Shown: positions 1 to 64,000 of the stretch, in pieces | Position numbering within the stretch: position 1 is the stretch's first letter | Layout: every line of letters begins with the position of its first letter | Source of the DNA: a bacterium | Lineage (GTDB): Bacteria > Patescibacteriota > Minisyncoccia > UBA6257 > UBA9933 | DNA: 64,000 nucleotides | Direction of reading: 5' to 3' | Assembly (NCBI GenBank): GCA_030693235.1 | Contig: JAUYBE010000006.1 | Span: 71,189-135,188 of the forward strand | Position numbers and translations under genes: made by a program | The notes under the pieces: model-generated | What the model was told of the DNA's origin: nothing | The model's input: only the letters and a program-made list of their open reading frames with translations | Databases searched by the model: none

Positions 1-203
1 TTCCGGCGGCGTATTTGATTTCTAAAGCCGGACTTAATGGAGTTTCGTGCGGCGGCGCGATGATTTCGCCAAAACATCCGAATTTTATCGTTAATGTTTT
101 AAATGCCACCGCCAGTGATGTTAAAAATTTAATCGCGCTCGTTAAAAAAGAAGTTTATAAAAAATTTAGAATAGATTTGGAGGAAGAAATAGAAATTTTA
201 TAG
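1..203 (+). CDS. murB: UDP-N-acetylenolpyruvoylglucosamine reductase MurB, C-terminal fragment (gene starts upstream of window)
   Basis: ORF track 15..203. The C-terminal sequence GGAMISPKHPNFIVN...DV.NLI..VK..V fits MurB C-termini. Partial gene. Confidence 0.55.
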   Translation, partial: PAAYLISKAGLNGVSCGGAMISPKHPNFIVNVLNATASDVKNLIALVKKEVYKKFRIDLEEEIEIL

Positions 204-429
204 AAAATTTTTTAACGGCTGGGCGAGCGAGACCGCATTTTTTCGAAAATAACTTGCGGAGTGAGTTATCCACAGTTGCAAATAAATTTAGTTGTTCTAA
301 AATTTAATTATAAGAGTATAAAAAAAGTTGGCATGATTGGTTGGTCGACAATCCAACGCCAACTATGAAATAATTTTTCCCGATAACTTTCTTTTTCAGG
401 AAAAAGAAAGTATTATCGGGAACGCCAAA

Positions 430-477
430 ATGGCAGCAAAGAAAAAAGCAAAAGCAAAAGCAAAGAAAAAGAGATAA
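430..477 (+). CDS. 15-aa Lys/Ala-rich micro-ORF (MAAKKKAKAKAKKKR). It lies between a 20-bp perfect hairpin and an intrinsic terminator, and could be a leader peptide or small basic protein
   Basis: ATG at 430 and TAA at 475, read directly from the sequence. Flanked by a hairpin at 374-420 and a terminator at 496-524. Confidence 0.25.
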   Translation: MAAKKKAKAKAKKKR

Positions 478-495
478 ACTTTCTTTTTCCTGAAA

Positions 496-524
496 ACCGT
501 CCCGCTTCAGCGGGACGGTTTTTA
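496..524 (+). terminator. Rho-independent terminator
   Basis: Stem accgtcccgc / gcgggacggt with loop ttca, followed by a TTTTT tract. Confidence 0.7.
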
Positions 525-578
525 TAATTATAAATAAATTTCTTGCGTTTTTGCTTAGAAATTTATATAATTAAATGT

Positions 579-911
579 ATGAAAATCAACATTAAAGCCA
601 CTAATTTGGAATTGACGCCGCCGATTCGCGAATATATAGAAAATAAAATCGGTTCGCTTAACCGTTTTTTGAAAAGATTCGAAAATAAAAGCGAAGTTGA
701 AGTATTTGTTGAAATTGCCCGCACTACCAAACATCATCGTCACGGCAATGTTTTATACGCGGAAGCCACTGTTCCGATTGGTAAAAAAATTTTAAGAGCC
801 GAGCATTTTGATTGGGATATCAGAGTGGCGATTGATAAAGTAAAAGATAAATTACAGAAGGAGATTAAAAAATATAAAGAGAAAAAAATAGTGAAAAGAA
901 GGAATGTTTAA
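579..911 (+). CDS. hpf: Ribosome hibernation promoting factor / RaiA family
   Basis: The sequence MKINIKATNLELTPPIREYIENKIGSLNRF...EVEVFVEIA matches the HPF/YfiA fold pattern. An internal ATG at 579 was chosen over the upstream TTG at 543. Confidence 0.8.
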   Translation: MKINIKATNLELTPPIREYIENKIGSLNRFLKRFENKSEVEVFVEIARTTKHHRHGNVLYAEATVPIGKKILRAEHFDWDIRVAIDKVKDKLQKEIKKYKEKKIVKRRNV

Positions 912-3279
912 TTTTTTAAAACAATTTTTCGGCAAATATGATTTTGAACCGCTAATTAAAAAAATTAATTCTTTAGAACCGGAACTGGAAAAATTAACAG
1001 ACGAAGAATTAAAAAACAAGAGCCTTGATTTGAAAAAAGCGGTTCAATCAAAAAGCCTCGATGATATTTTGCCCGAGGCTTTTGCGTTGGTAAGGGAAGC
1101 CGCCAAAAGGACATTGGGCCAGCGGCCTTTTGATGTTCAATTAATGGGCGGCGTTGTTTTGCATCAAGGAAAAATCGCCGAGATGAAAACCGGTGAAGGA
1201 AAAACTCTGGCAGCTGTTATGCCGGCTTATCTTAACGCTTTAACCGGCAAAGGCGTTCATATTATTACGGTTAACGATTATTTGGCGCGAAGAGACGCGA
1301 TTTGGATGGGGCAAATTTATCACGCTTTGGGATTGTCAATTGGATGTTTGACGCATGAAGCGGCGCTTTTATACGACCCAATGTATACCGAAAAAGATAA
1401 AGAACGCGATATTTTGGGAGGTTTTAAAATAGTTCACGAATTTCTTCGGCCGGTTTCAAGAAAAGAAGCTTATTTAGCCGATATTACTTACGGCACCAAT
1501 CACGAATTCGGTTTTGATTATCTTCGCGATAATTTGGTTTATGATTTAGGACAACAAGCTCAAAGGGGCAATCATTTCGCCATTATTGACGAGGTTGACA
1601 GTATTTTAATCGATGAGGCGCGCACTCCTTTGATTATCGCGGCGCCGGATACCGAATCCAGCGAGTATTATAAAATTTTCGCTAAAATTGTTGACAGACT
1701 TCGCAAAGATGATGATTATTTGGTTGATGAAAAATTAAAAACCGTCAGCATTACCGATGAGGGAATTGATAAAATAGAGAAGACGCTGAACATTAAAAAT
1801 CTTTACGGGCCGGAAAATTTTCGGATGGTTCATTATTTGGAAGAATCGCTTAAAGCTAAAACTTTATTTCATCTGGATAAAAATTATGTAGTTAAAAACG
1901 GCGAGGTGATTATTGTGGATGAATTTACCGGCCGGATGATGTATGGCCGAAGATATAGCGCCGGACTCCATCAGGCGATTGAAGCCAAAGAAAACGTCGC
2001 AATTAATCAGGAATCAAAAACTTTTGCCCAGATTACCATTCAGAATTATTTTCGGTTGTATGAAAAAATCAGCGGTATGACCGGCACGGCTCAGACATCG
2101 GCCGAGGAGTTTCATAAAGTTTACAATTTGGAAGTGATTAGCGTGCCGTCCAATAAACCGACGGTTCGCAATGATCTGTCGGATCTTATTTATAAAAATA
2201 CGGAAGCGAAATATCAAGCCGTGATTGAGGAAGTAAGAAAACGCCATTTAAGCGGCCAGCCGGTTCTCATCGGCACCGCTTCCATTACTCATAACGAAAT
2301 TTTATCGGATTTATTGAATCGAGCCGGCGTTTCGCACGAAGTTTTGAACGCCAAGAATCATGAATGCGAAGGATTGATTATCGCTCAGGCCGGAAAATTA
2401 GGAGCGGTTACCGTGGCGACTAACATGGCTGGCAGGGGAGTCGATATTGTTTTCGGCGGCAATCCTCCCGAGCCGGCAGAAGCGCGAAAAATCAGAGAAT
2501 TGGGCGGGTTGCATATTATCGGCACTGAAAGGCATGAAGCCAGAAGAATTGATAATCAGTTGCGCGGCAGAGCGGGACGGCAAGGAGATCCCGGTTCTTC
2601 GCAATTTTTTCTGTCTTTGGAAGACGATTTATTGCGGATTTTCGGCGGCGAAAGAATAAAAAGTTTAATGGAAGCGTTTAATTTGCCAGAGGATCAGCCG
2701 ATTGAATCGCGATTAGTTTCCAAAGTCGTTAATGAGGCCCAGAAAAAAGTTGAGGGAATGAATTTTGACGGCAGAAAACATTTATTGGAATACGACGATG
2801 TTTTGAACAAGCAACGGACGGCTTTTTATAAAAAAAGGCGGGAATTTTTATCTCCCTACGAGAGATCCCCCGAAGGGGGAGAACAAAAATCAAATCCGCA
2901 GGTTTTGGCGATGTTGGATATTTTATGGATGAACCATTTGGAAAATTTGGAAGCTTTGAGAGAGTCGGTTGGGATGCGGGCTTACGGCCAGCACGACCCT
3001 TTGGTGGAATATCGGCGGGAAAGTTTTTCGATGTTTAGAGAAATGATGGCGAATTTTGACAAATGGCTAAGCGAAAACGCAGAGCGTTTATCGCAACCAA
3101 CAACCAACGACCAACAATCAGCAAAAGAAAATAATTTAGGAAATGTCGTGGGTCGTGGGTCGTTAGTCGTCGGTCAGACCAAAGTCGGTCGCAATGATCC
3201 CTGCCCGTGCGGCAAAAAAAATCCACTTGCCAATAAACCAATGAAATACAAAAAATGTTGTTATCCAAAATTTGAATAA
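904..3279 (+). CDS. secA: Preprotein translocase ATPase SecA. It ends in the C-terminal zinc-binding tail CPCGKKNPLANKPMKYKKCCY and contains in-frame repeat insertions
   Basis: 791 aa. SecA DEAD-motor motifs are present: MKTGEGKTL, DEVDSILIDEARTPLII, TGTA, NMAGRGVDI. The start overlaps the hpf stop. Confidence 0.95.
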   Translation: MFNFLKQFFGKYDFEPLIKKINSLEPELEKLTDEELKNKSLDLKKAVQSKSLDDILPEAFALVREAAKRTLGQRPFDVQLMGGVVLHQGKIAEMKTGEGKTLAAVMPAYLNALTGKGVHIITVNDYLARRDAIWMGQIYHALGLSIGCLTHEAALLYDPMYTEKDKERDILGGFKIVHEFLRPVSRKEAYLADITYGTNHEFGFDYLRDNLVYDLGQQAQRGNHFAIIDEVDSILIDEARTPLIIAAPDTESSEYYKIFAKIVDRLRKDDDYLVDEKLKTVSITDEGIDKIEKTLNIKNLYGPENFRMVHYLEESLKAKTLFHLDKNYVVKNGEVIIVDEFTGRMMYGRRYSAGLHQAIEAKENVAINQESKTFAQITIQNYFRLYEKISGMTGTAQTSAEEFHKVYNLEVISVPSNKPTVRNDLSDLIYKNTEAKYQAVIEEVRKRHLSGQPVLIGTASITHNEILSDLLNRAGVSHEVLNAKNHECEGLIIAQAGKLGAVTVATNMAGRGVDIVFGGNPPEPAEARKIRELGGLHIIGTERHEARRIDNQLRGRAGRQGDPGSSQFFLSLEDDLLRIFGGERIKSLMEAFNLPEDQPIESRLVSKVVNEAQKKVEGMNFDGRKHLLEYDDVLNKQRTAFYKKRREFLSPYERSPEGGEQKSNPQVLAMLDILWMNHLENLEALRESVGMRAYGQHDPLVEYRRESFSMFREMMANFDKWLSENAERLSQPTTNDQQSAKENNLGNVVGRGSLVVGQTKVGRNDPCPCGKKNPLANKPMKYKKCCYPKFE

Positions 3280-3845
3280 AAAGATTGTAACATTTTTAGA
3301 ATTTTTTTACGAATTTTGGAGATATCATTTCGACTATTTAAGGTGAATTTTTTTCTGGTAATAAGCGCATGACAGTTTGGACAGACTAACATTAAATTAT
3401 CTATCTCATGTAGCCCTCCTTTGTTTTTGGGTACGATATGATGAGTATCAAGAGACAGTTCATAGCCACAAAATTCACATTTATCCCCATATTTTTTAAT
3501 CGCTTGCGCGCGAATCCAGGCTTTATGCTTTTTGATTTCGCCATATAAATACTTCTTTATTCCTAGTTTTCTACGGCGATATCTAACCGTCCATTGATTA
3601 GCCCTTTTAAATCCCATTTTCCTTAATTCTTTTGCAATTTCTTTATCAATCATTTTATGGAAATTTTTATTAATGAAATCGTCAACAACGGCATGGGGTA
3701 ATTTTTCAAGTGATTGATAAGCATCTTTCTTTAATTCAGGATAACCATGACGTCTAATTCTAGCCAAATGCATTGGGCAATAAATTTGCTTAGTATTCTT
3801 ATATAATGTAAACTTATTACATCCTTTTATTTTACACTCTGGCAT
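3261..3845 (-). CDS. HNH endonuclease domain protein (stand-alone, Cys-rich N-terminus)
   Basis: The C-terminal CEFCGYELSLDTHHIVPKNKGGLHEIDNLMLVCPNCH is a canonical HNH motif. The N-terminus has CxxC...CPMH. Confidence 0.8.
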   Translation of the reverse strand: MPECKIKGCNKFTLYKNTKQIYCPMHLARIRRHGYPELKKDAYQSLEKLPHAVVDDFINKNFHKMIDKEIAKELRKMGFKRANQWTVRYRRRKLGIKKYLYGEIKKHKAWIRAQAIKKYGDKCEFCGYELSLDTHHIVPKNKGGLHEIDNLMLVCPNCHALITRKKFTLNSRNDISKIRKKILKMLQSFYSNFG

Positions 3846-3984
3846 ATTTTAATTATAGGATTTTTAATCTAAAACCGCAACGAACCTTATCCACAAAAAA
3901 TATAAAAAGTGCCATGGGAAATAGGGATGACCGAAAAGGCTTGACCGTACAACATACTTTCAAACTTAAGAATGTTGGTATATT

Positions 3985-4680
3985 TTGTATATAGTGAGGA
4001 TGAATAAAATTATAAACCCAGTCGTTCATTTTGAGATACCGTACGACGACCGCGAGCGGATGGCGAAGTTTGCCGTTTTTGAAATAACTCTGGAGTCAGA
4101 GGCGTCGGACGCAATAAAGTATGCGCCAGACGAAGATGACGGGTGGCTTAAAGTTATACTGGAAGATAATAAATCAAAAGTAGATTTACCAGCGTTCTTA
4201 AAAGTCAAAATAGAAAGATCAGATACTAAACGAGAATACTTCACAATTTTAGAGGGTCCGTATCGTGGTAAACTGGCATCGGTTGCATTGAGGAATGATG
4301 GCTCTTCTTGGTTCATCACCGGAGTTCAACACGAGCCGATGGTGCGGGCGAAATATTCTATTTCTCAAAAAACATTTATTTTAAATGGTAAAAAATATAA
4401 AACAGTTGATTATCCTGAAGCTCCTTGGAGAAAGGGATTATATGACATTGAAATTCCAGATCATCCTCACCGGGGCGGAGCAAATTATCCTGAGGCCCAG
4501 AGAGCTAAAACCTGGTTCAAGATTGGACATTCTGGCGAGAGATACTTACATACCGGCGGTCGATCGCTTGGTTGCATGACCGTTATTGAAACAAAACGCT
4601 GGATGGAAATTTATAACGCATTAATCAAGGTGCACAAAGGCGATTTTATGAGCGTCGGCGTACTTGAGGTAATTGATTAA
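3985..4680 (+). CDS. Hypothetical protein. It may have an N-terminal VOC/glyoxalase-like segment (HFEIPYDDRERMAKF) and a C-terminal YkuD-like motif (HSGERYLHTGGRSLGCMTV)
   Basis: ORF track entry. The motif resemblance is weak. The true start may be the ATG at 4000 (MNKIINP). Confidence 0.4.
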   Translation: MYIVRMNKIINPVVHFEIPYDDRERMAKFAVFEITLESEASDAIKYAPDEDDGWLKVILEDNKSKVDLPAFLKVKIERSDTKREYFTILEGPYRGKLASVALRNDGSSWFITGVQHEPMVRAKYSISQKTFILNGKKYKTVDYPEAPWRKGLYDIEIPDHPHRGGANYPEAQRAKTWFKIGHSGERYLHTGGRSLGCMTVIETKRWMEIYNALIKVHKGDFMSVGVLEVID

Positions 4681-4682
4681 AT

Positions 4683-5213
4683 ATGAAATTTGGTTTTTGG
4701 AGCAAGACAAAAATCGTTCTCGTTGTTTTTATAGCGATATCTGCAACTGTTGGTTTGTTTGTTTGGCAAGAATATCCTTTTGGAGTCAAGAAATACAAAA
4801 CCATTACCCTTGGCATGCAAGCCGCGGAAGGCGCTGGCACTCCTACCGCCTGGGCTCCACCCTACCATATCGTACCGGAAGAATCCAAATTGTATGTGTA
4901 TTCGCTGGGCGATATAACTATGTGCATCGGATCAGATTGCGGTATAGGCGGATACTTTGTTGAATGTCTCGGCGGCTGGGTTTCCGGATATAAAGATATG
5001 GGCGATGTATTTGACTATGGATTGCGTGGCGTTGGAGTAAACATAAATAAGCAAAAAGTCATAACGGTCGCCGACAAGGACGCAAAAATCGTAGGCATTT
5101 ACCCTGGTGCCAGTATCAGAAATCTTCCCTATATTATGCGCAACCATCGCGATCTTGTTTCAGAAGATCAGTTTAAGCACTGTTGGGATTTAATGCCTCG
5201 GCGATGGAAATAA
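4683..5213 (+). CDS. Hypothetical secreted/membrane-anchored protein (N-terminal TM helix)
   Basis: ORF track entry. A hydrophobic segment IVLVVFIAISATVGLFV follows the N-terminus. The start overlaps the stop of the upstream gene. Confidence 0.5.
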   Translation: MKFGFWSKTKIVLVVFIAISATVGLFVWQEYPFGVKKYKTITLGMQAAEGAGTPTAWAPPYHIVPEESKLYVYSLGDITMCIGSDCGIGGYFVECLGGWVSGYKDMGDVFDYGLRGVGVNINKQKVITVADKDAKIVGIYPGASIRNLPYIMRNHRDLVSEDQFKHCWDLMPRRWK

Positions 5214-5341
5214 CATTTTTTGGTAAACGTTATTCTTAAATGGGAAGAAGTTTAAAGGGAAATTTATTTTCGGCGAATCGGATATTATTCTTGAGCAAGA
5301 ATTAGTAGAGGTTGAAAAGGTATAATTCTTGTATAAAAACT

Positions 5342-5644
5342 ATGAAATATAATAAATTGGTAAGAGATAAAATTCCAGAAATAATAAAAAATAAAGGCGA
5401 GGAGTGTAAAATTCACATAGCCGATAATGAAGAATATTGGCAGAAATTAAAAGAGAAATTGCAAGAGGAAATTGATGAATTTATGAAAGCAGAAAACATT
5501 GAAGAATTGGCGGATATTTCAGAGGTAATGGACGCGATATACAGCCATAAGAGATTTGATAAAAAAAAGATAGAGACGGCAAAGAAAAAGAAAATAAAAG
5601 AACGGGGAGGATTTAAGAAAAGAATTATTTTGGAAGAATCATGA
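5342..5644 (+). CDS. MazG-like / phosphoribosyl-ATP pyrophosphohydrolase-like nucleotide pyrophosphohydrolase
   Basis: The [13 protein letters not shown]...EE..EL.DI.EVM..I pattern is typical of the HisE/MazG all-alpha NTP-PPase family. An internal ATG at 5342 was chosen. Confidence 0.65.
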
Positions 5645-5667
5645 AATTTTTAAAGCAAATAAATAAT

Positions 5668-5700
5668 AAAAAATCCCCGCTATAAACGGGGATTTTTTAT
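5668..5700. terminator. Bidirectional intrinsic terminator between the MazG-like gene (+) and the 5S rRNA (-)
   Basis: Hairpin atccccg-ctataaa-cggggat flanked by A-run and T-run on both sides. Confidence 0.6.
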
Positions 5701-5741
5701 TTTCTCCAATTTTTTCGCTTTCCCGAAATTGCCGGCGTATC

Positions 5742-5858
5742 ATACTTTCCCGTTCGCCGAAGCAAATAGTATCATCTGATTCAAGCGCTTTTACTTTTCT
5801 GTTCGGAATGGGAAGAAGTAGGGCACGCTTAAGTAAAACACCGGCAAATTCGGGGAAG
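5742..5858 (-). rRNA. rrf: 5S ribosomal RNA
   Basis: The reverse complement contains cccattccgaacagaaaagtaaaagcgc...gatgatactatttgc...gggaaagta, matching the conserved 5S loop B/C and helix IV patterns. It lies just downstream of the 23S 3' end. Ends are approximate. Confidence 0.75.
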
Positions 5859-6022
5859 CGAAATTCACAATTATTATCAGAATCTTCAAATCCCAAAAGG
5901 GGAATGAGATAAATTATTTATGACTTATTAGTACTTCTTGGCTTAATCCGTTGCCGGACTTACACCTAAAGCCTATCAACGTGGTAATCTTCCACGAGTC
6001 TAAGATGTCTAATCTTGGGAGG

Positions 6023-6055
<33 letters not shown>

Positions 6056-6196
6056 CTGCCGAACATAGCTACCCGGCGCTTCACCTGGTGGCAAAGCCGG
6101 TAGACCAGAGGTTCGTTCAGCCTGATCCTCTCGTACAAAGGCCAACTTCCCTCAAACATCAACGCCTCTAGCAGATAGAGACCAACCTGTCTCACG

Positions 6197-6894
6197 CATA
6201 ATTTCAACTATTACTAATTGATTGGACTATACCACCTTCTTTTTTTATTAAGAAGATCGACGTTTTATAAAATCTTTAAAGATTTTATCTCTCCGACATA
6301 AGTCGAAGAAGTCTCTACGGGGTTAATGTACGCTTTTTTCGTTTCTTAGAATAATTTAAATCCCGAAAACTATCTACTAATTTTGCGAGTTTAATAAAAT
6401 CATTCTTATTTTTTATATTTTCTTTCATATTTAGAATTTTTATCATCAGATTAACTTGTTCTTTTTTAAGAATTACAAATGGTTTTACCATTTTCAAAAA
6501 ATCGCGCAACGCGTCGGTTCTTCCAATTATATATTCAAGAATACCGTCTTTGCGTATTCTTAAATAACCTAAACCAATTAAATTACAAATCTTTTGAAAA
6601 TTAACCCGATCTTTCTGAGATTGAAATAAAACAATATATGGCGATACTTGAAAACCATACCGATAAGTTCGATTTGGTTTTAATCGCACATAAATACTTC
6701 CATCTCCGTCTAAAAATCCTGCGATATATGATTTTTGAATTTGATTAAGCATACACAACTTCCCTCGGTATTATCCTAACATTTGACAGGTTAAAAATCA
6801 ATATTAGGATTTCACCGATATGAGTCGATTTATGCATTTTGACATCACTGTCGAAAGCCGCCGTGTTCGATGGTCATAAAGGGTTCTTTCTTTG
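6197..6894 (-). mobile_element. Group I intron in 23S rRNA, inserted in the ...GGGTTyArAmCGU|CGUGAGACAG context (near E. coli position 2593, the I-CreI-type site). It carries a LAGLIDADG ORF
   Basis: Exon sequence gggttcaaaccgt is interrupted before cgtgagacag. The 5' exon ends in U and the intron ends in G (omega-G). The span is about 698 nt with the ORF inside. Confidence 0.75.
6315..6758 (-). CDS. LAGLIDADG homing endonuclease encoded in the 23S intron
   Basis: 147 aa with the N-terminal motif IAGFLDGDGSI (LAGLIDADG). It sits wholly inside rRNA sequence. Confidence 0.85.
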   Translation of the reverse strand: MCMLNQIQKSYIAGFLDGDGSIYVRLKPNRTYRYGFQVSPYIVLFQSQKDRVNFQKICNLIGLGYLRIRKDGILEYIIGRTDALRDFLKMVKPFVILKKEQVNLMIKILNMKENIKNKNDFIKLAKLVDSFRDLNYSKKRKKRTLTP

Positions 6895-7027
6895 ACGGTT
6901 TGAACCCAGCTCGCGTATCACTTTAATTGGCGAACAGCCAAACGCTTGGGACCTTCTTCAGCCCCGCGCTGTGATGAGCCGACATCGAGGTGCCGAGCGA
7001 GATCGTCGATAAGAACTCTCGGATCTC

Positions 7028-7063
<36 letters not shown>

Positions 7064-8860
7064 ATCTCCGGCCTTTCTATAAAGGACCGTCGGGTCACTA
7101 AGTTCTGCTTTCGCACCGGCGCGGCTTGTCAGCCTTGCCGTTAAGCCGGCTTTTGCCTTTACGCGTCCAGCTCGATTTCCATCCGAGCTAAGCCGACCTT
7201 AATAAACTCCTCCGTTACTCTTTAGGAGGATTCCGCCCCAGAAAAACTGCCCGCCAGACACTGTCCCCGAACGTTTTTGCCGTTCAGGTTAGTTTTTAAA
7301 ATTTAAAAGATGGGTGTTTCATTGTCGGCTCCATCCCGACCGAGATCGAAACTTCAAAGCCTCCCCACTACGCTACGCATTTAAATTCTAAAAACAATAT
7401 CAAGCTACAGTAAAGCTCCCGGGGTCTTTTCGTCCCGCTAGAGGTATCCCGCGTCTTCACGGGAATCGCATTTTCACCGAGCTCCTCGTTGAGACAGTTC
7501 CCCAGTCGTTACACCTTTCGTGCGCTTCGGAACTTACCCGAAAAGGAATTGCGCTACCTTAGAACGATTATAGTTATCGCTGACATTGACGAGGGCTTGA
7601 GTCACTCAGCTGCGCATATTGCTACACGCAACCGGCAACCTTGACCTTCTCGCATCGGTCAGGTGTCACCCCCTATACCTCCTCTTACGAGTTTGCAGGG
7701 AGCTGTGTTTTTGTTAAACAGTCGCTAGGGATACTTTCGCTGCGACCCGAAAAATGCCTTGCGGCATCTCGGGTAGGCCTTATTGCTAACTTACGGCCGC
7801 TTTTTTGCCGAGTTCCTTAACGAGGAATCACTCGTTTCCCTGAGGCTACTCGCCTCATCCACCTGTGTCGGTTTACGGTACGGACCCAACATTTCTAATC
7901 TTAGAGGTTTTTCTCGGAGATTTGCTCGACAAACTTTATCCGGTAAAACCAGACATCGCCTCTACTCTGGGATTTGCTATTAAAAGCATCCCGACAGATT
8001 TTCTAGTCGGGAATCCTCGATCAAGGACGTCAAACCATTAAGACGCTTTATCTACTAAACCTCGTCACCCCATCGAAAAATATTGAGGGACTGGAATATT
8101 AACCAGTTGTCCATTAACTCCGGCTTTCGCCATTGCCTTAGGACCGCCTAACCCTCCGTTGATTTACATTGCGGAGGAAACCTTGGATTTGCGGGAGTCC
8201 GAGTTCTCATCGGACTTGCGGTTACTCATGCCAACATTCTCTCTTCCGTACGCTCCAGTTGCCCTCGCGGGTCAACCTTCAGCGCGTACGAAATGCTCTC
8301 CTACCACCCCCGACGTGAAGTCGGGGATTCGTGTTTTCGGTAATTTGCTTAGCCCCGGTAAATTTTCGGCGCAACCCGCCGTCGAATAGTGAGCTGTTAC
8401 GCACTCTTTAAAGGATGGCTGCCTCTAAGCCAACCTCCTATCTGTTTATGGCGGATAACTGCCTTTAACACTTAGCAAATATTTAGGGACCTTAAACGAC
8501 GATCAAGGGCTGTTTCCCTTTCGAACATGGAGCTTAGCCCCCACGTTCTAACTGCCGAGCCGTGCTTTTCCGTATTCGGAGTTTGACTGAGAAGTCGAGA
8601 TTTCTCCCTTTACTTCTTAACCAGTAGCTCTACCCCAGAAAAGTTTTTACTCGACGCCAGTCCTAAAACTGTTTCGGAGAGAACCAGCTATTACCAGGCT
8701 CGATTAGCTTTTCACTTCTTACCTCAGCTCATCCGAAGATTTTGCACAATCAACCGGTTCGGACCTCCATCCCGCTTTCGCGGGACTTCATCCTGGCCAA
8801 GGCAAGCTCGCCTGGCTTCGGGTCTTACACAAACCGTTAACCTCGCGCTCCGCGCGAGAA

Positions 8861-8998
8861 ATTTCTAATTTCTAATTTCTAATTTCTAAATAAATCCCAA
8901 TTTCCCAAATCCCAATAACCAAATATAATTGTGGTCATTTAGTGCTTGGTCATTGGTCATTATTTAGGTCAATTAGAAATTAGGTCAATTAGGAATTC
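8861..8998 (-). repeat. Palindromic repeat-built expansion, possibly an intervening sequence, inside 23S domain I/II. It is made of tctaatt / aattaga and tggtcat / tgaccaa type repeats
   Basis: About 140 nt of tandem and inverted ctaatt, cccaat and ggtcatt repeats replace a short variable helix between the conserved gggaaaccgagt and gtgtaagacccgaa blocks. The same repeat family occurs at 18287-18398 and 52770-52795. Confidence 0.6.
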
Positions 8999-9186
8999 CT
9001 TGTGCGAAGCACAAGGTGGCGCGCTTTTAACACTCGGTTTCCCTTTGCCTCCGCCCCGTAGGACTTAGACAAACGATTTATATAAACTCGTTGGCTCATT
9101 CTTCAATAGGCACACGGTCGTCCTTGCGGACTTCCGTTCCTTGTAGACATATGGTTTCAGATTCTATTTCATCGGCCTTGCCGGCC

Positions 9187-9225
<39 letters not shown>

Positions 9226-9962
9226 ATCATCAGATGTATTTAGCCTTTCCGGATAGTGCCGGATGATTCCCTCGAAGCATTCTGTCCTCGAGGTACTCAA
9301 GATCAAAGAAAATTGGTTAACTTATTTTCGCCTACGGGATTATCACCCTCTTTGATCAGTCTTTCCAGACTGTTTGGCTAACAAGTTAATTTGTAACCAA
9401 TCTTACTATAAATAGTAAATTTCTCTGTCTTACAACCCCCATCAAAATTTTCTTGCGAAAATTTTGACAGGTTTGGGCTTTTCCCTTTTCGCTCGCCGCT
9501 ACTTGGGGAATAAAATTTTTCTCTTTTCCTCCGCTTACTGAGATGTTTCACTTCAGCGGGTTAGCATCATACTACTTATAAGCATGATAGCGCGGGTTTA
9601 CCGCGCTGGGTTTTCCCATTCGGAAATCTCCGGATCATAGGTTGCTAAGCACCTCCCCGAAGCTTATCGCAGCTACGCCACGTCCTTCATCGCCATCTGA
9701 TGTCAAGGCATCCACCATACGCCCTTATTTTAAACTGTCTCAATCCCTTTCGGGATTTGAGGATTCGAATAATTGTTTTTATTATTTAATTTTCAAGGAA
9801 CTATCAAATCAACCGTTTCAGAAAAATCAAAAACCGCGTTTCGCGCGGCTTTTAAATCAACAAAAATTTTGCTGATTTTTCAGCCACTTTTTGTATTCAT
9901 TAATTTCATCATTTTCATTATTAAGTATAGATGGTGGGAAAAGTATGTCAAGAGCCAAATTT

Positions 9963-10036
9963 TGGGTGGCCAACGGGATTCGAACCCGCGATGAGAGTTC
10001 CACAAACTCTAGTGTTGCCGCTACACTATGGCCACC
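9963..10036 (-). tRNA. tRNA-His (GTG), with G-1 and encoded CCA
   Basis: Manual fold: anticodon loop ttGTGga. An extra 5' G pairs with C73. The acceptor pairing is perfect. Confidence 0.8.
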
Positions 10037-10057
10037 ATAAATAGCGAAAATTTTATG

Positions 10058-10129
10058 TGCCGCGGGGGTGAATCGAACACCCGACGCCTACTTCTTCAGA
10101 GTAGCGCTCCACCACTGAGCTACCGCGGC
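10058..10129 (-). tRNA. tRNA-Phe (GAA)
   Basis: Manual fold with perfect 7-bp acceptor gccgcgg/ccgcggc. Anticodon loop ctGAAga; T-loop ttcgatt. Confidence 0.8.
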
Positions 10130-10184
10130 ATTATTTATTTTTGATAAAATTCTATCAAAAATAAATAAAATTGCAACAATTTTG

Positions 10185-10256
10185 TGCCCCCGCGAGGAAT
10201 CGAACCTCGATCTACTCCTTAGAAGGGAGTCGTTTTATCCATTAAACTATGGGGAC
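10185..10256 (-). tRNA. tRNA-Arg (TCT)
   Basis: Manual fold: anticodon stem actcc/ggagt with loop ctTCTaa. T-arm cgagg-ttcgatt-cctcg. One A-C mismatch in the acceptor. Confidence 0.65.
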
Positions 10257-10297
10257 ATGCGTTGCTTTTCCGCTTATTTTCCGATATTATAATTATA

Positions 10298-10798
10298 ATG
10301 AAAAAAGAAGAAAAGAAAACCTCTGCAATCCAATGGCAGGCGCCGGAATTTGAATATCGGCCGAAAGACGTTTCTTGGTATTGGTTAAGTTTGATTGTCG
10401 GGATTGTTTTAATCGCTTTGGCGGTCTGGCAGAAAAATTTTTTATTTGCGATTTTTGTGGTAATTGCTTGGCTGGTGATTACCACTTTGTCTAATCGTTT
10501 TCCGGCTGTCTGGGAATTTAAAATTGACGAAAAGGGGATTAATATCTCTTTGCCGAAAGAAAAATCCAACGCTAAGTTTTATTCTTACGCCGAAATAGAG
10601 GGATTCGATATCCATACCGGCGGAGAAGATTATCAAGAATTAATATTAAAAACCAAATCAAAACTTTCGCCGTATTTGAAAATCAACATTCATTCTGCCG
10701 ACGAAGAAAAAATCAAGGATTTTTTATTGAAAATTTTAGCCAAAGAAGAATATAATCAGTCACTGGTTGATTCCTTTTCAAAATTGATAAGATTTTAA
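10298..10798 (+). CDS. Hypothetical membrane protein (two TM helices near the N-terminus)
   Basis: ORF track 10262..10798. An internal ATG at 10298 (MKKEEKK) is preferred. Hydrophobic stretch WYWLSLIVGIVLIALAV. Confidence 0.5.
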   Translation: MKKEEKKTSAIQWQAPEFEYRPKDVSWYWLSLIVGIVLIALAVWQKNFLFAIFVVIAWLVITTLSNRFPAVWEFKIDEKGINISLPKEKSNAKFYSYAEIEGFDIHTGGEDYQELILKTKSKLSPYLKINIHSADEEKIKDFLLKILAKEEYNQSLVDSFSKLIRF

Positions 10799-10804
10799 AA
10801 TATT

Positions 10805-10880
10805 GTCCCCGTAGCTCAACGGATAGAGCGCTTCCCTGCGAAGGAAGAGGTTGCAGGTTCGATTCCTGCCGAGGACACCA
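10805..10880 (+). tRNA. tRNA-Arg with the unusual anticodon GCG (CCA encoded)
   Basis: Manual fold: D-arm gctc-aacggata-gagc. Anticodon stem cttcc/ggaag with loop ctGCGaa. T-arm gcagg-ttcgatt-cctgc. One acceptor mismatch. Confidence 0.6.
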
Positions 10881-10986
10881 ATGTCTTTCTTTTCTAAGTT
10901 ATCAACATTGATTTTTATTTTCATATGTTGTAGAAAAAACAATAGTCGGAAATTTGGTTTGAATTTATGAATTTGCTCAATTTAAA

Positions 10987-11376
10987 ATGGAAGAACAAAA
11001 AATGAATTTTGGCGTTCATCTTACTATTGACGGTTACGGAGGCGATAAAGAAAAATTAAATAATTTTGAATTGGTTTACAAAATTTTGAATAATCTGCCG
11101 GAAGAAATAGAAATGCATAAGTTGATGCCGCCATACGTCGTCATCGCGCCGGCAATTACCGAAAAAGACCAAGGGGGAATTTCTGGCTTCGTGATGATAG
11201 CGGAAAGCCACATAAGCATTCATACTTTTCCGGAAAAAGAATTTGTGAGCGCGGATGTTTATACTTGCCGAAATGATATGAATAAAGAAAAAATTTTGAA
11301 TTATTTTAAAGAAGCTTTTTCTTTAAAAGAACTTGAGACAAATTTCATTGAAAGGGGAAAGAACTTTTTTGTTTAA
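10987..11376 (+). CDS. speH: S-adenosylmethionine decarboxylase proenzyme, class 1b (SpeH-type)
   Basis: FGVHLTIDGYG plus the self-processing and active-site signature AESHISIHTFPE. Confidence 0.75.
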   Translation: MEEQKMNFGVHLTIDGYGGDKEKLNNFELVYKILNNLPEEIEMHKLMPPYVVIAPAITEKDQGGISGFVMIAESHISIHTFPEKEFVSADVYTCRNDMNKEKILNYFKEAFSLKELETNFIERGKNFFV

Positions 11377-13626
11377 ATGCCGAGAGTTATAAATTTAAAC
11401 GACTCGTTGGAAAACCTTTACGGCGTAGGTCCGAAATTCGCCGAACGCCTTGGAAAATTCAGCATCAAAACCGTAATGGATTTACTTTGGCATTTTCCTT
11501 TTCGCTACGAGGATTTTTCCAATATCTCCAAAATCGGCGATTTGAAAATCGGACAGCACGCCGTGATTCGCGGCGAAATCGTTTCGGTGAAGATGTGGAA
11601 AAGTTGGAAAAAGAGAATGTTTGTCATTGAGGCCTTGGTGAGCGACGGCAGCGGTTCAATTCGGGCGGTTTGGTTTAACCAGAGATTTTTAATAACAGTC
11701 ATTAAAAAAGGAATAACGGTTAATTTGGCCGGAAAAATAATTGAGACGAAAGGAGGATTAACAATTTCGCATCCGATTCATGAAATAATTACGTCTTTGA
11801 AAAAAGACGCCGGCGATTTAAGGCATACCGGCAGAATTGTGCCGGTGTATCCGGAAACAAGAGGTCTGACTTCAAAAATGCTTCGGTTTCTGATTCAGCC
11901 GCTCTTGAAAAATATCGGTTCTTTGGAAGACCCTTTGCCCGAAGAAATTTTAAAATCATCAAATTTGCCCGATTTAGAAACCAGCCTTCAGGCGATTCAT
12001 TTTCCCGAAACCCTTCGGCAAGCTCAGGCTGCCCAAAAGCGTTTCGCTTTTGAGGATTTATTTTTCTTGCAACTTGTCAATTTTCGCCAGCGTTTGCGTT
12101 TGGCGCGGGAAAAAGCGTATTCCGCGGAAATTGATTTGGAAGAAATAAAAGAAATGCTTAAAAAACTCCCGTTTGAATTGACGCGTTCCCAGAAAAAATC
12201 ATTATGGGAAATTTTACGGGATTTGAAAAAGTCCCATCCGATGAACAGGTTGTTGCAGGGCGATGTCGGTTCCGGAAAAACAATCGTGGCGATTTTAGCC
12301 GCTTTATCGATAATTAAAGACAACAAACAAGTCGCTTTTATGGTTCCGACCGAAGTATTGGCTCAACAGCATTACAACACTTTCAAAAAAATCTTTTCCG
12401 GTTTTAATAAAGGCGCCGGCATTATTACTTCTTCAATCGCGAAAGTTTTTTACGGCGACGGTTTGGAAAGCGACATTAAAAAAAGCGAAATTATCAAAAA
12501 AATAAAGAACGGAGAGATAAAAATCGTATTCGGCACCCATTCGCTTATTCAGAAATACATAAAATTCAGCAGTTTGGCTTTTGCGGTTATTGACGAACAG
12601 CATAGATTTGGCGTTCGCCAACGAGCAGACCTTTTAAAAAATAATAAATCCGGGATTGAGATTCCTCATTTATTATCAATGTCGGCGACGCCGATTCCGC
12701 GCACTTTAACTTTGACGGTTTTCGGCGACTTGGATTTGTCCATTATTGATGAATTGCCCAAAGGCAGAAAAGAGATAATTACTAAAATCGTTAGCCCGTT
12801 AAATCGAGATAAAGCTTACGCGTTTATTCGGGATCAGGTTAAAAAAGGACGGCAGATTTTTGTGATTTGTCCAAGAATAGATGCCGATAGCTCCGCCAAC
12901 CTGCCTGACGGAACCGGTCGTTCGTCCGCTCCAGCGGCGGACGACGACCTTGACTCTCGCGCCACCGACTTCTCGCTATCGCTCGGAGACCAAGCTCGGT
13001 GGCGCTCCGAGACATTCCGCGCGGCAGATTGGCGGAGCGAAATAAAAGCAGTCAAAGAAGAATACGAAAAACTATCGCAAAAAATCTTTCCGGATTTAAA
13101 AGTAGCGATGCTGCATGGTAAAATGAAAGCTAAAGAAAAAACTGAAATAATGAAAAAGTTCAAAGACGGCGAAATTGATATTTTGGTTTCAACCTCGGTG
13201 GTGGAAGTCGGCGTTGACGTGCCGAACGCCACCATTATGATGATTGAAGGTTCTGACAAATTCGGTTTGGCCCAGCTTTATCAGTTTCGGGGCCGGGTGG
13301 GCAGGGGAGAGCATCAATCCTTTTGTTTTCTTTTTACGGATTCTTCTTCGCAAACAACTCGTAAGAGACTTCATTCTTTAATAGAAGCCAAAAACGGTTT
13401 CGAGCTTGCCGAGAAAGATTTGGCTATTCGCGGGCCCGGAGAATTCTTGGGAGAATCGCAAACCGGCATACCCGATTTGGCAATGAAGGCGGTTCAAAAT
13501 CCGGAATTGGTTAAATCTGGTCGCGAAGCCGCGGAAATGATTTTAAAAAAAGACCCTGAACTGAAAAATTATCCCTTGCTCAAAAAACGGTTGGATAGTT
13601 TTGAAAAAAAAGTGCATTTGGAGTAG
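11377..13626 (+). CDS. recG: ATP-dependent DNA helicase RecG, with a GC-rich in-frame insertion of about 150 nt (about 12886-13040)
   Basis: Helicase motifs LLQGDVGSGKT, DEQHRFGV, SATPIPRTL and QFRGRVGRG. The N-terminal wedge domain is present. Confidence 0.9.
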   Translation: MPRVINLNDSLENLYGVGPKFAERLGKFSIKTVMDLLWHFPFRYEDFSNISKIGDLKIGQHAVIRGEIVSVKMWKSWKKRMFVIEALVSDGSGSIRAVWFNQRFLITVIKKGITVNLAGKIIETKGGLTISHPIHEIITSLKKDAGDLRHTGRIVPVYPETRGLTSKMLRFLIQPLLKNIGSLEDPLPEEILKSSNLPDLETSLQAIHFPETLRQAQAAQKRFAFEDLFFLQLVNFRQRLRLAREKAYSAEIDLEEIKEMLKKLPFELTRSQKKSLWEILRDLKKSHPMNRLLQGDVGSGKTIVAILAALSIIKDNKQVAFMVPTEVLAQQHYNTFKKIFSGFNKGAGIITSSIAKVFYGDGLESDIKKSEIIKKIKNGEIKIVFGTHSLIQKYIKFSSLAFAVIDEQHRFGVRQRADLLKNNKSGIEIPHLLSMSATPIPRTLTLTVFGDLDLSIIDELPKGRKEIITKIVSPLNRDKAYAFIRDQVKKGRQIFVICPRIDADSSANLPDGTGRSSAPAADDDLDSRATDFSLSLGDQARWRSETFRAADWRSEIKAVKEEYEKLSQKIFPDLKVAMLHGKMKAKEKTEIMKKFKDGEIDILVSTSVVEVGVDVPNATIMMIEGSDKFGLAQLYQFRGRVGRGEHQSFCFLFTDSSSQTTRKRLHSLIEAKNGFELAEKDLAIRGPGEFLGESQTGIPDLAMKAVQNPELVKSGREAAEMILKKDPELKNYPLLKKRLDSFEKKVHLE

Positions 13627-13641
13627 AATATAAGGCATATT

Positions 13642-14511
13642 ATGAAAACTTTAAAACAAATTATACAAGAAGCCGAGAAAAATAAAGTCGCCATCGGGCA
13701 TTTTAATATTTCGGAATGCGCCGGATTGAAAGGAATTTTTAAAGCGGCCCAGGAATTAAATTTGCCTGTAATCATCGGTGTTTCCGAGGGCGAGGCGGGA
13801 TTTATCGGTTATCGACAAGTGGCTGGCTTGGTGAAAAGTTTAAGGGAAGAATATAATTATCCGATTTTTTTGAATCTTGACCACGCTAAATCGCTCGAAA
13901 AAATTAAGGAGGCGGTTGAAGCGGGTTTTGACGCGGTAATGTTTGATGGAGGCGGATTGTCTTTTGAAGAAAATATAAAAAAAACAAAAGAAGTGGTTGA
14001 ATATGTCAAAAATTTTTCCGCCAGCAGACAAACTGAAATTTTAGTTGAAGCCGAAATCGGTTATCTTAAGGGCAGTTCAACTTTATTAGCCGAAACAATA
14101 ATCATTAAAGAAGAGGATTTAACGAAAACGGAAGAAGCAGCCCAATTCGTTAAAGAAACCGGCGTTGATTTGCTGGCGCCGTCGGTGGGCAATATTCACG
14201 GAATGTTCAAGAACGCGCCGAATCCGAATTTAAACATCGAAAGAATTAAAGAAATTAAAAACGTGGCAGGCATTCCCTTGGTTCTTCATGGCGGTTCCGG
14301 AATAATCGACGACGATTTTTTAAAAGCCATTGACGCCGGCATTTCAATCATCCATATTAATACAGAACTTCGTTTGGCGTGGAGAAAAGGAATGGATAAA
14401 GCCTTAAAAGAAAATCCCGAAGAAATCGTGCCGTATAAATTATTGCCGATAGTGATTGAAGAAATAAGAAAAGCGGCGTATAATAGATTGAAATTGTTTA
14501 ATAAGTTATAA
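13642..14511 (+). CDS. fba: Fructose-bisphosphate aldolase, class II
   Basis: Sequence VAIGHFNI...LDHAKS...LVLHGGSG, matching class II FBA/tagatose-bisphosphate aldolase family motifs. Confidence 0.8.
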   Translation: MKTLKQIIQEAEKNKVAIGHFNISECAGLKGIFKAAQELNLPVIIGVSEGEAGFIGYRQVAGLVKSLREEYNYPIFLNLDHAKSLEKIKEAVEAGFDAVMFDGGGLSFEENIKKTKEVVEYVKNFSASRQTEILVEAEIGYLKGSSTLLAETIIIKEEDLTKTEEAAQFVKETGVDLLAPSVGNIHGMFKNAPNPNLNIERIKEIKNVAGIPLVLHGGSGIIDDDFLKAIDAGISIIHINTELRLAWRKGMDKALKENPEEIVPYKLLPIVIEEIRKAAYNRLKLFNKL

Positions 14512-14514
14512 ATT

Positions 14515-15183
14515 ATGGAATTAAGCGTTCAAAAAAGAGAAATATTCGGGAAAAAAGTTAAGTCTTTGCGGGGGCAAGGTTTGATTCCGGCCGAACTTTA
14601 CGGCCGTGATTTTGAGAATATTCATTTAAGCGTTCCGGCTAAGGATTTTTTAGCTGTTTTCAAAAAAGCCGGCGAAAGCACAATTATTAAACTTGTTTTG
14701 AGCGGCGCCGAAGGATTAAAAGGCGGAAATGAGTTTAATGTTTTAATTAATGATTTTCAGAAGAGTCCATTAACCAATGAGATTTCTCATGTTGATTTTT
14801 ATTCCGTGAGAATGGATGAAAAAATCACCGCTATGGTTCCGTTGGAATTTATCAATGAGTCGCCGGCGGTTAAAGAAAAAGTCGGAATTTTAATTAAGGC
14901 AATGAAAGAAATTGAAGTGGAATCTTTGCCGGCTGATTTGCCTCACCATATAGAAGTTGATATCGGCAATCTTTCCGATATCGGAATGAGCATTCGCGTT
15001 AAAGATTTAAAGATTAATAAAGGAGCGAAACTTTTGGTTGACCAGGAAACGGTTGTGGCTACTGTTGCTGAAATGGCAAAAGAAGAAGAGGTTGTCGCGC
15101 CGGTAAGCGTGGAGGAAGTGAAAGTTGAAGGAGAAGAAAAACGAGAGGAAAAGAGAGAAGAAAAGAAAAAAGAAGAAAAATGA
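14515..15183 (+). CDS. rplY: Ribosomal protein bL25 / general stress protein Ctc, with an acidic/lysine-rich C-terminal tail
   Basis: Sequence RGQGLIPAELYG...HLSV...F matches the bL25 N-domain pattern. Confidence 0.8.
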   Translation: MELSVQKREIFGKKVKSLRGQGLIPAELYGRDFENIHLSVPAKDFLAVFKKAGESTIIKLVLSGAEGLKGGNEFNVLINDFQKSPLTNEISHVDFYSVRMDEKITAMVPLEFINESPAVKEKVGILIKAMKEIEVESLPADLPHHIEVDIGNLSDIGMSIRVKDLKINKGAKLLVDQETVVATVAEMAKEEEVVAPVSVEEVKVEGEEKREEKREEKKKEEK

Positions 15184-16622
15184 AAACTCGCCTCCTTGTC
15201 GACATAAACCCCGTTAGAAAACCATATTTTTCTAACGGGGTAAAAAGGAGAAATAGCGTCAAACTCAATTTAAGTTTTAGTCCATGGATTACGATTCCTT
15301 TTAAAAATCTGCTTAGGGCGGTTTTTATTTTGCCGGTTGTTTTATTTTTTGTTTTCGGTTCGGTGACGGCTCCTGTTTCCGGCGGCGCCCGAGCCGCTCA
15401 AAACGAAGAAGAGAGAAAAGTTTTAGAATCAGAACTTGTTAAATACGAAAAAGAGATAGAACAGCACGAAGCCGCAATTGCTTTATTAAAAAAACAAGGC
15501 AAAACCCTGACATCAGAAATCAATCAGCTAAACAATAAAATCGCCAAACTTAATCTTCAAATAAAAGCCGTTAATTTGACTTTAAACAAATTAGACTCGG
15601 AGATTTCCAATACCCAGGGGCAGATAAGCCTGACAGAAAGCGAGATAGTTTTAAATAAAAAAAACCTTTCCCAATTGCTTCAGGTTTTATATGAGAATGA
15701 CAATCAGTCCTTAGTGGAAGTTCTTTTTAAAAATCCCCAGCTTTCGGATTTTTTCGGCGATATGAATAATATGTTGGCGGTTCAAGATAATCTAAGGGCA
15801 GTTATTGTCAAGGTTATTGAAGCGCGTCAAAAATTGGTTGACCAGAAAGAAGTTTTGGCTTTGGAGCGGGAGGACGCGGTTGCCTTAAAATCCTATCAAG
15901 ACGCTCAAAGAGCGAGTGTTCAAAAAACTCAATCGGATAAAAATAGTCTTTTAAAAGTTACCAAGGGTAAGGAATCGGAATATCAAAAGCTTTTAATTGA
16001 AACTAAAAAAACCGCCGCTGAAATCAGAAAACAAATCTTTAAATTTTTGGGCGGCGGTCAATTAGAATTTGGCGACGCTTATAATTTGGCGAAAATAGCC
16101 GAACAGGCGACTGGGGTTCGGGCTGCTTTGATTTTGGCGGTTTTAGACAGGGAATCGGCTTTGGGGAAAAATGTCGGACAATGCGATTATAAAACCGCCA
16201 CGCACCCGACGCGCGATATTCCGATTTTTCTTGAGATTATCAAAGAATTGGGATTTGAAAAAAAACTGGAAGATGGCTTGATTAAAGTGTCTTGCGCGAT
16301 CAGTTCCGATGGCGCCTACGGCGGAGCTATGGGTCCGGCGCAATTTATTCCCTCAACGTGGAATATTTATAAAGATAGGATTGCCAAATTAACCGGCAAC
16401 AATCCCGCTAATCCATGGAATAACGAAGACGCTTTTATGGGCACTGCTTTGTATCTTAAAGATTCCGGCGCCGGCGCCGGCGCTTCATTGGCCGACGAAA
16501 GAAAAGCCGCGGCCAAATATTACGCCGGTTCGCGTTGGAGTCGTTATCTTTCAACTTACGGTTCCCGGGTAGTCGCTCAGGCGCAGAAATTTGAAGAAGA
16601 CATAGCGATTCTAAGTTCGTAG
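15180..16622 (+). CDS. Coiled-coil protein with a C-terminal lytic transglycosylase (SLT/lysozyme-like) domain. The annotated N-terminus overlaps a palindromic element, so the true start may be downstream
   Basis: The C-terminal LAVLDRESALG...MGPAQFIPSTW is SLT-like, with a catalytic Glu in RES and an AQF.PSTW box. A long heptad-rich central region is present. A palindrome at 15207-15239 lies in the N-terminus. Confidence 0.65.
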   Translation: MKTRLLVDINPVRKPYFSNGVKRRNSVKLNLSFSPWITIPFKNLLRAVFILPVVLFFVFGSVTAPVSGGARAAQNEEERKVLESELVKYEKEIEQHEAAIALLKKQGKTLTSEINQLNNKIAKLNLQIKAVNLTLNKLDSEISNTQGQISLTESEIVLNKKNLSQLLQVLYENDNQSLVEVLFKNPQLSDFFGDMNNMLAVQDNLRAVIVKVIEARQKLVDQKEVLALEREDAVALKSYQDAQRASVQKTQSDKNSLLKVTKGKESEYQKLLIETKKTAAEIRKQIFKFLGGGQLEFGDAYNLAKIAEQATGVRAALILAVLDRESALGKNVGQCDYKTATHPTRDIPIFLEIIKELGFEKKLEDGLIKVSCAISSDGAYGGAMGPAQFIPSTWNIYKDRIAKLTGNNPANPWNNEDAFMGTALYLKDSGAGAGASLADERKAAAKYYAGSRWSRYLSTYGSRVVAQAQKFEEDIAILSS

Positions 16623-16662
16623 TTGACAACGTTTTTTTATTCAGTTAATATTAAAACCATTA

Positions 16663-16884
16663 ATGTTAGAAAAGAAAAAAGAAAAACTGGTTCCGGTTGA
16701 AGGAATTATTATAGAATCTTTGCCGTCGGCCACTTTTAAAGTGAAAATTGCCGAGGGCGAAGAAGTTCTCGCTTACCCCGCCGGAAAAATGCGTTTGTAC
16801 CATATTAAAATTTTACCGGGCGATCGGGTGTTGATGGAATTAAGCCCGGACAAAAAAATAGGAAGGATAACCAGAAGGTTATAA
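16663..16884 (+). CDS. infA: Translation initiation factor IF-1
   Basis: 73 aa. The sequence G.I.E.LP.A.F.V.......L....GKMR...I.IL.GD.V..E.SPYD..KGRI matches the S1-like fold. Confidence 0.9.
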   Translation: MLEKKKEKLVPVEGIIIESLPSATFKVKIAEGEEVLAYPAGKMRLYHIKILPGDRVLMELSPDKKIGRITRRL

Positions 16885-16896
16885 AGTTTAAATTTA

Positions 16897-17151
16897 ATGA
16901 AGAAAAAAATAACCACAATTGAAGATTTGGCGGTTTTGGTTCAGGGAGAATTTTTAAATGTTGATAAAAATTTTAAAGAATTACGCAATGAAATGGGTAA
17001 TGGATTTAGAAGTTTAAGAAATGAAATTTTAGAGATTAAATCTGATTTGGAAGATCTTAAATTGAGAATGGGCGAAATGGTTTTTAGATTTGAAATTCAA
17101 GATGTTGAAAGAAGATTAAAGAGAGTAGAGGAAAAAATTGGGTTAAAATAA
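16897..17151 (+). CDS. Hypothetical small coiled-coil protein
   Basis: ORF track entry. Charged heptad-like sequence, no recognisable family. Confidence 0.4.
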   Translation: MKKKITTIEDLAVLVQGEFLNVDKNFKELRNEMGNGFRSLRNEILEIKSDLEDLKLRMGEMVFRFEIQDVERRLKRVEEKIGLK

Positions 17152-17155
17152 ACAA

Positions 17156-17272
17156 TGAAAGTGCGAGCATCCGTAAAAAAAATTTGTAAAGATTGTAAAA
17201 CCGTCCGAAGACAAGGACGGATTTATGTGATTTGCAAGAAAAATCCGAAACATAAACAGCGTCAGGGGTAGA
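17156..17272 (+). CDS. rpmJ: Ribosomal protein bL36
   Basis: Translated by hand: [38 protein letters not shown]. This is the canonical L36 zinc-ribbon. It is absent from the ORF track because it is under 60 aa. Confidence 0.9.
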
Positions 17273-17355
17273 TAATCAGGTTTTAGTTTTTAGTTTTTAG
17301 GTTTTAGATAATTTTTTTCTAACACCTAACACCTAACACCTAACACCTAAAAACT

Positions 17356-17739
17356 TTGAGACTAATAGGCATCAACATTCCAGATAATAAAAGAATAGAA
17401 ATCGCTTTAACCTATGTGTACGGCATCGGCCGTTCTTTGGCGAATGACATTTTAAAAACGACAAAAATCGATTTCAACAAGCGGGCGAAAGATTTAAGTC
17501 CCGAAGAAATCAGCCGCCTTAAGCAGGAAATTGAAAAAAGTTATAAAATTGAAGGAGAATTGCGCCAGTCAATAAAACAAAACATCGTTCGTCTTAAAGA
17601 AATTCAATGCTATCGAGGAAGCAGGCATTTAAAAAAATTACCGATAAGAGGTCAGCGGACCAAAACCAATTCCCGGACCGTCAGAGGCAATGTCAGAAAA
17701 ACGGTCGGCAGCGGAAAGAGAAAAGCGGACTTGAAGTAA
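17356..17739 (+). CDS. rpsM: Ribosomal protein uS13 (TTG start)
   Basis: Sequence RLIGINIPDNKRIEIALTYVYGIGRSLANDIL... matches S13. Confidence 0.9.
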   Translation: MRLIGINIPDNKRIEIALTYVYGIGRSLANDILKTTKIDFNKRAKDLSPEEISRLKQEIEKSYKIEGELRQSIKQNIVRLKEIQCYRGSRHLKKLPIRGQRTKTNSRTVRGNVRKTVGSGKRKADLK

Positions 17740-17826
17740 GTTCATAAAGTTCATAAAGTTCATAAAGTTTGTAAAGTTTAACGAATTCAACTTTATAACT
17801 TCCAACTTTATAAACTTTTAACTAAA

Positions 17827-18282
17827 ATGGGTAAGAAAAAAGTTATTAAAAAAACAGAAGAAGAGGTTTTAAAAGAGAAAGATAAATTGGAAACGGCGAT
17901 GACAAAAGCCGCCGGGAAAGGCACGGTCATAAAAAAAATAGACAGCGGTCGGATTTATATTAACGCCAGTTATAATAATACCGTTTTAACCGTCGCCGAC
18001 AGAAAAGGCGATGTTATTGCCTGGGCATCGGCCGGTTCGTTGGGTTTTTCCGGACCCAAAAAATCAACCCCTTTCGCGGCTTCAAAAGTTGTTGCCGCTG
18101 TCGCCGAGAAATTAAAAAAAATCGGAATTGTTAATTTTGAAGTTATCGTTAAGGGCGTCGGCTCGGGAAGAGATTCGTCTATCAGATCTTTGGCTAATCA
18201 AGGATTTAATATTTTATCAATTAAAGATGTTACCCCTATTCCTCATAACGGTCCGCGGCCGCCGAAAGTGAGAAGAGTGTAA
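17827..18282 (+). CDS. rpsK: Ribosomal protein uS11
   Basis: Sequence GRIYINASYNNTVLTVADRKGDVIAWASAGSLGFSGPKKSTPFAA matches S11. Confidence 0.9.
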   Translation: MGKKKVIKKTEEEVLKEKDKLETAMTKAAGKGTVIKKIDSGRIYINASYNNTVLTVADRKGDVIAWASAGSLGFSGPKKSTPFAASKVVAAVAEKLKKIGIVNFEVIVKGVGSGRDSSIRSLANQGFNILSIKDVTPIPHNGPRPPKVRRV

Positions 18283-18399
18283 ATATAAAAATTATTCTAA
18301 TTAGTCTAATTTCTAATTATTCTAAAACCTGGGCATTAGGGTTTAGGGTTTATTTAGGTAAATTAGAATAATTAGGTTAATTAGAGTAATTTATAAAGC

Positions 18400-19089
18400 G
18401 TGATTCAAGATCTAAATAAATTAGAGCAGAAACTCGGAACACAATTTAAAAATAAGGATTTTCTCAAGGAGGCCATTACTCATCGTTCTTATCTTAACGA
18501 AAATCCTTCTTGGGGCGTGCCCCATAATGAGCGCTTAGAATTTTTAGGAGACGCGGTTTTGGAATTGGCGGTAACGGAAAATCTTTTTAACCAGTTTCCG
18601 GATTTTTCCGAAGGACAATTGACGAGTTTGCGGGCGGCTTTGGTGAATTATCAAACAATGGCTAATGCGGCTCGCAATATAGATCTAGGAAATTTTATTT
18701 TATTGTCGCGAGGCGAAGCCAAGGATATCGGCCGGGCCCGGGAAGTGATTTTGGCCAACGCGATGGAGGCGTTAATTGGCGCGGTTTATTTGGACGCCGG
18801 ATACGCAAAGACAAAAGAATTAGTGGAAAAATTCGTTATTAATCTTTATTTGGAGCAGATTATCAAGAACAATCTTTATAAAGATCCAAAAAGTCATCTT
18901 CAGGAAATTGCTCAGGAAAAATTGAAACTGACTCCGACTTATCAATTGCTTGAAGAATGGGGTCCGGATCATAAGAAAATATTTAAGATGGGAGTTTTTT
19001 TTGGAGATAAATTAATTGCCCAAGGCGAGGGCTATTCCAAACAAGAGGCGGAAATCGAAGCGGCGAGGAACGCTCTGAAGAGTTTTTAG
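18400..19089 (+). CDS. rnc: Ribonuclease III (GTG start)
   Basis: RNase III signature ERLEFLGDAVLEL and a C-terminal dsRBD (QE...P.Y......GP.H...F). Confidence 0.9.
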   Translation: MIQDLNKLEQKLGTQFKNKDFLKEAITHRSYLNENPSWGVPHNERLEFLGDAVLELAVTENLFNQFPDFSEGQLTSLRAALVNYQTMANAARNIDLGNFILLSRGEAKDIGRAREVILANAMEALIGAVYLDAGYAKTKELVEKFVINLYLEQIIKNNLYKDPKSHLQEIAQEKLKLTPTYQLLEEWGPDHKKIFKMGVFFGDKLIAQGEGYSKQEAEIEAARNALKSF

Positions 19090-19159
19090 GTTTTAGTTTT
19101 TAGGTTTTAGATGAATTTTTTTCTAACACCCAACACCCAACACCTGACACCTAAATATT

Positions 19160-21412
19160 TTGTTTTTAAAATCATTAGAACTCAACGGTTTTAAATCTTT
19201 TGCCCAAAAGACGATTTTGGATTTTCCGGCCGGCATTACGGCGATCGTTGGGCCGAACGGCAGCGGCAAGTCGAATATCATTGACGCGATTCGCTGGCTT
19301 TTTGGCGAAAGAGAAGCGAAGAATTTAAGAAGCGCCAAAGCCGAAGATTTGATTTTTGGCGGCACGCCTTCCAAACCGAGAGTGGCGATGGCTTCCGCCG
19401 GCCTTCATTTTAATAATAATTCCGGTTTTTTTCCGGTTGATTTTAAAGAAGTTTCCGTTGTTCGCCGCGTTGGCCGGGACGGTTTTTCGCAATATTTTCT
19501 TAATAAAGCCGAAGTAAAACTCAAAGAAATAATCGATTTTTTCAGTCGTTCACGGCTTGGGACGAAAGGATTGACGGTTATCAATCAAGGCGAGGCAGAT
19601 TTATTCGTCAGGGCTTCAACCGAAGAGCGCCGAATAATGATTGAAGAAATCTTGGGTCTTAGAGAATATCAGATTAAAAAAACCGAAGCCGAACGCAAAT
19701 TAAAAAACACTTTTATTAATTTGGAAAAAGTCAGGGCGATGGTTGAAGAAGTAATTCCCCGGCTTCGAACGCTTAAGCGCCAAACCAATAAATGGGAGAA
19801 AAGAGCGGCAGTTCAAAAAGAATTGAACGATTTTGAAAATGAATATTTTTCCAGAAAATTAAATGAAATCAAAAACAGCCGAAAAGAATTTGAGCAGTTG
19901 CTTATTTCTTTGGAAAATCAAATTAAGGAGAGAGAGGGGGAATTGAAAATTTTGGAATCGGAGCTGAAAAAAGCGGAATTTCAGCCGCAAGAGCGTCAGG
20001 AAATCAATCCTTCGGCGTTGCTCAGGGTTGAGAAGCAAAAATTATTAACGGAACGTTTTTATATTCAAAAAGAATTGGGGCGAATTGAAGCGAAATTGGA
20101 ATTTTTGGCAATGCCTAAAATGTCAGACAGACCGGTTTTTGAAAATGCCTCCCTGCGGGAGGTCTCCCGTAGGGAGAAAGATTTACTTGATCTTATTAAT
20201 GAAACCAAAAAAATTCTCGGCGATTGTTTAATATGTTCGGATTTTGAAGATTTAAAAAAGACAATCAATGAATTGGCCGCGAAAATAGATAAGTTTTTGA
20301 GTTCCAAAAAAGAACCGGTTCTTTTGTCTCATAAGCCAATCGAGTCGAGTTTAAGGGATTTGGAAAACAGCAAAAATAATCTGGAAGCGAAATTAAATAT
20401 TATTGAAGCGGAATTTAAAAAATTTGAAGAGCAAGAAACGAAAATTACCGTTGGTTTGGAAGAGTTTAACAAGAAATTTCAAAAAGCTTTTGAATTGGTG
20501 GAATCGAAAAGAAAAGAATTGAGAGAATTGGACGGGAATAAAAACAGGATTCTTTTTGAAGGGGAAAAATCGAATTTGAAACTTCAAGATTTGGAAAATC
20601 AATTAAGTCAGATTGGGAAAACGACCAACGATCTACGACCAACGACTAACGATCAACGACTTACTGAGGTTGAGCTTGCTGAAATGGAGCGGAAGATGTT
20701 TAAATTAAGAACGGAATTGGCAGCTATCGGCGAGATTGATGAATCTCTGATAAAAGAAGCCCAAGAAGTTGAGGCGCATTATAATTTTTTGACAAATCAA
20801 TCGCAGGATTTGGAAAAAGCCATTATTGATTTAAAAAATCTTATTAAAGAATTGAGCGAAAAAATTCATTTTGAATTTAATGCTTCGCTTAAGTCCATTA
20901 ATGACGAGTTTAATAAATTTTTTAAATTGATGTTTGGCGGCGGAAACGCGAAGCTCAAAATAAAAAAACAAAAATTAAAAATAAAAAATATTGAAGATAT
21001 TGAAGACGGCGCTATCACGCGTGATAGTATTGAAAATTCTGGCGATAATGAAAATAACGATGAAATTCCGGTGGGCGTTGATATTGATCTTAATTTGCCG
21101 AAAAAAAGAATTACCAGTTTGGAAATGCTTTCCGGCGGGGAAAAAAGTTTGGTTTCAATCGCCGCGCTTTTCGCTTTGATTTCCATCAGCCCGCCGCCAT
21201 TTTTGGTTTTAGACGAGATTGACGCGGCTTTGGATGAAAATAATTCCGGAAGGTTTGCCGATTTAATTAAGGAATTTTCCAAGAAGACGCAATTTATCGT
21301 GGTTACTCATAACCGAGCGGTAATGGAAGTCGCCAACGCGTTATATGGAGTAACAGTAGGAGAGGATGGAACATCAAAAATACTTTCATTAAAACTTGAC
21401 ACTAAAAACTAA
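19160..21412 (+). CDS. smc: SMC-family chromosome segregation ATPase (short form, TTG start), with in-frame repeat insertions
   Basis: N-terminal Walker A GPNGSGKSNIIDAIRWLFGE. C-terminal signature LSGGEKSLVSIA and Walker B LVLDEIDAALD. Long coiled coils. Confidence 0.85.
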   Translation: MFLKSLELNGFKSFAQKTILDFPAGITAIVGPNGSGKSNIIDAIRWLFGEREAKNLRSAKAEDLIFGGTPSKPRVAMASAGLHFNNNSGFFPVDFKEVSVVRRVGRDGFSQYFLNKAEVKLKEIIDFFSRSRLGTKGLTVINQGEADLFVRASTEERRIMIEEILGLREYQIKKTEAERKLKNTFINLEKVRAMVEEVIPRLRTLKRQTNKWEKRAAVQKELNDFENEYFSRKLNEIKNSRKEFEQLLISLENQIKEREGELKILESELKKAEFQPQERQEINPSALLRVEKQKLLTERFYIQKELGRIEAKLEFLAMPKMSDRPVFENASLREVSRREKDLLDLINETKKILGDCLICSDFEDLKKTINELAAKIDKFLSSKKEPVLLSHKPIESSLRDLENSKNNLEAKLNIIEAEFKKFEEQETKITVGLEEFNKKFQKAFELVESKRKELRELDGNKNRILFEGEKSNLKLQDLENQLSQIGKTTNDLRPTTNDQRLTEVELAEMERKMFKLRTELAAIGEIDESLIKEAQEVEAHYNFLTNQSQDLEKAIIDLKNLIKELSEKIHFEFNASLKSINDEFNKFFKLMFGGGNAKLKIKKQKLKIKNIEDIEDGAITRDSIENSGDNENNDEIPVGVDIDLNLPKKRITSLEMLSGGEKSLVSIAALFALISISPPPFLVLDEIDAALDENNSGRFADLIKEFSKKTQFIVVTHNRAVMEVANALYGVTVGEDGTSKILSLKLDTKN

Positions 21413-21434
21413 AAGCCATAAACTAAACTTTGTT

Positions 21435-21719
21435 ATGTTAGCCATTAAATTAAAAAGAATCGGTAAAAAACATCAGCCGTCATATAGGATTGTCGTGGCG
21501 GAGAAGCGGTCAAAATTAAACGGCCGTTATGTTGAAGATCTCGGCTGGTTGAATCCCGGCGCCAATGAACTTAATATTAAAAAAGATCGGGCAGAGTATT
21601 GGCTGAAAGTTGGGGCTCAGCCGACCGACACGGTTCATAATTTACTGGTTAAATCTGGAGTGATTGACGGTCCGAAAAGACCGAAACACAGAACAAAAAA
21701 GGTCGAAAAAGAAAAGTAG
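21435..21719 (+). CDS. rpsP: Ribosomal protein bS16
   Basis: Sequence MLAIKLKRIGKKHQPSYRIVVAEKRSKLNGRYVEDLGWLNP matches S16. An internal ATG at 21435 was chosen over the track start at 21396. Confidence 0.85.
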   Translation: MLAIKLKRIGKKHQPSYRIVVAEKRSKLNGRYVEDLGWLNPGANELNIKKDRAEYWLKVGAQPTDTVHNLLVKSGVIDGPKRPKHRTKKVEKEK

Positions 21720-21736
21720 ATTTGTAAAATTAAGAC

Positions 21737-22045
21737 ATGACAGAAGCAAAAGATCAGGAATTTCTTGAATTTCTCATTAAGGCAATCGTTGACCATCCGG
21801 AAGACGTTACTGTTGATCGTAAAGTGGACGAGATGGGAGTTCTTCTTTCTTTAAAAGTCAATGCGTTGGATATGGGGCAGGTGGTTGGCAGGGGAGGCGC
21901 AACCGCTCAGTCAATCCGGTCGCTTTTAAGAATTGTCGGCATTAAAAATAATGCCCGAGTAAACTTAAAAATCGTTGAACCGGAAGGCGGAATCAGAGCG
22001 GACAGGGGATTGATGGATAAAGCGATTGACGATGTAAAGATATAA
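21737..22045 (+). CDS. KH-domain RNA-binding protein (KhpA/UPF0109-like)
   Basis: GxxG-type KH core VVGRGGATAQSIRSLL. It occupies the position of the KH protein in the rpsP-KH-rimM-trmD cluster. Confidence 0.75.
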   Translation: MTEAKDQEFLEFLIKAIVDHPEDVTVDRKVDEMGVLLSLKVNALDMGQVVGRGGATAQSIRSLLRIVGIKNNARVNLKIVEPEGGIRADRGLMDKAIDDVKI

Positions 22046-22092
22046 TATAGAAGCGGACAAGTCCGAAATTAAATCCATAAAGCCTCGACGAA

Positions 22093-22116
22093 AGTCGGGG
22101 TTTTTATGTTATAATA
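22093..22116 (+). terminator. Intrinsic terminator after the KH gene
   Basis: Hairpin cctcgac-gaaa-gtcgggg followed by a TTTTT tract. Confidence 0.55.
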
Positions 22117-22126
22117 AAAGATAGAT

Positions 22127-22861
22127 ATGAAGTTTGATATCATCACAATTTTCCCTGATATTTTTTCCGCCAAGGGCGGATCTTATTTAAACGAGTCAAT
22201 TTTAAAGCGCGCGCGGGCCAAAAAATTAATTCAAATTAAAATCCATAATTTACGGGATTTTGCCGTTGGCAGCAGACTTATGCAGACTGAACGCGGACTT
22301 ACGCAGAAAAATGGATATCGTAAAGTAGATGATAAACCTTACGGTGGGGGACCGGGAATGGTGCTCAAACTTGAACCGCTCGTAAAAGCGGTTTCAAGTT
22401 TGAAGTCAAAAGTCAAAAGTCAAAGGTCAAAGGTTATAATATTCACGCCGGCGGGAAAACAGTTTGACAATAAAATTGCAGGGCAGTTGGCAAAAAATTA
22501 CAATAATTTAATTTTAATTTGCGGCCGCTATGAAGGCATTGACGCTCGCTTAATGCCGGTTCTTAAAACTTTAAAACTTTCAACTTTAGAACTTTCTGTT
22601 GGTCCCTATGTTTTAACCGGAGGTGAATTGGCGTCAATGGTTTTAATAGACGCGGTTTCGCGGCAAATTCCCGGCGTTCTTGGCAAAGAAGAATCGCTTG
22701 AGGAAAAACGTTTCGGTATTGGCGCGCCGGCTTATACCCGGCCGGAAACGTTTGTTTATGGGAATAAGAAATATAAAGTCCCGAAAGTTTTACTTTCCGG
22801 CAATCATAAAAAAATAGAAGATTGGAGAAGGAAGAAATCCCTTGAGATTCTTACAAGTTAG
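22127..22861 (+). CDS. trmD: tRNA (guanine37-N1)-methyltransferase TrmD, with in-frame repeat insertions
   Basis: Sequence FDIITIFPDIF...ICGRYEGIDARL...LTGGELASMVLIDAVSR matches TrmD. Extra segments RLMQTERGLTQKNG and KSKVKSQRSKV coincide with DNA repeats. Confidence 0.85.
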   Translation: MKFDIITIFPDIFSAKGGSYLNESILKRARAKKLIQIKIHNLRDFAVGSRLMQTERGLTQKNGYRKVDDKPYGGGPGMVLKLEPLVKAVSSLKSKVKSQRSKVIIFTPAGKQFDNKIAGQLAKNYNNLILICGRYEGIDARLMPVLKTLKLSTLELSVGPYVLTGGELASMVLIDAVSRQIPGVLGKEESLEEKRFGIGAPAYTRPETFVYGNKKYKVPKVLLSGNHKKIEDWRRKKSLEILTS

Positions 22862-22880
22862 GTTATAATTAAACAAAGTA

Positions 22881-24137
<1,257 letters not shown>

Positions 24138-24289
24138 ACCAAAAAATCATTCATTGTATTTATAACGATTGTATTTACGGCGTTCATAATTAAGAAGACG
24201 ACGAGTTATTCCGCTATGACATGTCATAGCGCTATGCTATAGCATAGCGCCGCAGTTCTTGCTGTCATACGAGATAATTTGAATTTATA

Positions 24290-24378
24290 TGCCGTGGACA
24301 GTCTCATCGATGACGTCCGCATTTACAACCGGGCTTTATCTCCAGCCGAAATCTCTGCTATATATAACGCGACTAAAT
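24290..24378 (+). pseudogene. Orphan duplicate of the pilin LamG C-terminal coding end (...VDSLIDDVRIYNRALSPAEISAIYNATK*)
   Basis: About 75% identical at DNA level to 24055-24137. It has no start or upstream ORF and is preceded by palindromes. Confidence 0.55.
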
Positions 24379-24928
24379 AAAACCCCAAACCCTAAACTCT
24401 TACGACTATTGTCGGTGTTAAAGCGCTCTAACCGATTAGAGCGGTCGAGCTAACTCGACCGCTCTCCGCTATTGCGCTTAATACATCTATAATGCGCCTA
24501 AAAAGTTTAGTTGATTAATTGTAAATCAGCGGATTTTAACAGCTCGCCTGTTTTTATGAGCTGAGCCGTTAAAAAACCAATTTGAGATTGCTTCGCTTCG
24601 TTCGCAATGACAAAACGACAGTCGTCATTGTGAACCCCGCTAAGCGGGGCGCGGCAATCTTTATAGATTGCTTCGCCTTCGGCTCGCAATGACAGAATTG
24701 GATTGCCGCCATCTATAACGCGACAAAGTAGTAAAGCAAATAAAATAGTAAAGCGAATAGTAAATGAAAATCATTACAACATAGCGGTAGAGATTGCCGC
24801 GCTCCCTTCGGTCGCTCGCAATGACATCTCGGCTCGCAATGACAAAAGCATCAATCAGTATATGCGATAAGATTGCTTGGCATTAAGCTATTGACGATGG
24901 CAATAAAATTTGATATTTTTATTAAATT

Positions 24929-25711
24929 ATGGAAACACAAGATTTACAATCGTTCGGTGCGGCTCACGATTGCCCTGAGCCTGCCGAAGGGCAACAAGAA
25001 TCGGTTGTCGTTCCGGCAAGCGAAGCGGATTTAAAAATTGTCGGAGAAATGATGACGGTTGGTTTGATGTACGGTCATAAAAAATCCAAGACCAATCCGA
25101 AATTTAAACAGTATATTTTTGCCACCAGAAATGGGATTGAAATTATTGATTTAGCCCAAACTTTATCCGCTTTGGAATCGGCGGTTGAATTTCTTAAGAA
25201 TCAAATTAATAACAAGGGATTGGTTTTGGTGGTTGCCAGTCAGTCGGCGGCGAGAGAAGCTGTGGAAAATTTGGCGGGAAAATTCAATTTCGCCTATATT
25301 AATGATAGATGGGTCGGCGGTTTATTGACCAATTTCAAGGTTTTGTCTCAGCGAATTGAATATTTCAAAAAAGTCCAGTCCGGTCTTGAGAAAGGCGAAT
25401 TTGAAAAATACACGAAAAAAGAGCGATTAATGATTAATCGAAATATCCAACGGATGGAAAAAATGTTTTCCGGATTGAAAAATTTAATAAAATTGCCGGA
25501 CGCTATTTTAATGATAGACCCTTCATTAAAAGGTCATGTGGCGGCGGTTCGGGAAGCCAAAAGAATGGGAATTCCGTTAGTTGCCATTATTGACAGCGAT
25601 GATAACCCGGATTTGATTGATTATCCGATTCCGGCGAATGACCACGCGAAAATGAGCATTGATTGGATTGTTAATAAAATTTCTGAAAAATTATCAGACG
25701 CGCATGCTTAA
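24929..25711 (+). CDS. rpsB: Ribosomal protein uS2 (N-terminal extension or alternative start)
   Basis: Sequence MMTVGLMYGHKKSKTNPKFKQYIFATRNGIEIIDL...NDRWVGGLLTNF matches S2. About 40 extra N-terminal residues relative to typical S2. Confidence 0.85.
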   Translation: METQDLQSFGAAHDCPEPAEGQQESVVVPASEADLKIVGEMMTVGLMYGHKKSKTNPKFKQYIFATRNGIEIIDLAQTLSALESAVEFLKNQINNKGLVLVVASQSAAREAVENLAGKFNFAYINDRWVGGLLTNFKVLSQRIEYFKKVQSGLEKGEFEKYTKKERLMINRNIQRMEKMFSGLKNLIKLPDAILMIDPSLKGHVAAVREAKRMGIPLVAIIDSDDNPDLIDYPIPANDHAKMSIDWIVNKISEKLSDAHA

Positions 25712-26144
25712 CAATATTCAAAAACTTCGCGATATTACCGGCGCCGGCGTAATGGAATGTAAAAAGTCGTTGGAGGAAGCGAGCGGTGATTTTAATAAGG
25801 CGATAGCAATTATTCATAAACGAGGATTGGTAAAAGCCGAGAAAAAGAGCGAAAGAATAACCGGCGCCGGAATTTTGGAATCTTATATTCATAATGAGAG
25901 AGCGGGGGTTATGCTTGATCTTCGTTGCGAAACCGATTTTGTCGCTAAAAATCCCGCGTTTAAGGAATTGGCCCGCAATTTATCAATGCAAATCGTGGCG
26001 ATGAATCCGGCAAACATTGAGGATTTATTGCAACAAGAGTACATTAAAGATGAATCATTGACGGTGGAAAATTTCATTAAACAGACAATCGCGAAATTTG
26101 GGGAAAATATTCGAGTCGAGAGATTTTGTAGATACGAAATTTAG
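25704..26144 (+). CDS. tsf: Elongation factor Ts (short form)
   Basis: UBA-like sequence LRDITGAGVMECKKSLEEASGDFNKAI and dimerisation motif LDLRCETDFVAKN. Overlaps the rpsB stop. Confidence 0.85.
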   Translation: MLNNIQKLRDITGAGVMECKKSLEEASGDFNKAIAIIHKRGLVKAEKKSERITGAGILESYIHNERAGVMLDLRCETDFVAKNPAFKELARNLSMQIVAMNPANIEDLLQQEYIKDESLTVENFIKQTIAKFGENIRVERFCRYEI

Positions 26145-26490
26145 CATGCATCTTTTCATTCTTCAAATTATTTTAATGTTGAGCCTCGGAACAATGATTT
26201 ATCTGATTGCCCGGGCAGTGCCGCGGGTGAGCGATGAAGTGGCCGGCGAAATCATTAAAAAGCAGACTAAATTAGATCATTTATTTTCTTTTTTATGGAT
26301 TGAGAAAATAGATCCGTTATTGCATAATTTTTTGGAAAAATTTTTAAGAAAAATGAAACTTGTTTTGATGAAGCTTGATAATATCGCAAGTAATTATCTG
26401 AACAAAGTTAAAAAATACAAATCCGGCAATAGCGGCAAAAATGGAGAAGAAAAGCAGAATTTATTTGATTCAAATATTGATGATAAATAG
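26098..26490 (+). CDS. Hypothetical membrane protein
   Basis: ORF track entry. One TM helix FILQIILMLSLGTMIYLIA. Confidence 0.4.
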   Translation: MGKIFESRDFVDTKFSMHLFILQIILMLSLGTMIYLIARAVPRVSDEVAGEIIKKQTKLDHLFSFLWIEKIDPLLHNFLEKFLRKMKLVLMKLDNIASNYLNKVKKYKSGNSGKNGEEKQNLFDSNIDDK

Positions 26491-26573
26491 CGCAGGTGGC
26501 AGAGCGGCCAATTGCATCAGACTGTAAATCTGACGCCCTTTGGGCTACGGGGGTTCGAATCCCTCCCTGCGCA
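26490..26573 (+). tRNA. tRNA-Tyr (GTA), long variable arm
   Basis: Manual fold: acceptor gcgcagg/cctgcgc, anticodon loop ctGTAaa, extra arm present. Confidence 0.75.
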
Positions 26574-26583
26574 CACAGATTTG

Positions 26584-26655
26584 GCCAGCGTAGCTCAGTG
26601 GCAGAGCAACTGTTTTGTAAACAGTAGGTCGTCGGTTCAAATCCGACCGCTGGCT
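26584..26655 (+). tRNA. tRNA-Thr (TGT)
   Basis: Manual fold: acceptor gccagcg/cgctggc perfect, anticodon loop ttTGTaa. Confidence 0.8.
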
Positions 26656-26669
26656 CAAATGTCAACATT

Positions 26670-26741
26670 GCCAGAGTAGTTCAGTGGTAGAACGCAAACT
26701 TGGTAAGTTTGAAGTCGGGAGTTCAATTCTCCCCTCTGGCT
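26670..26741 (+). tRNA. tRNA-Thr (GGT)
   Basis: Manual fold: acceptor gccagag/ctctggc, anticodon stem caaac/gtttg, loop ttGGTaa. Confidence 0.75.
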
Positions 26742-26805
26742 CAAGCGGGTTGACCAAAAAATTTTATGGAGTAAAATTTTTAAATCGGTCAACGGGCGAA
26801 AATCC

Positions 26806-26877
26806 GGGCGTTTAGCTCAGTGGTAGAGCGTTTCGTTGACATCGAAAAGGTCGGAGGTCCGATCCCTCCAACGCCCA
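26806..26877 (+). tRNA. tRNA-Val (GAC)
   Basis: Manual fold: acceptor gggcgtt/aacgccc, anticodon loop ttGACat. Confidence 0.75.
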
Positions 26878-26880
26878 CAT

Positions 26881-27048
26881 ATGGCAAAATCAAAATTCAG
26901 CGAAAATTTAATAAAGATGAAATGCTCTGTTTGCAAACGGGCGAATTATTATACGCGAAAGAAAAAATCTCTAGAGCGGAAGTTGCAACTTTCTAAATAT
27001 TGCAAATGGTGCCGGAAGCATACCGTTCATAAGGAGGCGAAGAAATAA
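26881..27048 (+). CDS. rpmG: Ribosomal protein bL33
   Basis: Sequence MAKSKFSENLIKMKCSVCKRANYYTRKKKSLERKLQLSKYCKWCRKHTVHKEAKK, with C..C...C..C zinc-ribbon and the conserved L33 pattern. The internal ATG at 26881 of track ORF 26836.. was chosen. Confidence 0.85.
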   Translation: MAKSKFSENLIKMKCSVCKRANYYTRKKKSLERKLQLSKYCKWCRKHTVHKEAKK

Positions 27049-27055
27049 TTTCTTG

Positions 27056-27126
27056 GGGAGCTTAGTTAAGTGGCATAACTGTTGTCTCCAAAACAACGGT
27101 CGGGGGTTCGATTCCCTCAGCTCCCG
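27056..27126 (+). tRNA. tRNA-Trp (CCA)
   Basis: Manual fold: acceptor gggagct/agctccc perfect, anticodon loop ctCCAaa. It follows rpmG, the classical position. Confidence 0.8.
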
Positions 27127-27138
27127 CAAAAAATAAAA

Positions 27139-27172
27139 CCCGTTGATTTTTTTAAGATCAGCGGGTTTTTTG
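27139..27172 (+). terminator. Intrinsic terminator after tRNA-Trp
   Basis: Hairpin cccgttgat-(loop)-atcagcggg followed by TTTTTT. Confidence 0.6.
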
Positions 27173-27328
27173 TGATTAATTCATATTTCTGCTTACATCA
27201 CAGAAGTAGGCAGATTTGGCCAATTTCGTGGAAGTTTTTTCATCTCCACTTTAAAGCGGAGACTCTTCTTTTTCTCGGCCAATTCAAACGCTTCTTTTTC
27301 GGGAAGGATTTCCTTCCCTCTGTAATTT

Positions 27329-27520
27329 CTATTCTTTCTCCACTCCACTATCCACAACTTTGTTGGCATTATTCCTCCTGATTAATTGTTTCTGAAATCT
27401 TTTTCCAACCCGGCCAGCGATTTTTGTTTCTCTTTTTTCTGTCAGCGCTTTAATTGAAACCTTCGCTGTTTTTCCGCTACCTTCAAAATTATGAAGGTAT
27501 ACATATAATCTTTTCGCCAT
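27329..27520 (-). CDS. Hypothetical small basic protein (63 aa)
   Basis: ORF track entry. Lys/Arg-rich with no family assignable. An SD-like ggaggga lies upstream on the minus strand. Confidence 0.4.
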   Translation of the reverse strand: MAKRLYVYLHNFEGSGKTAKVSIKALTEKRETKIAGRVGKRFQKQLIRRNNANKVVDSGVEKE

Positions 27521-27599
27521 ACCTCCCTCCTTATTAAAAAATTAATGTTCTAAAAATTGGCAATTTAATCCAATTTTAGTTATAATATTAACTAAACTA

Positions 27600-28283
27600 A
27601 TGGATATTGTCAACCCCGAATACGAAAATTTAATAGATTCTCTAATAAGAGATGGTTATCTTAAGACGCCGGAAATTATTGAGGCGCTTAAAGCGATTGA
27701 CCGGGCGGATTTTGTGCCCGAAGAATATAAATCCGAGGCCTATGTCAACGCGCCTTTACCCATTGATTTTAATCAAACAATTTCTCAACCGTTGACCGTG
27801 GCGTTTATGCTGGAATTATTAGAGCCAAAGCCAGGCGAAAAAATTTTAGATATCGGCGCCGGCTCGGGCTGGGTCAGCGCTATTTTAGCGCAAATTGTCG
27901 GTAATCCGCCGGCTGGCGGAGGTAAGGTTGTGGCGATTGAACGGATTCCTGAATTAAAAGAAATGGCGGAGAAGAATATTTCCAAATATAATTTTTTTGA
28001 AAAGGGGATTGTTAAAATTATTTTGGGCGACGGCTTCAAAGGCTATAAAAAAGAAGCGCCTTATGATAAAATAATAGCGGCGGCGGCGGCAACAGGAGAT
28101 GTGCCGATTTATTGGAAAAGGCAGTTAAAAATTGGCGGTCGCATCGTAGCGCCGGTTGAAAACAGTATTATCATTATTGACAAAACCGGCAGAAACAAAT
28201 ATAATCAAAAGGAATATTTCGGATTTAGTTTCGTGCCGTTGATAACCAACGACCAACGACTAACAACTCAGACGCATAAGTAA
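27600..28283 (+). CDS. pcm: Protein-L-isoaspartate O-methyltransferase, with a C-terminal in-frame TTNDQR-type repeat
   Basis: Sequence TISQPLTVAFMLELL...ILDIGAGSGWVSAILA matches PCMT motifs I and pre-I. Confidence 0.8.
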   Translation: MDIVNPEYENLIDSLIRDGYLKTPEIIEALKAIDRADFVPEEYKSEAYVNAPLPIDFNQTISQPLTVAFMLELLEPKPGEKILDIGAGSGWVSAILAQIVGNPPAGGGKVVAIERIPELKEMAEKNISKYNFFEKGIVKIILGDGFKGYKKEAPYDKIIAAAAATGDVPIYWKRQLKIGGRIVAPVENSIIIIDKTGRNKYNQKEYFGFSFVPLITNDQRLTTQTHK

Positions 28284-28327
28284 AGACTCAAAAGGTCGGA
28301 ATAGAGAAGCTTATTACAATATTATTT

Positions 28328-28636
28328 ATGAAAACAATTTTACAAAAAAACATTATAAAAGATTTAGGTTTAGATAAATTATCGGAAAAAGAACAGGAAG
28401 AATCTTTGCTAAGTATCGGCAGAATTATTTTTCAGTCGGTTTTGATAAGGGTAATGGAAGAGTTGGACGAAGCGGGTAAAGATGAATTTGAAAAAATTTT
28501 AGAAGAGAAACCGAATGACGAAGAAGCGATTTTGAATTTCTTGCGCTCTAAATTGCCGAATTTAGACGAAATCGTTGACGAAGAGGTGGCAAAATTTAAG
28601 CAGGAAAGCGTCGGCTTTATGAATAAGATAAAATAA
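28328..28636 (+). CDS. Hypothetical acidic protein
   Basis: ORF track entry only. Confidence 0.35.
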   Translation: MKTILQKNIIKDLGLDKLSEKEQEESLLSIGRIIFQSVLIRVMEELDEAGKDEFEKILEEKPNDEEAILNFLRSKLPNLDEIVDEEVAKFKQESVGFMNKIK

Positions 28637-28668
28637 ATTAAACCTCATTAAAGGTAAATTGATAAACT

Positions 28669-31626
28669 ATGGCAAAAAATTCATTTGAAGGGCCAAAAAT
28701 ACAAGAAACATCGGGCGAGAAGGAGTCAAAAATATCTGAGGAATCAATAATAGATAAGTCAATAAAGGAAGACAAAGATCTTCGCGCGGAGTTTTTTGAA
28801 CTCAGAGAAAAATTTAAGGAAGGGAAAATATCTCAAGAAGAAACAAAACGGATTAAAGAAAGATTGGAAGAAATAAATAAAAAATGCGAGCCAATAAGCA
28901 AAGACTTAAATTCCAAAAGTGAAGGTTTTTATTCTGAAATAATGGATATACCAGTTAGAAAAGGAAAAAGAATGAGCGAGAAAAAATGGGAAGATATAGT
29001 AAAAAAGAGCGGAGAAACTTTAAAAAAAGCAGAAGAAAAATTAGGAAATATGGAAAATGTGGCTCCGAATATAAAAAAATATCTTGAGGAAAGAATAAAA
29101 CAAAAAAGAGAACAATTAGGGATAAGAGAGGAGGCAATGGAAAAACCAGAGAAATTAGAAGAATCAAAATTAGAAGAACTAAAACCAAAGAAAAAAATTT
29201 CTCCAGAAGAAAAAATTATAGAGAAGGCCAAGAAAGGGAAGTATCTTTCTAAAGAAGATATAGAACTTTGGCAGAAAATTAAATCTCAGAAGGCATTGAA
29301 GGCATCAGAAGAAATGAAAAGTGAAATTAGGGAATTGAGAGAGAAAAAACAGCAAGGAGAGATTCTCTCCGAAGAGGAGGCAAGACGATTGGAAATATTT
29401 AGATTAGGGTTAGATATAATTCAGAGAAGTCGTGAAGAAAAAAAAGAAGCGTCAGAGGCGTCAGAAGCACCAAAAGAAAAAACTCTTGGAGAAATTCAGG
29501 CGGATCTTAAATACAGAAGAGTAAATTATATTGGCGCCTACACAGCACACCGCCTTTTTGGTAGAAAGTTTGGTAGAAAGAAAGAAGAGGATTCGGAAGA
29601 GTTTGAAAAAACAATTGAGTTGGCGAAGCAAAATTTGCGATTAGGAGATGCTGAAAAATTGAGAATATACGATTTAGCGATGCCCGGTTCTATTCTGACC
29701 CCACTTCCTCCTCTACCAGATTATCTCCCTCAATCAGGGGACGACCAGCAAACAAAAACCAGGTTAAGGGTATTAGAATCATTAAAATTGGAAGATAGGA
29801 TGAAATTTTTAGAAGGAGCATCTGCGGATGATAGAAAAGAAGCCTTTATTAAAAGATTTGTAAGTAATGGCATAAGATATGAACAAGCAGAGATGATTTA
29901 TAATAGTGAATCAGCAAAGCTTGAATATGAAAATTCAAAATTAGAAATAGGCAAAAAAATGGCGGAGCAAAGTGTTCCGCCAGCCGAAATTTTCAAAAAA
30001 CTGGTTTTGGAAGAGCGAGAGCTTTTGAATCAGGCAAAAGTAGAATCCTGGCCGCCGAAAGAAAAAAACATTTTCAAAAAGGGAATGGAGTGGTATATGA
30101 AGCGTGGCACTGCCACACGTTTAATTATTTCTACTGGTCTAATTACCGGTGTAGTTGCCAGTGTTGGCGGTTTTGGCGCGGCGGCGGCCGCTACTTTTGC
30201 CGGCTATCGTTTTGTCCGCGGATTTGGTTCTGTGATGGTTGGCAAATTGGCGGGTATGGGCGTGGATAGTGTGATGTCGCGTAGTATTGAAGCACAAAAA
30301 GAGGTAGCTTTGGAAAAATTAAAATCAGGTTTTGACTTAAATAAACTAAAAGAAACAGAAAAAGAATTGGAAAAAATTTTTGAGGAAACGGCCAAAAAAG
30401 AACGAAGAAAACTTCTTGTTAAAGCTGTAGCAAGCGCGATGGCTGGCGCTGGCACTGCCATGGGCATGGGTATGTTGGAGCAGGCTTGGGCTGGCGGAGG
30501 AGTAAAAGTTTCTCCTGAAGCAATAAAGCCAAAAGTGGTGGTTCCTGAATCAACATCGCAGGTGCCGGAGTCGCCAGCGCCAGCAACAAGAGTTTTACCG
30601 ACCGAAGCGCTTCCTTCTGCGCCTCAATCAACACCGGAAGCGCCTGTTGAAAAACCGAAAACTTTGTTTTTTGGAAAAGATTTGGATTATCAAGGCGAGA
30701 AATCAATTTGGCAGGAAGCGAGGAAACAATGGGAGGGAAGATTCAAGGAATTTGCCGATTTGGGCGGAAATGACAGCGAAGCAGCAGAAGCTTTAAAAAC
30801 TTACAACATTGATAGAATAAAAGATACCGTTGCGGGCGTTATTAAAAGCGGCGATAAAAATTTAATTGAAAAATATGGTTTAATTGGCATTGATGATCCA
30901 GATAAATTAACCGTTAAACAATTGAAAGGCATAAAATGGGGCAATATTTTTGAGGATACATTAAAAGAAGAAGGATTAACTGAAAATTTGTCTCCAGAGC
31001 GAATTGAAAACATTGTTGATAATAATAAAACTTTTAGAGAATTTTTCAAAGAAAATTCCAAAGCGCCGAGAACAAGCGAGAATTATGAAAATATTTTAAG
31101 AGGAAAAGGCGATACCGGAATTGTTTCTGAAACGCCATGGAAAGTTGTCCCCGAAACAACTTCAGAAATTGTTTTTGAAACGCCATTGCCAAAAGCGCCT
31201 ACAATACCTATTGATACTGAGAATCTTTTAAAACAAGAAGTAATCCCCGGAGATTTTAAGGCCTCCTATGTTGTTGGTTTTGACCAAGTTTTTAACAAAG
31301 GAAAAGTGGTTGAGGGGCTTAAGAATATGTTTGGTTCAGATGTTTTTGGAGAAAAAGGCATTAAGGGTGTTTTAATAGACAGAGGAGATGGCGTAACGGT
31401 TATTAAAAACGCTTTTGGTCAGAAAAATTTTGATTTGTTGCTTACTGATAAGACAATTGCCGTTGATGGTCCGGCTGGTTGGAATTGGGGGAGTAAAGGC
31501 GCTTTTCTTGGTTTTGGTAATCGGATACCAACAGAAAAATTAAGTCCGGAAACAATTAAAACAGCCAAAAATTATATTTTAGAAAGCGTTAAAGAATTTA
31601 GTAAGAAAGAAGCATTAGGGCATTGA
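28669..31626 (+). CDS. Large hypothetical protein (985 aa). It has an N-terminal Lys/Glu-rich coiled-coil, a central Gly/Ala-rich hydrophobic (TM) region and a Pro-rich linker
   Basis: ORF track entry. Composition-based; no recognisable catalytic motifs. Confidence 0.5.
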   Translation: MAKNSFEGPKIQETSGEKESKISEESIIDKSIKEDKDLRAEFFELREKFKEGKISQEETKRIKERLEEINKKCEPISKDLNSKSEGFYSEIMDIPVRKGKRMSEKKWEDIVKKSGETLKKAEEKLGNMENVAPNIKKYLEERIKQKREQLGIREEAMEKPEKLEESKLEELKPKKKISPEEKIIEKAKKGKYLSKEDIELWQKIKSQKALKASEEMKSEIRELREKKQQGEILSEEEARRLEIFRLGLDIIQRSREEKKEASEASEAPKEKTLGEIQADLKYRRVNYIGAYTAHRLFGRKFGRKKEEDSEEFEKTIELAKQNLRLGDAEKLRIYDLAMPGSILTPLPPLPDYLPQSGDDQQTKTRLRVLESLKLEDRMKFLEGASADDRKEAFIKRFVSNGIRYEQAEMIYNSESAKLEYENSKLEIGKKMAEQSVPPAEIFKKLVLEERELLNQAKVESWPPKEKNIFKKGMEWYMKRGTATRLIISTGLITGVVASVGGFGAAAAATFAGYRFVRGFGSVMVGKLAGMGVDSVMSRSIEAQKEVALEKLKSGFDLNKLKETEKELEKIFEETAKKERRKLLVKAVASAMAGAGTAMGMGMLEQAWAGGGVKVSPEAIKPKVVVPESTSQVPESPAPATRVLPTEALPSAPQSTPEAPVEKPKTLFFGKDLDYQGEKSIWQEARKQWEGRFKEFADLGGNDSEAAEALKTYNIDRIKDTVAGVIKSGDKNLIEKYGLIGIDDPDKLTVKQLKGIKWGNIFEDTLKEEGLTENLSPERIENIVDNNKTFREFFKENSKAPRTSENYENILRGKGDTGIVSETPWKVVPETTSEIVFETPLPKAPTIPIDTENLLKQEVIPGDFKASYVVGFDQVFNKGKVVEGLKNMFGSDVFGEKGIKGVLIDRGDGVTVIKNAFGQKNFDLLLTDKTIAVDGPAGWNWGSKGAFLGFGNRIPTEKLSPETIKTAKNYILESVKEFSKKEALGH

Positions 31627-31770
31627 CAAGAAAAATACATAGATTATTATAAATAATAATCCGCGGACAACAGGCATTTAAGACCTGTCGAGGATGGCGA
31701 TTTTTGTCTGCGGCATTCTGCCGTATTTTTGTTACTAAAACCTAACACCTAAAACCTATAACCTAACTTT

Positions 31771-32268
31771 ATGTTAACCAAACAGCAAAAAATTGAATCA
31801 GTTGGAGAAGCGGAGAAAATTCTTGACCAAAATAAGACTTTGGTTTTTGTCGATTTCAGCGGGACCAAGGTTGAGGATTTAAGAAAATTAAAACGGACAT
31901 TAAAGGAATTCGGCAGCCAGCTTAAAATAATAAAGAAGAAATTGCTTAGGATCGCTTTTCAGAACAAAAAAATTGATTTTAATCCGGAACAGTTTGATTT
32001 TCAGCTTGGCGCGGTTTTTAGCGATAGGGACATTTCGGAAGTCAGCGGGCCCGTTTATAAATTTTTCAAGGAGGTGGAGAAAAAAGGTTTTAAAATTTTA
32101 GGCGCTTATGATTTGTCGGAAAAAAATTTTTTGGATGCCGAGACGGTGAAAAAAATCGGTCAATTGCCGTCAAGAGAAATTTTATTGGCTCAGTTGATTG
32201 GTGCAATCGCGTCACCAATCAGGATGTTGATGTATATGTTGCAAGAACGGGGTAAAAAGGTCGGGTAA
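31771..32268 (+). CDS. rplJ: Ribosomal protein uL10
   Basis: Position directly upstream of rplL. L10-like N-terminal domain (K..V..V...L....T.....G.....LR...R). Confidence 0.8.
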   Translation: MLTKQQKIESVGEAEKILDQNKTLVFVDFSGTKVEDLRKLKRTLKEFGSQLKIIKKKLLRIAFQNKKIDFNPEQFDFQLGAVFSDRDISEVSGPVYKFFKEVEKKGFKILGAYDLSEKNFLDAETVKKIGQLPSREILLAQLIGAIASPIRMLMYMLQERGKKVG

Positions 32269-32269
32269 T

Positions 32270-32388
32270 AAAAATGTAAAATTTAAAAATCAAAAATCAA
32301 AATGACAGTGTAAAATGTAAAAATGAATTAAAAACAATTTTAACATTTTGATTTGTCATTTTACATTTTGATATTTACACTTTAAATT
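32270..32388. repeat. Long AT-rich imperfect palindrome (about 120 nt) in the rplJ-rplL intergenic region
   Basis: aaaatgtaaaat...gacagtgtaaaatgtaaaa is mirrored by ttttacattttga...tgtcattttacatttt. Confidence 0.6.
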
Positions 32389-32751
32389 ATGAATAAGTTT
32401 GATGATATTATTCAAAAAATTGAATCTTTAACCGTTGTTGAGATTGCCGAATTGGTTAAGGTGCTGGAAGAAAAATTCGGTATTTCAGCGGCGATGCCGA
32501 TGGCAACTGGCGCTGTTGCAGGAGCTGTGGCTGAAGAAAAAACTTCATTTGATGTTATTCTTAAAGCCGTTGGCGACCAAAAAATCAATGTGATTAAAGC
32601 GGTTAAAGAAGCGACCGGTTTGGGTTTGAAAGAATCCAAGGATTTGGTTGATGCCGCGCCAAAACAGATAAAACAGGGGCTTAAAAAAGAAGAAGCCGAT
32701 GAATTAAAAGCAAAATTGGAAGCAGTCGGAGCGGTGGTGGAGATACAATAA
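32389..32751 (+). CDS. rplL: Ribosomal protein bL12 (L7/L12)
   Basis: Sequence ...[18 protein letters not shown]...AA plus the C-terminal domain [24 protein letters not shown] matches L7/L12. Confidence 0.9.
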
Positions 32752-32825
32752 ATCAACGAATAGCGAATTTTTTGTACGAATATACGAATTCGTAAATTCG
32801 TAATTGATTCGTTATTCGGTGATTT

Positions 32826-32900
32826 GGGCGCTTAGTTCAGTGGCAGAACGTTCGATTCACATTCGAAAGGTCGGAAGTTCGATCCTTCCAGCGCCCACCA
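32826..32900 (+). tRNA. tRNA-Val (CAC), CCA encoded
   Basis: Manual fold: acceptor gggcgct/agcgccc, anticodon stem ttcga/tcgaa, loop ttCACat. Confidence 0.75.
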
Positions 32901-32905
32901 AAAAA

Positions 32906-32932
32906 TCATCCCGTACGGGGTGATTTTTTGGT
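32906..32932 (+). terminator. Intrinsic terminator
   Basis: Hairpin atcatcccg-tac-ggggtgat followed by TTTTTT. Confidence 0.6.
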
Positions 32933-33071
32933 GTGTGAATAATCTGTTGATAATTCCAGCCAAAGATTTTTAAAAATCCGCTTAAATAAAGGTTTTTTTA
33001 AATCTTTATCGGTTGTAAAATCGGTTTTTAGGTTATTGACTCAAATTAAATTGTGGAGCAGAATGTAATGG

Positions 33072-33125
33072 AAGTGGGGAAATGTGGATAACTATGGGGA
33101 TAAGTAGTCAAAGTGGGGGATAACT
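33072..33125 (+). promoter_or_regulatory. Putative MraZ operator: four direct GTGGGGA(A/T)AA-like repeats at roughly 10-nt spacing upstream of mraZ
   Basis: gtggggaaat gtggataact atggggataa ... gtgggggataac, read directly from the sequence. MraZ is known to bind direct GTGGG/TGGGN repeats in its own promoter. Confidence 0.5.
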
Positions 33126-33128
33126 ATT

Positions 33129-33560
33129 ATGTTCATCGGAGAATTTCAACACAATTTAGACAACAAAGGAAGAATTGCCATACCGGCAAAATTTAGAAAT
33201 AAATTAACCGGCGGCGCGATTGTTACGCGCGGACTGGATCATTGTCTTTTTGTTTTCAGCAATAAAGACTGGGAAGTTTTGGCGCAGAAATTAATCGCTT
33301 TGCCGTTGGCTCAGGCTAATTCCCGGGCTTTTGCTAGATTGATGTTGGCGGGCGCCGTTGACGCGGAATTAGATAAACAGGGAAGAATTTTAATTCCCGA
33401 TTATCTGAGAGAATATGCCGGGTTAAAAAAACAGACGACGGTTACCGGACTTTATAATCGGATTGAAATTTGGGACAGCGAAAATTGGAAGCAATACAAG
33501 AGCAAGACAGAAGCGTCATCTGATGAGATTGCGGAGAAACTGGGAGAGTTAGGGATTTAA
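33129..33560 (+). CDS. mraZ: Transcriptional regulator MraZ
   Basis: Duplicated SpoVT/AbrB-like halves with DxxGR motifs (LDNKGRIAIP and LDKQGRILIP). Confidence 0.9.
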   Translation: MFIGEFQHNLDNKGRIAIPAKFRNKLTGGAIVTRGLDHCLFVFSNKDWEVLAQKLIALPLAQANSRAFARLMLAGAVDAELDKQGRILIPDYLREYAGLKKQTTVTGLYNRIEIWDSENWKQYKSKTEASSDEIAEKLGELGI

Positions 33561-33653
33561 GTTAAAAGTTCGTAAAGTTCGTAAAGTTTATAAAGTCCGT
33601 AAAATTTAAAAAATTCAACTTTATAACTTTCAACTTTATAACTTTACAAACTG

Positions 33654-34613
33654 ATGCATAAGCCTGTTCTTTTAAAAGAAGTTATTGAAATTTTAAATCC
33701 ACAGTCCGGAGAATTTTTTATTGATGGAACATTGGGCAGTGGCGGGCACGCGGTTGAAATTATTAAAAAAATTTCGCCGAACGGAATATTTTTGGGAGTT
33801 GATTGGGATAAGGATGTAATAGAGAATTTCAAATCAAACCTAAAACCTAAAAGCTATAACCTAAAAGCTATTAGGTTGGTTCACGGCAATTACGCGGATT
33901 TGCCGGAAATTTTGTCTGCCTACGGCAGATCTCCCGAAGGGAGAAAAAAATACAAATTGCCGAAAGCCGACGGATTGCTCATTGATTTGGGATTTTCTTC
34001 CGAGCAGTTGGAGAAATCGGGCAGGGGATTCAGTTTTTTAAGAGATGAACCGCTGGATATGAGATATGACACGAAAGTTGAAAGTTTAACCGCGGCGGAA
34101 GCGGTAAACAGTTTCAACGAAAAAGATTTGGCGGATATTTTTTGGAAATACGGCGAAGAAAGATTTTCCCGAAGAATCGCCAAAAAGATTGTTGAAGAAA
34201 GGAAGAAAAAAAGAATTTTAATAACATTTGATTTAGTGGAAGTAATCAAAAGAGCTGTACCGAAAAGTTATGAAAAAGGCAGAATTCACCCCGCCACTCG
34301 CGTTTTTCAAGCCCTGCGGATTTATGTCAATGACGAATTGGGCAATTTGGAAAAATTATTAAAAAATCTGGAGAAAATTATAAAACCTAAAGGTCGAGTC
34401 GCTATAATTTCATTTCATTCATTGGAAGATCGCTTGGTTAAAAACTATTTTCGGGAGATGGCGAAACCTGCCCGCATTGCTACGCAAAGCGTTGCAGGCG
34501 GGAAAGGAATGGCGGAAATTTTAACCAAGAAACCGATAACGGCGACGCTGGAGGAAATTAGAAGCAATCCAAGGTCGCGATCGGCGAAAATGAGAGCAAT
34601 AAAACTTCTATGA
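33654..34613 (+). CDS. rsmH: 16S rRNA (cytosine1402-N4)-methyltransferase RsmH (MraW), with three in-frame repeat insertions
   Basis: Sequence HKPVLLKEVIE...FIDGTLGSGGHA...DLGFSSEQL...ISFHSLEDRLVK matches RsmH. Confidence 0.9.
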   Translation: MHKPVLLKEVIEILNPQSGEFFIDGTLGSGGHAVEIIKKISPNGIFLGVDWDKDVIENFKSNLKPKSYNLKAIRLVHGNYADLPEILSAYGRSPEGRKKYKLPKADGLLIDLGFSSEQLEKSGRGFSFLRDEPLDMRYDTKVESLTAAEAVNSFNEKDLADIFWKYGEERFSRRIAKKIVEERKKKRILITFDLVEVIKRAVPKSYEKGRIHPATRVFQALRIYVNDELGNLEKLLKNLEKIIKPKGRVAIISFHSLEDRLVKNYFREMAKPARIATQSVAGGKGMAEILTKKPITATLEEIRSNPRSRSAKMRAIKLL

Positions 34614-34915
34614 CCATTATTCAATTAAATAAAAACAATCACAAGAAAAACTTTTTGATTTCAATTTTAATGATGGTTTCGGTTGTTATGGCTGTTTTTG
34701 GAATATTTATTTATAATCAATTGGTGAGTTTTCGGCACGAAGTAAAAAAACAGGAAAATAATATTCAGCAAGCCGAAGTTCAGAACGCCGAACTGAAAAA
34801 TAATCTTTACAGTATTCTAAACGAAAAAAACATTGAATCGTTGATTAATCAGCAATCGTTAATTTTGGAAAAAAATCCGAACTACGTAAAAACCGCTAAA
34901 CTGACGCTAAATTAA
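34610..34915 (+). CDS. FtsL-like small bitopic membrane protein (cell division)
   Basis: Position between rsmH and ftsI. Single TM followed by a coiled-coil. Confidence 0.55.
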   Translation: MTIIQLNKNNHKKNFLISILMMVSVVMAVFGIFIYNQLVSFRHEVKKQENNIQQAEVQNAELKNNLYSILNEKNIESLINQQSLILEKNPNYVKTAKLTLN

Positions 34916-34936
34916 GCGCCAAACTAACGCTAAAAC

Positions 34937-36547
34937 ATGAAATGGAGAATTACAAGTTTATTTTTTCTTTTTGGAATTTTATATTTATCTTTAATTTTTA
35001 ACATTTATCGTCTTCAAATTGAAAAAGGAGATTTTTATTTAGCAAGAGCGGAGTTTTTAAGGCGATTAAGCGGCGTTTTTCAAACGCCGAGAGGCGCTAT
35101 CTATCTTACCGACAGGAATAATAATTCTAATATTGCCGCTTTCAATAAAGATTATCCGGTAATTTACGCCGTGCCCAAGGAAATTCAGGAAAATAACAAT
35201 AGCAATAACAATAACAATGACAATAACAATACGCGGAATTACGCGGAAAAATTAAGTACGATTCTTAATGTTTCGGTTGAAGAGCTTGAAAAAAAATTCA
35301 ACAAACCCAACGATGAGTATGAGATTTTAATTCAAAAAGCCGGCGTCGAACAGGTTGAAAAAGTGAAAAATCTCAATCTAAAAGGAATATATATAGACAG
35401 CCAGCTTTTGCGTTTTTATCCTTTCGGCGGTTTGGCTTCTCATTTGTTGGGATTCACCGCGAACGGCGATGAAGGCGGAGGCCGTTACGGCGCGGAGCTC
35501 TATTTTGATAAATCGCTTAATAATGGAGAAAATCTGGTTTTAACCATTGACCGCGTTATTCAAGGACAGGCAGAGGAAATTTTAAAAAATCTCATTGACC
35601 GTTATCAGGCGGTTGGCGGAACGGTTATTGTTCAGGAACCGAAAACCGGAAAAATTTTAGCGATGGGAAGTTTTCCGAATTTTGACCCCAATGATTATTC
35701 AAAATTTAAAGTGGAAAATTTTCTTAATCCGGCGGTTCAGTTGGTTTACGAGCCGGGTTCGGTTTTTAAAGTAATCACTATGGCGGCCGGCATAGACAGC
35801 GGAAAAATTACTCCGGAAACGACTTACATCGACACCGGCTCGGTTACTTTTAACGGCATGACGATAAAAAATTGGGATTTGAAAGCTCATGGCCAGCAGA
35901 CAATGACCGGCGTGATTGAACAGTCTATCAATACCGGCGCGGTTTTTGCCCAGCGGAAAATCGGCCAGGATATTTTTTATAATTATTTGATAAAATTCGG
36001 TTTTAACGAGTCGACAAACATTGTTTTGCCCGGCGAGGTTAGAGGAAAAATTAATAATCTTAAACAAGGGAAGGATATTGATTTTGCCACTGCTTCTTTC
36101 GGCCAAGGCGTTTCGGTAACGCCGATTGAATTAATCAGCGCGATTTCCGCCATTGCCAACGACGGCGTTCTGATGAAACCGATTATTTCAGGAAGTGAAA
36201 AATCGCAAGTTGTCAGACGGGTAATTTCCTCTGAAACTTCCAAAAAAGTCGCTCAAATGATGGTTTCCGCGGTTGATAAAAACAAAATCGCGGTAATTTC
36301 CAATTATTCAATCGCCGGAAAAACCGGAACCGCTTTTGTGCCGGATTTCGGGAAAAACGGTTATACTGATGAAGTGATTAATACTTATATGGGTTTTGCT
36401 CCGGCTTTTGATCCGAAATTCGTGATTTTGATAAAATTAGATAAACCAAAGGGCAGTCCCTTGGCTGGCCAGACAGTGGTGCCGGCTTTCCGCGAACTGG
36501 CGCAATTTATTTTAAACTACTATAATATAGCGCCGGATAGATTATAA
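34937..36547 (+). CDS. ftsI: Penicillin-binding protein / peptidoglycan D,D-transpeptidase FtsI
   Basis: N-terminal TM. Transpeptidase motifs SVFK (SxxK), SNY? and KTGT. dcw cluster context. Confidence 0.8.
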   Translation: MKWRITSLFFLFGILYLSLIFNIYRLQIEKGDFYLARAEFLRRLSGVFQTPRGAIYLTDRNNNSNIAAFNKDYPVIYAVPKEIQENNNSNNNNNDNNNTRNYAEKLSTILNVSVEELEKKFNKPNDEYEILIQKAGVEQVEKVKNLNLKGIYIDSQLLRFYPFGGLASHLLGFTANGDEGGGRYGAELYFDKSLNNGENLVLTIDRVIQGQAEEILKNLIDRYQAVGGTVIVQEPKTGKILAMGSFPNFDPNDYSKFKVENFLNPAVQLVYEPGSVFKVITMAAGIDSGKITPETTYIDTGSVTFNGMTIKNWDLKAHGQQTMTGVIEQSINTGAVFAQRKIGQDIFYNYLIKFGFNESTNIVLPGEVRGKINNLKQGKDIDFATASFGQGVSVTPIELISAISAIANDGVLMKPIISGSEKSQVVRRVISSETSKKVAQMMVSAVDKNKIAVISNYSIAGKTGTAFVPDFGKNGYTDEVINTYMGFAPAFDPKFVILIKLDKPKGSPLAGQTVVPAFRELAQFILNYYNIAPDRL

Positions 36548-36647
36548 TCATTATTTTACGGTCATTGCGAGGAGCGAAGCGACGAAGCAATCTCTATGAA
36601 TCAATAAGATTGCTTCACTGCGTTCGCAATGACAAGGCCACAGCATT

Positions 36648-38015
36648 ATGAAACATCTTTTATTGAAAATTTTACAATTAATTTTAAAGCAATTAGCTAA
36701 GCTGACGATTTGGCGTTTTCAGCCGCGGGTTATCGCCATTACTGGCAGTGTCGGGAAAACTTCCGCCAAAGAGGCGATTTACGCGGTTTTATCCGCCTCG
36801 GGCGGAAAAAATCATCGTCGGGTGAGAAAATCCGAGGGCAACTTAAATAATGAATTGGGTGTGCCGCTTGCCATAATCGGAGAATGGAAAGAAGAGGAAT
36901 TAAAATTGGTTAGTCGCGATACGCCGTCCGGCAAGAAAAAAATTAGAAAATTATTATTTTGGCTAAAAGTAATTTTTTATGGCTTAGCTCAGTCCCTTTT
37001 TCTTAAAAAATCCGTTTATCCTGAAATTTTAATATTAGAATACGCGGCAGACCGGCCAGGAGATATTAAAGAGCTTTTGGAAATCGCCAAGCCCTATATC
37101 GGAATTATTACAGCTATTGGCGAAATACCCGTACATATAGAATTTTTCAGCGGTCCGGAAGCGATAGTTCGAGAAAAGGCGAGAGTCGTTGAAAATTTAT
37201 CGGCAAATGGTTTTGCCGTATTGAATTTTGACAACGAAGCAATAATAAATATGAAAGAACGAACCCGCGCCAAAATTATCACTTTCGGTTTTAATGAAGG
37301 CGCGGATGTGAAAATCAGCGGTTTTGATTATGCGCAGACCAACGCAAACAGTCAGCGTGAGTCCGCGTTAAGTCCGCGTGAGTCAGCGTGGCGCGAAGCG
37401 CCAATGGGCGTTTCTTTTAAGATTGAATACGCCGGCAGTTTTGTGCCGGTAGTTTTAAAGAATGTTTTCGGGAAAGCTCAGGCTTATGCCGCTGCGGTTG
37501 CCGCCTGCGTTGGTTTGATTTTTGATTTAAATTTGGTGGAAATTTCCGAGGCGCTTTCAATAAATTACCGGCCGGCCAAAGGAAGAATGAATTTATTAAA
37601 AGGAATCAAGGATACTTATATTATCAACGACGCCTACAACGCTTCGCCGATTTCAATGGAAGAAGCTTTAACAACGCTCGGCGATTTGTCGGCTGAAAGA
37701 AAAATCGCGGTTCTGGGAGATATGCTGGAATTGGGAAAATATTCGGTTGAAGCTCACGAATCAATCGGCCGATTAGCCGGGAAAATAGTTGATGTTTTAA
37801 TTACCGTCGGTCCGCGGGCGAAATTTATCGCCGAATCAGCGGAAGCCGTTGGGCTGGACAAAAACAAAATTTTGAGTTTTGATACGACGACGGAAGCTTG
37901 TCGGGCGGTTCAGGACTTGATTAAAAAAGGCGATTTGATTTTAATAAAAGCGTCAAGAGCAATAGGATTGGAAGAGATAGTGGAGGAAATTAAAGAAATT
38001 GCCGCTTTCGTCTAG
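36648..38015 (+). CDS. murF: Mur ligase family protein, probably UDP-MurNAc-tripeptide--D-Ala-D-Ala ligase MurF, with an in-frame repeat insertion
   Basis: P-loop AITGSVGKTSAKE. Mur ligase middle and C-domains present. dcw cluster context. Confidence 0.7.
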   Translation: MKHLLLKILQLILKQLAKLTIWRFQPRVIAITGSVGKTSAKEAIYAVLSASGGKNHRRVRKSEGNLNNELGVPLAIIGEWKEEELKLVSRDTPSGKKKIRKLLFWLKVIFYGLAQSLFLKKSVYPEILILEYAADRPGDIKELLEIAKPYIGIITAIGEIPVHIEFFSGPEAIVREKARVVENLSANGFAVLNFDNEAIINMKERTRAKIITFGFNEGADVKISGFDYAQTNANSQRESALSPRESAWREAPMGVSFKIEYAGSFVPVVLKNVFGKAQAYAAAVAACVGLIFDLNLVEISEALSINYRPAKGRMNLLKGIKDTYIINDAYNASPISMEEALTTLGDLSAERKIAVLGDMLELGKYSVEAHESIGRLAGKIVDVLITVGPRAKFIAESAEAVGLDKNKILSFDTTTEACRAVQDLIKKGDLILIKASRAIGLEEIVEEIKEIAAFV

Positions 38016-38040
38016 TGGTTAGGACACCCGCCAAAATTTA
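38014..38040 (+). pseudogene. 5' fragment of tRNA-Glu (acceptor 5' strand, D-arm, start of anticodon stem). It overlaps the murF stop, immediately upstream of the intact tRNA-Glu
   Basis: gctttcgtctagtggttaggacacccgcc is near-identical to nt 6-35 of the downstream tRNA-Glu and has no T-arm. Confidence 0.6.
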
Positions 38041-38041
38041 T

Positions 38042-38113
38042 GGCGCATTCGTCTAGTGGTTAGGACGCGTGATTCTCAATCACGCAACAGGGGTTCGATT
38101 CCCCTATGCGCTA
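38042..38113 (+). tRNA. tRNA-Glu (CTC)
   Basis: Manual fold: U8C9. D-arm gtc-tagtggttag-gac typical of Glu. Anticodon stem gcgtga/tcacgc with loop ttCTCaa. G1-U72 wobble. Confidence 0.7.
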
Positions 38114-38210
38114 CAAAAAATTTAGGCGGGGAGCACGGGTTCTCTGCCCGCTTTCGCCTTCGGCGAAGCCGATGGCAGGCGGGGATTCCCATAAGCGGCA
38201 CCATAAATAA

Positions 38211-38585
38211 ATGTTATTAGCTAATATTATAAAAGATAAATATCTCAGAGTGGTGGGCGTTCTCAGTGTTTTGGTCGTATTTTTGGCGGGAGCGGTTTTT
38301 TATTCTCAGCCAGAGGCTGATCCGCTTCAGGCGGAAAAACTCGGGCAAACGACAACGCCTTTAATTATTCGTTTTGAGGCCGATAAAGATATTGATTTTT
38401 TGGCCGGCCGGATGGAAGTTCTCGGAATTTTATTGTCCGCTTTGACAATAATTTTAATTAATTTCTTTTTAGCTAATTTTCTTTATCGTCGCGAAAGATT
38501 TCTTTCTTATATTTTCAGTTTTGCCAGCTTGGTTATCGCGGTATTGATTTTAATAATAATATCTGTTATTGTTTCTGTAAATTGA
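38211..38585 (+). CDS. Hypothetical membrane protein
   Basis: ORF track entry. Three hydrophobic helices. Confidence 0.4.
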   Translation: MLLANIIKDKYLRVVGVLSVLVVFLAGAVFYSQPEADPLQAEKLGQTTTPLIIRFEADKDIDFLAGRMEVLGILLSALTIILINFFLANFLYRRERFLSYIFSFASLVIAVLILIIISVIVSVN

Positions 38586-38593
38586 ACAAAAAT

Positions 38594-38902
38594 ATGGCAT
38601 TCGCTATTATCCAAACTGGAGGAAAGCAGTATAAAATTTCTGCCGGACAAAAAATCAAGATTGAAAAATTAAACGCCAATGAAGGCGAAAATTTTATTTT
38701 TAACGAAGTTTTATTATCAGCCGACGCTGAAGATGTTAAAATCGGCAGTCCTTATATTGAAGGAGCGAAAGTAGAAGCTAAAATCTTGAAACAAGGGAAA
38801 AGCAGAAAAAAAATAGTCTTTAAATATCATTCAAAGACAAGATACAGAAAGAAAAAAGGACACAGGCAACAGTATACGGAAGCGGAAATAATTAAAATTT
38901 AA
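38594..38902 (+). CDS. rplU: Ribosomal protein bL21
   Basis: Sequence MAFAIIQTGGKQYKISAGQKIKIEKL...K.HSKTRYRKKKGHRQ matches L21. Confidence 0.9.
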   Translation: MAFAIIQTGGKQYKISAGQKIKIEKLNANEGENFIFNEVLLSADAEDVKIGSPYIEGAKVEAKILKQGKSRKKIVFKYHSKTRYRKKKGHRQQYTEAEIIKI

Positions 38903-39579
38903 TTTCTGCGCTCTAATGCAGAAGTAAGTGTTTCTTCGTCGGCGAATTCTATTTCTCCGCCGGTCGGAATGCCGCGTCCCAAGCGAGTGATTTTTTTGGC
39001 GAAAGGCGAAAGTTCTTTGGCAATCACTGAAAAATTGAGATCGCCGTATGTGGTGGGGTTGAAAGCGATAATAATTTCTTCGGCTTGCCCGAATTCTTTC
39101 TTAATCCGATTTTTAAGATGGTTCAGCCGAAGTTTCTGGCTGCTTTCCAAAAATCCGGTTTTGGCGAATTCGCCCAAAATCAAATAATGGCCTTTAAACT
39201 TCTTGGTCCGTTCCAAAGAAATCAAATCAGTTTCTTTTTCAATGATGGCAATGATATCTTTTTGACGGTTTTGGTCTAAACAAATATTACAAAGATTAAT
39301 TCCGCGTTTATCCGCGTTCAGTCTGCGCGAGTCTGCGTCGTATACGAAAAAACATTCAGAACAGATTTTTAAATATTTCAAATCAGAAATCGCTTTGGCG
39401 GTTTCTTCAATTCGGTTCCGACCGCTGTTGATTAATTTAAAAGCCAAGCGAGTCGCTTGACGAATGCCGATGCCCGGCAAAGTTGAGAAAATTTGAATAA
39501 ATGTTTTAATTGGATCAGGTAGCATATAATAATAATAATGAATATTCGCAATTTTGTCATCATTGCGCACATAGACCAC
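38899..39579 (-). CDS. recR: Recombination protein RecR, with an in-frame repeat insertion
   Basis: HhH sequence LPGIGIRQATRLAF. C4 zinc finger C..C...C. Toprim domain with a DxD-like pattern. Confidence 0.85.
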   Translation of the reverse strand: MVYVRNDDKIANIHYYYYMLPDPIKTFIQIFSTLPGIGIRQATRLAFKLINSGRNRIEETAKAISDLKYLKICSECFFVYDADSRRLNADKRGINLCNICLDQNRQKDIIAIIEKETDLISLERTKKFKGHYLILGEFAKTGFLESSQKLRLNHLKNRIKKEFGQAEEIIIAFNPTTYGDLNFSVIAKELSPFAKKITRLGRGIPTGGEIEFADEETLTSALERRN

Positions 39580-41355
39580 GGGAAATCGACTTTAGCCGAC
39601 CGGTTTTTGGAATTAACCGGTGCCGTTGAATTGCGTCAGATGAAAGCGCAATATCTCGACCAATTGGAGCTTGAAAGAGAGCGGGGGATTACGATAAAAA
39701 TGGCGCCTGTGCGAATGACCTATACCCTAAACGCTATACCCTATACCCTAAACTTAATTGATACGCCAGGACATAGTGATTTTTCTTACGAAGTTTCTCG
39801 GGCTTTGGCCGCGGTTGAGGGCGCGATTTTATTGGTGGACGCCGTTCAGGGAGTTCAGGCGCAAACTTTGGCTAATTTGGAAAACGCCAAAAAAGTCGGT
39901 TTGACCGTTATCGGCGCGGTTAATAAAATCGACGTCGCTTCTCCCGAGCAGATTAAAAATTCAATAAACGAATTGACGCGGCTTTTGAATGTCGGTCCCG
40001 AAGAAATTTTTAAAATTTCCGGCAAAACCGGAGAAGGTGTGGAGGAATTATTAGAAGCAATAATAAGAGAAATTCCTCCACCGAAATTTCCGCGTGAGTC
40101 CGCGTTAAGTCCGCGAGATTTCGCGATCAATGCGCGAGCATTGATATTTGATTCCCTCTACGACGAGCATAAAGGCGTTATCGCTTTTGTTCGGGTTTTT
40201 AACGGCGAATATAAAGCCGGCGACGAAACAAAACTTGTCGTTGCCAATGAAAAATTCAAAATCAAAGAAGTCGGCGTTTTTTCTCCGCAATTAAAATCAA
40301 CGGATAAATTATCAGCCGGCGAAATCGGTTATATCGCCACTGGCATTAAAAATCCAGATAAATTAAAAATCGGCGACACTGTTGGAGAAAGCGCTTTGCT
40401 TGGCTATCAAGAACCCAAGTCGGTGGTTTTCGTTTCTCTTTATCCGGACGAAGAATCGCAGTACGATGATTTAAAAATCGGCCTTCAAAAATTGAAACTT
40501 AATGACTCCAGTTTGACTTTTTCTCCGGACACCAACGAAGTTTTGGGCAGGGGATTTAAATGCGGTTTTTTGGGAAAACTTCATTTTGAAATTGCCGCCG
40601 AAAGATTGGAAAGGGAATTTAACATAAAAACAGTTTCAACGTTTCCGTCTGTCGCTTATAAAATAATCACGAAACAAGGAGAAAGAATTATCGAAAACGC
40701 CGATGAATTGCCAGCCGATTATTTGGAAATTTTTCAGCCGATGATAAAAATTGAAATTATCGCGCCGTTGAAATATTTAAGCAATGTTTTGCGTCTTAAA
40801 GAATCTTTCAAAATGGAAAATATCAAAACCGAAAATTTGCCTGCCCGCATTGCTACGCAAAGCGTTGCGGGCGGGGAAGACAAAATTTTAATAAGATTGA
40901 ATATGCCGCTTTCAAGTTTGATCGCCGATTTTGACGACCGGCTGAAATCAATTTCCGAAGGAATGGTTTCTTTCAGTTATGAACTGGGCGATTATCAAAA
41001 AGCCGAATTGGAAAAAGTGGAAATTTTGGTCGCCGGTCTTCCCGTGCCCGGTCTGACCAGGCTTATTTATAAAGATGAATTAGAAATAAAGCCCCGGCAA
41101 TTGCTCCAGAAACTAAAAGAATTTTTGCCGCGCCAGCAATTTGTTCAAGCTCTTCAAGCGGTGGCCGGAAGCAAAATTATCGCTCGCGAAACGATTCCGG
41201 CGATGAAAAAAGACGTGACGGGCTATTTATACGGCGGCGACCGGACCAGAAAAATGAAGCTTTGGCAGAAACAAAAGAAAGGCAAGAAAAAACTGTTGCA
41301 AAGGACTTCCGGAGTCAAAATCCCTGTAAAAATCTTCAAGGATTTGTTAAAGTAA
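39538..41355 (+). CDS. lepA: Elongation factor 4 (LepA), with at least three in-frame repeat insertions
   Basis: Sequence IRNFVIIAHIDHGKSTLADR...DTPGHSDF...NKID plus the LepA C-terminal domain. Confidence 0.9.
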   Translation: MNIRNFVIIAHIDHGKSTLADRFLELTGAVELRQMKAQYLDQLELERERGITIKMAPVRMTYTLNAIPYTLNLIDTPGHSDFSYEVSRALAAVEGAILLVDAVQGVQAQTLANLENAKKVGLTVIGAVNKIDVASPEQIKNSINELTRLLNVGPEEIFKISGKTGEGVEELLEAIIREIPPPKFPRESALSPRDFAINARALIFDSLYDEHKGVIAFVRVFNGEYKAGDETKLVVANEKFKIKEVGVFSPQLKSTDKLSAGEIGYIATGIKNPDKLKIGDTVGESALLGYQEPKSVVFVSLYPDEESQYDDLKIGLQKLKLNDSSLTFSPDTNEVLGRGFKCGFLGKLHFEIAAERLEREFNIKTVSTFPSVAYKIITKQGERIIENADELPADYLEIFQPMIKIEIIAPLKYLSNVLRLKESFKMENIKTENLPARIATQSVAGGEDKILIRLNMPLSSLIADFDDRLKSISEGMVSFSYELGDYQKAELEKVEILVAGLPVPGLTRLIYKDELEIKPRQLLQKLKEFLPRQQFVQALQAVAGSKIIARETIPAMKKDVTGYLYGGDRTRKMKLWQKQKKGKKKLLQRTSGVKIPVKIFKDLLK

Positions 41356-41359
41356 GCAG

Positions 41360-41620
41360 ATGAGATTCGTAATAATCATAATTTTATCAATAATTTTAAT
41401 CGCCGTTTTAATTCAGGCGTATTTTATTTTAAAAGAGCGCGACCAATTAAAAATCAAAATGGACGATTTAAATAGCCGCTTCAGCGCTTTATCGAAAGAA
41501 AATTCTCACATTCAATCCGAGATTGAATATTTTTCCTATCCGGAAAATTTGGAAAAAGAATTAAGAGCCAGATTTAATTATAAAAAACCCGGCGAAAAAA
41601 TGATAATTATTACGCCATGA
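41360..41620 (+). CDS. FtsB/DivIC-like septum formation initiator family protein
   Basis: N-terminal TM, then a short coiled-coil LKERDQLKIKMDDLNSRFSALSKEN. Confidence 0.5.
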   Translation: MRFVIIIILSIILIAVLIQAYFILKERDQLKIKMDDLNSRFSALSKENSHIQSEIEYFSYPENLEKELRARFNYKKPGEKMIIITP

Positions 41621-42195
41621 ATAAAAAGAAAATTATTTTTATAATATCGTCTGTCATTGTCATTGTCATAGTCATTGTCATTTTTACTCAATCCTATCCC
41701 ATTGTTTTGGTAAATTGGCGGCCGATTAGTTTAAAGTCTTTCAAAAAAGACGTTTTAATCGCCGTAAGTTATTACCGAAAGGCTTTGGAAACTTATGATA
41801 AAAATCAGGCGGCGGTTATGAATTCAAAAGAAGTAAAACAAAAAATCGAACGCGCGGTTTTGGATAAACTAATTGAAGACAATCTGATTCAAAGGGAATT
41901 GGAAAAACGGCTTAAAAATAACGAACTTGAGAAAATGGTGAATGATAAAATCGAAGAGGCGCTTAAAGGAAAGGATATCAGGAAAGAAGTTGAAACGCTT
42001 TTCGGCGTTTCTCTATACGAGCTTAAAGAACGATTCTTAAAACCGCGAGCAAGGTGGGAAATTTTTGAATCAAGATTGGCATTGGAGAATAAAAATATTA
42101 ACGATTGGTTAAAAGAAATAAAATCAGAAGCCGGCGTGATGATTTTTTTCCCGGGTTTTGAGTGGAACGGAGAAGGGGTTATAATTAAAAAGTAG
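41617..42195 (+). CDS. Hypothetical membrane-anchored protein
   Basis: ORF track entry. N-terminal TM. Weak SurA-N-like helical character. Confidence 0.4.
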   Translation: MNKKKIIFIISSVIVIVIVIVIFTQSYPIVLVNWRPISLKSFKKDVLIAVSYYRKALETYDKNQAAVMNSKEVKQKIERAVLDKLIEDNLIQRELEKRLKNNELEKMVNDKIEEALKGKDIRKEVETLFGVSLYELKERFLKPRARWEIFESRLALENKNINDWLKEIKSEAGVMIFFPGFEWNGEGVIIKK

Positions 42196-42203
42196 AAAAT
42201 AAT

Positions 42204-43208
42204 ATGAAAAAAATATTGAACAAAGACAATAGAGGCGAGATTGTTATTTATAAGACCGCAAAAAATGAGGTTAGATTGGATGTGCGATTAGAAGCGGAGA
42301 CGGTATGGCTGACACAAAAGCAAATGGCTTTTCTTTTTGATAAGGACATAAGAACAGTAAACGAGCATATTAAAAATATTTTTATAGAAGGAGAATTAAA
42401 GAAAAATTCAGTTGTCCGGAATTTCCGGATAACTGCCCCTGATGGAAAAAAATATGATACGAATTTTTATAATCTTGATGTTATTATTTCTATTGGTTAT
42501 AGAATTAAATCCCGAAGAGGCACTCAATTCCGCATCTGGGCGACTAAAACATTAAAAAACCACCTGATCAAAGGCTACACTATCAATGAAAAGCGACTCC
42601 TGGAAGCGCGGGGAAAATTCCGCGAACTTCAAACTGCCATCGCTTTTTTACGAGAGAAATCTAAAAAGGAATTATTACAGGGACAAGAAGGAGAAATTTT
42701 AAGCCTTTTGGCGAATTACGCCAAAACTCTAACTTTATTGGAAGAATATGACAAAGGAAAACTAAAAGATGGAAAAGGCGCGAGAACTAAATTTATTTTG
42801 ACTTACGAAAATTGCTTGCGGGTGGTGGGAGAATTAAAAAAAGAATTGATTATTAAAAAAGAAGCGGGGAACCTTTTTGGCGCCTTGCGAGACAATAGTT
42901 TCGAAGGAATTATTAAAGGACTTTATCAATCTTTTGGCGGAAGACAATTATATTCGACAATCGAAGACAAAGCGTCTCATATACTCTATTTGATTATTAA
43001 GGACCATCCTTTTTCCGACGGCAATAAACGCTCGGGAGCGTTTTTGTTCGTCTATTTTTTGGATAAGGCAAATTATTTACATCGCGAAAACGGGGAGAGA
43101 AAAATCAATGACAACGCCTTAACAGCGCTGGCGCTTTTAATTGCCGAAAGCGATCCAAAAGAAAAAGAAGTGATGATAAAAATAATTAAAAATTTAATCG
43201 CAAAATAA
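42204..43208 (+). CDS. RhuM-family N-domain fused to a Fic/Doc domain (putative AMPylation/toxin-type protein)
   Basis: N-terminus VWLTQKQMAFLF...NLDVIISIGYRIKSRRGTQFRIWATKTLK is RhuM-like. The C-terminal HPFSDGNKRSGAF is the Fic motif HPFx[DE]GNxR. Confidence 0.8.
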   Translation: MKKILNKDNRGEIVIYKTAKNEVRLDVRLEAETVWLTQKQMAFLFDKDIRTVNEHIKNIFIEGELKKNSVVRNFRITAPDGKKYDTNFYNLDVIISIGYRIKSRRGTQFRIWATKTLKNHLIKGYTINEKRLLEARGKFRELQTAIAFLREKSKKELLQGQEGEILSLLANYAKTLTLLEEYDKGKLKDGKGARTKFILTYENCLRVVGELKKELIIKKEAGNLFGALRDNSFEGIIKGLYQSFGGRQLYSTIEDKASHILYLIIKDHPFSDGNKRSGAFLFVYFLDKANYLHRENGERKINDNALTALALLIAESDPKEKEVMIKIIKNLIAK

Positions 43209-43223
43209 TCGCGTTAGGAATTC

Positions 43224-43262
43224 GCGGATGTAGTACAGTGGCAGTATATGACATTTTTCACG
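43224..43262 (+). pseudogene. 5' fragment of a tRNA (acceptor gcggatg plus D-arm gtac-agtggca-gtat) with no anticodon or T-arm
   Basis: Resembles the 5' third of the adjacent tRNA-Gly and then diverges. Confidence 0.5.
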
Positions 43263-43279
43263 CAATCCCATTCAATTTT

Positions 43280-43350
43280 GCGAGAGTAGTATAGTGGCAA
43301 TACGCTAGCTTCCCAAGCTAGGAACGCGGGTTCGATTCCCGTCTCTCGCT
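43280..43350 (+). tRNA. tRNA-Gly (CCC)
   Basis: Manual fold: acceptor gcgagag/ctctcgc perfect. Anticodon stem ctagc/gctag, loop ttCCCaa. T-arm gcggg-ttcgatt-cccgt. Confidence 0.8.
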
Positions 43351-43366
43351 CAGATTAAGCAAAATT

Positions 43367-43450
43367 GCTGCGGGACCAAGGTTGAGACGCGGGCTCGCCC
43401 CGTAATTCAATTAATTGAATTTACGGGGTTCGATTCCCATTACCCGCTCA
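43367..43450 (+). ncRNA. tRNA-like element with a T-arm (ggggttcgattccc) and a 27-nt perfect palindrome (ccgtaattcaatt-a-attgaatttacgg). It could not be folded into a canonical tRNA
   Basis: T-loop consensus and a GC-rich 5' segment gcgggac..gcgggctcgcc. The acceptor pairing is imperfect. Confidence 0.3.
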
Positions 43451-43505
43451 AAATAATAAAAAATTCCAAGCTTTTGGCGAGTATTAGAAAGTGGTAGAAT
43501 AAAGT

Positions 43506-44174
43506 ATGAAAATAAAGGATTTACCAAAAATTGAGCGGCCGCGAGAAAAACTAATCGCGAAAGGAGCCGAGAATTTGAAGGACTCGGAACTTTTGGCGAT
43601 TCTCTTACGGACCGGTAAAACCGGGAAAAATGTGATTGAAATCGCTTCCCAGATTTTAACTAAGCATTCCAAGAAACGGCTTTTGCAAATGACCTATGAG
43701 GATTTATTGAAAATCGGCGGAATTGATTCCGCAAAAGCCACGACACTTCTTGCCGCTTTTGAGCTATCCAAGCGCGCGATTGAAGTTAATGACACGAATT
43801 TACCGACCATCGTTACCTCTAAAGATGTCGTGGCTCAATTGACCGAACTGCGCCACAACAAAAAAGAGCATTTTATCGCTCTGTACCTAAACGCCAGAAA
43901 TCAGCTGGTGCATAAAGAAACGATTTCAATAGGAACTCTGAATGCTAATCTCGTCCATCCGCGCGAAGTTTTCGAGCCGGCCATTAGGCATTCGGCCGCC
44001 AATATTATAGTTGCGCATAATCATCCTTCCGGAGATCCGAAACCGTCAGAAGACGATTTGGAGATTACAAAGCGATTAACGGAGGCAGGCAAGATAATGG
44101 GCGTTGAACTTTTGGATCATGTCATTATCGCGACAAACAGCGTTTTTAGTTTTAAGGATGAAAAGTTGTTATGA
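43506..44174 (+). CDS. radC: RadC-family JAB/MPN domain protein
   Basis: N-terminal HhH-like region. The C-terminal JAMM-like motif HNHPSGDPKPSEDD is diagnostic for RadC/UPF0758. Confidence 0.85.
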   Translation: MKIKDLPKIERPREKLIAKGAENLKDSELLAILLRTGKTGKNVIEIASQILTKHSKKRLLQMTYEDLLKIGGIDSAKATTLLAAFELSKRAIEVNDTNLPTIVTSKDVVAQLTELRHNKKEHFIALYLNARNQLVHKETISIGTLNANLVHPREVFEPAIRHSAANIIVAHNHPSGDPKPSEDDLEITKRLTEAGKIMGVELLDHVIIATNSVFSFKDEKLL

Positions 44175-45742
44175 GCACCAATATAAAAGATTTGGAAAAT
44201 AGATTATGGGAGGCGGCGGATCATATGCGCGCTAATTCACCGTTGCGCCTCAACGAATTTGCCGAGCCGGTCTTGGGTTTGATTTTCCTTAAGTTCGCGG
44301 GAGTAAGACACAATAAAGTCGCCGAAGAAATAGCCGAGGAAAGAAAAAAGAAAACCAAATCCTATGGCAGGGCTTCGGTTTCTCGCGAGCGGCCGGTATC
44401 ATCTGCCGATTATCATGCGCGTGGTGTATTGTTTGTTCCGGAAAAAGCTCGATTTTCATATCTCATAGAGTTGCCGGAAGGAGCGGACATGGGCAAGGCC
44501 GTTAATGACGCGATGAAAGAGATTGAAGCGGAAAATAAAGAGCTTGCCGGTATCTTGCCGAAAACATTTCAAAAACTTGATAATCGATCCATAATCGCGC
44601 TTCTAAAAAATTTCAATCAGATTCCAGACAATATTGAGGGCGATGCGTTCGGGAGAATCTACGAATACTTTCTTGGCAAATTCGCGTTAGCGGACGGCTC
44701 GCGCGGAGGCGAATTTTTTACGCCGACAAGTATAGTTAAACTCATCGTAGAAATCATTGAGCCGTATCAAGGCAGAATTTACGATCCGGCTTGCGGCTCC
44801 GGCGGGATGTTTGTGCAGTCGCACGAATTTGTAAAGCGGCACCTTGAGAACGGACAGAAGACAAGAGCTTCGCGTAAGATTGCGATTTACGGCCAAGAAA
44901 AAACAGACCAGACCGTTCGCATCGCAAAAATGAACCTTGCGATTCACGGCCTTTCTGGAGACATTCGCGAAGGTAATACCTATTACGAGGATCGCCATAA
45001 GAGTTTGGGCAAATTTGATTTCACGATGGCCAATCCTCCTTTTAATGTGAGCGGAATTGATTATGAACGGATAAAAGATGACCCTCGTTTTCCGTATGGC
45101 CTACCTAAGTCGGGAAATAAAGGAACAGACAATGGTAATTATCTTTGGATACAAATATTTTTAAGTTCGTTGAATAAAAATGGACGGACTGGTTTTGTGA
45201 TGTCTAATGCGGCAGGTGACGCTGGGCACAGAGAAAAAGAAATTCGTCAAAAATTAATTGAAGATGGGGTTGTGGACGTAATGGTCGCTGTTGGCCCTAA
45301 TATGTTTTACAATGTTCCACTTTCGGTAACCTTGTGGTTTTTGGACAGAGGCAAAAATAAGACAAATAGAAAGGATAAAATTCTTTTTATTGACGCGCGG
45401 AATATTTTTACTCCAATCCCAGACGACAGAGTAAAAAGATATTGGACCGATGAGCAAATAGAGCAAATCGCAAGCATTGTCCGAAGTTATCGCGGCGAGA
45501 ACGGAAAGAAATATCAAAATGTTAAGGGGCTTTGCAAAATAGCAACGATTGATGAAGTTAAAAAAGCCGGCTACTCACTCAACCCCGGCCGTTATGTTGG
45601 CGCTACCGACAACGGAAATGGAGACGACGGAAATTTCAAAGAAAAGGTTGAAAACCTTCACGGCGAATTTAAGGAACTAACCGACGACGCGCACAAACTG
45701 GAGAAAAACATTTTTGATAATTTGAAGAAATTAGATATATGA
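44171..45742 (+). CDS. hsdM: Type I restriction-modification system, DNA methyltransferase subunit M
   Basis: N6-adenine MTase motifs: motif I DPACGSGGM, motif IV NPPFN, and the HsdM N-terminal domain. The start overlaps the radC stop (ATGA). Confidence 0.9.
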   Translation: MSTNIKDLENRLWEAADHMRANSPLRLNEFAEPVLGLIFLKFAGVRHNKVAEEIAEERKKKTKSYGRASVSRERPVSSADYHARGVLFVPEKARFSYLIELPEGADMGKAVNDAMKEIEAENKELAGILPKTFQKLDNRSIIALLKNFNQIPDNIEGDAFGRIYEYFLGKFALADGSRGGEFFTPTSIVKLIVEIIEPYQGRIYDPACGSGGMFVQSHEFVKRHLENGQKTRASRKIAIYGQEKTDQTVRIAKMNLAIHGLSGDIREGNTYYEDRHKSLGKFDFTMANPPFNVSGIDYERIKDDPRFPYGLPKSGNKGTDNGNYLWIQIFLSSLNKNGRTGFVMSNAAGDAGHREKEIRQKLIEDGVVDVMVAVGPNMFYNVPLSVTLWFLDRGKNKTNRKDKILFIDARNIFTPIPDDRVKRYWTDEQIEQIASIVRSYRGENGKKYQNVKGLCKIATIDEVKKAGYSLNPGRYVGATDNGNGDDGNFKEKVENLHGEFKELTDDAHKLEKNIFDNLKKLDI

Positions 45743-46404
45743 AGAAGAAAGAAATAAAGACATATACTCCCGATGAGGTACGACAAAAAATCTTGTTGTA
45801 TTTGGGAGAGTGCCGTAGAAAGGCGCGCGGCCTGGATTCTTTGATGGCTTCCAGTTCGGACGTAAAAAAAGCGATGGCTAAAGAAGATATTAGCCAAAAC
45901 GATGCGGTGCAAAATTTGGACTACCTCGTTCAACATGGTTGGGTGGACGAAAAGATTATAAAGCGTCCATATAAAACCCCAAAAGGTTTTGAGGTACCAA
46001 ACGAAAAACATCTGTTCGGTCTGTCAGAGATAGGTCTTAAGTACAACGAAGGAGAATCCGAATTTGACCGCACCAGCGTCTTTTCAGGTATCAATATTAA
46101 TACCATTGGTGGAGTAACGGTGGTGGGATCGAATAATGTTGTCAGAAACGAATTCGTCGATGTACTTCGCGCTTTTAATCAGTTAGAGGGTGTTGTGAAA
46201 ATATCTGACAAGCTTTCCGAAGAACAAAAGCTTAATGTACAGGCGGACATCCAAACGATTAAAAATCAGTTGTCCAAATCGCAACCAGATAAAACTATTG
46301 TGCAAAAAGTAATGGAGAGTATTTCGTTCGTCGGTTCACTGCCTGGAGCCGTCGAAGTTTTTAAGGTTGCGACACAAGCCGTGCAAAGGATTTTAGGTTT
46401 ATGA
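45739..46404 (+). CDS. Hypothetical protein X (221 aa), embedded between hsdM and hsdS with overlapping stop/start codons on both sides
   Basis: ORF track entry. Its ATG overlaps the hsdM TGA, and its TGA overlaps the hsdS ATG. No recognisable motif; the N-terminus could be winged-helix-like. Confidence 0.6.
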   Translation: MKKKEIKTYTPDEVRQKILLYLGECRRKARGLDSLMASSSDVKKAMAKEDISQNDAVQNLDYLVQHGWVDEKIIKRPYKTPKGFEVPNEKHLFGLSEIGLKYNEGESEFDRTSVFSGININTIGGVTVVGSNNVVRNEFVDVLRAFNQLEGVVKISDKLSEEQKLNVQADIQTIKNQLSKSQPDKTIVQKVMESISFVGSLPGAVEVFKVATQAVQRILGL

Positions 46405-47660
46405 ACACGCAAATCAAAACAACTTGGCGGAAGGTGAAATTAGGAGATGTTGCAAATGTCTTGCCAGGTTTTGCATTTAAGAGTTCGGAGTTTAAAAAGG
46501 ACGGCGACATACCAGTTATTAAGATCAAAAATATTACTGACGATCTAAATGTTTCTATGGAAAACGGGGAGTATCTTGATGAATCTGCTTTGAATGAAAA
46601 AACCAAAAAATATTTGATTAGCAATAGCGACATATTAGTTGCGATGACGGGGGCGACGGCGGGGAAAGTTGGCAAGTTTCGATCAAATAAAAAAGCGTTA
46701 CTGAACCAGCGTGTCGCAAAAATCAGCCCCAAAAATATTGATGCGAATTTTTTATGGATTCTGTTGGGCAATAAAGATGCAATCAATCTTTTATATCGAC
46801 TTGCCGATGGAGCCGCACAACCGAACATGAGTGGTGGACAGATAGAAAATCTTGAGTTCAGAATACCTGCACGGATTGAGGATCAAAAACAAATCGCCGA
46901 TGTTCTTTCCGCATACGACGATCTGATCGAAAACAACACGAAGCGGATTAAGATTTTGGAACAAATCGCGCAGGCGATTTATAAGGAGTGGTTTGTTTCT
47001 CCAGTGAATGGTGGCAATCTGCCAAATGGATGGAAAAATGTCGCTCTCCGAGATGCTATTGAATCCTATATAGGTGGTGGATGGGGCAAAGAAGAACCTG
47101 ATGATAATTATCCAAGTCCCGCATATGTTATCCGCGGTACGGATATACCAAACGCGGCAATGGGTAACATCTCTACTTGCCCACTTAGATATCACAAGCC
47201 TTCGAATTTGCGCGTCAGGGTTTTGCAAGGTGGTGATTTAGTGTTTGAGGTGTCGGGCGGTAGCAAGGGACAACCGGTAGGGCGATCTCTATTAATAACA
47301 ACCAATCTTCTTGGTCAATTTAAGCAAAATGTAATTTGCGCAAGTTTTTGTAAATTGATCCGGCCAAATCGAAGCAAGATTTCGCCATTCCAACTATATG
47401 AACAGATACTGAGCTGGTACGAAAATGGAGTTATTGAAAAATATCAGGTTCAATCTACGGGCATAAGCAACTTTAAGTTTGAATCGTTTATTGAGGAGGA
47501 GAAAATTACATTACCGCCAGATGGGATAAGAGAAAAATTTGATCATTCAATATCCCCTTTGTTTGATGAAATTTATTCACTGGGAAATCAAAATCAAAAC
47601 CTCCGCCAAGCCCGAGATTTGCTTTTGCCGAAGTTAGTAAGTGGGGAAATAAAAGTATGA
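46401..47660 (+). CDS. hsdS: Type I restriction-modification system, specificity subunit S (two target-recognition domains)
   Basis: Duplicated TRD architecture with conserved central and C-terminal coiled-coil spacers (LLPKLVSGEI-type ending). Sits between hsdM and hsdR. Confidence 0.85.
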   Translation: MNTQIKTTWRKVKLGDVANVLPGFAFKSSEFKKDGDIPVIKIKNITDDLNVSMENGEYLDESALNEKTKKYLISNSDILVAMTGATAGKVGKFRSNKKALLNQRVAKISPKNIDANFLWILLGNKDAINLLYRLADGAAQPNMSGGQIENLEFRIPARIEDQKQIADVLSAYDDLIENNTKRIKILEQIAQAIYKEWFVSPVNGGNLPNGWKNVALRDAIESYIGGGWGKEEPDDNYPSPAYVIRGTDIPNAAMGNISTCPLRYHKPSNLRVRVLQGGDLVFEVSGGSKGQPVGRSLLITTNLLGQFKQNVICASFCKLIRPNRSKISPFQLYEQILSWYENGVIEKYQVQSTGISNFKFESFIEEEKITLPPDGIREKFDHSISPLFDEIYSLGNQNQNLRQARDLLLPKLVSGEIKV

Positions 47661-55765: not shown

Positions 55766-55860
55766 CTTGCCGGTTTTTTATTTTTTTAAAATATGTTATT
55801 ATTCAACAAAAGGTCGATTTGCTAATTGTTATATTATTATAATAATAATATAATAAAACT

Positions 55861-56298
55861 ATGTTTAATATCAAATTCAACATCAATAAAATTTTACTTG
55901 CCATTGTTATTATTTTATTGATTGCCTTAGGGGCTGTTGTTTATTGGCAAAGAAGCGGTTTTGAAAAATCTTATTGGGCGGTTTATTTGGATACCGGCGA
56001 TCTTTATTTCGGAAAATTAAGCAGTTTCCCGAAGTTGTCGCTTAGCGATGTTTGGTTTCTCCAAAGAAATCCTCAAGATACTCAAAATCCTTTAAGTTTG
56101 ACGAAATTTGGAAATGCTTTTTGGGGACCGGAAGATAAAATTTATCTCAACGAAAAAAGCGTTGCTTGGAAGACTAAATTAAGAGAAGACAGCCAGGTTG
56201 TCCAATTTATCAAAAATCCTCAAACTGTCCAGCCGCAAACTCAATCGCAAACCCAGCCGCCAATTCAAGAGTCGACAATAACCCCTTCAACTCAGTAA
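55861..56298 (+). CDS. Hypothetical membrane-anchored protein with a Gln/Pro-rich C-terminus
   Basis: ORF track entry. N-terminal TM LLAIVIILLIALGAVVYW. Confidence 0.4.
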   Translation: MFNIKFNINKILLAIVIILLIALGAVVYWQRSGFEKSYWAVYLDTGDLYFGKLSSFPKLSLSDVWFLQRNPQDTQNPLSLTKFGNAFWGPEDKIYLNEKSVAWKTKLREDSQVVQFIKNPQTVQPQTQSQTQPPIQESTITPSTQ

Positions 56299-56307
56299 AT
56301 AAAAAAT

Positions 56308-56745
56308 ATGCCAAAAATTAAAGCCGCCGCCACTCTGCCTGTTGTTCTTTTGATTGGCGGGTTAATAGTGGAAATCGGGATCGCCGGCGCTTTTATGGCA
56401 TACTATTTGGCTCAGAGCGGTTTGGGAGTAAAATTATCAGAAGAAGCTTTAGCAGCGGGCCGCGCCGGAATTCAGGACGCTAAGATAAGAATTGTCCGGA
56501 ATAAAAGTTTTGCTCCCAGCCCAAATCCTTATACTTTAACCGTTGGCAATCGGATGGCTCAGATTACGGTTTGTAAAGAATTGAAAACTGTTTCCACTGC
56601 TTGCGATACGGCAATGACCGGCAAATACGAAATTACTTCTTTGGGCATGGCTTTAACTAAGCGCCGTCAAGTCCAGTCAATAATTTCCGTGGACAGTCTT
56701 ACCGGAGAAGTAAAAATAGAATCGGAAAAAGAAATCGCAATATGA
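56308..56745 (+). CDS. Hypothetical membrane-anchored protein, possibly a pseudopilin-like minor pilin
   Basis: N-terminal hydrophobic helix LPVVLLIGGLIVEIGIAGAFMAYYL. Sits upstream of pilM-like gene. Confidence 0.35.
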   Translation: MPKIKAAATLPVVLLIGGLIVEIGIAGAFMAYYLAQSGLGVKLSEEALAAGRAGIQDAKIRIVRNKSFAPSPNPYTLTVGNRMAQITVCKELKTVSTACDTAMTGKYEITSLGMALTKRRQVQSIISVDSLTGEVKIESEKEIAI

Positions 56746-58238
56746 AGATTAAAAAAATATTAAATATTTTGAATCCTCAGCCGCAGATCGGCGGATTGGA
56801 AATAAGCGATTCCGAATTGCGTTTTTTTCTTGTTAAAGGAAAAAGTTTTGTTTTGGCGTCGGTAAAGCTGCCTGACAAAAACAATCTTAAAACCGCTCTT
56901 TTCAAACTTCATTCCCAAATTGTTTCAAAATTAAAGAAAAAAATTTATGTCGTCTTAAGCATTCCGGATGTTAACGCTTACGTTCAGGTTTTTAATTTGC
57001 CGATGATGGCAGCTGAAAATTTTGACGAAGCGGCAAAATTGAATCTTCAAATGATTACGCCGACCGATTTTTCCGGCGTTTACGCTGACTGGCAGAAAGT
57101 CGGGGAAGTTAAAATTGACGGTGGACAATTTGAAATTTTAGGCGCGTTTGCCCAGCGTCAGATTATTGACGAATTCGTTGAATGCCTGAAAGAAACAAAT
57201 TTTGTCGTAACGGCGGTAGAGTTTTCAAGTTTGGCCGCCAGCCGATTGATTTCCGGATTGAAAAACGCGAGTGAAACGTGTCTTTTATTGCGCTTGGACG
57301 CCGGCGGTTTAAGTTTCAGTCTTATTAAAAATTATAATTTATATTTTAATCATTTTGTCCCATGGCCGGTATCGGAAGAGCGGCAGATTTCCATGGATGC
57401 TTTAAAAGATTTGATTATCAGGGAGACTCAAAAAGTTTTAAATTTTTCAAACAAGCATTGGCCCGAAGCGGTTTTTAACAATATGCTGTTGATTGCCCCG
57501 GCTTTGGAGGAAAAAATTTCCCAAATTATCGCGGAAAATTTTTCGCTTTCGGTCCAAAAAATAACCTTGCCGCCAGAATTAATAAGTCCTGACGGTCAAT
57601 GGTCAATAGTTAACAGCCGATTGCCGTCATTAACTTCCGATTGGTTCAGCGTATTGGGTTCGGCCGCCAGAGGATTAATACCCCGCGCCAAAGATATTAT
57701 TATCAGTTTGGCCGGCACCGGCACCGAAGAAGAATTCCGCCAGCACCGGACAATTAATTTTATTAAAATTTGGAGAAACGCCGTTTTAACTTCTTTGTTT
57801 TTTGTTTTAATCGCTTTTATCGCCATTGACGCTTTTCTTGTAAAAACCGTTAATTCTTTGAATAATCAAACGGCGAATTTTATAAATCAGCCGGGACAGG
57901 AAGTGTTTAATAAAATTCAAGAAGAAGCAAAAAATTTTAACGCCAAAATAGAATTGGCGCTTCAGGCGAAAAGCCAGGTTTCCGACCAGACTCTTTTGCT
58001 TGAAAAAATAAAAAATTTGGCCGGCCAAGATATTGCGATTGACAGAATTTTTATTCAATCGCCGGATTTGCCGATTTTATTCAATGGCCTGGCCGTCAGC
58101 GAAAAAGCGATAATTGATTTTAAAACCGCGCTGGAAAAAAGTTCTGAATTCAAAGAAATCAATTTTCAACTGTCCAGCATTGCTTCAGCTTCCGGCGGTT
58201 TATTTAATTTTAGTATTACGTTTAAATATCACCAATAA
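56742..58238 (+). CDS. Type IV pilus assembly PilM-like (actin-fold) protein fused to a PilN-like TM/periplasmic segment
   Basis: N-terminal actin-like ATPase fold pattern (GLEISDSELRF..., GGLSFSLI). A C-terminal single TM WRNAVLTSLFFVLIAFIAIDAFLV is followed by a coiled-coil. Confidence 0.55.
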   Translation: MKIKKILNILNPQPQIGGLEISDSELRFFLVKGKSFVLASVKLPDKNNLKTALFKLHSQIVSKLKKKIYVVLSIPDVNAYVQVFNLPMMAAENFDEAAKLNLQMITPTDFSGVYADWQKVGEVKIDGGQFEILGAFAQRQIIDEFVECLKETNFVVTAVEFSSLAASRLISGLKNASETCLLLRLDAGGLSFSLIKNYNLYFNHFVPWPVSEERQISMDALKDLIIRETQKVLNFSNKHWPEAVFNNMLLIAPALEEKISQIIAENFSLSVQKITLPPELISPDGQWSIVNSRLPSLTSDWFSVLGSAARGLIPRAKDIIISLAGTGTEEEFRQHRTINFIKIWRNAVLTSLFFVLIAFIAIDAFLVKTVNSLNNQTANFINQPGQEVFNKIQEEAKNFNAKIELALQAKSQVSDQTLLLEKIKNLAGQDIAIDRIFIQSPDLPILFNGLAVSEKAIIDFKTALEKSSEFKEINFQLSSIASASGGLFNFSITFKYHQ

Positions 58239-58252
58239 TTCAGAATTCAATA

Positions 58253-60715
58253 ATGTTCAACCATCGAAAAATTGAAAAAAAATGGCAAAAAATTTGGGAG
58301 AAGAATAAGTTTTATCAAGCAGAAGATTTTTCAAAAAAACCTAAATATTATTGTCTTATAGAATTTCCTTATCCTTCGGGCGATGGGCTGCATGTTGGGC
58401 ATACGAGGAGCCTTACTGCTATGGATGTAATCGCCAGAAAGCGCCGAATGGAAGGATATAATGTCCTTTATCCGATTGGTTGGGACGCGTTCGGTTTGCC
58501 GACCGAGAATTATGCTATTAAGACGGGCATTCATCCGAAAGTCGTAACAAAAAAAAATACAGATATTTTCAGACGCCAACTTAAATCGCTTGGTTTTTCT
58601 TTTGATTGGAGCAGGGAAATAAACACCACTGACCCGGAGTATTATAAATGGACCCAGTGGATATTTTTACAATTTTATAAAAAAGGATTGGCTTATAAAA
58701 AGAAAATGCCGATTAACTGGTGTCTTTCCTGTAAAATCGGTTTGGCGAATGAGGAGGTTGTTGATGGTAAATGCGAACGGTGCGGCGGAGAAACCGAAAA
58801 AAGAGAAAAAGAACAATGGATGTTGGCGATAACAAAATATGCCGACAGATTATTAAAGGATTTGGATAAAGTTGATTATCTTGAAAAAATAAAAATTCAG
58901 CAGAGAAATTGGATAGGACAATCTCAGGGCGCTGAGATTGAATTCAAAATTAAGAATTCAGAATTTAGAATTAACGTATTCACAACGCGACTGGATACGA
59001 TTTTCGGTTGTACTTATTTAGTGGTTGCGCCGGAGCATCTGTTAATTAAGAATTTAGAATCTAGAATTAAGAATTTAGGAGAAGTAAAAAAATATATTGA
59101 ACAATCAAAAAAGAAATCCGATTTACAAAGGACAGATTTGGCGAAAGATAAAACAGGGTTTGAATTGGAGGGAATTAAGGCGGTTAATCCTTTCAATAAT
59201 CAAGAAGTGACGGTTTTTGTCACGGATTATGTTTTGGGCAGCTATGGTACGGGAGCGATTATGGCGGTTCCGGCGCATGATGAACGGGATTGGGATTTTG
59301 CCAAGAAATATAAACTTCCAATCAGAAAAGTAATTTTACCAAAACCATTACTATCAATTGCGCGCAATGCCAACGATGTCGCTATCGGGGCTCGAAGTTT
59401 TTTGAGGGTAGAGGCAGAATGTTTTATAGGAGATGGAGAATTAGTTGATTCCGGCCAGTTTACCGGATTAACTTCGGAAAAAGCCCGCGTAGAAATGGTG
59501 AAATGGCTTGAGAAAAATAAATTCGGTAAAAAAACAATTCAGTACAAACTTCGCGATTGGATTTTTTCCAGACAGCATTATTGGGGCGAGCCGATTCCCA
59601 TTATTCATTGCGATAAGTGCGGTGAAGTTTCGGTTCCGGAAAATGACTTACCGGTTAAATTGCCGGATGTGAAAAAATATGAGCCGACAGACACGGGCGA
59701 ATCGCCTTTGGTGAATATTAAAAAATGGGTGAACGTAAAATGTCCGAAATGCAAAGGCCAAGCGAAAAGAGAAACCGATACAATGCCAAATTGGGCTGGT
59801 TCGTCTTGGTATTTTTTGCGCTACACTGACTCAAAAAATAAAAAGTTTTTGGCAGATGAGAGAAAATTAAAATATTGGACGCCTGTTGACTGGTACAACG
59901 GCGGAATGGAACATACCACGCTTCATCTTTTATATTCCCGTTTTTGGAATAAGTTTCTTTATGATATTGGAGTTATTCCGACAAGCGAACCGTATAAAAA
60001 AAGAACATCCCACGGAATGATTTTGGGCGAGGATGGCGAAAAAATGTCAAAATCAAAAGGTAATGTTGTTAATCCCGATGATGTAGTTGTTAATTTTGGC
60101 GCCGACGCTTTTCGACTGTATCAGATGTTTATAGGGCCGTTTGACCAGGCGATTCCTTGGGATTCACGCGGCATAGAAGGGACAAAGCGGTTTCTTGGAA
60201 AAGTTTGGAATCTGCAGAATAGAATTGTGAATCATGAATCAGGAATTATGGATAAAAAAATTGAATCGCTTTTGCATAAGACCATTAAAAAAGTCGGCGA
60301 TGACATTGAAAAAATGAGATTTAATACGGCTGTTTCCACATTGATGATTTTAGCGAATGAATTAGAAAAAGAAAAAGAGATTTCCCTAATTCATTATTCC
60401 AAATTCCTAATTTTATTAAGCCCGTTCGCGCCTTTTGTCGCGGAAGAGCTTTGGGAGAAACTTAGCAATAAAAAATCCATTCATTTAGAATCTTGGCCGA
60501 AATACAATCCAAAACTGATAAAAGAAGAAAAATTTGAACTGGTGATTCAGATTAACGGTAAAATTCGGGATAAAGTTTTGGTTGAAATAGGCATTGTTCA
60601 AAAAGAAGCCGAAGAGATAGTTTTAAAGTTGGAAAAAATAAAGAAATTGATCGCCGGCCGGAAAATAAAAAAAATTATTTACGTTCAGGACAGACTAATT
60701 AATATCGTCGTCTAA
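58253..60715 (+). CDS. leuS: Leucyl-tRNA synthetase
   Basis: HIGH sequence FPYPSGDGLHVGHTRS. KMSKS sequence KMSKSKGNVV. Zinc knuckles CxxC are present. Confidence 0.95.
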   Translation: MFNHRKIEKKWQKIWEKNKFYQAEDFSKKPKYYCLIEFPYPSGDGLHVGHTRSLTAMDVIARKRRMEGYNVLYPIGWDAFGLPTENYAIKTGIHPKVVTKKNTDIFRRQLKSLGFSFDWSREINTTDPEYYKWTQWIFLQFYKKGLAYKKKMPINWCLSCKIGLANEEVVDGKCERCGGETEKREKEQWMLAITKYADRLLKDLDKVDYLEKIKIQQRNWIGQSQGAEIEFKIKNSEFRINVFTTRLDTIFGCTYLVVAPEHLLIKNLESRIKNLGEVKKYIEQSKKKSDLQRTDLAKDKTGFELEGIKAVNPFNNQEVTVFVTDYVLGSYGTGAIMAVPAHDERDWDFAKKYKLPIRKVILPKPLLSIARNANDVAIGARSFLRVEAECFIGDGELVDSGQFTGLTSEKARVEMVKWLEKNKFGKKTIQYKLRDWIFSRQHYWGEPIPIIHCDKCGEVSVPENDLPVKLPDVKKYEPTDTGESPLVNIKKWVNVKCPKCKGQAKRETDTMPNWAGSSWYFLRYTDSKNKKFLADERKLKYWTPVDWYNGGMEHTTLHLLYSRFWNKFLYDIGVIPTSEPYKKRTSHGMILGEDGEKMSKSKGNVVNPDDVVVNFGADAFRLYQMFIGPFDQAIPWDSRGIEGTKRFLGKVWNLQNRIVNHESGIMDKKIESLLHKTIKKVGDDIEKMRFNTAVSTLMILANELEKEKEISLIHYSKFLILLSPFAPFVAEELWEKLSNKKSIHLESWPKYNPKLIKEEKFELVIQINGKIRDKVLVEIGIVQKEAEEIVLKLEKIKKLIAGRKIKKIIYVQDRLINIVV

Positions 60716-60716
60716 A

Positions 60717-60965
60717 ATGCCGAATTTTATCAAAATAATTTTATTTTTGATAGTTGCCGCCGGAATAGGAATTTATTTTTTCGTTCAGTCGCCGGAGATT
60801 TTTAAAATGCCGTCTTTTGAAAGCGGTGTTTTGAAAAAAATTTTTCCGCAACCGTTCGCGCCTAAAACAAATTCATACGCTCCGTCGTATCCGCCTTCGT
60901 ATTTATATTCGCCGACTTTTCCAATCGTGCCCGCCGTTCCCGCTCCGACAATTTCCGGCGAATAG
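60717..60965 (+). CDS. Hypothetical Pro-rich membrane-anchored peptide. It is first of three ORFs in one reading frame separated only by single stop codons
   Basis: ORF track entry. TM IKIILFLIVAAGIGIYFFV. A TAG stop is immediately followed by the ATG of the next ORF in the same frame. Confidence 0.4.
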   Translation: MPNFIKIILFLIVAAGIGIYFFVQSPEIFKMPSFESGVLKKIFPQPFAPKTNSYAPSYPPSYLYSPTFPIVPAVPAPTISGE

Positions 60966-61172
60966 ATGATTCCCGATTATTTAATTCCTTCCGGATTAAC
61001 CCGGGAACAGCTTTCTCCTTATTTCAAGAAAGTGAAAATTTTTTCAGCGTACGTCTCTTCTTGGTCTATCACGCCTTCGCAAATCAGCCTTTCTTCTTCG
61101 CTTAAAGGAGAAACAATTAATATCACCGGTTGGAAAATCAAAAGCAACCGCCGGGAAATTATTATTCTTTAA
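60966..61172 (+). CDS. Hypothetical protein (second in-frame segment)
   Basis: ORF track entry in the same frame as 60717..60965. It ends with TAA, followed by 27 nt with no stop before a TTG start. Confidence 0.35.
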   Translation: MIPDYLIPSGLTREQLSPYFKKVKIFSAYVSSWSITPSQISLSSSLKGETINITGWKIKSNRREIIIL

Positions 61173-61199
61173 GCGGTTAATATTTACGAACCCTCTGGC

Positions 61200-61664
61200 T
61201 TGGCGCCGCAGGAAAATATTATTATTTCAGGGAATAGTGTGATAAATATCTATAGCAATAAAAGTCCGTTTAACAGAAATTTGCGGCTTAACAAATGCAT
61301 TGGTTATTTGGAAGAAAATTATGATTTTAATTCAGCATTGCCCCAAAATTGTCCATCAATTCCTCGTTCAGAATTTGCTCATCTTTCGGGCCAGTGTCAA
61401 TCCTATATTCTGTCTTTGTGGGGGTGTAAATTACCGGATGTTTCTTTTTATAATTTTCTGCCGGGAACTGATGAGGGCAATGCCTGCCGGCAGTTTTTAA
61501 ATACCATTAGCCATGGTTCTTGTTATCGAAAACATCGATATGATCTTGATTTTTTATCAAATGAATGGCGGGTTTGGATTGATTATGATATTTTAGACAA
61601 ATATCACGACCGACTTCGGCTTTTGGATAAAAATGGATTATTGGTAGACGAGTATATTTATTAG
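61200..61664 (+). CDS. Hypothetical Cys-rich protein (third in-frame segment, TTG start)
   Basis: ORF track entry. Eight Cys in 154 aa; no known motif. Confidence 0.4.
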   Translation: MAPQENIIISGNSVINIYSNKSPFNRNLRLNKCIGYLEENYDFNSALPQNCPSIPRSEFAHLSGQCQSYILSLWGCKLPDVSFYNFLPGTDEGNACRQFLNTISHGSCYRKHRYDLDFLSNEWRVWIDYDILDKYHDRLRLLDKNGLLVDEYIY

Positions 61665-61762
61665 TCTTTTTTTATTTTTTACTTTATCAACTTTTTATGC
61701 GATCGCAAATGGATTGCTAAAGTAAAAAATCTGTAAATCTGTATTTGCAAAATTTCAACTGG

Positions 61763-61850
61763 CGGAAGGGGTGGGATTCGAACCCACGGGCTCCTTGCGG
61801 AGCAAACGGTTTTCGAGACCGTCCCGTTATGACCACTTCGGTACCCTTCC
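61763..61850 (-). tRNA. tRNA-Ser (CGA), long variable arm
   Basis: Manual fold: acceptor ggaaggg/cccttcc. Anticodon stem acggt/accgt with loop ctCGAaa. Extra arm tgctccgcaaggagc. Confidence 0.7.
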
Positions 61851-61875
61851 TTATTATTTGTACATTTTTTGAATG

Positions 61876-61947
61876 TGCCCTCGCGAGGAATCGAACCTCG
61901 ATTTGAGATTTAGGAAATCCCTGTCCTATCCGTTGAACGACAAGGGC
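61876..61947 (-). tRNA. tRNA-Arg (CCT)
   Basis: Manual fold: acceptor gcccttg/cgagggc. Anticodon stem gggat/atctc with loop ttCCTaa. T-arm cgagg-ttcgatt-cctcg. Confidence 0.7.
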
Positions 61948-62003
61948 TATTTTAACTTATAGCTTATATCTTTTAGTTAAAATTTACAAGAAAAGTTTTA
62001 TTA

Positions 62004-62723
62004 TTGAACATTGAATTATTCTATGGTACAATTATTTTAATGAAATCAAATTTTTATCATTTTAAAAACAAAGCGATAAAATTGCGGAAATCTGGAAAAA
62101 CATATGGAGAGATTAAGCGTATTTTAAATATTAGTATTTCTAAAAGTACTTTGTCTTATTGGTTTAAAAATATAAATTTAACTTTAAAACAAAAACAAAT
62201 TATTCAAAAAAGAATTAAAAATAATATTGAAAGGGCGCAAAAACTATCGCTAATTAAAAATAAAATAAAAAGAAATCTATATCTGAATTCAATAGATGAT
62301 CGCATTTTTCATCTAAAAAAATTTATTGAAAATAAAGATATTTCTAAAATTGCTCTGGCTATGCTATATTTAGCAGAAGGACGGAAAAAAAATACAGGAT
62401 CATTAATGTTCGGTAATTCAAATCAGGATATTATTAATTTATTTTTTTATTTATTGAGATATTGTTATAATATTGATGAAAAAAAATTTCGTTGCACTGT
62501 TCAATGTAGAGCCGATCAAGATATGCAAAGATTAGAAAAATATTGGTCTAAAATTACTAAAGTGTCGTTAAAGCAATTCTATAAGTCACGGATAGATCCG
62601 CGAACCATTGGAAAACCATCTAAAAAACTTGACTACAAAGGTGTTTGCCGTGTGGATTATTTTTCATCAGATATAGATATTGAATTAAAAAAAATTGCTA
62701 AAATAATATATGAGGGCCTGTAG
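62004..62723 (+). CDS. Hypothetical very AT-rich protein with an N-terminal HTH-like segment. It may be a degenerate homing-endonuclease or mobile-element-derived gene, and its stop lies inside tRNA-Ala
   Basis: HTH-like sequence KSGKTYGEIKRILNISISKSTLSYWFKN. A LAMLYLAEGRKK segment weakly recalls a LAGLIDADG helix. The 3' end overlaps the tRNA-Ala 5' end by 10 nt. Confidence 0.45.
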   Translation: MNIELFYGTIILMKSNFYHFKNKAIKLRKSGKTYGEIKRILNISISKSTLSYWFKNINLTLKQKQIIQKRIKNNIERAQKLSLIKNKIKRNLYLNSIDDRIFHLKKFIENKDISKIALAMLYLAEGRKKNTGSLMFGNSNQDIINLFFYLLRYCYNIDEKKFRCTVQCRADQDMQRLEKYWSKITKVSLKQFYKSRIDPRTIGKPSKKLDYKGVCRVDYFSSDIDIELKKIAKIIYEGL

Positions 62724-62785
62724 CTTAGAGGAAAAGCGTTAGTATGGCATACTAAAGATCGCGGGTTCGAGTCCCGCCAGGTCCA
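62714..62785 (+). tRNA. tRNA-Ala (GGC)
   Basis: Manual fold: acceptor gggcctg/caggtcc with the G3-U70 Ala identity pair. Anticodon stem ttagt/actaa with loop atGGCat. Confidence 0.75.
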
Positions 62786-62846
62786 CAAAAGACGATTTTC
62801 TCGTTCTTTAATAATTTAAAATAAATAATTCGCAAGGAGGTGAATT

Positions 62847-63938
62847 ATGTCATCTATTTTGACTAAACCGCTTAAAATTGGCGATATAATCGCCAAATTG
62901 CCCATTGTTCAGGGAGGAATGTCCGTAGGAATCTCTTTATCAGGGTTGTCAGCGGCTATTGCTAATGAAGACGGTATTGGAACTATCGGAACGGCCGATA
63001 TCGGAATGAATGAGCCGGATTTTTATTCAAATTTTCTCGAAGCGAATATTCGCGCGCTAAGAAATGAGATTAGAAAAGCCAGAGAATTAACTAAAGGAAT
63101 AATTGGTGTCAATATTATGGTAGCGCTTACCAACTTTGCCGATCTGGTAAGAACTGCTGTCGAAGAAAAGATAGACATAATTTTTTCCGGAGCCGGACTG
63201 CCGCTAAATCTTCCTGAATTTTTGCAAGGCGCTACGAAAACAAAGTTGGTGCCGATTGTTTCATCCGGGAGGGCAGCTGGGATAATCGCGAAAAAATGGT
63301 CAGAAAAATACAACCGTCTCCCTGACGCTATTGTTGTAGAGGGGCCGCTGGCAGGAGGACATCTCGGTTTTAAAGAACAGATGATTGACGACCCGGAGTA
63401 TTCATTGGAAAAACTTATTCCCGAAGTGATTCAAGTAATGAAACCATTTGAAGAAAAATATGGAAAACCAATTCCGGTAATCGCGGCTGGCGGAATCTAT
63501 ACCGGAGCGGATATTTTTCGGTTTATCCAATTAGGCGCGGCGGGCGGGCAAATGGCAACGAGATTTGTTACCACTCACGAATGTGACGCGAATATCAGAT
63601 TTAAACAAGCATATCTGAATGCCAAAGAATCTGATATAATAATTATCAAAAGTCCGGTGGGGCTTCCTGGAAGAGCAATCAAAAATAAATTTCTTGATGA
63701 AGTGAGTCAGGGGAAAAGGAAACCTTTTAAGTGCCCTTATCACTGCTTAAAAACATGCGCATTAGAAAAAAGTCCCTATTGCATTTCTTATGCTTTAATA
63801 AACGCGAAAAAAGGAAACCTTAACCATGGCTTCGCCTTTTGCGGATCAAATGCCTGGAGAGCAGAGAAAATAATTTCCGTGAAGGAATTAATAGAAACTC
63901 TTCAGAAGGAGTATGAGATTGTTTCTCGGGGAAAGTAA
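62847..63938 (+). CDS. NAD(P)H-dependent flavin oxidoreductase of the nitronate monooxygenase / FabK enoyl-ACP reductase II family
   Basis: SD ggagg lies 8 nt upstream. N-terminal IVQGGMSVGIS...GIGTIG and TIM-barrel FMN-binding pattern GAAGG. Confidence 0.7.
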   Translation: MSSILTKPLKIGDIIAKLPIVQGGMSVGISLSGLSAAIANEDGIGTIGTADIGMNEPDFYSNFLEANIRALRNEIRKARELTKGIIGVNIMVALTNFADLVRTAVEEKIDIIFSGAGLPLNLPEFLQGATKTKLVPIVSSGRAAGIIAKKWSEKYNRLPDAIVVEGPLAGGHLGFKEQMIDDPEYSLEKLIPEVIQVMKPFEEKYGKPIPVIAAGGIYTGADIFRFIQLGAAGGQMATRFVTTHECDANIRFKQAYLNAKESDIIIIKSPVGLPGRAIKNKFLDEVSQGKRKPFKCPYHCLKTCALEKSPYCISYALINAKKGNLNHGFAFCGSNAWRAEKIISVKELIETLQKEYEIVSRGK

Positions 63939-64000
63939 TAAGATTGATTTTTTTAATTGGCCTGTTGCAAATTCTGCGACAGGCCAAAATTTTTTATTGA

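Follow-up and report, generated by a model that had tools for sequence, protein, structure and literature searches.

Introduction

Short palindromic repeats able to settle inside genes have been described in a few bacterial and organellar lineages. Rickettsia palindromic elements (RPEs) are known only from Rickettsia, RPE-1 being some 100-150 bp long, and the mechanism by which they are mobilised is unexplained. Fungal mitochondrial double-hairpin elements carry two adjacent hairpins per unit. Two hairpins are likewise found in the palindrome-associated elements derived from IS200/IS605. These are asymmetric and strand-specific, are cleaved at sites displaced from the hairpins and insert, without duplicating the target site, beside a short sequence that they favour. 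REP and REPIN sequences, mobilised by RAYT proteins, are short GC-rich palindromes that also occur as dimers; they sometimes lie in-frame in housekeeping genes and are distributed sporadically, as mobile DNA typically is (Di Nocera et al. 2013, PMC3733652). The same work mentions RPEs as palindromic repeats. In yeast mitochondria, GC clusters such as GC42 measure about 42 nt and intron endonucleases are suspected in their case (Wu and Hao 2015, PMC4478555), and repetitive hairpin-forming elements are present in sponge mitochondria (PMC2800124).

Here we analyse a double-hairpin element of a patescibacterium. The window is a stretch of 64,000 nt with a GC content of about 39%, corresponding to positions 71,189-135,188 of the forward strand of contig JAUYBE010000006.1 (assembly GCA_030693235.1; Patescibacteriota, Minisyncoccia, UBA6257, UBA9933).

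Results

Copies in the window

A sequence-only reading had placed the element in-frame in secA, rsmH and smc. All three sequences were confirmed in the window, together with the peptides quoted for them; the sites were right, although the element measures 30 nt and its secA copy starts at 2851, 1 nt later than claimed. It consists of exactly two 15-nt units, each with a 6-bp stem and a 3-nt loop, and the two hairpins abut. The secA copy (2851-2880, plus strand; TCTCCCTACGAGAGA followed by TCCCCCGAAGGGGGA) encodes SPYERSPEGG and has one C.A mismatch in the first hairpin, the rsmH copy (33915-33944, plus strand; TCTGCCTACGGCAGA followed by TCTCCCGAAGGGAGA) encodes SAYGRSPEGR, and the third copy (20148-20177, plus strand; CCTCCCTGCGGGAGG followed by TCTCCCGTAGGGAGA), which begins at codon position 2, encodes (A)SLREVSRRE. 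The reading phase, proposed to differ among the copies, does so for this last one, whereas those in secA and rsmH are both in phase 0. The host genes secA (904-3279, plus strand; 791 aa) and rsmH (33654-34613, plus strand; 319 aa) were verified by Pfam, which recognises SecA domains and MraW/RsmH, respectively. The product taken for Smc (19160-21412, plus strand; 750 aa) is an SMC_N-family ATPase with no SMC hinge family among its Pfam matches, and is for this reason called SMC-like here.

The search for further copies, which had been suggested at the outset, yielded a fourth one in the window (38306-38335, plus strand; TCAGCCAGAGGCTGA followed by TCCGCTTCAGGCGGA) and a large family in genome and metagenome collections. 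The fourth copy gives the peptide SQPEADPLQAE within ORF 38211-38585, for which no Pfam family was found. All four copies thus lie within ORFs, at a density of about one per 16 kb. In addition, single 15-nt units occur in phase 0 in trmD (22166-22180, plus strand; TCCGCCAAGGGCGGA, peptide SAKGG), at a gap with respect to solved TrmD structures, and in a Mur ligase gene (36792-36806, plus strand; TCCGCCTCGGGCGGA, peptide SASGG), between the flanks TTTTA and AAAAA. Dinucleotide shuffles rule out chance or codon bias: with at least 11 of 12 stem pairs required, the window holds 4 abutting GC-rich hairpin pairs against 0.0 in 40 shuffles, and 23 GC-rich single hairpins (6-bp stem, triloop; rRNA excluded) against 2.6 +/- 1.2 expected. 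No Rfam family matches at the double-hairpin elements. Several other in-frame hairpin repeat families are present in the same genome; rsmH itself contains one more hairpin insert, of 36 nt and unrelated to the first (34467-34502).

Insertion relative to orthologues

The copies in SecA, the SMC-like protein and RsmH are insertions relative to their orthologues, as the sequence-only reading had proposed. About 40 aligned SecA orthologues, including five at 87-89% identity, all lack exactly these 10 aa. At the DNA level, the secA genes of three relatives (L125, L126 and L127) have an empty site, GGGAATTTTT joined to GGAGAAAAAAATC, where the window carries the 30-mer, with a local flank identity of about 97%; against this DNA, the 30-mer is the only long indel within the conserved part of the gene. 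The boundary of the insertion is blurred by a GGAGA microhomology at its 3' junction. In the protein, the insert falls in a short linker where the alignment with the B. subtilis protein skips about 94 residues. As for the SMC-like protein, all 38 aligned orthologues miss the 10 aa at the element site, and removal of the 30 nt from the gene restores VFENEDLL, to be compared with VFKNEDLL in the orthologues.

Of 45 RsmH orthologues, most lack the insert, as do the aligned PDB RsmH/MraW sequences. At the same site, a different member of the family is found in another genome (L001); the site is therefore filled in two lineages, whose copies differ by three compensatory changes in the stems. In the AF2 model of RsmH, pLDDT is <50 at residues 91-99 and the insert is predicted to lie in a coil, a low-confidence loop. 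Equivalent residues were also looked for in orthologues of unrelated bacteria, and nothing was found that refutes the proposal.

A dispersed family with clean empty sites

The 30-mer belongs to a large dispersed repeat family of many uncultivated bacteria, described by the pattern TCCGCC, TCYCCC or TCTGCC followed by NNN and the complement, twice. Scans of a genome and a metagenome collection with this pattern, in which complementarity was not enforced, gave at least 120 loci each. Perfect double palindromes account for 99 of the 127 metagenome matches listed and for nearly all of the listed genome matches outside high-GC actinomycetes; the estimated chance expectation in the genome collection is about 1 match. 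Among the matches listed, the hosts are mainly Patescibacteria, together with Ignavibacteriota, Omnitrophota, Kiritimatiellae and others, and the copies come from projects independent of one another, some of them on contigs of 0.46-1.63 Mb. A viral collection of 2.9 million contigs yielded only 3 matches, of which one is probably a tandem repeat in coding sequence; this speaks against carriage by phages. A tRNA-like context around one match (L036) was not confirmed by ARAGORN. A literature search outside subscription journals found no description of the 30-mer in bacteria of the candidate phyla radiation (CPR).

Six further pairs of related loci differ by the exact presence or absence of the 30 nt; together with secA, seven sites have empty counterparts and none shows a target duplication. 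Left flanks are T-rich (TTN) and right flanks A-rich (NAA): of the listed copies, 86-89% have T at position -2 and 82-83% have A at position +2. Flanking direct repeats of 6-7 nt accompany 27 of 238 listed copies, where about 4 would be expected. A canonical target-site duplication was thus rejected, since the clean pairs have none and the repeats represent a real but minor excess; conversely, this minority indicates that one single duplication-free mechanism is not the full explanation.

The spacing of the units is enriched at 15 nt and at no other distance, which argues against 15-mers being the ends of a longer element, composite or autonomous. The two halves sometimes differ in stem type (TCCGCC with TCCCCC, or CCAGCC), so that units shuffle. 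In one orthologous copy the loop is inverted, from TCC to GGA, and in one locus pair the changes are symmetric over the entire palindrome. Two copies (L186 and L003) are identical at 30 of 30 positions, their flanks being 93% identical; this identity and the shared rsmH site make some conservation compatible with constraint.

Stem structure and folding

The overall layout is a unit followed by roughly its reverse complement, with two-fold symmetry and an almost invariant GATC across the centre. Units open with TC or, rarely, CC and close with GA or, rarely, GG, and their stems vary between copies (TCCGCC, TCTCCC, TCCCCC, TCAGCC, CCAGCC). Across the listed family copies, stems covary while loops vary: two-hairpin pairing reaches 98.5%, as compared to 86.4% in shuffles, with 0 of 500 shuffles attaining this value, and double-sided stem changes number 193 versus 82 in shuffles. 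The same copies are just 86.2% paired as one long hairpin and their middle loop positions are anti-complementary (20 complementary versus 38.7 expected), which rejects the whole 30-mer as a single long hairpin or perfect palindrome.

The RNA folding proposed as a check separates the window copies. Those in rsmH and at 38306 fold into two hairpins (z -2.2 to -4.6) and the SMC-like copy prefers a single 12-bp hairpin (z -4.5 to -4.9), all three beating shuffles, whereas the copy in secA folds weakly (z about -0.7 to -1.2), no better than shuffles, owing to its C.A mismatch.

Reading phase and peptide filter

Within the listed copies, 153 of 238 lie in ORFs of at least 450 nt and about a third lie outside long ORFs. 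Across copies the element is read in three phases; in long ORFs, phase 0 accounts for 64 of 85 and 45 of 78 listed copies, and gives the peptide S-A/P-x-G-G/R twice. Orientations giving Ser outnumber those giving Phe by 26:10. The peptide therefore acts as a filter after all, with phase 0 and the Ser orientation favoured in long ORFs. What the copies share, however, is the nucleotide sequence and the palindrome, not the peptide, and for this reason the earlier inference of a nucleic-acid-level element holds; the fixed codon choice, the covarying stems and the use of several phases point in the same direction.

Discussion

A probable mini insertion element

Family membership, insertion status, covariation, presence/absence polymorphism, phase filtering and, for RsmH, the position in a loop are all shown by the analysis. 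The best reading of the 30-mer, and one that we consider likely, is that of a mini insertion element akin to REPs, RPEs or GC clusters, moved by a putative mobilising enzyme. Such a 30-bp, non-coding, palindromic element would spread, or would have spread, as DNA among Patescibacteria and several uncultivated phyla, new copies of exactly 30 bp inserting, mostly with no duplication of the target, at junctions between T-rich and A-rich sequence. Copies landing in genes would be kept only if the frame is preserved (30 nt being 10 codons), if the insertion point is a surface loop or linker that tolerates them and if phase and orientation yield a harmless Ser/Ala/Pro/Gly-rich peptide. A benefit to the host would not be required for persistence. 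The model predicts translated peptides spanning EFLSPYERSPEGGEQK. Counted against it are the nearly identical 30-mers of different phyla, which would require either lateral transfer or one recognising enzyme common to them all, the low number of matches in viral contigs (3 in 2.9 million), and the missing strand or orientation bias (by the weak proxy of majority gene strand) that would be expected of single-strand HUH transposition.

The hairpins may be the feature recognised by the putative mobilising machinery. As to its nature, we offer a guess that is rather doubtful: a structure-specific single-strand DNA enzyme, for instance a RAYT/IS200-type Y1 (HUH) transposase. An enzyme of this kind would act on the folded 30-mer, in which the stacked hairpins would unite the 5' and 3' ends into a nicked dumbbell whose junction reads GATC. 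In close relatives, a RAYT-like Y1 transposase gene (Y1_Tnp, PF01797) is located about 2.5 kb upstream of secA. A link of this gene to the 30-mer is nevertheless not supported: its product scores 39.6 bits versus a cut-off of 80 for NF047646 (RAYT), it is flanked by a different hairpin of 33-37 nt, and Y1 homologues accompany only 3 of about 240 listed element-bearing loci. Within the 64-kb window, no Y1/RAYT gene was found.

It is possible, if somewhat unlikely, that no smaller unit of mobile DNA with an autonomous appearance has so far been described than the 30-mer, a cross-phylum dumbbell in which the two stacked hairpins would by themselves specify excision and duplication-free insertion by a widespread single-strand DNA enzyme, of the host or of a mobile element. 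If so, dumbbell 30-mers would continually seed loops in essential proteins (SecA, RsmH, RpoC, DnaE and others) of ultra-small bacteria and, together with the other hairpin families of the genome, would be a major overlooked source of length variation in CPR proteins.

Alternative explanations

An alternative that we regard as improbable is a DNA-level signal for a host or widespread protein, such as an uptake-like sequence, the site of a dimeric protein or a GATC/GGATCC methylation or restriction site. The two-fold symmetry around the nearly invariant centre and the sequence conservation across phyla would fit a signal, and CPR bacteria depend on DNA uptake. On the other hand, 4 copies in 64 kb is a low density, copies originate as 30-bp insertions and not by drift through point mutations, and a cognate protein was not identified. 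Stems differ between copies, moreover, so recognition of structure fits better than recognition of sequence.

We see little chance that the element is a functional RNA, its transcribed hairpins being selected for mRNA stabilisation, processing or translational pausing, as the sequence-only reading had entertained. The compensatory changes that keep the stems, the folding of three window copies and the rsmH site filled in two lineages are what such selection would be expected to leave. The distribution of the copies speaks otherwise, these being sporadic among close orthologues, at sites that differ between lineages and in about a third of cases outside long ORFs. The element is also nearly strand-symmetric, with class II copies oriented 17:23 relative to the coding strand in phase 0; outside phase-0 coding copies no orientation bias indicative of strand-specific insertion was seen (11:8 and 7:14 for copies outside ORFs), by the weak proxy of majority gene strand. 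Mismatches in stems on the coding strand show no excess of G.T over A.C (8 versus 5), with no sign of selection on sense-RNA pairing through G.U wobble, and the secA copy has its C.A mismatch on the mRNA strand and a fold no better than shuffles. Selection as an RNA hairpin is therefore not sustained by our analysis.

A local mutational by-product, in which fold-back or template-switch synthesis or break repair makes palindromes at T/A-rich sites, is likewise very improbable. Consistent with it are the microhomology at the secA 3' junction, the inverted (flip/flop) loop, the pair with palindrome-wide symmetric changes, and flanking direct repeats that are variable and often absent. Yet the same TCCGCC/TCYCCC 15-mers recur in unrelated genes and phyla, and the empty sites of rsmH, L137, L162 and others hold no stem template. 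Finally, we give hardly any credit to chance, to codon usage, to selection on the peptide as a flexible linker or to an artefact of assembly, plausible as the phase-0 peptide is as a linker, given that shuffles yield 0 double hairpins, that one fixed codon set out of hundreds possible is used in genomes of 35-45% GC, that three phases are used and copies also lie outside long ORFs, and that the copies stem from independent projects and long contigs with an in-frame bias foreign to artefacts.

Taken as a mini insertion element, the insert looks like a tiny piece of selfish DNA tolerated as a floppy protein loop, not like a conserved regulatory RNA. This would widen the range of selfish palindromes within genes from Rickettsia and organelles to the CPR and several uncultivated phyla, at only 30 bp. 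Public data hold at least hundreds of copies with clean empty/filled pairs, which makes the long-open question of how palindromes move approachable. In practical terms, the 30-mers and the other hairpin families inflate and fragment marker-protein alignments and account for lineage-specific CPR loops.

Comparison with known systems

Two classes of repeat are readily set aside. MITEs measure 70-300 bp, carry TIRs and a fixed-length target-site duplication, and have an autonomous IS as a relative, whereas the 30-mer has 30 bp and direct repeats at 27 of 238 listed copies. DNA uptake sequences are high-density short cores arising by substitution, in contrast to 30-bp insertions at about 1 per 16 kb. 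IS200/IS605-type elements come closer: the 30-mer shares their lack of target duplication and a preferred neighbour (T at -2 in 86-89% of listed copies), but neither their strand bias (by the weak proxy) nor a cognate TnpA was seen (Y1 at 3 of about 240 loci).

Mitochondrial hairpin elements resemble the 30-mer in the adjacent hairpin pair, the occasional insertion in protein and rRNA genes and the variable sites, and differ in being organellar, unrelated in sequence and mostly intergenic. GC clusters are, like it, GC-rich hairpins of an AT-rich genome, with conserved stems, variable loops, a sporadic distribution and units that merge or shuffle; they are, however, organellar and have AG or ACT as direct repeats on either side, unlike the clean 30-mer pairs, which are without duplication and lie in bacterial chromosomes.

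With REP/REPIN, the 30-mer has in common short GC-rich palindromes, dimers, in-frame placement in housekeeping genes and sporadic occurrence, and a gene for a RAYT-like protein is present in close relatives of the organism. REP units are nevertheless imperfect palindromes of 20-40 nt with a GTAG or CGTC tag, as opposed to untagged units of 15 nt, and are predominantly extragenic, while the 30-mer is mostly intragenic (153 of 238 listed copies in ORFs of at least 450 nt); REPs go with a RAYT gene flanked by the same repeats, and none flanked by 15-nt units was found. RPEs, finally, offer the likeness of a palindrome lying in-frame in conserved, apparently functional genes and tolerated as extra peptide, and it is by its 30 bp, its cross-phylum distribution and its patescibacterial host that the 30-mer is set apart from them.

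Copies of the element in the window

Each copy of the element spans exactly 30 nt, built from a pair of directly adjoining 15-nt units that both have a 6-bp stem and a 3-nt loop. The three copies that the sequence-only reading placed in secA, rsmH and smc are all present, with coordinates corrected to 2851-2880 in secA (TCTCCCTACGAGAGA followed by TCCCCCGAAGGGGGA, with one C.A mismatch), 33915-33944 in rsmH (TCTGCCTACGGCAGA, TCTCCCGAAGGGAGA) and 20148-20177 in an SMC-like gene (CCTCCCTGCGGGAGG, TCTCCCGTAGGGAGA). To these we add a fourth at 38306-38335 (TCAGCCAGAGGCTGA, TCCGCTTCAGGCGGA), within the ORF 38211-38585, and single 15-nt units at 22166 in trmD and at 36792 in a Mur ligase gene. According to Pfam, the three host genes encode SecA, RsmH/MraW and an SMC_N-family ATPase, the SMC hinge family being absent from the Pfam matches of the latter.

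The secA and rsmH copies begin at a codon start (phase 0) and encode SPYERSPEGG and SAYGRSPEGR, which resemble each other because the two copies are read in the same phase. The SMC-like copy alone, starting at codon position 2, is read in another phase, so that the earlier proposal that the peptides differ by phase holds for this copy and not for the other two.

The double hairpins are beyond chance in this window of approximately 39% GC: four have 11 or 12 of their 12 stem pairs formed, compared to none in 40 dinucleotide-preserving shuffles, and, with the rRNA region left out, GC-rich triloop hairpins number 23, against 2.6 +/- 1.2 in shuffles. The best named RsmH and SecA matches are Wolfebacteria, Jorgensenbacteria and Paceibacterota MAGs, and the source of the window is a member of Patescibacteria.

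Insertion into conserved genes

Orthologues of the three proteins mostly lack residues equivalent to the element, the presence of which would have counted against the sequence-only reading, and the copies therefore stand as insertions. In SecA, the window's REFL-SPYERSPEGG-EQKSNP corresponds to REFL-EKKSAG in approximately 40 aligned orthologues, five of them 87-89% identical. The empty site is present in the DNA of three related loci (L125, L126 and L127) as GGGAATTTTT abutting GGAGAAAAAAATC, with a local flank identity of about 97%, and the element is the sole long indel within the conserved part of the gene; its boundary is uncertain by a few bases because of a GGAGA microhomology at the 3' junction. 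The insertion point is a short linker, shared by all aligned relatives, at which the B. subtilis SecA alignment jumps: about 94 residues (622-716), which we take as the region of the helical wing domain, are unaligned to the C-terminal part of the window protein (2551-3279).

As for the SMC-like gene, 38 of 38 aligned orthologues are without the 10 residues, and in silico deletion of 20148-20177 yields VFENEDLL, compared to VFKNEDLL in the orthologues. Most of 45 RsmH orthologues read PEIL-KK with no insert, and three aligned solved structures (T. maritima, E. coli and 1wg8) show a gap at the position. In the RsmH AlphaFold model (mean pLDDT 89) the insert is a coil that follows helix 80-89 and precedes strand 105-111, with pLDDT below 50 at residues 91-99.

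Structural constraint and reading phase

Among 115 distinct copies, two-hairpin pairing reaches 98.5% versus 86.4% in shuffles, a value attained by none of 500 shuffles, and double-sided stem changes, at positions 3:13, 4:12, 18:28 and 19:27, number 193 versus 82. Folding as a single long hairpin gives a pairing of just 86.2%, and the middle loop bases of the TCCGCC family are complementary less often than expected; the conserved feature is thus a pair of local palindromes. The central GA/TC is almost invariant, and the flanks carry T at position -2 in 86-89% of copies and A at +2 in 82-83%.

Of the copies in ORFs of 450 nt or longer, 64 of 85 and 45 of 78 are in phase 0, which encodes S-A/P-x-G-G/R twice, and the TCCGCC family favors the coding-strand Ser orientation over Phe by 26:10; the peptide thus acts as a filter on surviving copies. 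The earlier inference that the element is shaped at the nucleic-acid level holds. The selected RNA hairpin suggested along with it is not supported, given that no orientation bias was found in other classes or outside ORFs and wobble pairs are not enriched among coding-strand stem mismatches; the RNA strand seems to make no difference.

Signs of gain, loss and change of copies

Within the set of loci retrieved, exact 30-nt presence/absence without target duplication is seen in six more related pairs, as in the junctions ACTTTT^AATATT (L137 versus L133) and GATTTC^AAAAAT (L162 versus L187). Flank identities in the pair search were about 70-85%. Orthologous filled pairs include a copy identical at 30/30 positions between flanks 93% identical, a copy with an inverted loop (TCC to GGA) and another copy with changes at positions 3 and 28, symmetric over the whole palindrome. 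At the rsmH site, the related locus L001 carries TCCGCCCAAGGCGGA followed by TCCGCCTCTGGCGGA in the same place as the window copy, differing at 11 of 30 positions, with six of six stem differences compensatory; rsmH of L003 holds a similar 30-mer at a different site. Of 238 copies, 27 have flanking direct repeats of 6-7 nt, with about 4 expected; these are a real minority feature, unexplained by a single mechanism lacking target-site duplication (TSD). Taken as a whole, the element is a DNA-level, insertion-derived and structurally constrained dispersed repeat.

Family and hosts

Scanning one genome per species with the pattern TCYSCCNNNGGSRGATCYSCCNNNGGSRGA, complementarity not being enforced and about one chance match being estimated, returned at least 120 loci. 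Among the matches listed, nearly all, high-GC actinomycetes excepted, are perfect double palindromes, most commonly TCCGCC-NRA-GGCGGA-TCCGCC-TYN-GGCGGA. A metagenome scan for the TCYCCC type gave at least 120 loci as well (99 of 127 perfect among the matches listed). Mixed stem types were seen: TCCGCC with TCCCCC, TCTGCC with TCTCCC, and CCAGCC.

Hosts among the matches listed comprise many Patescibacteria classes, Ignavibacteriota, Omnitrophota, Kiritimatiellae, Planctomycetota, Lentisphaerae and others. Mis-binning could account for some short contigs, but cannot explain megabase ones; element-bearing Ignavibacteriota contigs measure 1.63 Mb and 457 kb. The Ignavibacteriota copies lie within what look, from the translations, like C-terminal secretion-sorting domains, and by our reading of translated ORFs the host genes include those of an RpoC-like and a DnaE-like protein. 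Two Ignavibacteriota loci (L041 at ~6021, L046 at ~1446) carry a TCCGCC-type element at the same position of what looks like such a domain, in two different secreted proteins (FSAKGGSAYGGDG, FSAIGGSASGREP).

Other repeats in the window

The pgk gene (52548-53927) encodes a PGK of 459 aa, compared to 394 aa in its best PDB match, 1php, and holds four or more inserts of hairpin or repeat type (52744, 52884, 53104 and 53738-53840). The insert at 53104, PVRNSPARRDAISNG, faces a 19-aa gap in 1php, and the peptide PVRNSPAERDAISNG is common to pgk and, at a different site, the SMC-like orthologue P0244. A second, unrelated in-frame hairpin family is represented by an imperfect 36-40-nt hairpin, CCTGCCCGCATTGCTACGCAAAGCGTTGCAGGCGGG, 95% identical between rsmH (34467-34506) and lepA (40840-40879); the rsmH copy (PARIATQSVAGG) is unique to the window's orthologue, with pLDDT below 50 at residues 278-281.

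Tandem repeats (AGTCCGCGT)n and the reverse complement (ACGCGGAMT)n are dispersed within ORFs, among them those of trmD, a Mur ligase and pgk (22285, 35225, 37352, 39301, 40089, 53471 and 53751-53837). At 8842-8893, inside the 23S rRNA gene on the minus strand, and at 52744-52793 in pgk, (AATTTCT)n comes after a GC hairpin; the heptamer repeats AATTTCT, CTAACAC and AAAATTG often adjoin GC hairpins, both here and in metagenome matches such as L164, and may be insertion footprints. Intergenic families, of the TTTTAGG...(CTAACAC)n and AAGTTCATA-type palindromic kinds, lie upstream or downstream of genes (17281-17358, 19085-19162, 31728-31766; 17738-17813, 33566-33641), one AAGTTCATA-type repeat being directly upstream of rsmH. 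The 800 nt at 24137-24929 are free of ORFs, and neither Rfam, even with E<=1, nor ARAGORN, for tRNA and tmRNA, gives a match there; the stretch holds several strong hairpins (24212-24250, 24424-24465, 24635-24649) and the repeat D20. A possible type I restriction-modification locus spans 44171-51879, with its R subunit, by Pfam, at 48757-51879.

Mobilization

Endonuclease-triggered repair or gene conversion is one possible route of mobilization. An HNH endonuclease gene (3261-3845, minus strand) abuts secA, overlapping its 3' end tail to tail, where close relatives have a GrpB gene, and a LAGLIDADG ORF (6315-6758, minus strand) adjoins the 23S rRNA gene, lying between it and the 5S gene. The matching region of relative L126 has three LAGLIDADG ORFs, which suggests rRNA intron differences.

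A specific candidate for mobilization is an HUH/Y1 transposase, which we favor with low confidence. Judging by its sequence, the folded 30-mer would stack as a 12-bp duplex with two triloop caps and abutting ends, an attractive substrate for such a single-strand enzyme, and TSD-less insertion would be compatible with this class. A RAYT-like Y1 gene does lie about 2.5 kb upstream of secA in relatives (L125 6815-7516, L127 1324-2025). It holds an in-frame 36-nt hairpin, TTTCAATCTTACGAGGTTTAACCTCGTAAGATTGAAA, encoding FQSYEVKPRKIE, with a second copy directly downstream, and this hairpin differs from the 30-nt element. Y1 homologues are not enriched near elements, and the strand bias expected of a single-strand mechanism was not seen, the majority gene strand serving as a weak proxy.

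Comparison with known systems

We found no description of the element in the literature, a search in which absence is no proof, most subscription journals lying outside it. The element differs from REPs in tag, size and extragenic location, from Rickettsia palindromic elements in size and host, from mitochondrial GC clusters in flanking repeat and organellar location, and from MITEs in their defining features. In its behavior it is like intragenic REP dimers, Rickettsia palindromic elements and, in mitochondria, GC clusters or double-hairpin elements (PMC3733652, PMC4478555, PMC2800124).

Follow-up and report, generated by a model that had tools for sequence, protein, structure and literature searches.

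Introduction

The homing endonucleases I-CreI, I-MsoI and I-CvuI are all encoded in chloroplast group I introns inserted at position 2593 of the large-subunit rRNA gene (L2593). These introns, of the Cr.LSU type, resemble the insertion described in the current study in their insertion site, in their endonuclease family and in the location of the ORF within an extension of P6. Group I introns at the same position were also described in the cyanobacteria Synechococcus C1, C9 and Thermosynechococcus elongatus (Haugen et al., 2007; PMC1995217). According to that published description, they measure about 745 nt, encode a single-motif LAGLIDADG ORF, have short P2 and P5 elements and contain P7.1/P7.2, an anatomy shared by the intron analyzed here.

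[quoted passage not shown] (2024; PMC11270868). The same survey reports that 45% of 23S insertions matched the Rfam group I model, appears to sort the insertions solely by Rfam match and Pfam domain, and characterizes I-ShaI, a different endonuclease that is encoded in an insertion at another 23S site. Since LAGLIDADG insertions at CPR position 2593 and cyanobacterial L2593 introns have already been published, the present intron belongs to a known kind, and the first-pass annotation was right to regard such introns as already known from CPR bacteria (PMC11270868; PMC1995217).

The window considered throughout is the whole 64,000-nt stretch of DNA that was analyzed, and the feature of interest runs from 6894 to 6197 on its minus strand. 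Very probably, this feature belongs to the L2593 (Cr.LSU / I-CreI) lineage of mobile group I introns and interrupts helix 93 of a Patescibacteria (CPR) 23S rRNA. The copy is intact and ordinary for its class, which is known and very widespread, and annotation at single-nucleotide precision is possible.

Results

Insertion site and boundaries of the intron

The 23S rRNA gene occupies the minus strand of the window, with the 5S rRNA found downstream by an Rfam scan (5845-5730), and a local alignment to the Rfam LSU model showed helix 93 interrupted by an insert of approximately 700 nt. BLASTN against E. coli rrlB and direct string matching placed this insert between U2593 and C2594 (E. coli numbering), the position that defines the L2593 lineage. 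On the minus strand, the 5' exon ends in GGGUUCAAACCGU (6895-6907; E. coli 2581-2593), the intron starts with CAAAG (first base C at 6894), extends for 698 nt and ends in AUUAUG (omega-G at 6197), and the 3' exon resumes with CGUGAGACAG; read over a longer distance, the exon GCUGGGUUCAAACCGU is followed by the 698 nt CAAAGAAAGAACCC...GAAAUUAUG and then by CGUGAGACAGGUUGG. Within the end of the 5' exon, CCGU (6895-6898) is the proposed exon strand of P1 and GGGUUC (6902-6907) is complementary to an element in the P1 loop (L1), and the start of the 3' exon, CGUG (6193-6196; E. coli 2594-2597), is the proposed exon strand of P10.

As C is the first base of the intron and of the 3' exon alike, the alignment taken alone leaves the boundary ambiguous by one base. 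A protein-query scan of genomes recovered 41 related loci in metagenome-assembled genomes of Patescibacteria/Parcubacteria (53-87% protein identity), of which 39 were complete, and the insertion site is the same in these 39 CPR loci. The ambiguity is resolved by the relatives, since they combine a variable first base (C, U or A) with a constant final G, found in 40 of 40 introns, at an identical site. The relatives measure 668-802 nt, except for L015 (1272 nt), and the G+C content of the window intron is 30%. Thus, the 698-nt insertion that the first-pass annotation had placed at 6197-6894 in an L2593-type site, with a 5' exon ending in U and an intron ending in G, agrees to the nucleotide with the LSU alignment, the match to rrlB and the related introns.

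The protein encoded by the intron has more than 1,400 relatives. Additionally, a pattern scan of metagenomes for the P4'-P6...P6'-J6/7-P7 motifs with a short loop identified at least 120 copies lacking the ORF, and both exon junctions were present in 37 of these, which were 233-609 nt long.

Elements of the conserved core

The non-coding regions of the introns aligned well and revealed a common order of elements. The internal guide sequence CACG-GCGG is located at 6858-6865 and belongs to an invariant motif that reads (A)CACG-GCGG across the introns. Its second half, GCGG (6858-6861; intron positions 34-37), pairs with the exon CCGU in 35 of 35 sequences, giving a P1 with a U.G pair at the splice site, whereas P10 is formed by CACG (6862-6865) and CGUG of the 3' exon; P10 is 95% paired and is compensated as UACG/CGUA in L017 and L033. 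The P1 pairing is the one that the first-pass annotation had proposed to verify, between the guide and ccgU. The guide is followed by the P2 hairpin UUUCGACA-GUGA-UGUCAAAA (6837-6856), which has a GNRA loop and, in the window copy, a C.A mismatch, by the 5' strand of P3, AUCGAC (6824-6829), and by J3/4, UCAUA (6819-6823). The P4-P5 domain (6765-6818) consists of P4 (UCGGUG, 6813-6818), J4/5 (AA), the P5 hairpin (6773-6810), J5/4 (AA) and P4' (UACCGA, 6765-6770).

The ORF is inserted between the two strands of P6. The 5' side (6750-6764) comprises GGG of P6 (6762-6764), an AA bulge and the P6a strand GUUGUGUAUG (6750-6759), in which the start codon AUG (6750-6752) is contained, and the 3' side (6319-6332) comprises the P6a strand CGUACAUUAAC (6322-6332) and CCC of P6 (6319-6321), both within the final codons of the ORF. 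These are followed by J6/7 (GUA, 6316-6318) and the 5' strand of P7 (G[A]GACU, 6310-6315), together 6310-6318, where the stop codon UAG begins in J6/7 and ends at the first pair of P7. In J7/3 (6267-6309) there are two further hairpins, P7.1 (6289-6309) and P7.2 (6267-6288), which adopt the two-hairpin fold predicted in 11 of the 11 long inserts that were scored; about half of the introns contain P7.1/P7.2, which are missing from the minimal forms L026-L038. Toward the 3' end, the 3' strand of P3 (GUCGAU, 6256-6261) precedes the P8 hairpin CUUCUU-AAUAAAAA-AAGAAG (6236-6255), J8/7 (GUGGU, 6231-6235), the dinucleotide AU and the 3' strand of P7 (AGUCC, 6224-6228), so that the segment 6224-6235 includes the classic 'S' element AUAGUCC, and the P9 hairpin CAAUUA-GUAA-UAGUUG (6205-6220) again has a GNRA loop. 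The S element AUAGUCC and the R-like element, which reads AGACUAAACGUCGGUC in the minimal forms, are both conserved.

Some single-sequence assignments made at an early stage were abandoned. The candidates for the 5' strand of P7, GACUCAUA (around intron position 70), GAUUUUAU and GACUUAU (within P7.1), were replaced when a comparison of 40 introns revealed AGACU, without variation, immediately behind the stop codon, and an early P6, GGGAAGU/ACUUCUU, was dropped when the same comparison gave the true P6/P6a pairing.

Covariation and detection by Rfam

The proposed structure was evaluated by counting 60 pairs (P1, P10 and P2 to P9, including the P3/P7 pseudoknot) in an alignment of 35 introns, each cut to a collinear mini-core of 201 nt containing the exon ends and all core strands, and by comparing the counts with 500 shuffles and with partners slid by 1-3 columns. 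Standard pairs made up 96.1% of the total, against a mean of 86.0% in the shuffles and 32-41% in the slid controls; pairs changed on both sides numbered 29, against 18.1 and 10-14, respectively; and the covariation score was 0.339, against 0.142 and 0.039-0.081. On each of the three measures, none of the 500 shuffles reached the observed value.

Covariation was rich in P3 (compensatory changes in four of six pairs, 97.6% paired), in P6/P6a (positions 92-106/113-126; eight of 13 pairs, 99.1% paired), in P8 (five of six), in P9 (five of six, 99.5% paired) and in the inner pairs of P2, and the P4-P5 domain was 97.6% paired. The 74% pairing of P8 is an underestimate, because the fixed extraction of 6+6 nt takes no account of bulges. 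Only the three inner pairs of P2, all of which co-vary, could be scored, because a gap introduced by MAFFT fell within the 3' strand, and the full hairpin of 6-8 bp was checked separately. P1 has only 4 bp, both of its strands are invariant and it draws no support from covariation, and the five pairs of P7 (G[A]GACU / AGUCC) are likewise invariant in the 35 sequences and do not count as covariation evidence; such invariance fits what is expected of a splice-site helix on conserved rRNA and of a catalytic site. Moreover, an unconstrained minimum free energy fold of the window core, with a tetraloop in place of the ORF, recovered P2, P3, P4, P5, P6/P6a, P7.1, P7.2, P8 and P9.

Taken together, the sequences predict a conserved group I core with the P3-P8 and P4-P6 domains joined by the P3/P7 pseudoknot, and a putative guanosine-binding site formed by a G-C pair of P7 next to a bulged nucleotide and flanked by J6/7 and J8/7. 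The counterparts of the bulged A and of the G-C pair in the guanosine-binding site of the Tetrahymena LSU intron are A263 and G264-C311. That intron, the mechanistic paradigm of group I splicing, has, as in the window, a P7 in which an A bulges out beside the G-C pair that binds G, a U.G pair at its 5' splice site, a terminal omega-G and a P10, and its R and S elements hardly differ (AGACUAAA(C/U)GUCGGUC and AUAGUC). It differs in belonging to another subgroup, in lacking P7.1/P7.2 and an ORF, in its elaborate P5abc and in its insertion site.

The Rfam model Intron_gpI (RF00028) did not match the window at the gathering threshold, nor at E<=10 over 5650-7100, and it did not match the ORF-containing relative L036. 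By contrast, several ORF-less members of the family did give matches, namely L085 at 51.0 bits (the gathering score is 50), L095 at 47.4 bits, L121, the nearest to the window with 68% identity over the core, at 42.6 bits, L050 at 40.3 bits and L077 at 25.7 bits, whereas ORF-less L092 and L065 gave no match at E<=0.01. The matches of L085, L095, L121 and L050 covered the full model (1-253), and those with 40-47 bits had E values between 1e-7 and 1e-10. The window copy falls below detection because of the 438-nt ORF in P6 and the P7.1/P7.2 insert, and the intron family as a whole sits at the sensitivity limit of RF00028. The Intron_gpI check proposed by the first-pass annotation is therefore negative for the window itself and positive for ORF-less members of its family. 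Taken alone, the negative result is what that annotation had named as grounds for abandoning the reading, namely that no group I core could be detected, and for this reason the structure was tested directly; the covariation in 35 introns and the matches of the ORF-less copies show that a core from P3 to P7, with a putative guanosine site, is detectable.

The homing endonuclease gene

The ORF looped out of P6a is located at 6315-6752 on the minus strand, terminates in UAG (6315-6317) and encodes a single-motif LAGLIDADG protein of the I-CreI family. Translation from the ATG (6752 to 6315) gives 145 aa and translation from an upstream TTG (6758 to 6315) gives 147 aa; the shorter product is more likely because nearly all relatives have 145 aa and the AUG is conserved and base-paired. 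The first-pass annotation, which had reported a 147-aa LAGLIDADG ORF, was right about the motif IAGFLDGDGSI and the family (Pfam LAGLIDADG_1, E = 3e-11, 44.4 bits against a cut-off of 23.1) and probably two residues too long.

The best native relatives of known structure were I-CreI (1.1e-23), I-MsoI and I-CvuI, with engineered single-chain I-CreI/I-MsoI constructs scoring above them. The alignment with I-CreI covers residues 8-141 at 37% identity, and D17, Q44 and K96 of the window protein align with the catalytic positions D20, Q47 and K98 of I-CreI. A single motif, the catalytic Asp and a domain of about 150 aa with an alpha-beta-beta-alpha-beta-beta-alpha fold are the features of the homodimeric I-CreI family, to which the protein can be assigned from its sequence. 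The presumed 22-bp target, CAAACCGTCGTGAGACAGGTTG, reconstructed as the intron-less site, differs at two of 22 positions from CAAAACGTCGTGAGACAGTTTG, the recognition site of I-CreI. By analogy, the 145-aa enzyme should act as a homodimer, and its expected substrate is 23S rDNA that lacks the intron, cut across the insertion site. Whether the gene is readily expressed is doubtful, because its start codon is buried in P6a.

Similarity to chloroplast introns

Two chloroplast-type L2593 introns were retrieved through relatives of I-CreI, L042 (81% identical to I-CreI) and L043 (62%). As in the window, their UAG stop codon overlaps J6/7 and P7 (CCCCGUAGAGACUU), P4'-P6 reads CCGAGGGAAG and two hairpins lie between P7 and P3'. 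They also have in common with the CPR introns the motifs UAUAUCGGUGAA (J3/4-P4), GCCGAGGGAAG, CCC(C/U)GUAGAGACUU and the S element AUAGUCC. The intron RNA and the endonuclease are both clearly homologous to chloroplast Cr.LSU / I-CreI, down to the stop codon in J6/7-P7, and through this homology a homing system that ranks among the best studied is linked to a CPR element of very wide distribution.

The two groups differ in several respects besides the host, which is a chloroplast in one case and a CPR bacterium in the other. The chloroplast guide GCGU faces the exon ACGU, whereas the CPR guide GCGG faces CCGU, a compensation of exon and guide between the lineages. The chloroplast ORFs are longer (159-167 aa), the P5 and P9 regions are larger, and in L042 and L043 the guide lies 8-10 nt from the splice site, without an exon-binding element in L1.

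Proposed pairing between the P1 loop and the 5' exon

In most of the CPR introns, the loop of P1 contains a segment, (GU(U/C)U)GAA(C/U)CC, for which the pairing partner is 23S 2581-2590 (exon -13 to -4), directly upstream of the 4-bp P1. Together with P1, this helix forms a pseudoknot that would extend exon recognition to about 13-14 nt, and the two abutting helices could stack into an exon-binding helix of approximately 14 bp. The element was present in 36 of 40 ORF-containing introns. The window has a short 6-bp form, GAACCC (6881-6886), complementary to the exon GGGUUC, and others reach 9-11 bp (GUUUGAACCCG:UGGGUUCAAAC). The 6-bp match in the window is not above chance when taken alone (227 of 500 shuffles), so that the helix in this copy is proposed by homology.

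Among the ORF-less copies, variants of the L1 element and the exon occur as the matching pairs GGGUUCAAAC / GUUUGAACCC, GGGUUCAGAC / GUCUGAAUCC, GGGUUUAGAC / GUCUAAACCC and GGGUUAAAAC / GUUUUAACCC. A register-unbiased test based on anchoring at a unique GGGUU lost most sequences, because A/U-rich loops match many times, and an exon-variant swap test was used instead. Of 73 introns, 43 formed a strong duplex, and in 41 of these 43 the intron's own exon variant was the unique best of five. The element was missing from the ORF-containing L019, L023 and L024 and from the ORF-less L121, in which the guide lies 5-6 nt from the splice site, and it is therefore dispensable.

Discussion

By standard group I chemistry, the pre-23S transcript would fold into the P3-P9 core, and the guide GCGG would pair with the exon CCGU and place U2593 in the U.G wobble of P1. 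Cleavage after U2593 would then follow from attack by a free guanosine occupying the site in P7 (G[A]GACU / AGUCC), and the freed 5' exon would be held by P1 and, possibly, by the helix GAACCC:GGGUUC between L1 and the exon. In the second step, the terminal G (6197) would enter the guanosine site, P10 (CACG:CGUG) would align the 3' exon and ligation would restore helix 93. By homology with I-CreI, the encoded enzyme would drive homing of the intron through repair of a double-strand break.

It is unlikely, in our judgement, that a group I fold of this kind would require a protein helper for excision, either a LAGLIDADG maturase or a host factor. LAGLIDADG maturases are known from other introns, and such dependence would be in line with the very short P1 (4 bp), the A/U-rich core (30% G+C) and the marginal Rfam scores across the family. 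Nevertheless, the core helices and joining segments are all intact and conserved, the helix between L1 and the exon could make up for the shortness of P1, and the homologous Cr.LSU intron reportedly self-splices in vitro. Besides, copies without the ORF are abundant, and splicing cannot generally depend on the intron-encoded protein for that reason.

Far more improbable, to the point of being hardly credible, is that the insertion is a decayed ribozyme, or an intervening sequence (IVS) cut out by RNase III-type cleavage without ligation, which would leave a fragmented 23S rRNA. The lack of recognition of the window core by Rfam could be read in this way, one long IVS-type hairpin exists elsewhere in the same 23S gene, and IVS-type insertions also occur in CPR 23S genes (PMC11270868). 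Against this, the insertion is not a simple extended hairpin of the kind that replaces a helix tip at the known IVS sites, as it has several domains, a pseudoknotted core and a full co-varying P1-P10 architecture; the maintenance of pairing by purifying selection among 35 diverged copies points to a functional RNA, and the site lies within helix 93 of the peptidyl-transferase centre, which is not a known IVS site. Other intron classes fare no better: no group II family, with its six-domain structure and domain V, was found among the Rfam matches at E<=10 in 5650-7100, and an archaeal bulge-helix-bulge intron was set aside on reasoning only, given the bacterial host and the intact group I core. 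The reading that we favor is still that of a mobile L2593-lineage group I intron.

With regard to the L1 element, we tentatively propose, giving the idea slightly less than even weight, that most CPR L2593 introns carry an auxiliary exon-binding helix, in its 6-bp form in the window, and that it may be undescribed; no description was found in a non-exhaustive search of the literature. Such a helix could serve as a tether for the 5' exon in the interval between the two splicing steps, and it could keep nucleotides of the peptidyl-transferase loop unfolded until the intron is removed. Alternatively, the element may not aid splicing and may instead compete with P1 docking or precede it, for example by holding G2581-C2590 unfolded until splicing or by recognizing the target in reverse splicing. 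This second view, which we consider rather doubtful, is consistent with the overlap of the 11-bp forms with P1 by one nucleotide (exon -4), with the pseudoknot that the L1 helix and P1 necessarily form together and with the dispensability of the element, but covariation reveals only selection on pairing, which helper and competitor roles would produce alike. As a co-varying feature, the exon-L1 helix represents a testable structural addition to these introns.

For genome annotation, the 698-nt intron has to be removed at U2593/C2594 to obtain the mature 23S rRNA, and the ORF within it should be labeled as a homing endonuclease and not as a cellular gene. The window intron is an instance of the CPR 2593 class already catalogued, and under a comparable Rfam search it would be recorded as having 'no hit to group I' despite its group I structure (PMC11270868). 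Surveys based on Rfam hits probably undercount group I introns in CPR rRNA, because Intron_gpI misses forms with an ORF in P6 and the P7.1/P7.2 insert. In the chloroplast-type intron L042, the 3' half was matched by the same model at 29.6 bits.

Endonuclease translation and the ribozyme fold

The start codon of the LAGLIDADG endonuclease ORF lies paired within helix P6a of the group I intron (window 6750-6764, minus strand), and the sole Shine-Dalgarno-like sequence available to this ORF, GAGGGAAG, is the P4'/P6 strand itself. Folding of the ribozyme and translation of the endonuclease should therefore be mutually exclusive on a single RNA molecule.

L2593 introns with and without the ORF

Introns at the L2593 site that lack the ORF, ranging from 233 to 609 nt, were abundant in metagenomes (loci L045-L124), where the scan recovered at least 120 such stretches, including those of L085 (739-971) and L121 (around 4934-5193). 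Therefore, the L2593 ribozyme is widely maintained without its endonuclease gene. Two of the ORF-containing relatives from related CPR loci differed in their architecture. The intron of L015, with a total of 1272 nt, carries an extra insertion of approximately 550 nt within the P8 loop and otherwise resembles that of L016, while the L007 intron has no P9 hairpin, leaving only 8 nt from P7' to the 3' splice site.

Some of the ORF-less introns, found in five metagenome loci, share the core motifs of the L2593 introns and are located next to a different 23S exon (GGGUUAAGAACGU), which reads CGCGAGACAGUU in L048 and L097 and CGUGAGACAGUU in L089, L106, and L113. This difference suggests hosts outside the sampled lineage. 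The P1 loops of these five introns contain UUAAUCC-like segments that would match their own exon; the match between these segments and the exon was not above chance in the five loci. Additional group I introns, scoring up to 83 bits with the Rfam model Intron_gpI, were also detected at other sites in the 23S genes of related organisms, namely in L095 (1052-1318), L077 (2009-2226, 2939-3051, and 4600-4843), and L121 (4469-4626), in agreement with published reports that CPR bacteria have 23S genes with multiple introns.

Other features of the rRNA locus

In addition to the intron, the 23S gene of the window carries another insertion, some 180 nt long (approximately 8835-9020, minus strand), which falls between positions ~644 and ~668 in E. 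coli numbering. This insertion contains no ORF, harbors AAUUAGA-type repeats, and is predicted to fold into a single long, near-perfect hairpin (-84 kcal/mol, z = -9.5), and thereby resembles either an intervening sequence of the RNase III type or an expansion segment. Besides, the region between 23S positions 270 and 409 is about 75 nt longer than in E. coli (window 9260-9474, minus strand). Three tRNA genes are located directly upstream of the 23S gene (window 9965-10256, minus strand). Because the Rfam scan found no 16S rRNA gene in the whole 64-kb window, the 16S gene appears to be unlinked from the 23S-5S pair in this genome. Approximately 2 kb past the 5S gene, a free-standing ORF of 194 amino acids with an HNH endonuclease domain (window 3261-3845, minus strand; Pfam HNH, E = 3e-11) may encode another mobile-element nuclease.

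Follow-up and report, generated by a model that had tools for sequence, protein, structure and literature searches.

Intervening sequences (IVSs) of the classical kind interrupt the 23S rRNA genes of Salmonella, Campylobacter, Leptospira, Coxiella, and members of the Alphaproteobacteria, where they are situated at the tip of helix 25 (H25) or helix 45 (H45) (PMC4990558; PMC2801512). Their complementary borders form a long stem, their G+C content is low, their occurrence is patchy among close relatives, and horizontal transfer has been suspected (PMC4990558; PMC2801512). They are excised by RNase III without rejoining, as in Salmonella, Leptospira, Coxiella, and the Alphaproteobacteria (PMC4990558). 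In members of the CPR, 82% of the 23S rRNA genes harbor insertions of at least 100 bp, and short non-intron insertions are present at the known IVS sites 23IS2 and 23IS4 (Tsurumaki et al. 2024, PMC11270868). The same paper states, with reference to Brown et al. 2015, that insertions in CPR rRNA genes are removed from the transcripts (PMC11270868).

[quoted passage not shown] It differs from them in that its arms consist of tandem heptamers, in that it is bounded by two GC mini-hairpins, and in that it belongs to a family present at about ten different rRNA locations in relatives, H25 and H45 among them. With the CPR insertions at 23IS2 and 23IS4 it shares the phylum-level group, the sites, a length below 200 bp, and the lack of an ORF and of a match to an intron model (PMC11270868). 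An H25 insert in a CPR 23S rRNA is a known kind of thing, and the original prediction, which had considered such an insert unusual for a stable rRNA, has to be revised on this point in view of the 82% of CPR 23S genes with insertions of at least 100 bp and the short non-intron ones at IVS sites (PMC11270868). The words hairpin, repeat, and palindrome are absent from the main text of Tsurumaki et al. 2024 (PMC11270868), which gives no account of a three-hairpin cassette, heptamer arms, or non-orthologous copies. In the literature we found no description of the three-hairpin architecture, of its recurrence at a dozen rRNA locations, or of its association with the overrepresentation of heptamer repeats across the clade.

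We analyzed a 64-kb stretch of DNA (the window), part of a contig of at least 228 kb, from the metagenome-assembled genome of an uncultured Parcubacteria/Wolfebacteria-like member of the CPR; the best named matches of its PGK and RecG proteins are from Patescibacteria, Ca. Wolfebacteria, and Paceibacterota. The 23S rRNA gene lies on the minus strand. A global match to the Rfam model RF02541 covers positions 6788 to 9735 (2118.8 bits), and a local search places model positions 2413 to 2912 at 7100 to 5921, so that the true extent of the gene is about 5921 to 9735. Two insertions interrupt it, one in H25 and one of about 680 nt near the 3' end, which encodes a LAGLIDADG_1 ORF (6315 to 6758). H45, the other classical insertion site, has no insertion in this gene. 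Rfam searches placed a 5S rRNA at 5730 to 5845 and three tRNAs upstream, and detected no 16S rRNA gene within the 64-kb window.

Mapping of the 23S rRNA onto the H25 region with Infernal, as the original prediction had proposed, located an insertion of 178 nt in the H25 loop between model positions 688 and 689, where the consensus has two bases. The insertion lies, as predicted, between two conserved blocks, which on the RNA strand are GGGAAACCGAGU (9043 to 9032) and GUGUAAGACCCGAA (8830 to 8817), and all of the sequence strings quoted in the prediction are present in the window. The prediction had also held that a variable helix is replaced by about 140 nt. The size is actually about 179 nt (8841 to 9019, minus strand; missing from relatives with a plain H25), and nothing has been replaced: around the insert, which is an addition inside the loop, the GUUAA/UUAAC stem of H25 persists together with the conserved AAGCGCG bases of the loop. 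The 5' strand of the native helix together with the conserved loop (GUGUUAAAAGCGCG) is at 9020 to 9033 on the minus strand, and an identical string is found in insert-free relatives such as L014. The 3' strand (UUAAC) is at 8836 to 8840 on the minus strand, as indicated by the Infernal alignment and by the relatives.

The insert is composed of three hairpins on the minus strand, and we refer to this unit as a cassette. At its 5' end is mini-hairpin 1 (CCUUGUGC-UUC-GCACAAGG, 8998 to 9016), a perfect palindrome of 8 bp that is invariant in copies at three rRNA locations (alignment A3) and displays compensatory stem changes across 13 cassettes. At its 3' end is mini-hairpin 2 (CUCGCGC-GGA-GCGCGAG, 7 bp, 8842 to 8858), which is conserved in the related locus L103 and carries one or two compensating base changes in two copies from the related locus L088. 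The GC strings cgcgcggagcgcgag and ccttgtgcttcgcacaagg correspond to these two flanking mini-hairpins and are part of the element. Between them is a long AT-rich hairpin (8860 to 8997), the stretch that the original prediction had described, with a 5' arm at 8997 to 8933, an apex loop at 8932 to 8921, and a 3' arm at 8920 to 8860. Its 51 bp are distributed over segments of 4, 6, 13, 8, 5, 5, 4, and 6 bp with small internal loops between them. Tandem Repeats Finder detected AATTTCT repeated 4.3 times at 8860 to 8889 (100% matches), TTGGTCA repeated 2.3 times at 8946 to 8961, an array of the 8-nt unit ATCCCAAT at 8894 to 8926, and a 16-nt unit repeated 2.1 times at 8964 to 8997. With a G+C content of 36%, the insert is poorer in G+C than the remainder of the 23S rRNA (48%), and its long hairpin, at 27%, is poorer still. 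The H25 insert of the window contains no ORF. At the gathering threshold, only LSU rRNA models match the insert, and no other Rfam family does, group I and group II introns included; the same tool does detect group I introns in related loci. An internal promoter was also considered and rejected, as the two promoter-like sites, against 0.7 +/- 0.8 expected, are not meaningful.

The insert region folds at a predicted -84.2 kcal/mol, whereas its shuffled counterparts average -44.5 kcal/mol (z = -8.8; none of 200 shuffles was as stable). The antisense strand reaches -65.4 kcal/mol, and the 19 kcal/mol by which the rRNA sense strand is more stable indicates that wobble pairs favor the sense strand. 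The energy model prefers a single extended helix, in which the GC segments are paired together (-84.2 kcal/mol), over a three-way junction with two self-paired mini-hairpins, which at -77.8 kcal/mol is 6.4 kcal/mol less stable. Comparison of 13 distinct cassettes gives a different picture. Both mini-hairpins are perfectly self-paired in all of them, with stems of 6 to 8 bp and a 3-nt loop, and the stems differ between copies through compensatory pairs such as AGU/ACU, GAU/AUC, GUU/AAC, and UUGUG/CACAA, whereas pairing the mini-hairpins arm to arm, as in the extended helix, always leaves two mismatches in most cassettes. The compensatory changes support the two mini-hairpins as real structures. 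Although thermodynamics prefers the single helix, we follow the three-way junction on this comparative evidence as the probable fold. The mini-hairpin with the UUC loop is the 5' one in 13 of 13 cassettes, and this constant orientation points to selection at the RNA level or to strand-specific insertion.

The H25 site was then compared among relatives, for which species genomes were scanned with the 5' flank and metagenome contigs were collected that contain an exact match to the 24-nt flank (at least 120 loci). The scan of species genomes identified Wolfebacteria-like 23S rRNA genes with a plain H25 (L014, no extra nucleotides) or with an 18-nt tip hairpin (L013, 13 extra nucleotides); in both L013 and L029, this hairpin with its UUCG loop is all that H25 contains. 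Relatives that are 84 to 91% identical to the window in their 23S rRNA accordingly range from no insert in L014 and 13 nt in L013 to a different core in L103. Among the matches listed there are 95 distinct H25 regions, 29 of them without an insert, 18 with 6 to 25 nt, 20 with 26 to 60 nt, 12 with 61 to 120 nt, 8 with 121 to 200 nt, and 8 with more than 200 nt; inserts of 277 to 1429 nt are among these matches. The comparison with related 23S genes that the original prediction had called for thus reveals a patchy occupancy of H25, from nothing to about 1400 nt among the 95 distinct regions. The matches listed include 42 distinct inserts of 40 to 260 nt. Predicted stability corresponds to z < -3 in 40 of these, and 34 fold more stably in rRNA sense than in antisense (binomial p = 7e-5, a rough value since the sequences are not independent). 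Many of the relatives' inserts have arms made of tandem units of 7 to 10 nt, which differ between lineages, and the longer inserts contain short ORFs only. Any sequence that can pair with itself as RNA is tolerated in H25, and the content of the site turns over fast, which is the pattern expected of an IVS. Several of the related contigs end inside their own H25 insert.

Cassettes of the same architecture are present at other positions in the rRNA loci of relatives. The closest 23S rRNA among the matches listed is that of L103 (90.7% identity over 2026 nt), and its H25 harbors both mini-hairpins of the window around an unrelated heptamer core (CCUACGA and GUCGUUA units). The closest match to the window cassette itself among these loci is found in L088 at positions 415 to 589, with 83.7% identity over 178 nt including both mini-hairpins; one stretch of 36 nt is fully identical, and one of 49 nt is 94% identical. 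This copy lies upstream of the L088 23S rRNA gene (641 to 5436) at a distance of about 50 nt, and the identity of that gene to the 23S rRNA of the window is mostly 67 to 77%, with one short stretch of 92% near the 3' end. Two more 23S positions of L088 are occupied by cassettes, and one of these cassettes has identical mini-hairpins. Cassettes occur in H45 of L013, L033, and L047, in the 23S-5S spacer of L089, and, in the numbering of the window 23S rRNA, at about 222, 266-368, 603-617, 1350, 1599-1809, 1955-1988, and 2095-2138. The mini-hairpin pair of the window is present at three distinct locations, and the family as a whole occupies about ten to a dozen rRNA locations in the relatives, including both classical sites (H25 and H45); this concentration in rRNA genes is biased, as the contigs were recovered with an rRNA pattern.

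That non-orthologous copies are more alike than the rRNAs of their hosts is our chief evidence for movement or exchange of the cassette, and on these sequence comparisons the family is probably mobile. Low-complexity repeats could exaggerate the apparent homology; we take the homology to be real because the GC mini-hairpins and non-repetitive stretches are shared. Among 13 copies there is no target-site duplication or shared target motif, and their ends coincide with the two mini-hairpins. A tblastn search of the 64-kb window and 877 kb of related loci with approximate IS608 TnpA and Escherichia coli RAYT queries, which has low sensitivity, found no transposase or RAYT. A viral carrier was considered and rejected, as a 27-mer of the 3' arm matches only a one-armed (AGAAATT)n array of one virus, represented by three contigs and without an Rfam match there, and the mini-hairpin pattern has no counterpart among the viral sequences.

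Two further places in the window are related to the insert, and the original prediction had pointed to both as carriers of the same ctaatt/aattag palindromic repeats. The spacer between rpsK and rnc contains a heptamer hairpin without GC mini-hairpins (18289 to 18392, plus strand), which folds at -33.4 kcal/mol on the mRNA strand and aligns with both arms of the IVS. It is a complete hairpin that fills the spacer and terminates at the start codon of rnc. Positions 8960 to 8992 of the IVS are 89% identical over 35 nt to 18350 to 18384 (E = 0.002), and there is an exact 14-nt match to the IVS at 18305 to 18318. In pgk, an AATTTCT array at 52760 to 52790 on the plus strand, translated as GISKSEFLISK, is 90% identical over 31 nt to IVS positions 8860 to 8890 (E = 3e-5) and shares an exact 16-mer with the IVS. 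Both links exceed chance expectation, but the pgk stretch has one arm only and is normal coding sequence rather than a palindrome. It is in frame and adds about two residues relative to the orthologues, and the one unit that would place TAA in frame is altered, which suggests that it is translated.

Heptamer arrays are a general property of these genomes. Of the 85 tandem arrays in the window, 23 have a period of 7, more than any other period, and this period also leads in the related loci (877 kb), with 263 arrays against 99 for the next commonest; loci of RecG homologues with 10-kb flanks also served for these repeat statistics. Hairpin repeats occupy operon spacers and are found in frame in PGK and RecG, and the LeuRS coding sequence also carries a heptamer array, with the length of the protein unchanged. 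An energy scan in sliding steps along the 64 kb gave too much noise for a census of hairpins, and an inverted-repeat finder restricted to Watson-Crick pairs misses hairpins that contain G-U pairs. Within the 10-kb flanks of the RecG homologues, the rRNA genes of relatives are not adjacent to recG.

Three kinds of dispersed repeats in other bacteria are comparable with this family. Rickettsia palindromic elements are short palindromes dispersed in a reduced genome, found in intergenic regions, in RNA genes, and translated in frame within coding genes; each family has a fixed consensus of about 100 to 150 bp. The repeats described here are alike in being palindromic and dispersed over intergenic, RNA gene, and in-frame coding positions. 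They differ in that each hairpin has its own repeat unit and some of the coding cases are not insertions (LeuRS), and there is no sequence relationship. We found no literature tying Rickettsia-type palindromic elements or heptamer hairpins to the CPR. REP/REPIN doublets and the palindrome-associated elements derived from IS200/IS605 are non-coding, are bounded by two similar hairpins, lack the usual terminal inverted repeats, and cause no evident target duplication. The cassette likewise is non-coding, has two small bounding hairpins and no terminal inverted repeats of the customary type, and shows no evident target duplication. Its interior is, in contrast, a long hairpin, its copies are concentrated in rRNA genes (among contigs that all bear rRNA), and no Y1 transposase or RAYT match was obtained in the window or the 877 kb, a weak test with approximate queries. 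The cyanobacterial STRR heptanucleotide repeats and the small dispersed repeats of Nostoc are tandem 7-nt units that occur genome-wide and often form intergenic hairpins. The cassette unit TTGGTCA is probably identical to an STRR unit; the host here is from a different phylum, and we know of no link between STRR and rRNA helix tips.

These observations make it very probable that the insert is an IVS of H25 and a member of a dispersed cassette family. The original prediction had offered a choice between a mobile palindromic element and an RNase III-processed IVS, and the evidence favors both together. As in classical IVSs, the insert is found at the H25 tip, has a long stable stem and a low G+C content, occurs patchily, and is present in a host that encodes RNase III. 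As in dispersed repeats, similar copies are found at non-orthologous sites (upstream of the 23S rRNA in L088; in H45 of L013, L033, and L047; and at 18350 to 18384 and 52760 to 52790 of the window). The explanation that we consider likely is that the H25 IVS is one copy of a modular three-hairpin cassette that is excised by RNase III and spreads by exchange at the DNA level. Excision by RNase III, taken separately, seems rather probable by analogy with classical IVSs. RNase III is the enzyme expected to cut out the insert, and the window encodes it on the plus strand (rnc, 18400 to 19089) with full-length Pfam domains Ribonucleas_3_3 (5e-39) and dsrm (1e-17). Indirect support for the removal of internal copies is provided by the cassettes just upstream of the 23S rRNA and in the 23S-5S spacer, regions that are normally removed in maturation. 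The interruption of the long stem every 4 to 13 bp by small internal loops could weaken or redirect the action of RNase III.

The proposed course of events would be as follows. The pre-23S transcript would include the cassette, which is predicted to fold alone into a long, near-continuous duplex, probably directed away from the ribosome core. RNase III would cut this duplex and remove the IVS, and by analogy with the classical systems the mature 23S rRNA would be divided into a 5' fragment of roughly 0.7 kb and a 3' fragment, joined by other contacts within the ribosome. Speculatively, the GC mini-hairpins may remain on the new ends as protective caps. At the DNA level, the non-orthologous copies suggest a spread or exchange of the cassette among different sites and genomes, and the AT-rich core may turn over quickly through heptamer slippage, for which a bias is evident in genomes throughout the clade.

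The main competing explanation is that the insert stays in the mature 23S rRNA as a solvent-exposed extension of H25 and that the rRNA is not fragmented, which we regard as rather unlikely. H25 is the site of ES7L, a eukaryotic expansion segment that is retained in mature rRNA and conserved within lineages, and the two cases are alike in that this helix can accommodate very large additions, which lie on the solvent side of the large subunit. The fold of the insert is independent and the H25 stem remains intact, the bias toward the sense strand shows selection on RNA pairing that a retained helix would need as well, and the periodic internal loops make the stem an imperfect substrate for RNase III. 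Conservation within lineages is lacking, however, as the site is hypervariable: in the nearest relatives the insert is absent, is 13 nt long, or has an unrelated core, and inserts of 277 to 1429 nt occupy the same site in other relatives; in contrast to ES7L, the H25 insert is probably removed, as its classical counterparts are. Presence of the cassette just upstream of the 23S rRNA and in the 23S-5S spacer, where removal during maturation is expected, also speaks against retention, as does the removal of CPR rRNA insertions from transcripts, which the paper reports by way of Brown et al. 2015 (PMC11270868).

A different question is whether the cassette arrived at H25 from elsewhere or arose on the spot, through heptamer slippage and hairpin-templated repair that lengthened a small H25 tip hairpin, in which case its likeness to copies at other places would be a convergence of low-complexity sequence. 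A tip hairpin of this kind, of 18 nt with a UUCG loop, is all that is present in H25 of L013 and L029. Heptamer arrays dominate the tandem repeats of the clade and occur even within coding sequence with protein length unchanged (LeuRS; pgk), the cores of the window and L103 are wholly different while the base is conserved, and neither a transposase nor a target duplication was found. We nevertheless consider an origin on the spot improbable, because the whole cassette, including non-repetitive stretches and both GC mini-hairpins, shares 83.7% identity over 178 nt with the copy at a different rRNA location in L088, with 23S rRNAs that are mostly 67 to 77% identical, and because convergence does not explain one mini-hairpin pair at three distinct locations. 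That the insert is a group I, group II, or bulge-helix-bulge intron whose exons are rejoined is very improbable. Group I introns are abundant in CPR 23S genes (PMC11270868), and the 23S rRNA of the window does have a LAGLIDADG-bearing insertion near its 3' end, but the group I and group II models of Rfam remain below the gathering threshold in the insert, its 179 nt of simple hairpin lack a catalytic core, and H25 is a classical site of non-intron IVSs. An assembly artifact or chimera would be conceivable in a metagenome-assembled genome, as hairpins and repeats break assemblies and several related contigs end inside H25 inserts. We hold this to be extremely improbable, given that independent assemblies from many samples agree in architecture and site, that the exact basal hairpins are common to L103, and that the flanks join the conserved H25 strands perfectly.

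Within the reading of the insert as an RNase III-excised IVS copied from a dispersed family, a broader role can be suggested for the cassette, only tentatively. It may be a portable processing module, that is, a small mobile element without coding capacity, delimited by its own pair of hairpins, that inserts into rRNA helix tips, rRNA flanks, and mRNA spacers across the Parcubacteria. Such a module might, more speculatively than the IVS itself, bring its own RNase III site and end-capping hairpins, and so set the number of rRNA pieces and perhaps cuts in operon transcripts. The copy directly before the RNase III gene fits this idea. The module would act, if this doubtful but possible picture applies, in genomes where heptamer slippage also writes hairpin-forming repeats into coding sequence while the frame is kept open.

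If the cassette is cut out, this organism makes its 23S rRNA in pieces, as Salmonella or Coxiella does. This bears on the modeling of CPR ribosomes, on the recovery and quantification of CPR rRNA from RNA data, and on any primers or probes extending across H25. With the cassette family, the uncharacterized short insertions, which account for a large part of the insertions in CPR rRNAs, receive a concrete identity. The old question of how IVSs spread becomes tractable with one bounded element that can be compared at a dozen sites in many genomes. The reduced genomes of the CPR tolerate, and perhaps exploit, a large amount of hairpin-forming repeat DNA.

Tandem repeats with a period of 7 were by far the most common in the window, accounting for 23 of the 85 arrays, and in the DNA of relatives used for these statistics (related loci, 877 kb) 263 arrays had this period, versus 99 with a period of 9. 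Such an excess is unexpected in DNA that is mostly coding.

The gene pgk (52548 to 53927) encodes a phosphoglycerate kinase (PGK) of 459 amino acids, versus approximately 380 in many relatives, and the protein carries five in-frame insertions (52855 to 52975, 53055 to 53175, 53348 to 53377, 53455 to 53497, and 53750 to 53845), all of them at variable loops and each overlying either a hairpin or a tandem repeat. Of the five, one corresponds to a hairpin of -52 kcal/mol, one consists of exactly three units of 7 nucleotides encoding 7 amino acids, and one is missing from an orthologue that is 75% identical and is therefore recent.

The region 52855 to 52975, which is translated in frame within PGK, is also one of three copies of a GC-rich nested hairpin family, the others being located at 24595 to 24715 and 54885 to 55000. 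The copies have the core GAGATTGC...CTCGCAATGACA in common, and in two of them TTCGCCTTCGG is found between these two elements. Two intergenic hairpins on the plus strand whose arms are built from (TTTTAGG)n and (CTAACAC)n, positioned at 17275 to 17358 and 19078 to 19150 and 88% identical to each other, represent a second dispersed hairpin family. Their fold is more stable on the strand opposite the genes, and one-armed arrays with units resembling theirs are present at 31735, 33836, and 39719.

GC-rich nested hairpins are also found inside recG (11377 to 13626), at 12905 to 13030, where the folding energy is -57 kcal/mol for one strand and -63 kcal/mol for the other. They coincide with an insertion of approximately 35 residues in a loop of RecG whose length and sequence differ in every relative, and in some relatives this loop contains repeat-derived peptides, such as TNTD repeats. 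In the 3' part of secA (904 to 3279), a heptamer hairpin with CAACCAA and GTCGTGG units (3085 to 3180; -32 kcal/mol on the minus strand) falls in the C-terminal tail of SecA, and an open reading frame (ORF) for an HNH endonuclease (3261 to 3845, minus strand) overlaps the end of secA on the opposite strand. Inside leuS (58253 to 60715), two complementary heptamer arrays with GAATTAA-type and AATTTAG-type units (58940 to 59078) form an mRNA hairpin of -34.6 kcal/mol, and the stop triplets in the units are all out of the reading frame. These arrays are nevertheless not an insertion, because the residues that they encode align nearly without gaps to LeuRS of T. thermophilus.

The 23S rRNA gene, on the minus strand, extends beyond 6788, the limit of the global Rfam match. 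A local search placed model positions 2413 to 2912 at 7100 to 5921 on the minus strand, and the gene therefore contains an insertion of approximately 680 nucleotides near model position ~2600, which harbors an ORF (6315 to 6758) for a 147-residue LAGLIDADG_1 protein. The insertion is probably an intron bearing a homing endonuclease, a type common in CPR bacteria. The group I intron model gave no match for the insertion in the region 5921 to 7100. The 23S gene has no linked 16S gene, and three tRNA genes (9965 to 10256) are instead located directly upstream. The RNase P RNA (55392 to 55695) is short, with 304 nucleotides aligned to a model of 367 positions (141 bits).

Among the inserts of relatives in helix 25 (H25) of 23S rRNA, one cassette is common to L030, L065, L120, and L138, and the first three, compared with L138, harbor an additional GC-rich hairpin of approximately 45 nucleotides nested in the apical loop. 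Inserts of 277 to 574 nucleotides have the same stem as those of 61 to 66 nucleotides, with the added sequence in the loop. H25 inserts therefore seem, from these comparisons, to grow by insertion at the apex.

Hairpins also fill operon spacers exactly, at 32260 to 32395, at 33560 to 33655, and between rpsK (17827 to 18282) and rnc (18400 to 19089), where a heptamer hairpin of 104 nucleotides (18289 to 18392, plus strand) occupies the entire spacer, its 3' limit being the rnc start codon. Its folding energy is -33.4 kcal/mol on the mRNA strand versus -21.5 kcal/mol on the opposite strand. The hairpin could be a site at which RNase III cleaves its own mRNA for self-regulation, as in the rnc leader of E. 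coli.

Follow-up and report, generated by a model that had tools for sequence, protein, structure and literature searches.

The 64,000-nucleotide stretch of DNA analysed here (the window) contains recG at positions 11377–13626 on the forward strand, listed as an open reading frame of 749 residues. The homologues of its product are named RecG and have the Pfam domains RecG_wedge, DEAD, and Helicase_C; apart from the insertion, the gene is intact and keeps every helicase motif. The T. maritima RecG (1GM5) matches the product with an E-value of 1e-136. This alignment covers residues 5–509 and 555–704 of the query, and the 1GM5 side is contiguous across the gap (..596 / 595..), so that approximately 46–50 residues are extra in this RecG. 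The reading frame at this point, ...FVICPRID ADSSANLPDG...RAADWRSEI KAVKEEYEKL, is open throughout. An earlier note on this DNA had quoted exactly this text and proposed a frame-preserving insertion, which the intact 749-residue frame and the surplus over 1GM5 bear out. The inserted element encodes RecG residues ~505–554 (~50 amino acids).

The inserted DNA differs strongly from its surroundings. The GC content of positions 12886–13040 is 0.665, compared with a mean of 0.395 (s.d. 0.068) for 150-nt windows, corresponding to a z-score of ~4, and the most GC-rich 150-nt window in the entire 64 kb begins at 12890 (0.68). The sliding-window calculation thus agrees with the earlier note, which had been struck by a GC-rich segment of ~150 nt with internal inverted repeats. 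These repeats consist of terminal arms (12890–12913 and 13015–13038; 24 nt, 83% complementary) and two inner pairs of arms (12922–29/12937–44 and 12959–68/12996–13005). The minimum free energy of the segment is −89.3 kcal/mol for the plus strand and −100 kcal/mol for the minus strand, with fold z-scores of −7.5 and −8.3, respectively, and none of 200 shuffled sequences equaled it.

Based on homology to other copies, we placed the ends of the element proper at 12890–13038 on the forward strand (149 nt), so that it runs from the terminal repeat GCTCCGCC... to ...GGCGGAGC. We quote the orientation of the strand bearing CTTGACTCTC, although the complementary strand folds better. The predicted fold is a three-way junction composed of a long outer stem (P1) and two hairpins (P2 and P3). 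The 5′ arm of P1, GCTCCGCCAACCTGCCTGACGGAA (12890–12913), is the inverted repeat I1, the inner part of which, CTGACGGAAC, is of the "type 1" flavour; the 3′ arm, TTCCGCGCGGCAGATTGGCGGAGC (13015–13038), is assigned from the inverted repeat, the fold, and covariation. The P2 hairpin (12916–12949), also derived from the fold, presents the conserved loop CCAGCG at 12931–12936. It is followed by the junction motif CTTGACTCTC (12949–12958), which reads L-D-S in RecG and whose columns do not vary among the 52 copies of alignment A3. The compound hairpin P3 (12955–13013), defined by the fold, invariant columns, and the covariation of helices 5–8, contains a conserved internal-loop motif, ACCAAGC (12989–12995), and the conserved 3′ motif TCCGAGAC (13006–13013), all on the forward strand.

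The insertion site in RecG lies after strand 1 of the second RecA-like domain and before the next helix. In the structure prediction, made for RecG only, residues 501–549 have pLDDT values below 50 and no secondary structure, and they are placed between a strand (493–499) and a helix (537–570). The insert is therefore predicted to be a disordered surface loop that the fold tolerates. Its tryptic peptides would be SSAPAADDDLDSR and ATDFSLSLGDQAR. All Wolfebacteria-like RecG relatives have a linker of variable length at this site, from ~11 to 58 residues. The two closest relatives for which the DNA was read, P0002 and P0004, are 75–76% identical and carry linkers with GC contents of 0.41 and 0.44 and weak or no folding (z-scores of −2.4 and −0.2); the covariance model found no match in either recG. 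We considered whether these short linkers might be decayed remnants of the element and dropped the idea, as their alignment score (z 0.67) did not stand out from shuffled sequences. The comparison with orthologues, which the earlier note had recommended, thus defines an insertion relative to 1GM5 and distinguishes it from the linkers of ordinary GC content in P0002 and P0004, but the site itself carries a variable linker in all of the Wolfebacteria-like relatives.

To describe the element as a family, we built a covariance model (R1) from eight members. Within the window, R1 matches positions 12886–13044 as a single copy (125.7 bits, E-value 7e-26). Among 467,882 bases of metagenome loci, it finds 63 copies at 62 loci, answering the question raised in the earlier note of whether the segment occurs elsewhere. 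A pattern specifying 22 bases retrieved 59 metagenome loci, one of which (L133) looks like a chance match. The copies have in common the long outer stem, a pair of inner hairpins, and the invariant unpaired motifs CCAGCG, CTYGACTCYC, ACCAWGC, and TCCGAGAC; across 52 sequences, the letters of the P2 loop show little or no variation. The termini GCTCCGCC.../...GGCGGAGC recur at four unrelated loci (L127, L131, L142, and L183), and the termini of type-2 copies are unrelated to those of type 1.

The stems covary extensively. In the model-based alignment, 92.3% of the cells are paired, compared with 62.9% after shuffling and 34–46% after sliding. Double changes occur in 46 of 50 pairs, and compensated cells number 937 vs. 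271. Taken by helix, double changes are present in 20 of the 21 pairs of helices 1–2 (63 copies) and in all 13 pairs of helices 3–4. When the 52 copies were simply aligned with MAFFT, RNAalifold detected P3 alone because P1 and P2 were misaligned, and the model-based alignment was used instead. Non-Watson-Crick cells are more often A.C (90) than G.U (32), with the same direction of bias in same-strand, opposite-strand, and intergenic copies. Wobble-type mismatches thus fall mostly on one strand, suggesting a folded form of fixed polarity, which in the window would be the strand antisense to recG. Between the recG copies of L125 and L126, the element differs by ~13% and the coding flanks by 23–28%, with five compensated and two broken pairs.

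In addition to recG, in-frame copies occur in at least 14 unrelated genes, and others are found in intergenic DNA and inside other copies. The same structured sequence in so many unrelated genes indicates a dispersed, evidently mobile element rather than a RecG-specific linker. The in-frame hosts, in either orientation, include recG, prfB, leuS, lepA, ligA, tsaD, folD, parB, and iscS/nifS, with further cases in an aminotransferase, RseP, ParB, a release factor, and ComF. For six of seven named hosts (RF2, FolD, LepA, NifS/IscS, TsaD, and LigA), the insert divides the HMM matches cleanly, and in the seventh, ParB, it precedes a single HMM match; the LeuRS, GT39-like, and GT2-like hosts were named by eye. 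Thirty of 58 copies lie within open reading frames of at least 200 residues, 17 in the same orientation as the frame and 13 in the opposite one, with four of these frames (L136, L163, L169, and L154) being doubtful as genes. We found no split gene among the copies. Coding copies have on average 2.73 of the six frames open (1.15 in shuffled sequences), and non-coding copies 1.75 (0.93). The LepA copy is read through different frames than the RecG copy. One GT39 gene carries two copies with P1 common to both, and the elements at two loci (L142 and L183) are almost the same, agreeing in 48 of 49 pairs, but lie in flanks that do not align. Nested and head-to-head copies also occur: at six loci, the flanks GTCTCGCAGGCCGAGCGGGCATGGTGCC... 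are a second, oppositely oriented copy holding the first one nested within it. An assignment of these flanks to P12 of RNase P was rejected, as Rfam shows no RNase P there. The same genome also has other in-frame palindrome families, with two other kinds in pgk.

Other searches delimit the distribution of the family. We found no second copy in the 64-kb window by blastn, nhmmer, a 3-mismatch search, or the unfiltered model. Scanning 596 Gb of genome contigs with the 16-mer GCTCCGCCAAYCTGCC gave chance matches alone, since a 16-mer is too short for this purpose; the matches in a phage collection were also by chance only, and two exact-pattern scans of viral contigs yielded no copies. The flanks of the 63 copies, whose exact ends are not fixed by an empty site, show no consistent direct repeat that would mark a target-site duplication. 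Clustering of 920 open reading frames around the copies revealed no recurrent transposase-like neighbour. Rfam 15 has no credible match to the window copy at E-values up to 10, none at the gathering score for eight loci, and none at E-values up to 0.5 for six more. The profile of the insert peptide gave one match among 5.8 billion proteins, a database size at which a 50-residue profile cannot reach significance. Our literature searches, which were incomplete in coverage, turned up no account of elements of this kind from CPR/Patescibacteria.

Several explanations can be weighed against these data. The idea that the segment is a fast-evolving linker specific to one RecG lineage, with accidental GC content and hairpins, or an assembly chimera, could draw on the variable linkers at the site in all relatives. 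It is refuted by the homologous copies, which occur in numerous other genes and come from many independent assemblies, and the fold z-score of −7.5, the GC maximum of the window, and the model score of 125.7 bits leave it hardly any credence. Still less can be said for a mini-intein or intein remnant. Helicase genes often host inteins, and the insertion is in frame within a conserved helicase; however, the sequence refutes this reading, as there are only ~50 residues, predicted to be disordered, and the junctions (D-A-D-S... / ...W-R-S-E-I) offer neither an N-terminal Cys/Ser nor a C-terminal His-Asn followed by Cys/Ser/Thr. Moreover, it is the nucleic-acid fold that is conserved, and the reading frame through it varies by host. 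The description "intein-less mini-insertion" in the earlier note was accurate in this respect. We also regard it as very improbable that the segment is an intervening sequence removed from RNA, either intron-like or by RNase III excision and re-ligation, with the peptide never made. The long outer stem would bring the flanks together, a LAGLIDADG open reading frame adjoins the 23S gene in the window, and rRNA and tRNA introns are known in Patescibacteria (PMC13011429). However, all intragenic copies keep the host frame open and none splits its gene, and stop codons are depleted beyond composition, neither of which a spliced-out element needs. The element bears no likeness to group I, group II, or other Rfam ribozymes, and both orientations are found within genes.

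A more serious competitor, although in our judgement an unlikely one, is a portable, structured nucleic acid with a function used by the host: a cis-acting RNA module that controls how stable the mRNA is or how it is processed (RNase III acts on long perfect stems), a gene for a small antisense RNA, or single-stranded DNA folded into a site that a recombinase or replication factor uses. Invariant unpaired motifs among freely covarying stems, the better conservation of the element than of the coding flanks between orthologous recG copies, a polarity of wobble tolerance that is fixed independently of host gene direction, and the maintenance of 66% GC in a 39.5% GC genome all favour such a function. 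Against it, the element shows no orientation preference relative to its host genes (17 same, 13 opposite), so that host transcripts carry the "wrong" strand about half of the time. The host genes are functionally unrelated, copies are nested in one another, Rfam families do not match, and the two closest RecG relatives with DNA read lack the element.

We therefore consider the segment to be probably one copy of a dispersed, non-autonomous, selfish mobile element of Patescibacteria, resembling the Rickettsia palindromic elements (RPEs). It would spread via a folded single-stranded intermediate, the invariant loops of which would be recognized by an enzyme encoded elsewhere, which may be why the stems vary freely and yet stay complementary. 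Selection would retain only in-frame copies in tolerant surface loops; together with the scarcity of stop codons in the element, this could account for the survival of insertions in essential genes. The inserts would be translated as hydrophilic, disordered peptides, as the preservation of the frame suggests, presumably with no benefit to RecG. The family seems to belong to this bacterial lineage rather than to have been imported from a GC-rich donor. The "foreign element" of the earlier note holds for dispersal and evident mobility, with copies in other genes, in intergenic DNA, and nested, but apparently not for an origin in a GC-rich donor. The three-way junction, the invariant loop motifs, and the other palindromes in pgk go beyond what that note had described. 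Some observations speak against a selfish reading: the window has a single copy, and neither a consistent target-site duplication, an empty site, nor an autonomous partner or transposase was found at the loci examined. In addition, invariant motifs in several loops, strong covariation, and in-place conservation exceeding that of the coding flanks would be expected of a functional RNA more than of a selfish insert that is decaying. Intra-strand template switching within palindromes could also produce compensated changes in the absence of selection. A more far-reaching version, which we put forward only tentatively, is a mobile structured nucleic acid of a new class, a three-way-junction RNA or single-stranded DNA of fixed polarity, with the invariant loops (CCAGCG, CUUGACUCUC, ACCAWGC, and UCCGAGAC, or their complements) as the catalytic or protein-recognition core. 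Two observations hint that its movement might target hairpin loops: copies are nested in the P3b loop of others, and the outer stems in prfB resemble inverted copies of the host flanking sequence.

So far, selfish palindromes that add themselves to proteins have been a curiosity almost confined to Rickettsia. An unrelated and structurally elaborate family in Patescibacteria would mean that the phenomenon recurs in reduced genomes, with core replication, repair, and translation genes (RecG, LigA, RF2, LeuRS, LepA, and TsaD) as hosts. The large covarying data set could allow the recognition structure, and perhaps the mobilising enzyme, to be worked out. Such elements may explain part of the odd "extra loops" and the variation in linker length of CPR proteins, cautioning annotators and structure predictors that GC-rich disordered inserts can be mobile DNA rather than lineage-specific functional domains.

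Among known systems, inteins are likewise in-frame inserts in conserved enzymes with a patchy distribution among orthologues. They differ in having splicing residues and a Hint fold of at least ~130 residues, whereas the recG insert has 50 disordered residues and is conserved at the nucleic-acid level. The rRNA intervening sequences and introns of Patescibacteria are structured extra segments with a closing stem, in conserved genes of the same lineage; those are removed from RNA, whereas the frame of the recG element is always kept, implying translation. Bacterial MITEs (Correia/NEMIS, ERIC, BOX, RUP, Nezha, and others) are, like the recG element, small, dispersed, and without a transposase, have terminal inverted repeats, and are sometimes intragenic and in frame. 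However, no consistent direct repeat is seen flanking the 63 copies and no parent insertion sequence is known here, and the differences among our copies are mostly compensated changes in the stems, with the loops fixed, whereas the members of a MITE family usually share their primary sequence. Integron attC sites conserve structure rather than sequence, acting as a single strand of defined polarity of 60–140 nt with nearly pure Watson-Crick stems. The recG element is similarly structure-conserved, with a single-strand fold of defined polarity, but has neither RYYYAAC/GTTRRRY core sites (termini GCTCCGCCAAC.../...ATTGGCGGAGC) nor a cassette context, and the open reading frame list contains no integrase nearby; in addition, it is found within coding sequences, and far more of its loop sequence is conserved.

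The closest likeness in behaviour is to the RPEs, sequences of ~150 bp that enter unrelated genes of Rickettsia and keep the reading frame (Ogata et al., 2000, 2002, summarised in PMC10969869). Both are palindromic elements of ~150 bp (149 nt here) that are predicted to fold stably and are scattered, in frame, among unrelated housekeeping genes of a bacterium with a small genome, whose proteins tolerate the peptide, and both come as several families per genome, here the recG element and the two other kinds in pgk. The host here belongs to another phylum, Patescibacteria, the element is strongly GC-rich in an AT-rich genome, and it forms a three-way junction with invariant loop motifs rather than a simple palindrome. 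Its copies also nest, and shifts of frame from one host to another leave its peptide unconserved. Homology to Rickettsia RPE families 1–10 is unlikely; the likeness drawn here is one of behaviour. By functional class, with its short fold, dispersal, preserved frame, and predicted loop tolerance, the recG element is an RPE-like in-frame palindromic element.

The recG gene of the window (11377..13626, + strand; 749 residues) reads as quoted in the earlier note, which had reported a GC-rich insertion with internal inverted repeats, and this observation is confirmed. The stretch 12886-13040 reaches 66.5% G+C against 39.5% for the window, and the 150-nt window starting at position 12890 has the highest value in the 64 kb (0.68; second peak 0.61). 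The repeats comprise a terminal pair, 24 nt at 12890-12913 and 13015-13038 with 83% complementarity, and two inner pairs. As a single strand, the 149-nt element (12890-13038) folds into a Y, a three-way junction with two hairpins (P2 and P3) closed by an outer stem (P1). The folding energy is -89.3 kcal/mol for the recG sense strand and -100 kcal/mol for the antisense strand, with z-scores of -7.5 and -8.3 against dinucleotide shuffles, none of which equalled the native sequence.

In the alignment with T. maritima RecG (1GM5), residues 5-509 of the window protein correspond to residues 111-596 and residues 555-704 to residues 595-744. Because these flanks align to contiguous residues of 1GM5, the window RecG contains about 46-50 extra residues. 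The nearest named RecG relatives come from Wolfebacteria and Paceibacterota MAGs, and the organism is a Patescibacterium. The distance between CPRI(D/E) and KxVKEEYEKL ranges from about 11 to 58 residues in 120 RecG relatives, and the site is therefore a tolerant linker across the clade. The linker DNA of the close relatives is ordinary, with 84 nt, 44% GC and a fold z-score of -0.2 in P0004 (76% identical) and 41% GC and -2.4 in P0002 (75% identical). In the more distant P0025 and P0014 (65-66% identical), the site is occupied by a GC-enriched segment of the same Y architecture; the strings CCAGCG, CTTGACTCT, and TCCGAGACA are common to both segments and the window insert, and the stems differ yet stay complementary. 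AlphaFold2 (42 homologues) predicted residues 501-549 with pLDDT below 50 and without secondary structure, placed between the strand 493-499 (FVICPR) and the helix 537-570. The insert peptide has a hydrophilic composition (S, A, D, R, G) and the rest of RecG is complete. Most economically, the insert is read as a disordered loop on the surface, between the two RecA-like domains.

The element is dispersed among unrelated genes. A protein search with the concatenated ORFs of two RecG elements also matched an aminotransferase (81% identity to the window insert peptide), an M50 peptidase, ParB, a release factor, and a ComF-like protein, the last via the opposite-strand frame of the element, and the DNA of these hosts folds in the same way. 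In the alignment of eight members, compensatory changes occur in 34 of the 50 consensus pairs. A pattern of the conserved strings, with 22 fully specified bases, retrieved no viral contig but 59 metagenome loci, the majority of them from groundwater; one of the loci, L133, looks like a chance match to the pattern. The covariance model derived from the eight aligned members identified 63 copies in 467,882 bases of the pattern-found loci. With filters off, it detected a single copy in the window at 12886-13044 (125.7 bits; E 7e-26, a rough value due to the short calibration, which leaves bit scores unaffected). The opposite strand of this copy scored 27.8 bits, and all other matches in the window were generic hairpins of at most 17.6 bits. 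No earlier description of such elements was found in the part of the literature covered.

Among 52 distinct copies, the P2 hairpin with the loop C(C/T)CCAGCG, the junction CTYGACTCYC, and the compound hairpin P3 with the internal loop ACCAWGC and the 3' strand TCCGAGAC are invariant or nearly so. The inner part of P1 is either CTGACGGAAC/ATTCCGCACGA, the type-1 flavour present in the window, or TTTCGAAAAGAC/CTTTTCTCAA (type 2), and the outer 15-35 bp vary from locus to locus. Since P1 is common to two copies in one gene (L181) and to the unrelated loci of the window, L127, L131, and L142/L183, it travels with the element. Standard pairs occupy 92.3% of the cells, compared with 62.9% after shuffling and 34-46% when the 3' partners are slid by 1-3 columns, and 937 cells are compensated, compared with 271 and 184-252, respectively. 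Both-sided changes occur in 46 of the 50 pairs. The alignment used for these counts was fitted to the covariance model and is biased toward the structure, but the margin over the controls is far beyond this bias.

The mismatches of the transition type are asymmetric, with 90 A.C against 32 G.U cells when one conserved U.G pair is set aside, and with 50 against 8 in the outer P1. The excess of A.C indicates that the complement of the CTTGACTCTC strand tolerates wobble pairs. In the window, this strand is antisense to recG and has the lower folding energy. The direction is unchanged for copies on the host sense strand, on the antisense strand, or between genes; the folded form thus has a polarity that depends on the element rather than on host transcription.

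Open frames of at least 200 residues, a few of them doubtful as genes, contain 30 of the 58 full-length copies (17 on the same strand and 13 on the opposite one). The remaining 28 were classed as non-coding and are mainly intergenic, with a few unclear cases. Hosts named by NCBIfam are RF2, FolD, ParB, LepA, NifS/IscS, TsaD, and LigA; the profile match splits cleanly around the insert in six of these seven, and the ParB insert precedes its single match. Further hosts, identified by eye, are LeuRS and membrane proteins of the GT39-like and GT2-like kinds. A search for split genes among the copies gave none, the two candidates with ORFs on either side being ordinary intergenic spacers. Coding copies have 2.73 stop-free frames out of six, compared with 1.15 in shuffles of the same composition, and non-coding copies 1.75 compared with 0.93. 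The LepA copy reads the same DNA motifs partly in frames other than those of RecG, and the peptide is therefore not the conserved entity. One copy (L168:2653-2800) lies within about 10 nt of the apparent 3' end of a tRNA gene, with a GGTTCGATTCC T-loop just upstream.

The orthologous recG copies L125 and L126 are about 87% identical in the element and 72-77% in the coding flanks, and their stems differ by five compensated, two wobble, and two broken pairs. The stems of the prfB copies L170 and L129 differ by seven compensated, three wobble, and nine broken pairs. Between L142 and L183, 48 of 49 pairs agree and the elements are nearly identical, yet their flanks do not align. These comparisons speak for recent movement together with some maintenance of pairing. 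Selection, conversion by other copies, or template switching within palindromes could account for this maintenance. Copies also occur twice within one gene (L181) and head-to-head at 3-52 nt (L151:9878-10191, L149:7634-7998), and a copy of opposite orientation is nested in the P3b loop of another at six loci, five of them distinct (L136, L147, L153, L156, L159, L174). The gene for RF2, prfB, is occupied at the same site by either flavour (L129:905-1069, L170:2932-3090, L137:2942-3097). The type-2 prfB copies have a 5' outer arm that codes for the native EAE(K/T)LF and a 3' arm that is the reverse complement of the 5' arm, resembling an inverted duplication of the host flank. The nesting and the inverted arms hint at hairpin loops as insertion targets.

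The pgk gene of the window (52548..53927, + strand) carries two further in-frame structured inserts of families different from that of the recG element, a long hairpin at 53748-53846 (z-score -7.3, peptide ATRNYAEKHAELRGKSLRQSASSLRKSAL) and a small Y at 52868-52960 (z-score -6.4, outer stem GTCATTGCGAG/CTCGCAATGAC, peptide SLRGVPQSGTTKQSNNSTEIASPSARNDTE). A short hairpin at 53095-53131 (PVRNSPARRDAISNG, z-score -2) may be a third. The aminotransferase P0121 has a member of the long hairpin family near its C-terminus, and the family is similar to the 'QTNTD...SPRKSALL' linkers found in many RecG relatives. Several RecG homologues (P0011, P0012, P0017, P0032, P0063, and others) contain in frame a GxxExxY/PDDEXK_3 (PF13366) nuclease-like domain of about 105-115 residues, entering after residue 423 or 139 (window numbering) and starting with TQTDTQTNAD-like repeats. 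The same domain lies within GatB (L127:1-450) on the contig with the aminotransferase copy of the recG element, and it may represent a further mobile unit inserted in frame, with a link to the 'QTNTD' hairpin family. A free-standing small GIY-YIG protein (97 residues, L121:9523-9816) is encoded directly upstream of recG in P0002. Elsewhere in the window, an ORF of 147 residues (6315..6758, - strand) with the LAGLIDADG-type motif IAGFLDGDGSI resides directly past the 3' end of the 23S rRNA gene (6788-9735, - strand) and ahead of 5S (5730-5845, - strand), in a spacer of about 940 nt.

As for the mechanism, the element would spread by way of a folded single-stranded form, with recognition in trans, and presumably only in-frame copies in tolerant loops survive. 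The insert is probably translated, and RecG would gain no benefit from it. No partner enzyme was found among the ORFs around the copies, and inspection of the flanks gave neither a target-site duplication nor an empty site.

Among known systems, an intein is ruled out for the recG insert by its size, junction residues, and predicted disorder, and the core sites of an integron attC are absent from it. Neither the window copy nor the other element loci searched matched an Rfam family. The invariant multi-loop core and the fixed polarity exceed the usual features of MITE-like repeats. Rickettsia palindromic elements (RPEs) are palindromic sequences of about 150 bp, dispersed as in-frame insertions across unrelated genes in a reduced genome, where several families coexist (PMC10969869). 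The recG element behaves like them, and the two inserts in pgk demonstrate a plurality of in-frame families within the window, as in RPEs. However, its host belongs to another phylum and it is not assigned to any RPE family. We therefore file it beside the RPEs as an in-frame palindromic mobile element.

Follow-up and report, generated by a model that had tools for sequence, protein, structure and literature searches.

Genes and short-unit arrays in the window

The window, by which we mean the whole 64-kb stretch of DNA that was analysed, is gene-dense, with a G + C content of ∼39%, and its + strand carries nearly all of the genes. Pfam confirms L36, S13, RNase III, L10, L7/L12, MraZ and RsmH among its open reading frames, in agreement with the names used in an earlier note on this DNA; the identities of S11, SMC, S16, KhpA and TrmD were confirmed as well. 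The RNA genes comprise 23S and 5S rRNA (− strand), 15 tRNAs and RNase P RNA. Dispersed among these genes are tandem arrays of short units, mostly of 7 nt (range 6–11). Where such an array is part of a hairpin, the opposite arm is an array of the approximate complement, and the elements are 60–180 nt in size.

Arrays were counted with Tandem Repeats Finder (unit 6–11 nt, at least 2.8 copies), giving 39 in the window compared with a mean of 0.4 in 20 dinucleotide shuffles. They form a genome-wide class of heptamer-type arrays, at about 6 per 10 kb in the window, with period 7 dominant both here (18 of 39 arrays) and in CPR relatives (39 of 63). Searches with individual patterns gave a similar excess. 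For example, CTAACACCTAACACC with up to three mismatches occurs 17 times in the window against 0.41 expected, and the counts for AACGACC-type and ACGCGGA-type patterns are also far above those in shuffles. At least 10 unrelated unit sequences are present in the window, several more families than the earlier note had listed, and every position it gave does hold the sequence it described. The counting replaced an MFE scan of the entire window in sliding 140-nt segments, which did not discriminate because the energies of A/T-rich hairpins are modest. A search for inverted repeats recovered only some of the elements and is blind to G-U-paired arms. A CRISPR- or TIGR-type array is ruled out, as the units of 7–11 nt are contiguous and have no spacers between them.

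Intergenic DNA makes up ∼10% of the window, yet it holds 14 of the 39 arrays (36%); a further 22 lie in coding sequences and three in the 23S rRNA. This enrichment is much stronger for two-armed hairpins, seven of 11 of which are intergenic, than for single arrays. Two-armed elements are found at 17276, 17738, 18283, 19081, 32266, 33562, 3094, 53757 and 8840. In the earlier note the repeats were placed exactly at gene junctions. Their copy number and position across the window show that the intergenic bias is real, but copies are not confined to gene boundaries, given the 22 arrays that lie in frame within genes and those in the 23S rRNA.

Hairpins at gene junctions

The elements in spacers, together with the arrays in coding sequences that resemble them, are as follows.

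17276–17352, + strand: family-1 hairpin (copy A), (G/T)TTTTAG x4, an A/T loop and CTAACAC x4; fills the rpmJ|rpsM spacer
17738–17822, + strand: family-2 hairpin (copy A), AAGTTCATA x4.6 / AACTTTAT; fills the rpsM|rpsK spacer
18283–18399, + strand: CTAATT-unit hairpin of ∼45 bp; fills the rpsK|rnc spacer (leader of the RNase III gene)
19081–19155, + strand: family-1 hairpin (copy B), in the rnc|smc spacer; 3′ arm diverged to CCAACAC/CTGACAC
22563–22595, + strand: family-2-like 3′-arm array, AACTTTA, in frame within trmD; 86–93% identity
31731–31770, + strand: single-arm family-1-like array, CTAAAAC/CTAACAC x4.6, directly upstream of rplJ; 85% identity
32266–32395, + strand: heptamer hairpin, AAAATGT / ATTTTAC; fills the rplJ|rplL spacer
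32752–32825, + strand: CGAAT-unit hairpin between rplL and tRNA-Val; fold z −8.1
33562–33650, + strand: family-2 hairpin (copy B), AAGTTCATA / AACTTTAT; in the mraZ|rsmH spacer
33836–33878, + strand: family-1-like array, AAACCTA x5, in frame within rsmH, encoding ...KPKSYNLKAI...

Copy A of family 1 is flanked by rpmJ (17155–17271) and rpsM (17356–17739), the latter with a TTG start codon 7 nt past the hairpin, while the stop codon of rnc (18400–19089) falls inside the first unit of copy B. The two copies are 92% identical over the 39-nt 3′ arm and loop, and their loops, ATAATTTTTTT and ATGAATTTTTTT, are nearly identical. When a third copy from a relative (locus L131, described below) is added, the three-way alignment has a mean column identity of 85%. 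The pair of junction arrays that the earlier note reported as nearly identical are therefore present as diverged full copies, and the shorter versions that it saw upstream of rplJ and inside rsmH (KPKSYNLKAI) were both found. Its second family, at rpsM|rpsK and mraZ|rsmH, is confirmed, with 88% identity between copies A and B, as is its third, ctaatt-based family at 18283–18399. Whole elements are copied between sites within one genome, because the copies of families 1 and 2 share loops as well as units.

Arrays within proteins and the 23S rRNA

All 22 arrays in coding sequences are in frame and the reading frames are intact through each of them. The genes affected are those for SecA, SMC, RsmH, TrmD (three arrays), Pgk (at least four) and LeuS (two), and the end of a protein-methyltransferase-like gene. 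Arrays also occur in ORFs that can be read from their sequence as MurF, LepA and a penicillin-binding protein (PBP). The principal cases, with the element in the 23S rRNA, are listed here.

3094–3175, + strand: hairpin in secA, AACGACC / GTCGTGG, in frame near the C-terminus (...TTNDQQ...GRGSLVVG...)
8840–9010, − strand: 23S rRNA insert of 178 nt, nested arrays AATTTCT, ATCCCAAT / TTGGTCA, TTAGGTCAA, in an apical hairpin loop
20620–20660, + strand: array in smc, AACGAYC x5.7, in frame (TTNDLRPTTNDQRLT)
22272–22307, + strand: array in trmD, ACGCGGACTK-type, a 42-nt in-frame indel
22403–22431, + strand: array in trmD, AAGTCAA x4
37350–37390, + strand: array in a 455-aa ORF read as murF from sequence and position, AGTCMGCGTK x4, in frame (...SQRESALSPRESAW...)
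53348–53377, + strand: array in pgk, AAAAGTC x4.3, a 7-aa insertion (KCQKSKV)
53757–53838, + strand: hairpin in pgk, ACGCGGA(N3–5) x4 / GTCYGCGT x4, in frame, a ∼20-aa insertion relative to solved PGK structures
58940–59078, + strand: two GAATTYA-type heptamer arrays in leuS, flanking the conserved FTTRLDT...APEH segment

The same units recur across coding and non-coding DNA of the window. The AACGACC family is found in SecA, SMC and the gene end at 28245–28264. The ACGCGGA/TCCGCGT family is found in Pgk, TrmD, the putative PBP gene and the ORFs read as MurF and LepA. AGTCMGCGTK units occur again at 40089–40125 (in a 605-aa ORF read as lepA), at 39301–39337 and in pgk, and the AATTTCT unit is common to the 23S rRNA insert and pgk (52760). 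Selection for repeats at the protein level is ruled out, as a period of 7 nt does not correspond to whole codons and identical units stand in non-coding DNA.

Within proteins the arrays lie in variable loops. In Pgk they coincide with loop insertions of 7, ∼19 and ∼20 aa relative to 1php. The 42-nt array in trmD is present in the window and in locus L009 of a relative and absent from L001 and L002. Two sites in trmD carry arrays in every relative, with units that differ; AAGCYAW arrays stand at the site equivalent to 22403–22431, and an AAAATTG array occupies the 22563–22595 site in L009. Relative to E. coli LeuS, the arrays in LeuS presumably replace sequence of about equal length rather than add to it. 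In the 23S rRNA, the insert replaces two positions of the Rfam LSU model (∼687–690) at the tip of a hairpin, and its predicted fold is a helix of ∼80 bp (−76.8 kcal/mol, z −11.5).

The 3′ arms of the junction hairpins end 6–12 nt before start codons, and many of the spacers have, by eye, no obvious Shine-Dalgarno sequence. Together with the analogous TAACTGA arrays in Beggiatoaceae (PMC4679880), this might suggest that the units are recognised by a sequence-specific RNA- or DNA-binding protein of the S1, Csp, CsrA or KH type. One protein could not, however, read the ten or more unrelated units of the window and the others found in each relative, and arrays also lie within genes and rRNA, so we consider this very improbable.

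Folding, strand preference and terminator tests

When compared with shuffled sequences, every junction element has, in at least one orientation, a fold z score between −3.9 and −5.6. Pairing in the stems is imperfect, broken about once per unit by a mismatch or a small internal loop. Hairpin formation as described in the earlier note is borne out by predicted energies to this extent, with the exception of the rnc|smc copy read in sense. For copy A of family 1, the sense fold is −18.6 kcal/mol (z −3.9) and the antisense fold −23.7 (z −5.2); for copy B, at rnc|smc, the sense fold of −13.6 kcal/mol is not significant (z −1.7) and the antisense fold is −21.2 (z −3.9). Family 2 likewise folds more stably in antisense, with −23.5 versus −18.5 kcal/mol for the element at 17738 and −26.3 versus −19.3 kcal/mol for that at 33562, and the hairpin in SecA is also better in antisense (−32.4, z −5.0, versus −20.8, z −1.2, in sense). 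The pgk hairpin at 53757–53838 is better in sense (−52.7 kcal/mol, z −6.7). Strand preference is mixed, so the folds carry no general sign of selection acting on the sense transcript.

The junction hairpins all lack a U-tract and are missing from the output of a terminator scan, which rules out intrinsic terminators. The clearest terminator-like site nearby is at 22079–22104, where a G + C-rich stem is followed by a T-run and the stem-loop is kept in relatives. In searches of the window against Rfam, only rRNA, tRNA, 5S and RNase P reach the gathering score; no cis-regulatory family matches, and a known Rfam ribosomal-protein leader or attenuator is thereby ruled out.

The junction elements inside polycistronic units span from stop codon to start codon, in an operon with a promoter-like site upstream (16623), and copies of one family share a single orientation relative to transcription, which is confounded here with replication direction. 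Such features would suit selected cis-acting RNA, in which the hairpins act as RNase III sites, barriers to 3′-exonucleases, attenuators or coupling devices that set operon stoichiometry, and Correia elements, which are bound or cleaved by RNase III, offer a precedent (PMC2649163). Several observations weigh against this explanation. Families 1 and 2 fold better in antisense, the sense fold at rnc|smc is not significant, the hairpins end without a U-tract, and identical arrays occur in coding DNA and rRNA. Furthermore, the relatives described below have empty spacers at three of the junctions, where hairpins must be dispensable. We regard selection for cis-acting RNA as an unlikely account of the junction hairpins taken together. 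The role in processing, transcript stability or attenuation that the earlier note had suggested is not upheld, in view of the in-frame and 23S rRNA copies, the absence of hairpins in the closest relatives, the more stable antisense folds, and the lack of U-tracts and Rfam matches; the rnc leader, described below, is a candidate exception.

Turnover at the same junctions in relatives

The region infA-rpmJ-rpsM-rpsK-rnc-smc was compared with loci L001–L009, in which S11 is 96% identical to that of the window, and with the progressively more distant L130–L134 and L136–L148. The S11 homologues nearest to the window are from Patescibacteria/Parcubacteria, near sequences named as Wolfebacteria, and the best of them come from Hainich groundwater assemblies. 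A search with the exact L36 protein of the window yielded one contig for the rpmJ|rpsM junction. Flanking coding sequences align closely between relatives and the spacers do not. In L001, L002, L004 and L005 the rpmJ|rpsM gap is 4 nt and the rpsM|rpsK gap 3 nt, and in L002, L004 and L005 rnc overlaps smc with no element there. Three of the four hairpins that the window carries in this region (rpmJ|rpsM, rpsM|rpsK and rnc|smc) are thus absent from its closest relatives.

Where the spacers of relatives are filled, they again contain hairpins of tandem units, though the sequences are unrelated. Within any one genome a family of its own recurs at two or three neighbouring junctions, in one orientation throughout, as in the following examples.

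L009: TCTCTAATCAAT family
L130: CCTCAAT family, reused at neighbouring junctions
L132/L136: CCTACYAAT...AGTAGGA element, at three junctions
L134: TACAAAT/ATTTGTA element, at three junctions
L138/L147: TACGAAA family
L148: GCAAAGCGCAAATC family

The CGAAT units of the window are found also in L009 and L132. In addition, L131, where S11 is 82% identical to that of the window, has a family-1 element at rpmJ|rpsM with an identical 3′ arm and the TTG start codon, and its rpsK|rnc element is shared with L001. L131 thus shares elements with both the window and L001, so copies can be long-lived. Elements are gained, lost or replaced at orthologous junctions among close relatives, and their distribution is mosaic; junction alleles appear to have been exchanged or lost independently. 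What occupies the junctions looks like a fast-turning-over class of repeats rather than a conserved regulatory signal.

Both the window and the relatives are metagenome assemblies, and runs of N lie near these regions in L002 and L009, which raises the question of an assembly or sequencing artefact at low-complexity DNA. We give this hardly any weight, since the elements are shorter than one read, no intragenic array disrupts its reading frame, and independent assemblies from different samples agree (L132 with L136; L138–L143 in identical gene coordinates; L001 with L004 and L005).

Presence or absence of elements at orthologous sites, lineage-specific families, and loops and arms shared by several copies within a genome are also what non-autonomous elements would produce if they were mobilised by a transposase, as REP/RAYT-type elements or MITEs, into specific short intergenic targets. 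The details fit this poorly. No target-site duplication is visible between filled and empty rpmJ|rpsM, rpsM|rpsK and rnc|smc sites, and the aligned ends of families 1 and 2 have no conserved terminal motif, including the tetranucleotides GTAG and CGTC. Element length and unit number are highly variable, and within genes there are single-arm arrays and arrays that replace sequence in situ. Among 40 ORFs scanned in the 64-kb window, which is only part of the genome, there is no match to a transposase or RAYT, including Y1_Tnp. Mobilisation by a transposase is therefore quite improbable.

The leader of the RNase III gene

The rpsK|rnc spacer stands apart. Of the junctions compared it is the only one that keeps a hairpin at all 13 loci, although the lineages in this small sample are not independent. 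These hairpins, of 64–142 nt, belong to nine unrelated unit families and have z scores of −3.2 to −9.9. The sense strand is the more stable in seven families; of the remaining two families, one slightly favours antisense and the other shows no difference between strands. For the hairpin in the window, the sense fold is −33.4 kcal/mol (z −5.3) and the antisense −21.5. At the other junctions, the spacing ranges from overlapping genes to 157 nt and strand preference is mixed. A hairpin in every lineage, mostly more stable in sense, looks like selection for structure and not mere tolerance, and rpsK|rnc appears from these folding predictions to be the one junction where structure is required.

In E. 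coli, the rnc leader provides a precedent for an autoregulatory leader that is a target of RNase III. The hairpin at rpsK|rnc would plausibly serve the same purpose here, as predicted structure persists through complete replacement of sequence, and in the window rnc is flanked by hairpins on both sides. This is the most favourable case for cis-acting RNA. Even here, no compensatory changes separate the L001 and L131 copies, which does not help that explanation.

Comparison with known repeat classes

The kind of object described here is already known, as heptamer simple repeats and REP-like palindromes, now in a CPR genome. What is unusual is how many unit families there are, how rapidly the elements turn over, and that copies stand in frame in genes and in rRNA. 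Literature searches turned up no report specific to such elements in CPR. Among long simple repeats in bacteria, heptanucleotide repeats are the most frequent, and polymerase slippage has been given as their origin (Mrazek 2007, as summarised in PMC4679880), and Xanthomonas genomes each carry 70–75 convergent inverted pairs of GGGAATC arrays (Rehm et al. 2015, PMC4692102). The present elements resemble both in their head-to-tail units, dominant period of 7, excess over chance and intergenic enrichment. With the Xanthomonas pairs they share inverted arrays that are able to form stem-loops. With the heptanucleotide LSSR/STRR they share a repeat type that is often kept between relatives while its length varies, and slippage as the proposed origin. 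In contrast to these systems, a genome here has many unrelated unit families rather than one and a very high density of arrays, over half of which are in frame in conserved genes. One element lies in 23S rRNA, entire hairpins have been copied from junction to junction, and the units are A/T-rich with no G-quadruplexes.

TAACTGA arrays just upstream of start codons, including those in ribosomal-protein operons, have been described in Beggiatoaceae, Cyanobacteria and Bacteroidetes (MacGregor 2015, PMC4679880). They are similar in being heptamer arrays a few nucleotides before start codons, in their occurrence in ribosomal-protein operons and sometimes inside ORFs, and in their sporadic phylogeny. 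They differ in having a single unit and in being nearly all direct (169 direct sets and one inverted; PMC4679880), whereas here hairpins are two-armed and units vary by site.

Short dispersed families of palindromes, co-transcribed within operons as RNA hairpins and polymorphic for presence between strains, are also typical of REP/BIME and Correia (CREE/NEMIS) elements. However, the arms here are internally tandem-repetitive, unlike those of either class. REP/BIME are 20–40 nt and strictly extragenic, whereas the present elements are 60–180 nt, with 22 of 39 arrays in coding sequences and one element in 23S rRNA, and the GTAG or CGTC head of REP/BIME was not found in the aligned ends of families 1 and 2. 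The terminal inverted repeat with target duplication that marks MITEs, including Correia/CREE, is absent here as well. The label REP-like, which the earlier note had used, is apt in the broad sense of dispersed palindromes that form families, but the elements fall outside the definitions of REP and MITE by size, head, extragenic limit and target duplication.

Rickettsia palindromic elements, of 100–150 bp and in few conserved families, occur in frame in conserved genes and in non-coding DNA of a reduced genome. In-frame insertion that keeps the frame is a shared feature (here the 42-nt indel of TrmD and the 7, ∼19 and ∼20 aa of Pgk), while host phylum and element length differ, and the short tandem units, the many families and the replacement of sequence by some coding arrays are peculiar to the present elements. 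For short ORF-less insertions in CPR rRNA, passages of PMC11270868 suggest that they are IVS excised by RNase III. The 23S rRNA insert is like these in being under 200 nt, with no ORF, at a 23S stem-loop tip and as an extended helix. Its make-up from tandem arrays and its kinship with intergenic and intragenic arrays have no counterpart in the passages of that paper on such insertions.

Origin and persistence of the elements

We favour, at a probability of roughly 60%, the reading that these elements are a lineage-specific class of REP/STRR-like palindromic repeats, driven by slippage and copying and tolerated at permissive sites. Only permissive places are occupied, namely the spacers of translationally coupled genes, variable protein loops (in frame) and the tip of a 23S rRNA helix. 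Arrays may be created and homogenised by replication slippage combined with strand-switch (quasi-palindrome) template switching, and whole elements would then spread through ectopic templated copying or recombination rather than through a cut-and-paste transposase. We infer that the elements are tolerated because a self-folding insert holds its flanks together. A stop codon would stay next to the following start codon and an rRNA helix would remain closed, allowing the insert to persist and translational coupling to survive. In polycistronic mRNA the elements would form long, imperfect hairpins, whose effects on decay, cleavage by RNase III and translational coupling are probably incidental at most junctions. 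Several points weigh against this reading: the structure kept at rpsK|rnc, the single orientation of each family, the persistence of the family-1 copy shared with L131, the far stronger intergenic enrichment of two-armed hairpins than of single arrays, and, for slippage, the identical rpsK|rnc spacers of L001, L004 and L005.

If this reading is true, a single repeat-generating process accounts for much of the ‘extra’ sequence in ultra-small genomes, including spacers, peptide inserts and short ORF-less insertions in rRNA. Inserts in housekeeping proteins such as TNDQRLT, PRESALSPRESA and KSKVKSQ would be products of that process and should not be annotated as domains, and alignment-based phylogeny of CPR marker genes would be affected. 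It would also matter for understanding how operons are expressed despite, or with the help of, long hairpins that separate translationally coupled genes. The rnc leader would offer a concrete and testable case, with structure conserved through complete sequence turnover.

Related arrays in other phyla

An exact scan of 185,579 species genomes found at least 120 loci with three or more YAACACC-type units. Among the matches listed are Acidobacteriota, Armatimonadota, Bacteroidota, Cyanobacteria, Planctomycetota, Chloroflexota, Desulfonema, one Paceibacterota and others. Many of the listed matches are hairpins of the form (GGTGTTR)n-loop-(YAACACC)n, and a few of these are followed by a T-run. Such a wide spread agrees with the heptamer repeats already described from other bacteria.

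A bolder extension of the slippage-and-copying reading, which we offer as speculation and think rather doubtful, is that CPR genomes have a replication-linked form of ‘hairpin-writing’. Heptamer palindromes would arise de novo, be copied nearby and be replaced faster than species diverge, and the cell might have come to depend on some of them, most clearly in the rnc leader as an autoregulatory target recognised by structure alone. The same architecture, with a G-rich arm 5′, in more than 10 phyla would then point to an undescribed general generator of hairpins and terminators.

For partner arms in other phyla a unit-regex test was used, a duplex-energy test having been set aside with false positives in 13 of 39 control cases. 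Among the 119 evaluable listed arrays, the G-rich partner arm lies upstream in 27 and downstream in three, compared with five in a random control.

Gene content, gene order and start codons

The small ORF between infA and rpmJ varies in length and in presence among the relatives of this bacterium.

16897-17151: 84-aa ORF between infA and rpmJ

A Pfam search with this ORF gave no match. Its counterpart has 88 aa in L001 and L003 and is missing from L002, L004, L005 and L009, all of them contigs of the closest relatives, and it reaches 148 aa in L130, which comes from a more distant relative. Further along, at 17827-21412, the genes follow the order rpsK-rnc-smc in place of the canonical rpsK-rpsD-rpoA-rplQ, which is retained in L134, another of the more distant relatives. 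A palindrome, CCCAGCCGTAC/GTTTT...AAAAGTACGGCTGGGTGCTCAAA, marks an insertion of ~1 kb between rnc and smc in L001 (~2900-3960) and is also found in the rpsK-rpsD spacer of L134 (4454-4740).

Family-1 elements are hairpins of four (G/T)TTTTAG units, an A/T loop and four CTAACAC units, and both of the window genes that lie 3' of one, rpsM (17356) and smc (~19157-19160), have a TTG start. The same is true of rpsM in L131 (3522), from a more distant relative, and in relatives without a family-1 element this codon is ATG.

Heptamer arrays in other phyla

An exact genome scan for at least three YAACACC-type units yielded loci across diverse phyla. Among the matches listed (L010-L129), different heptamer arrays, such as GAATTAA, AACCTGA and GGAATTG, often lie side by side at these (YAACACC)n loci, and where the units form inverted pairs there is a strong preference for the G-rich arm to be 5' (27 vs 3).

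Other dispersed repeats in the window

A second, G+C-richer class of palindromic repeat, GTCATTGCGAG...GATTGCTTCG, with arms 'tcgcaatgac', is also present in the window. Several copies fall within a non-coding stretch of 791 nt (24138-24928) and one lies in the spacer at 36548-36647; the class is also found in frame in pgk (~52900-52990), where the encoded peptide reads ...TEIASPSARND.... The peptide ARIATQSVAGG is common to RsmH (33654-34613) and a LepA-like ORF (39538-41355), and PRESALSPRESA/PRESALSPRD is common to the MurF-like and LepA-like ORFs; these two are further dispersed in-frame repeats within housekeeping proteins.

Other genes and spacers in the window

Several further features were recorded.

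3261-3845, minus strand: HNH endonuclease ORF
5846-6787, minus strand: gap between the 23S and 5S rRNA genes, 942 nt
6315-6758: 147-aa ORF inside the 23S-5S gap
28669-31626: 985-aa ORF directly upstream of rplJ
42204-51879: defence-gene cluster

The HNH endonuclease ORF is convergent with secA and overlaps its 3' end, near the tandem-repeat hairpin of SecA. The 23S-5S spacer is unusually long for its kind. The 985-aa ORF returned zero matches in a Pfam search. The defence cluster comprises a RhuM/Fic protein, RadC, HsdM and HsdS of a type I restriction-modification system, a protein with a Shedu SduA_C domain, and a 1040-aa ORF.
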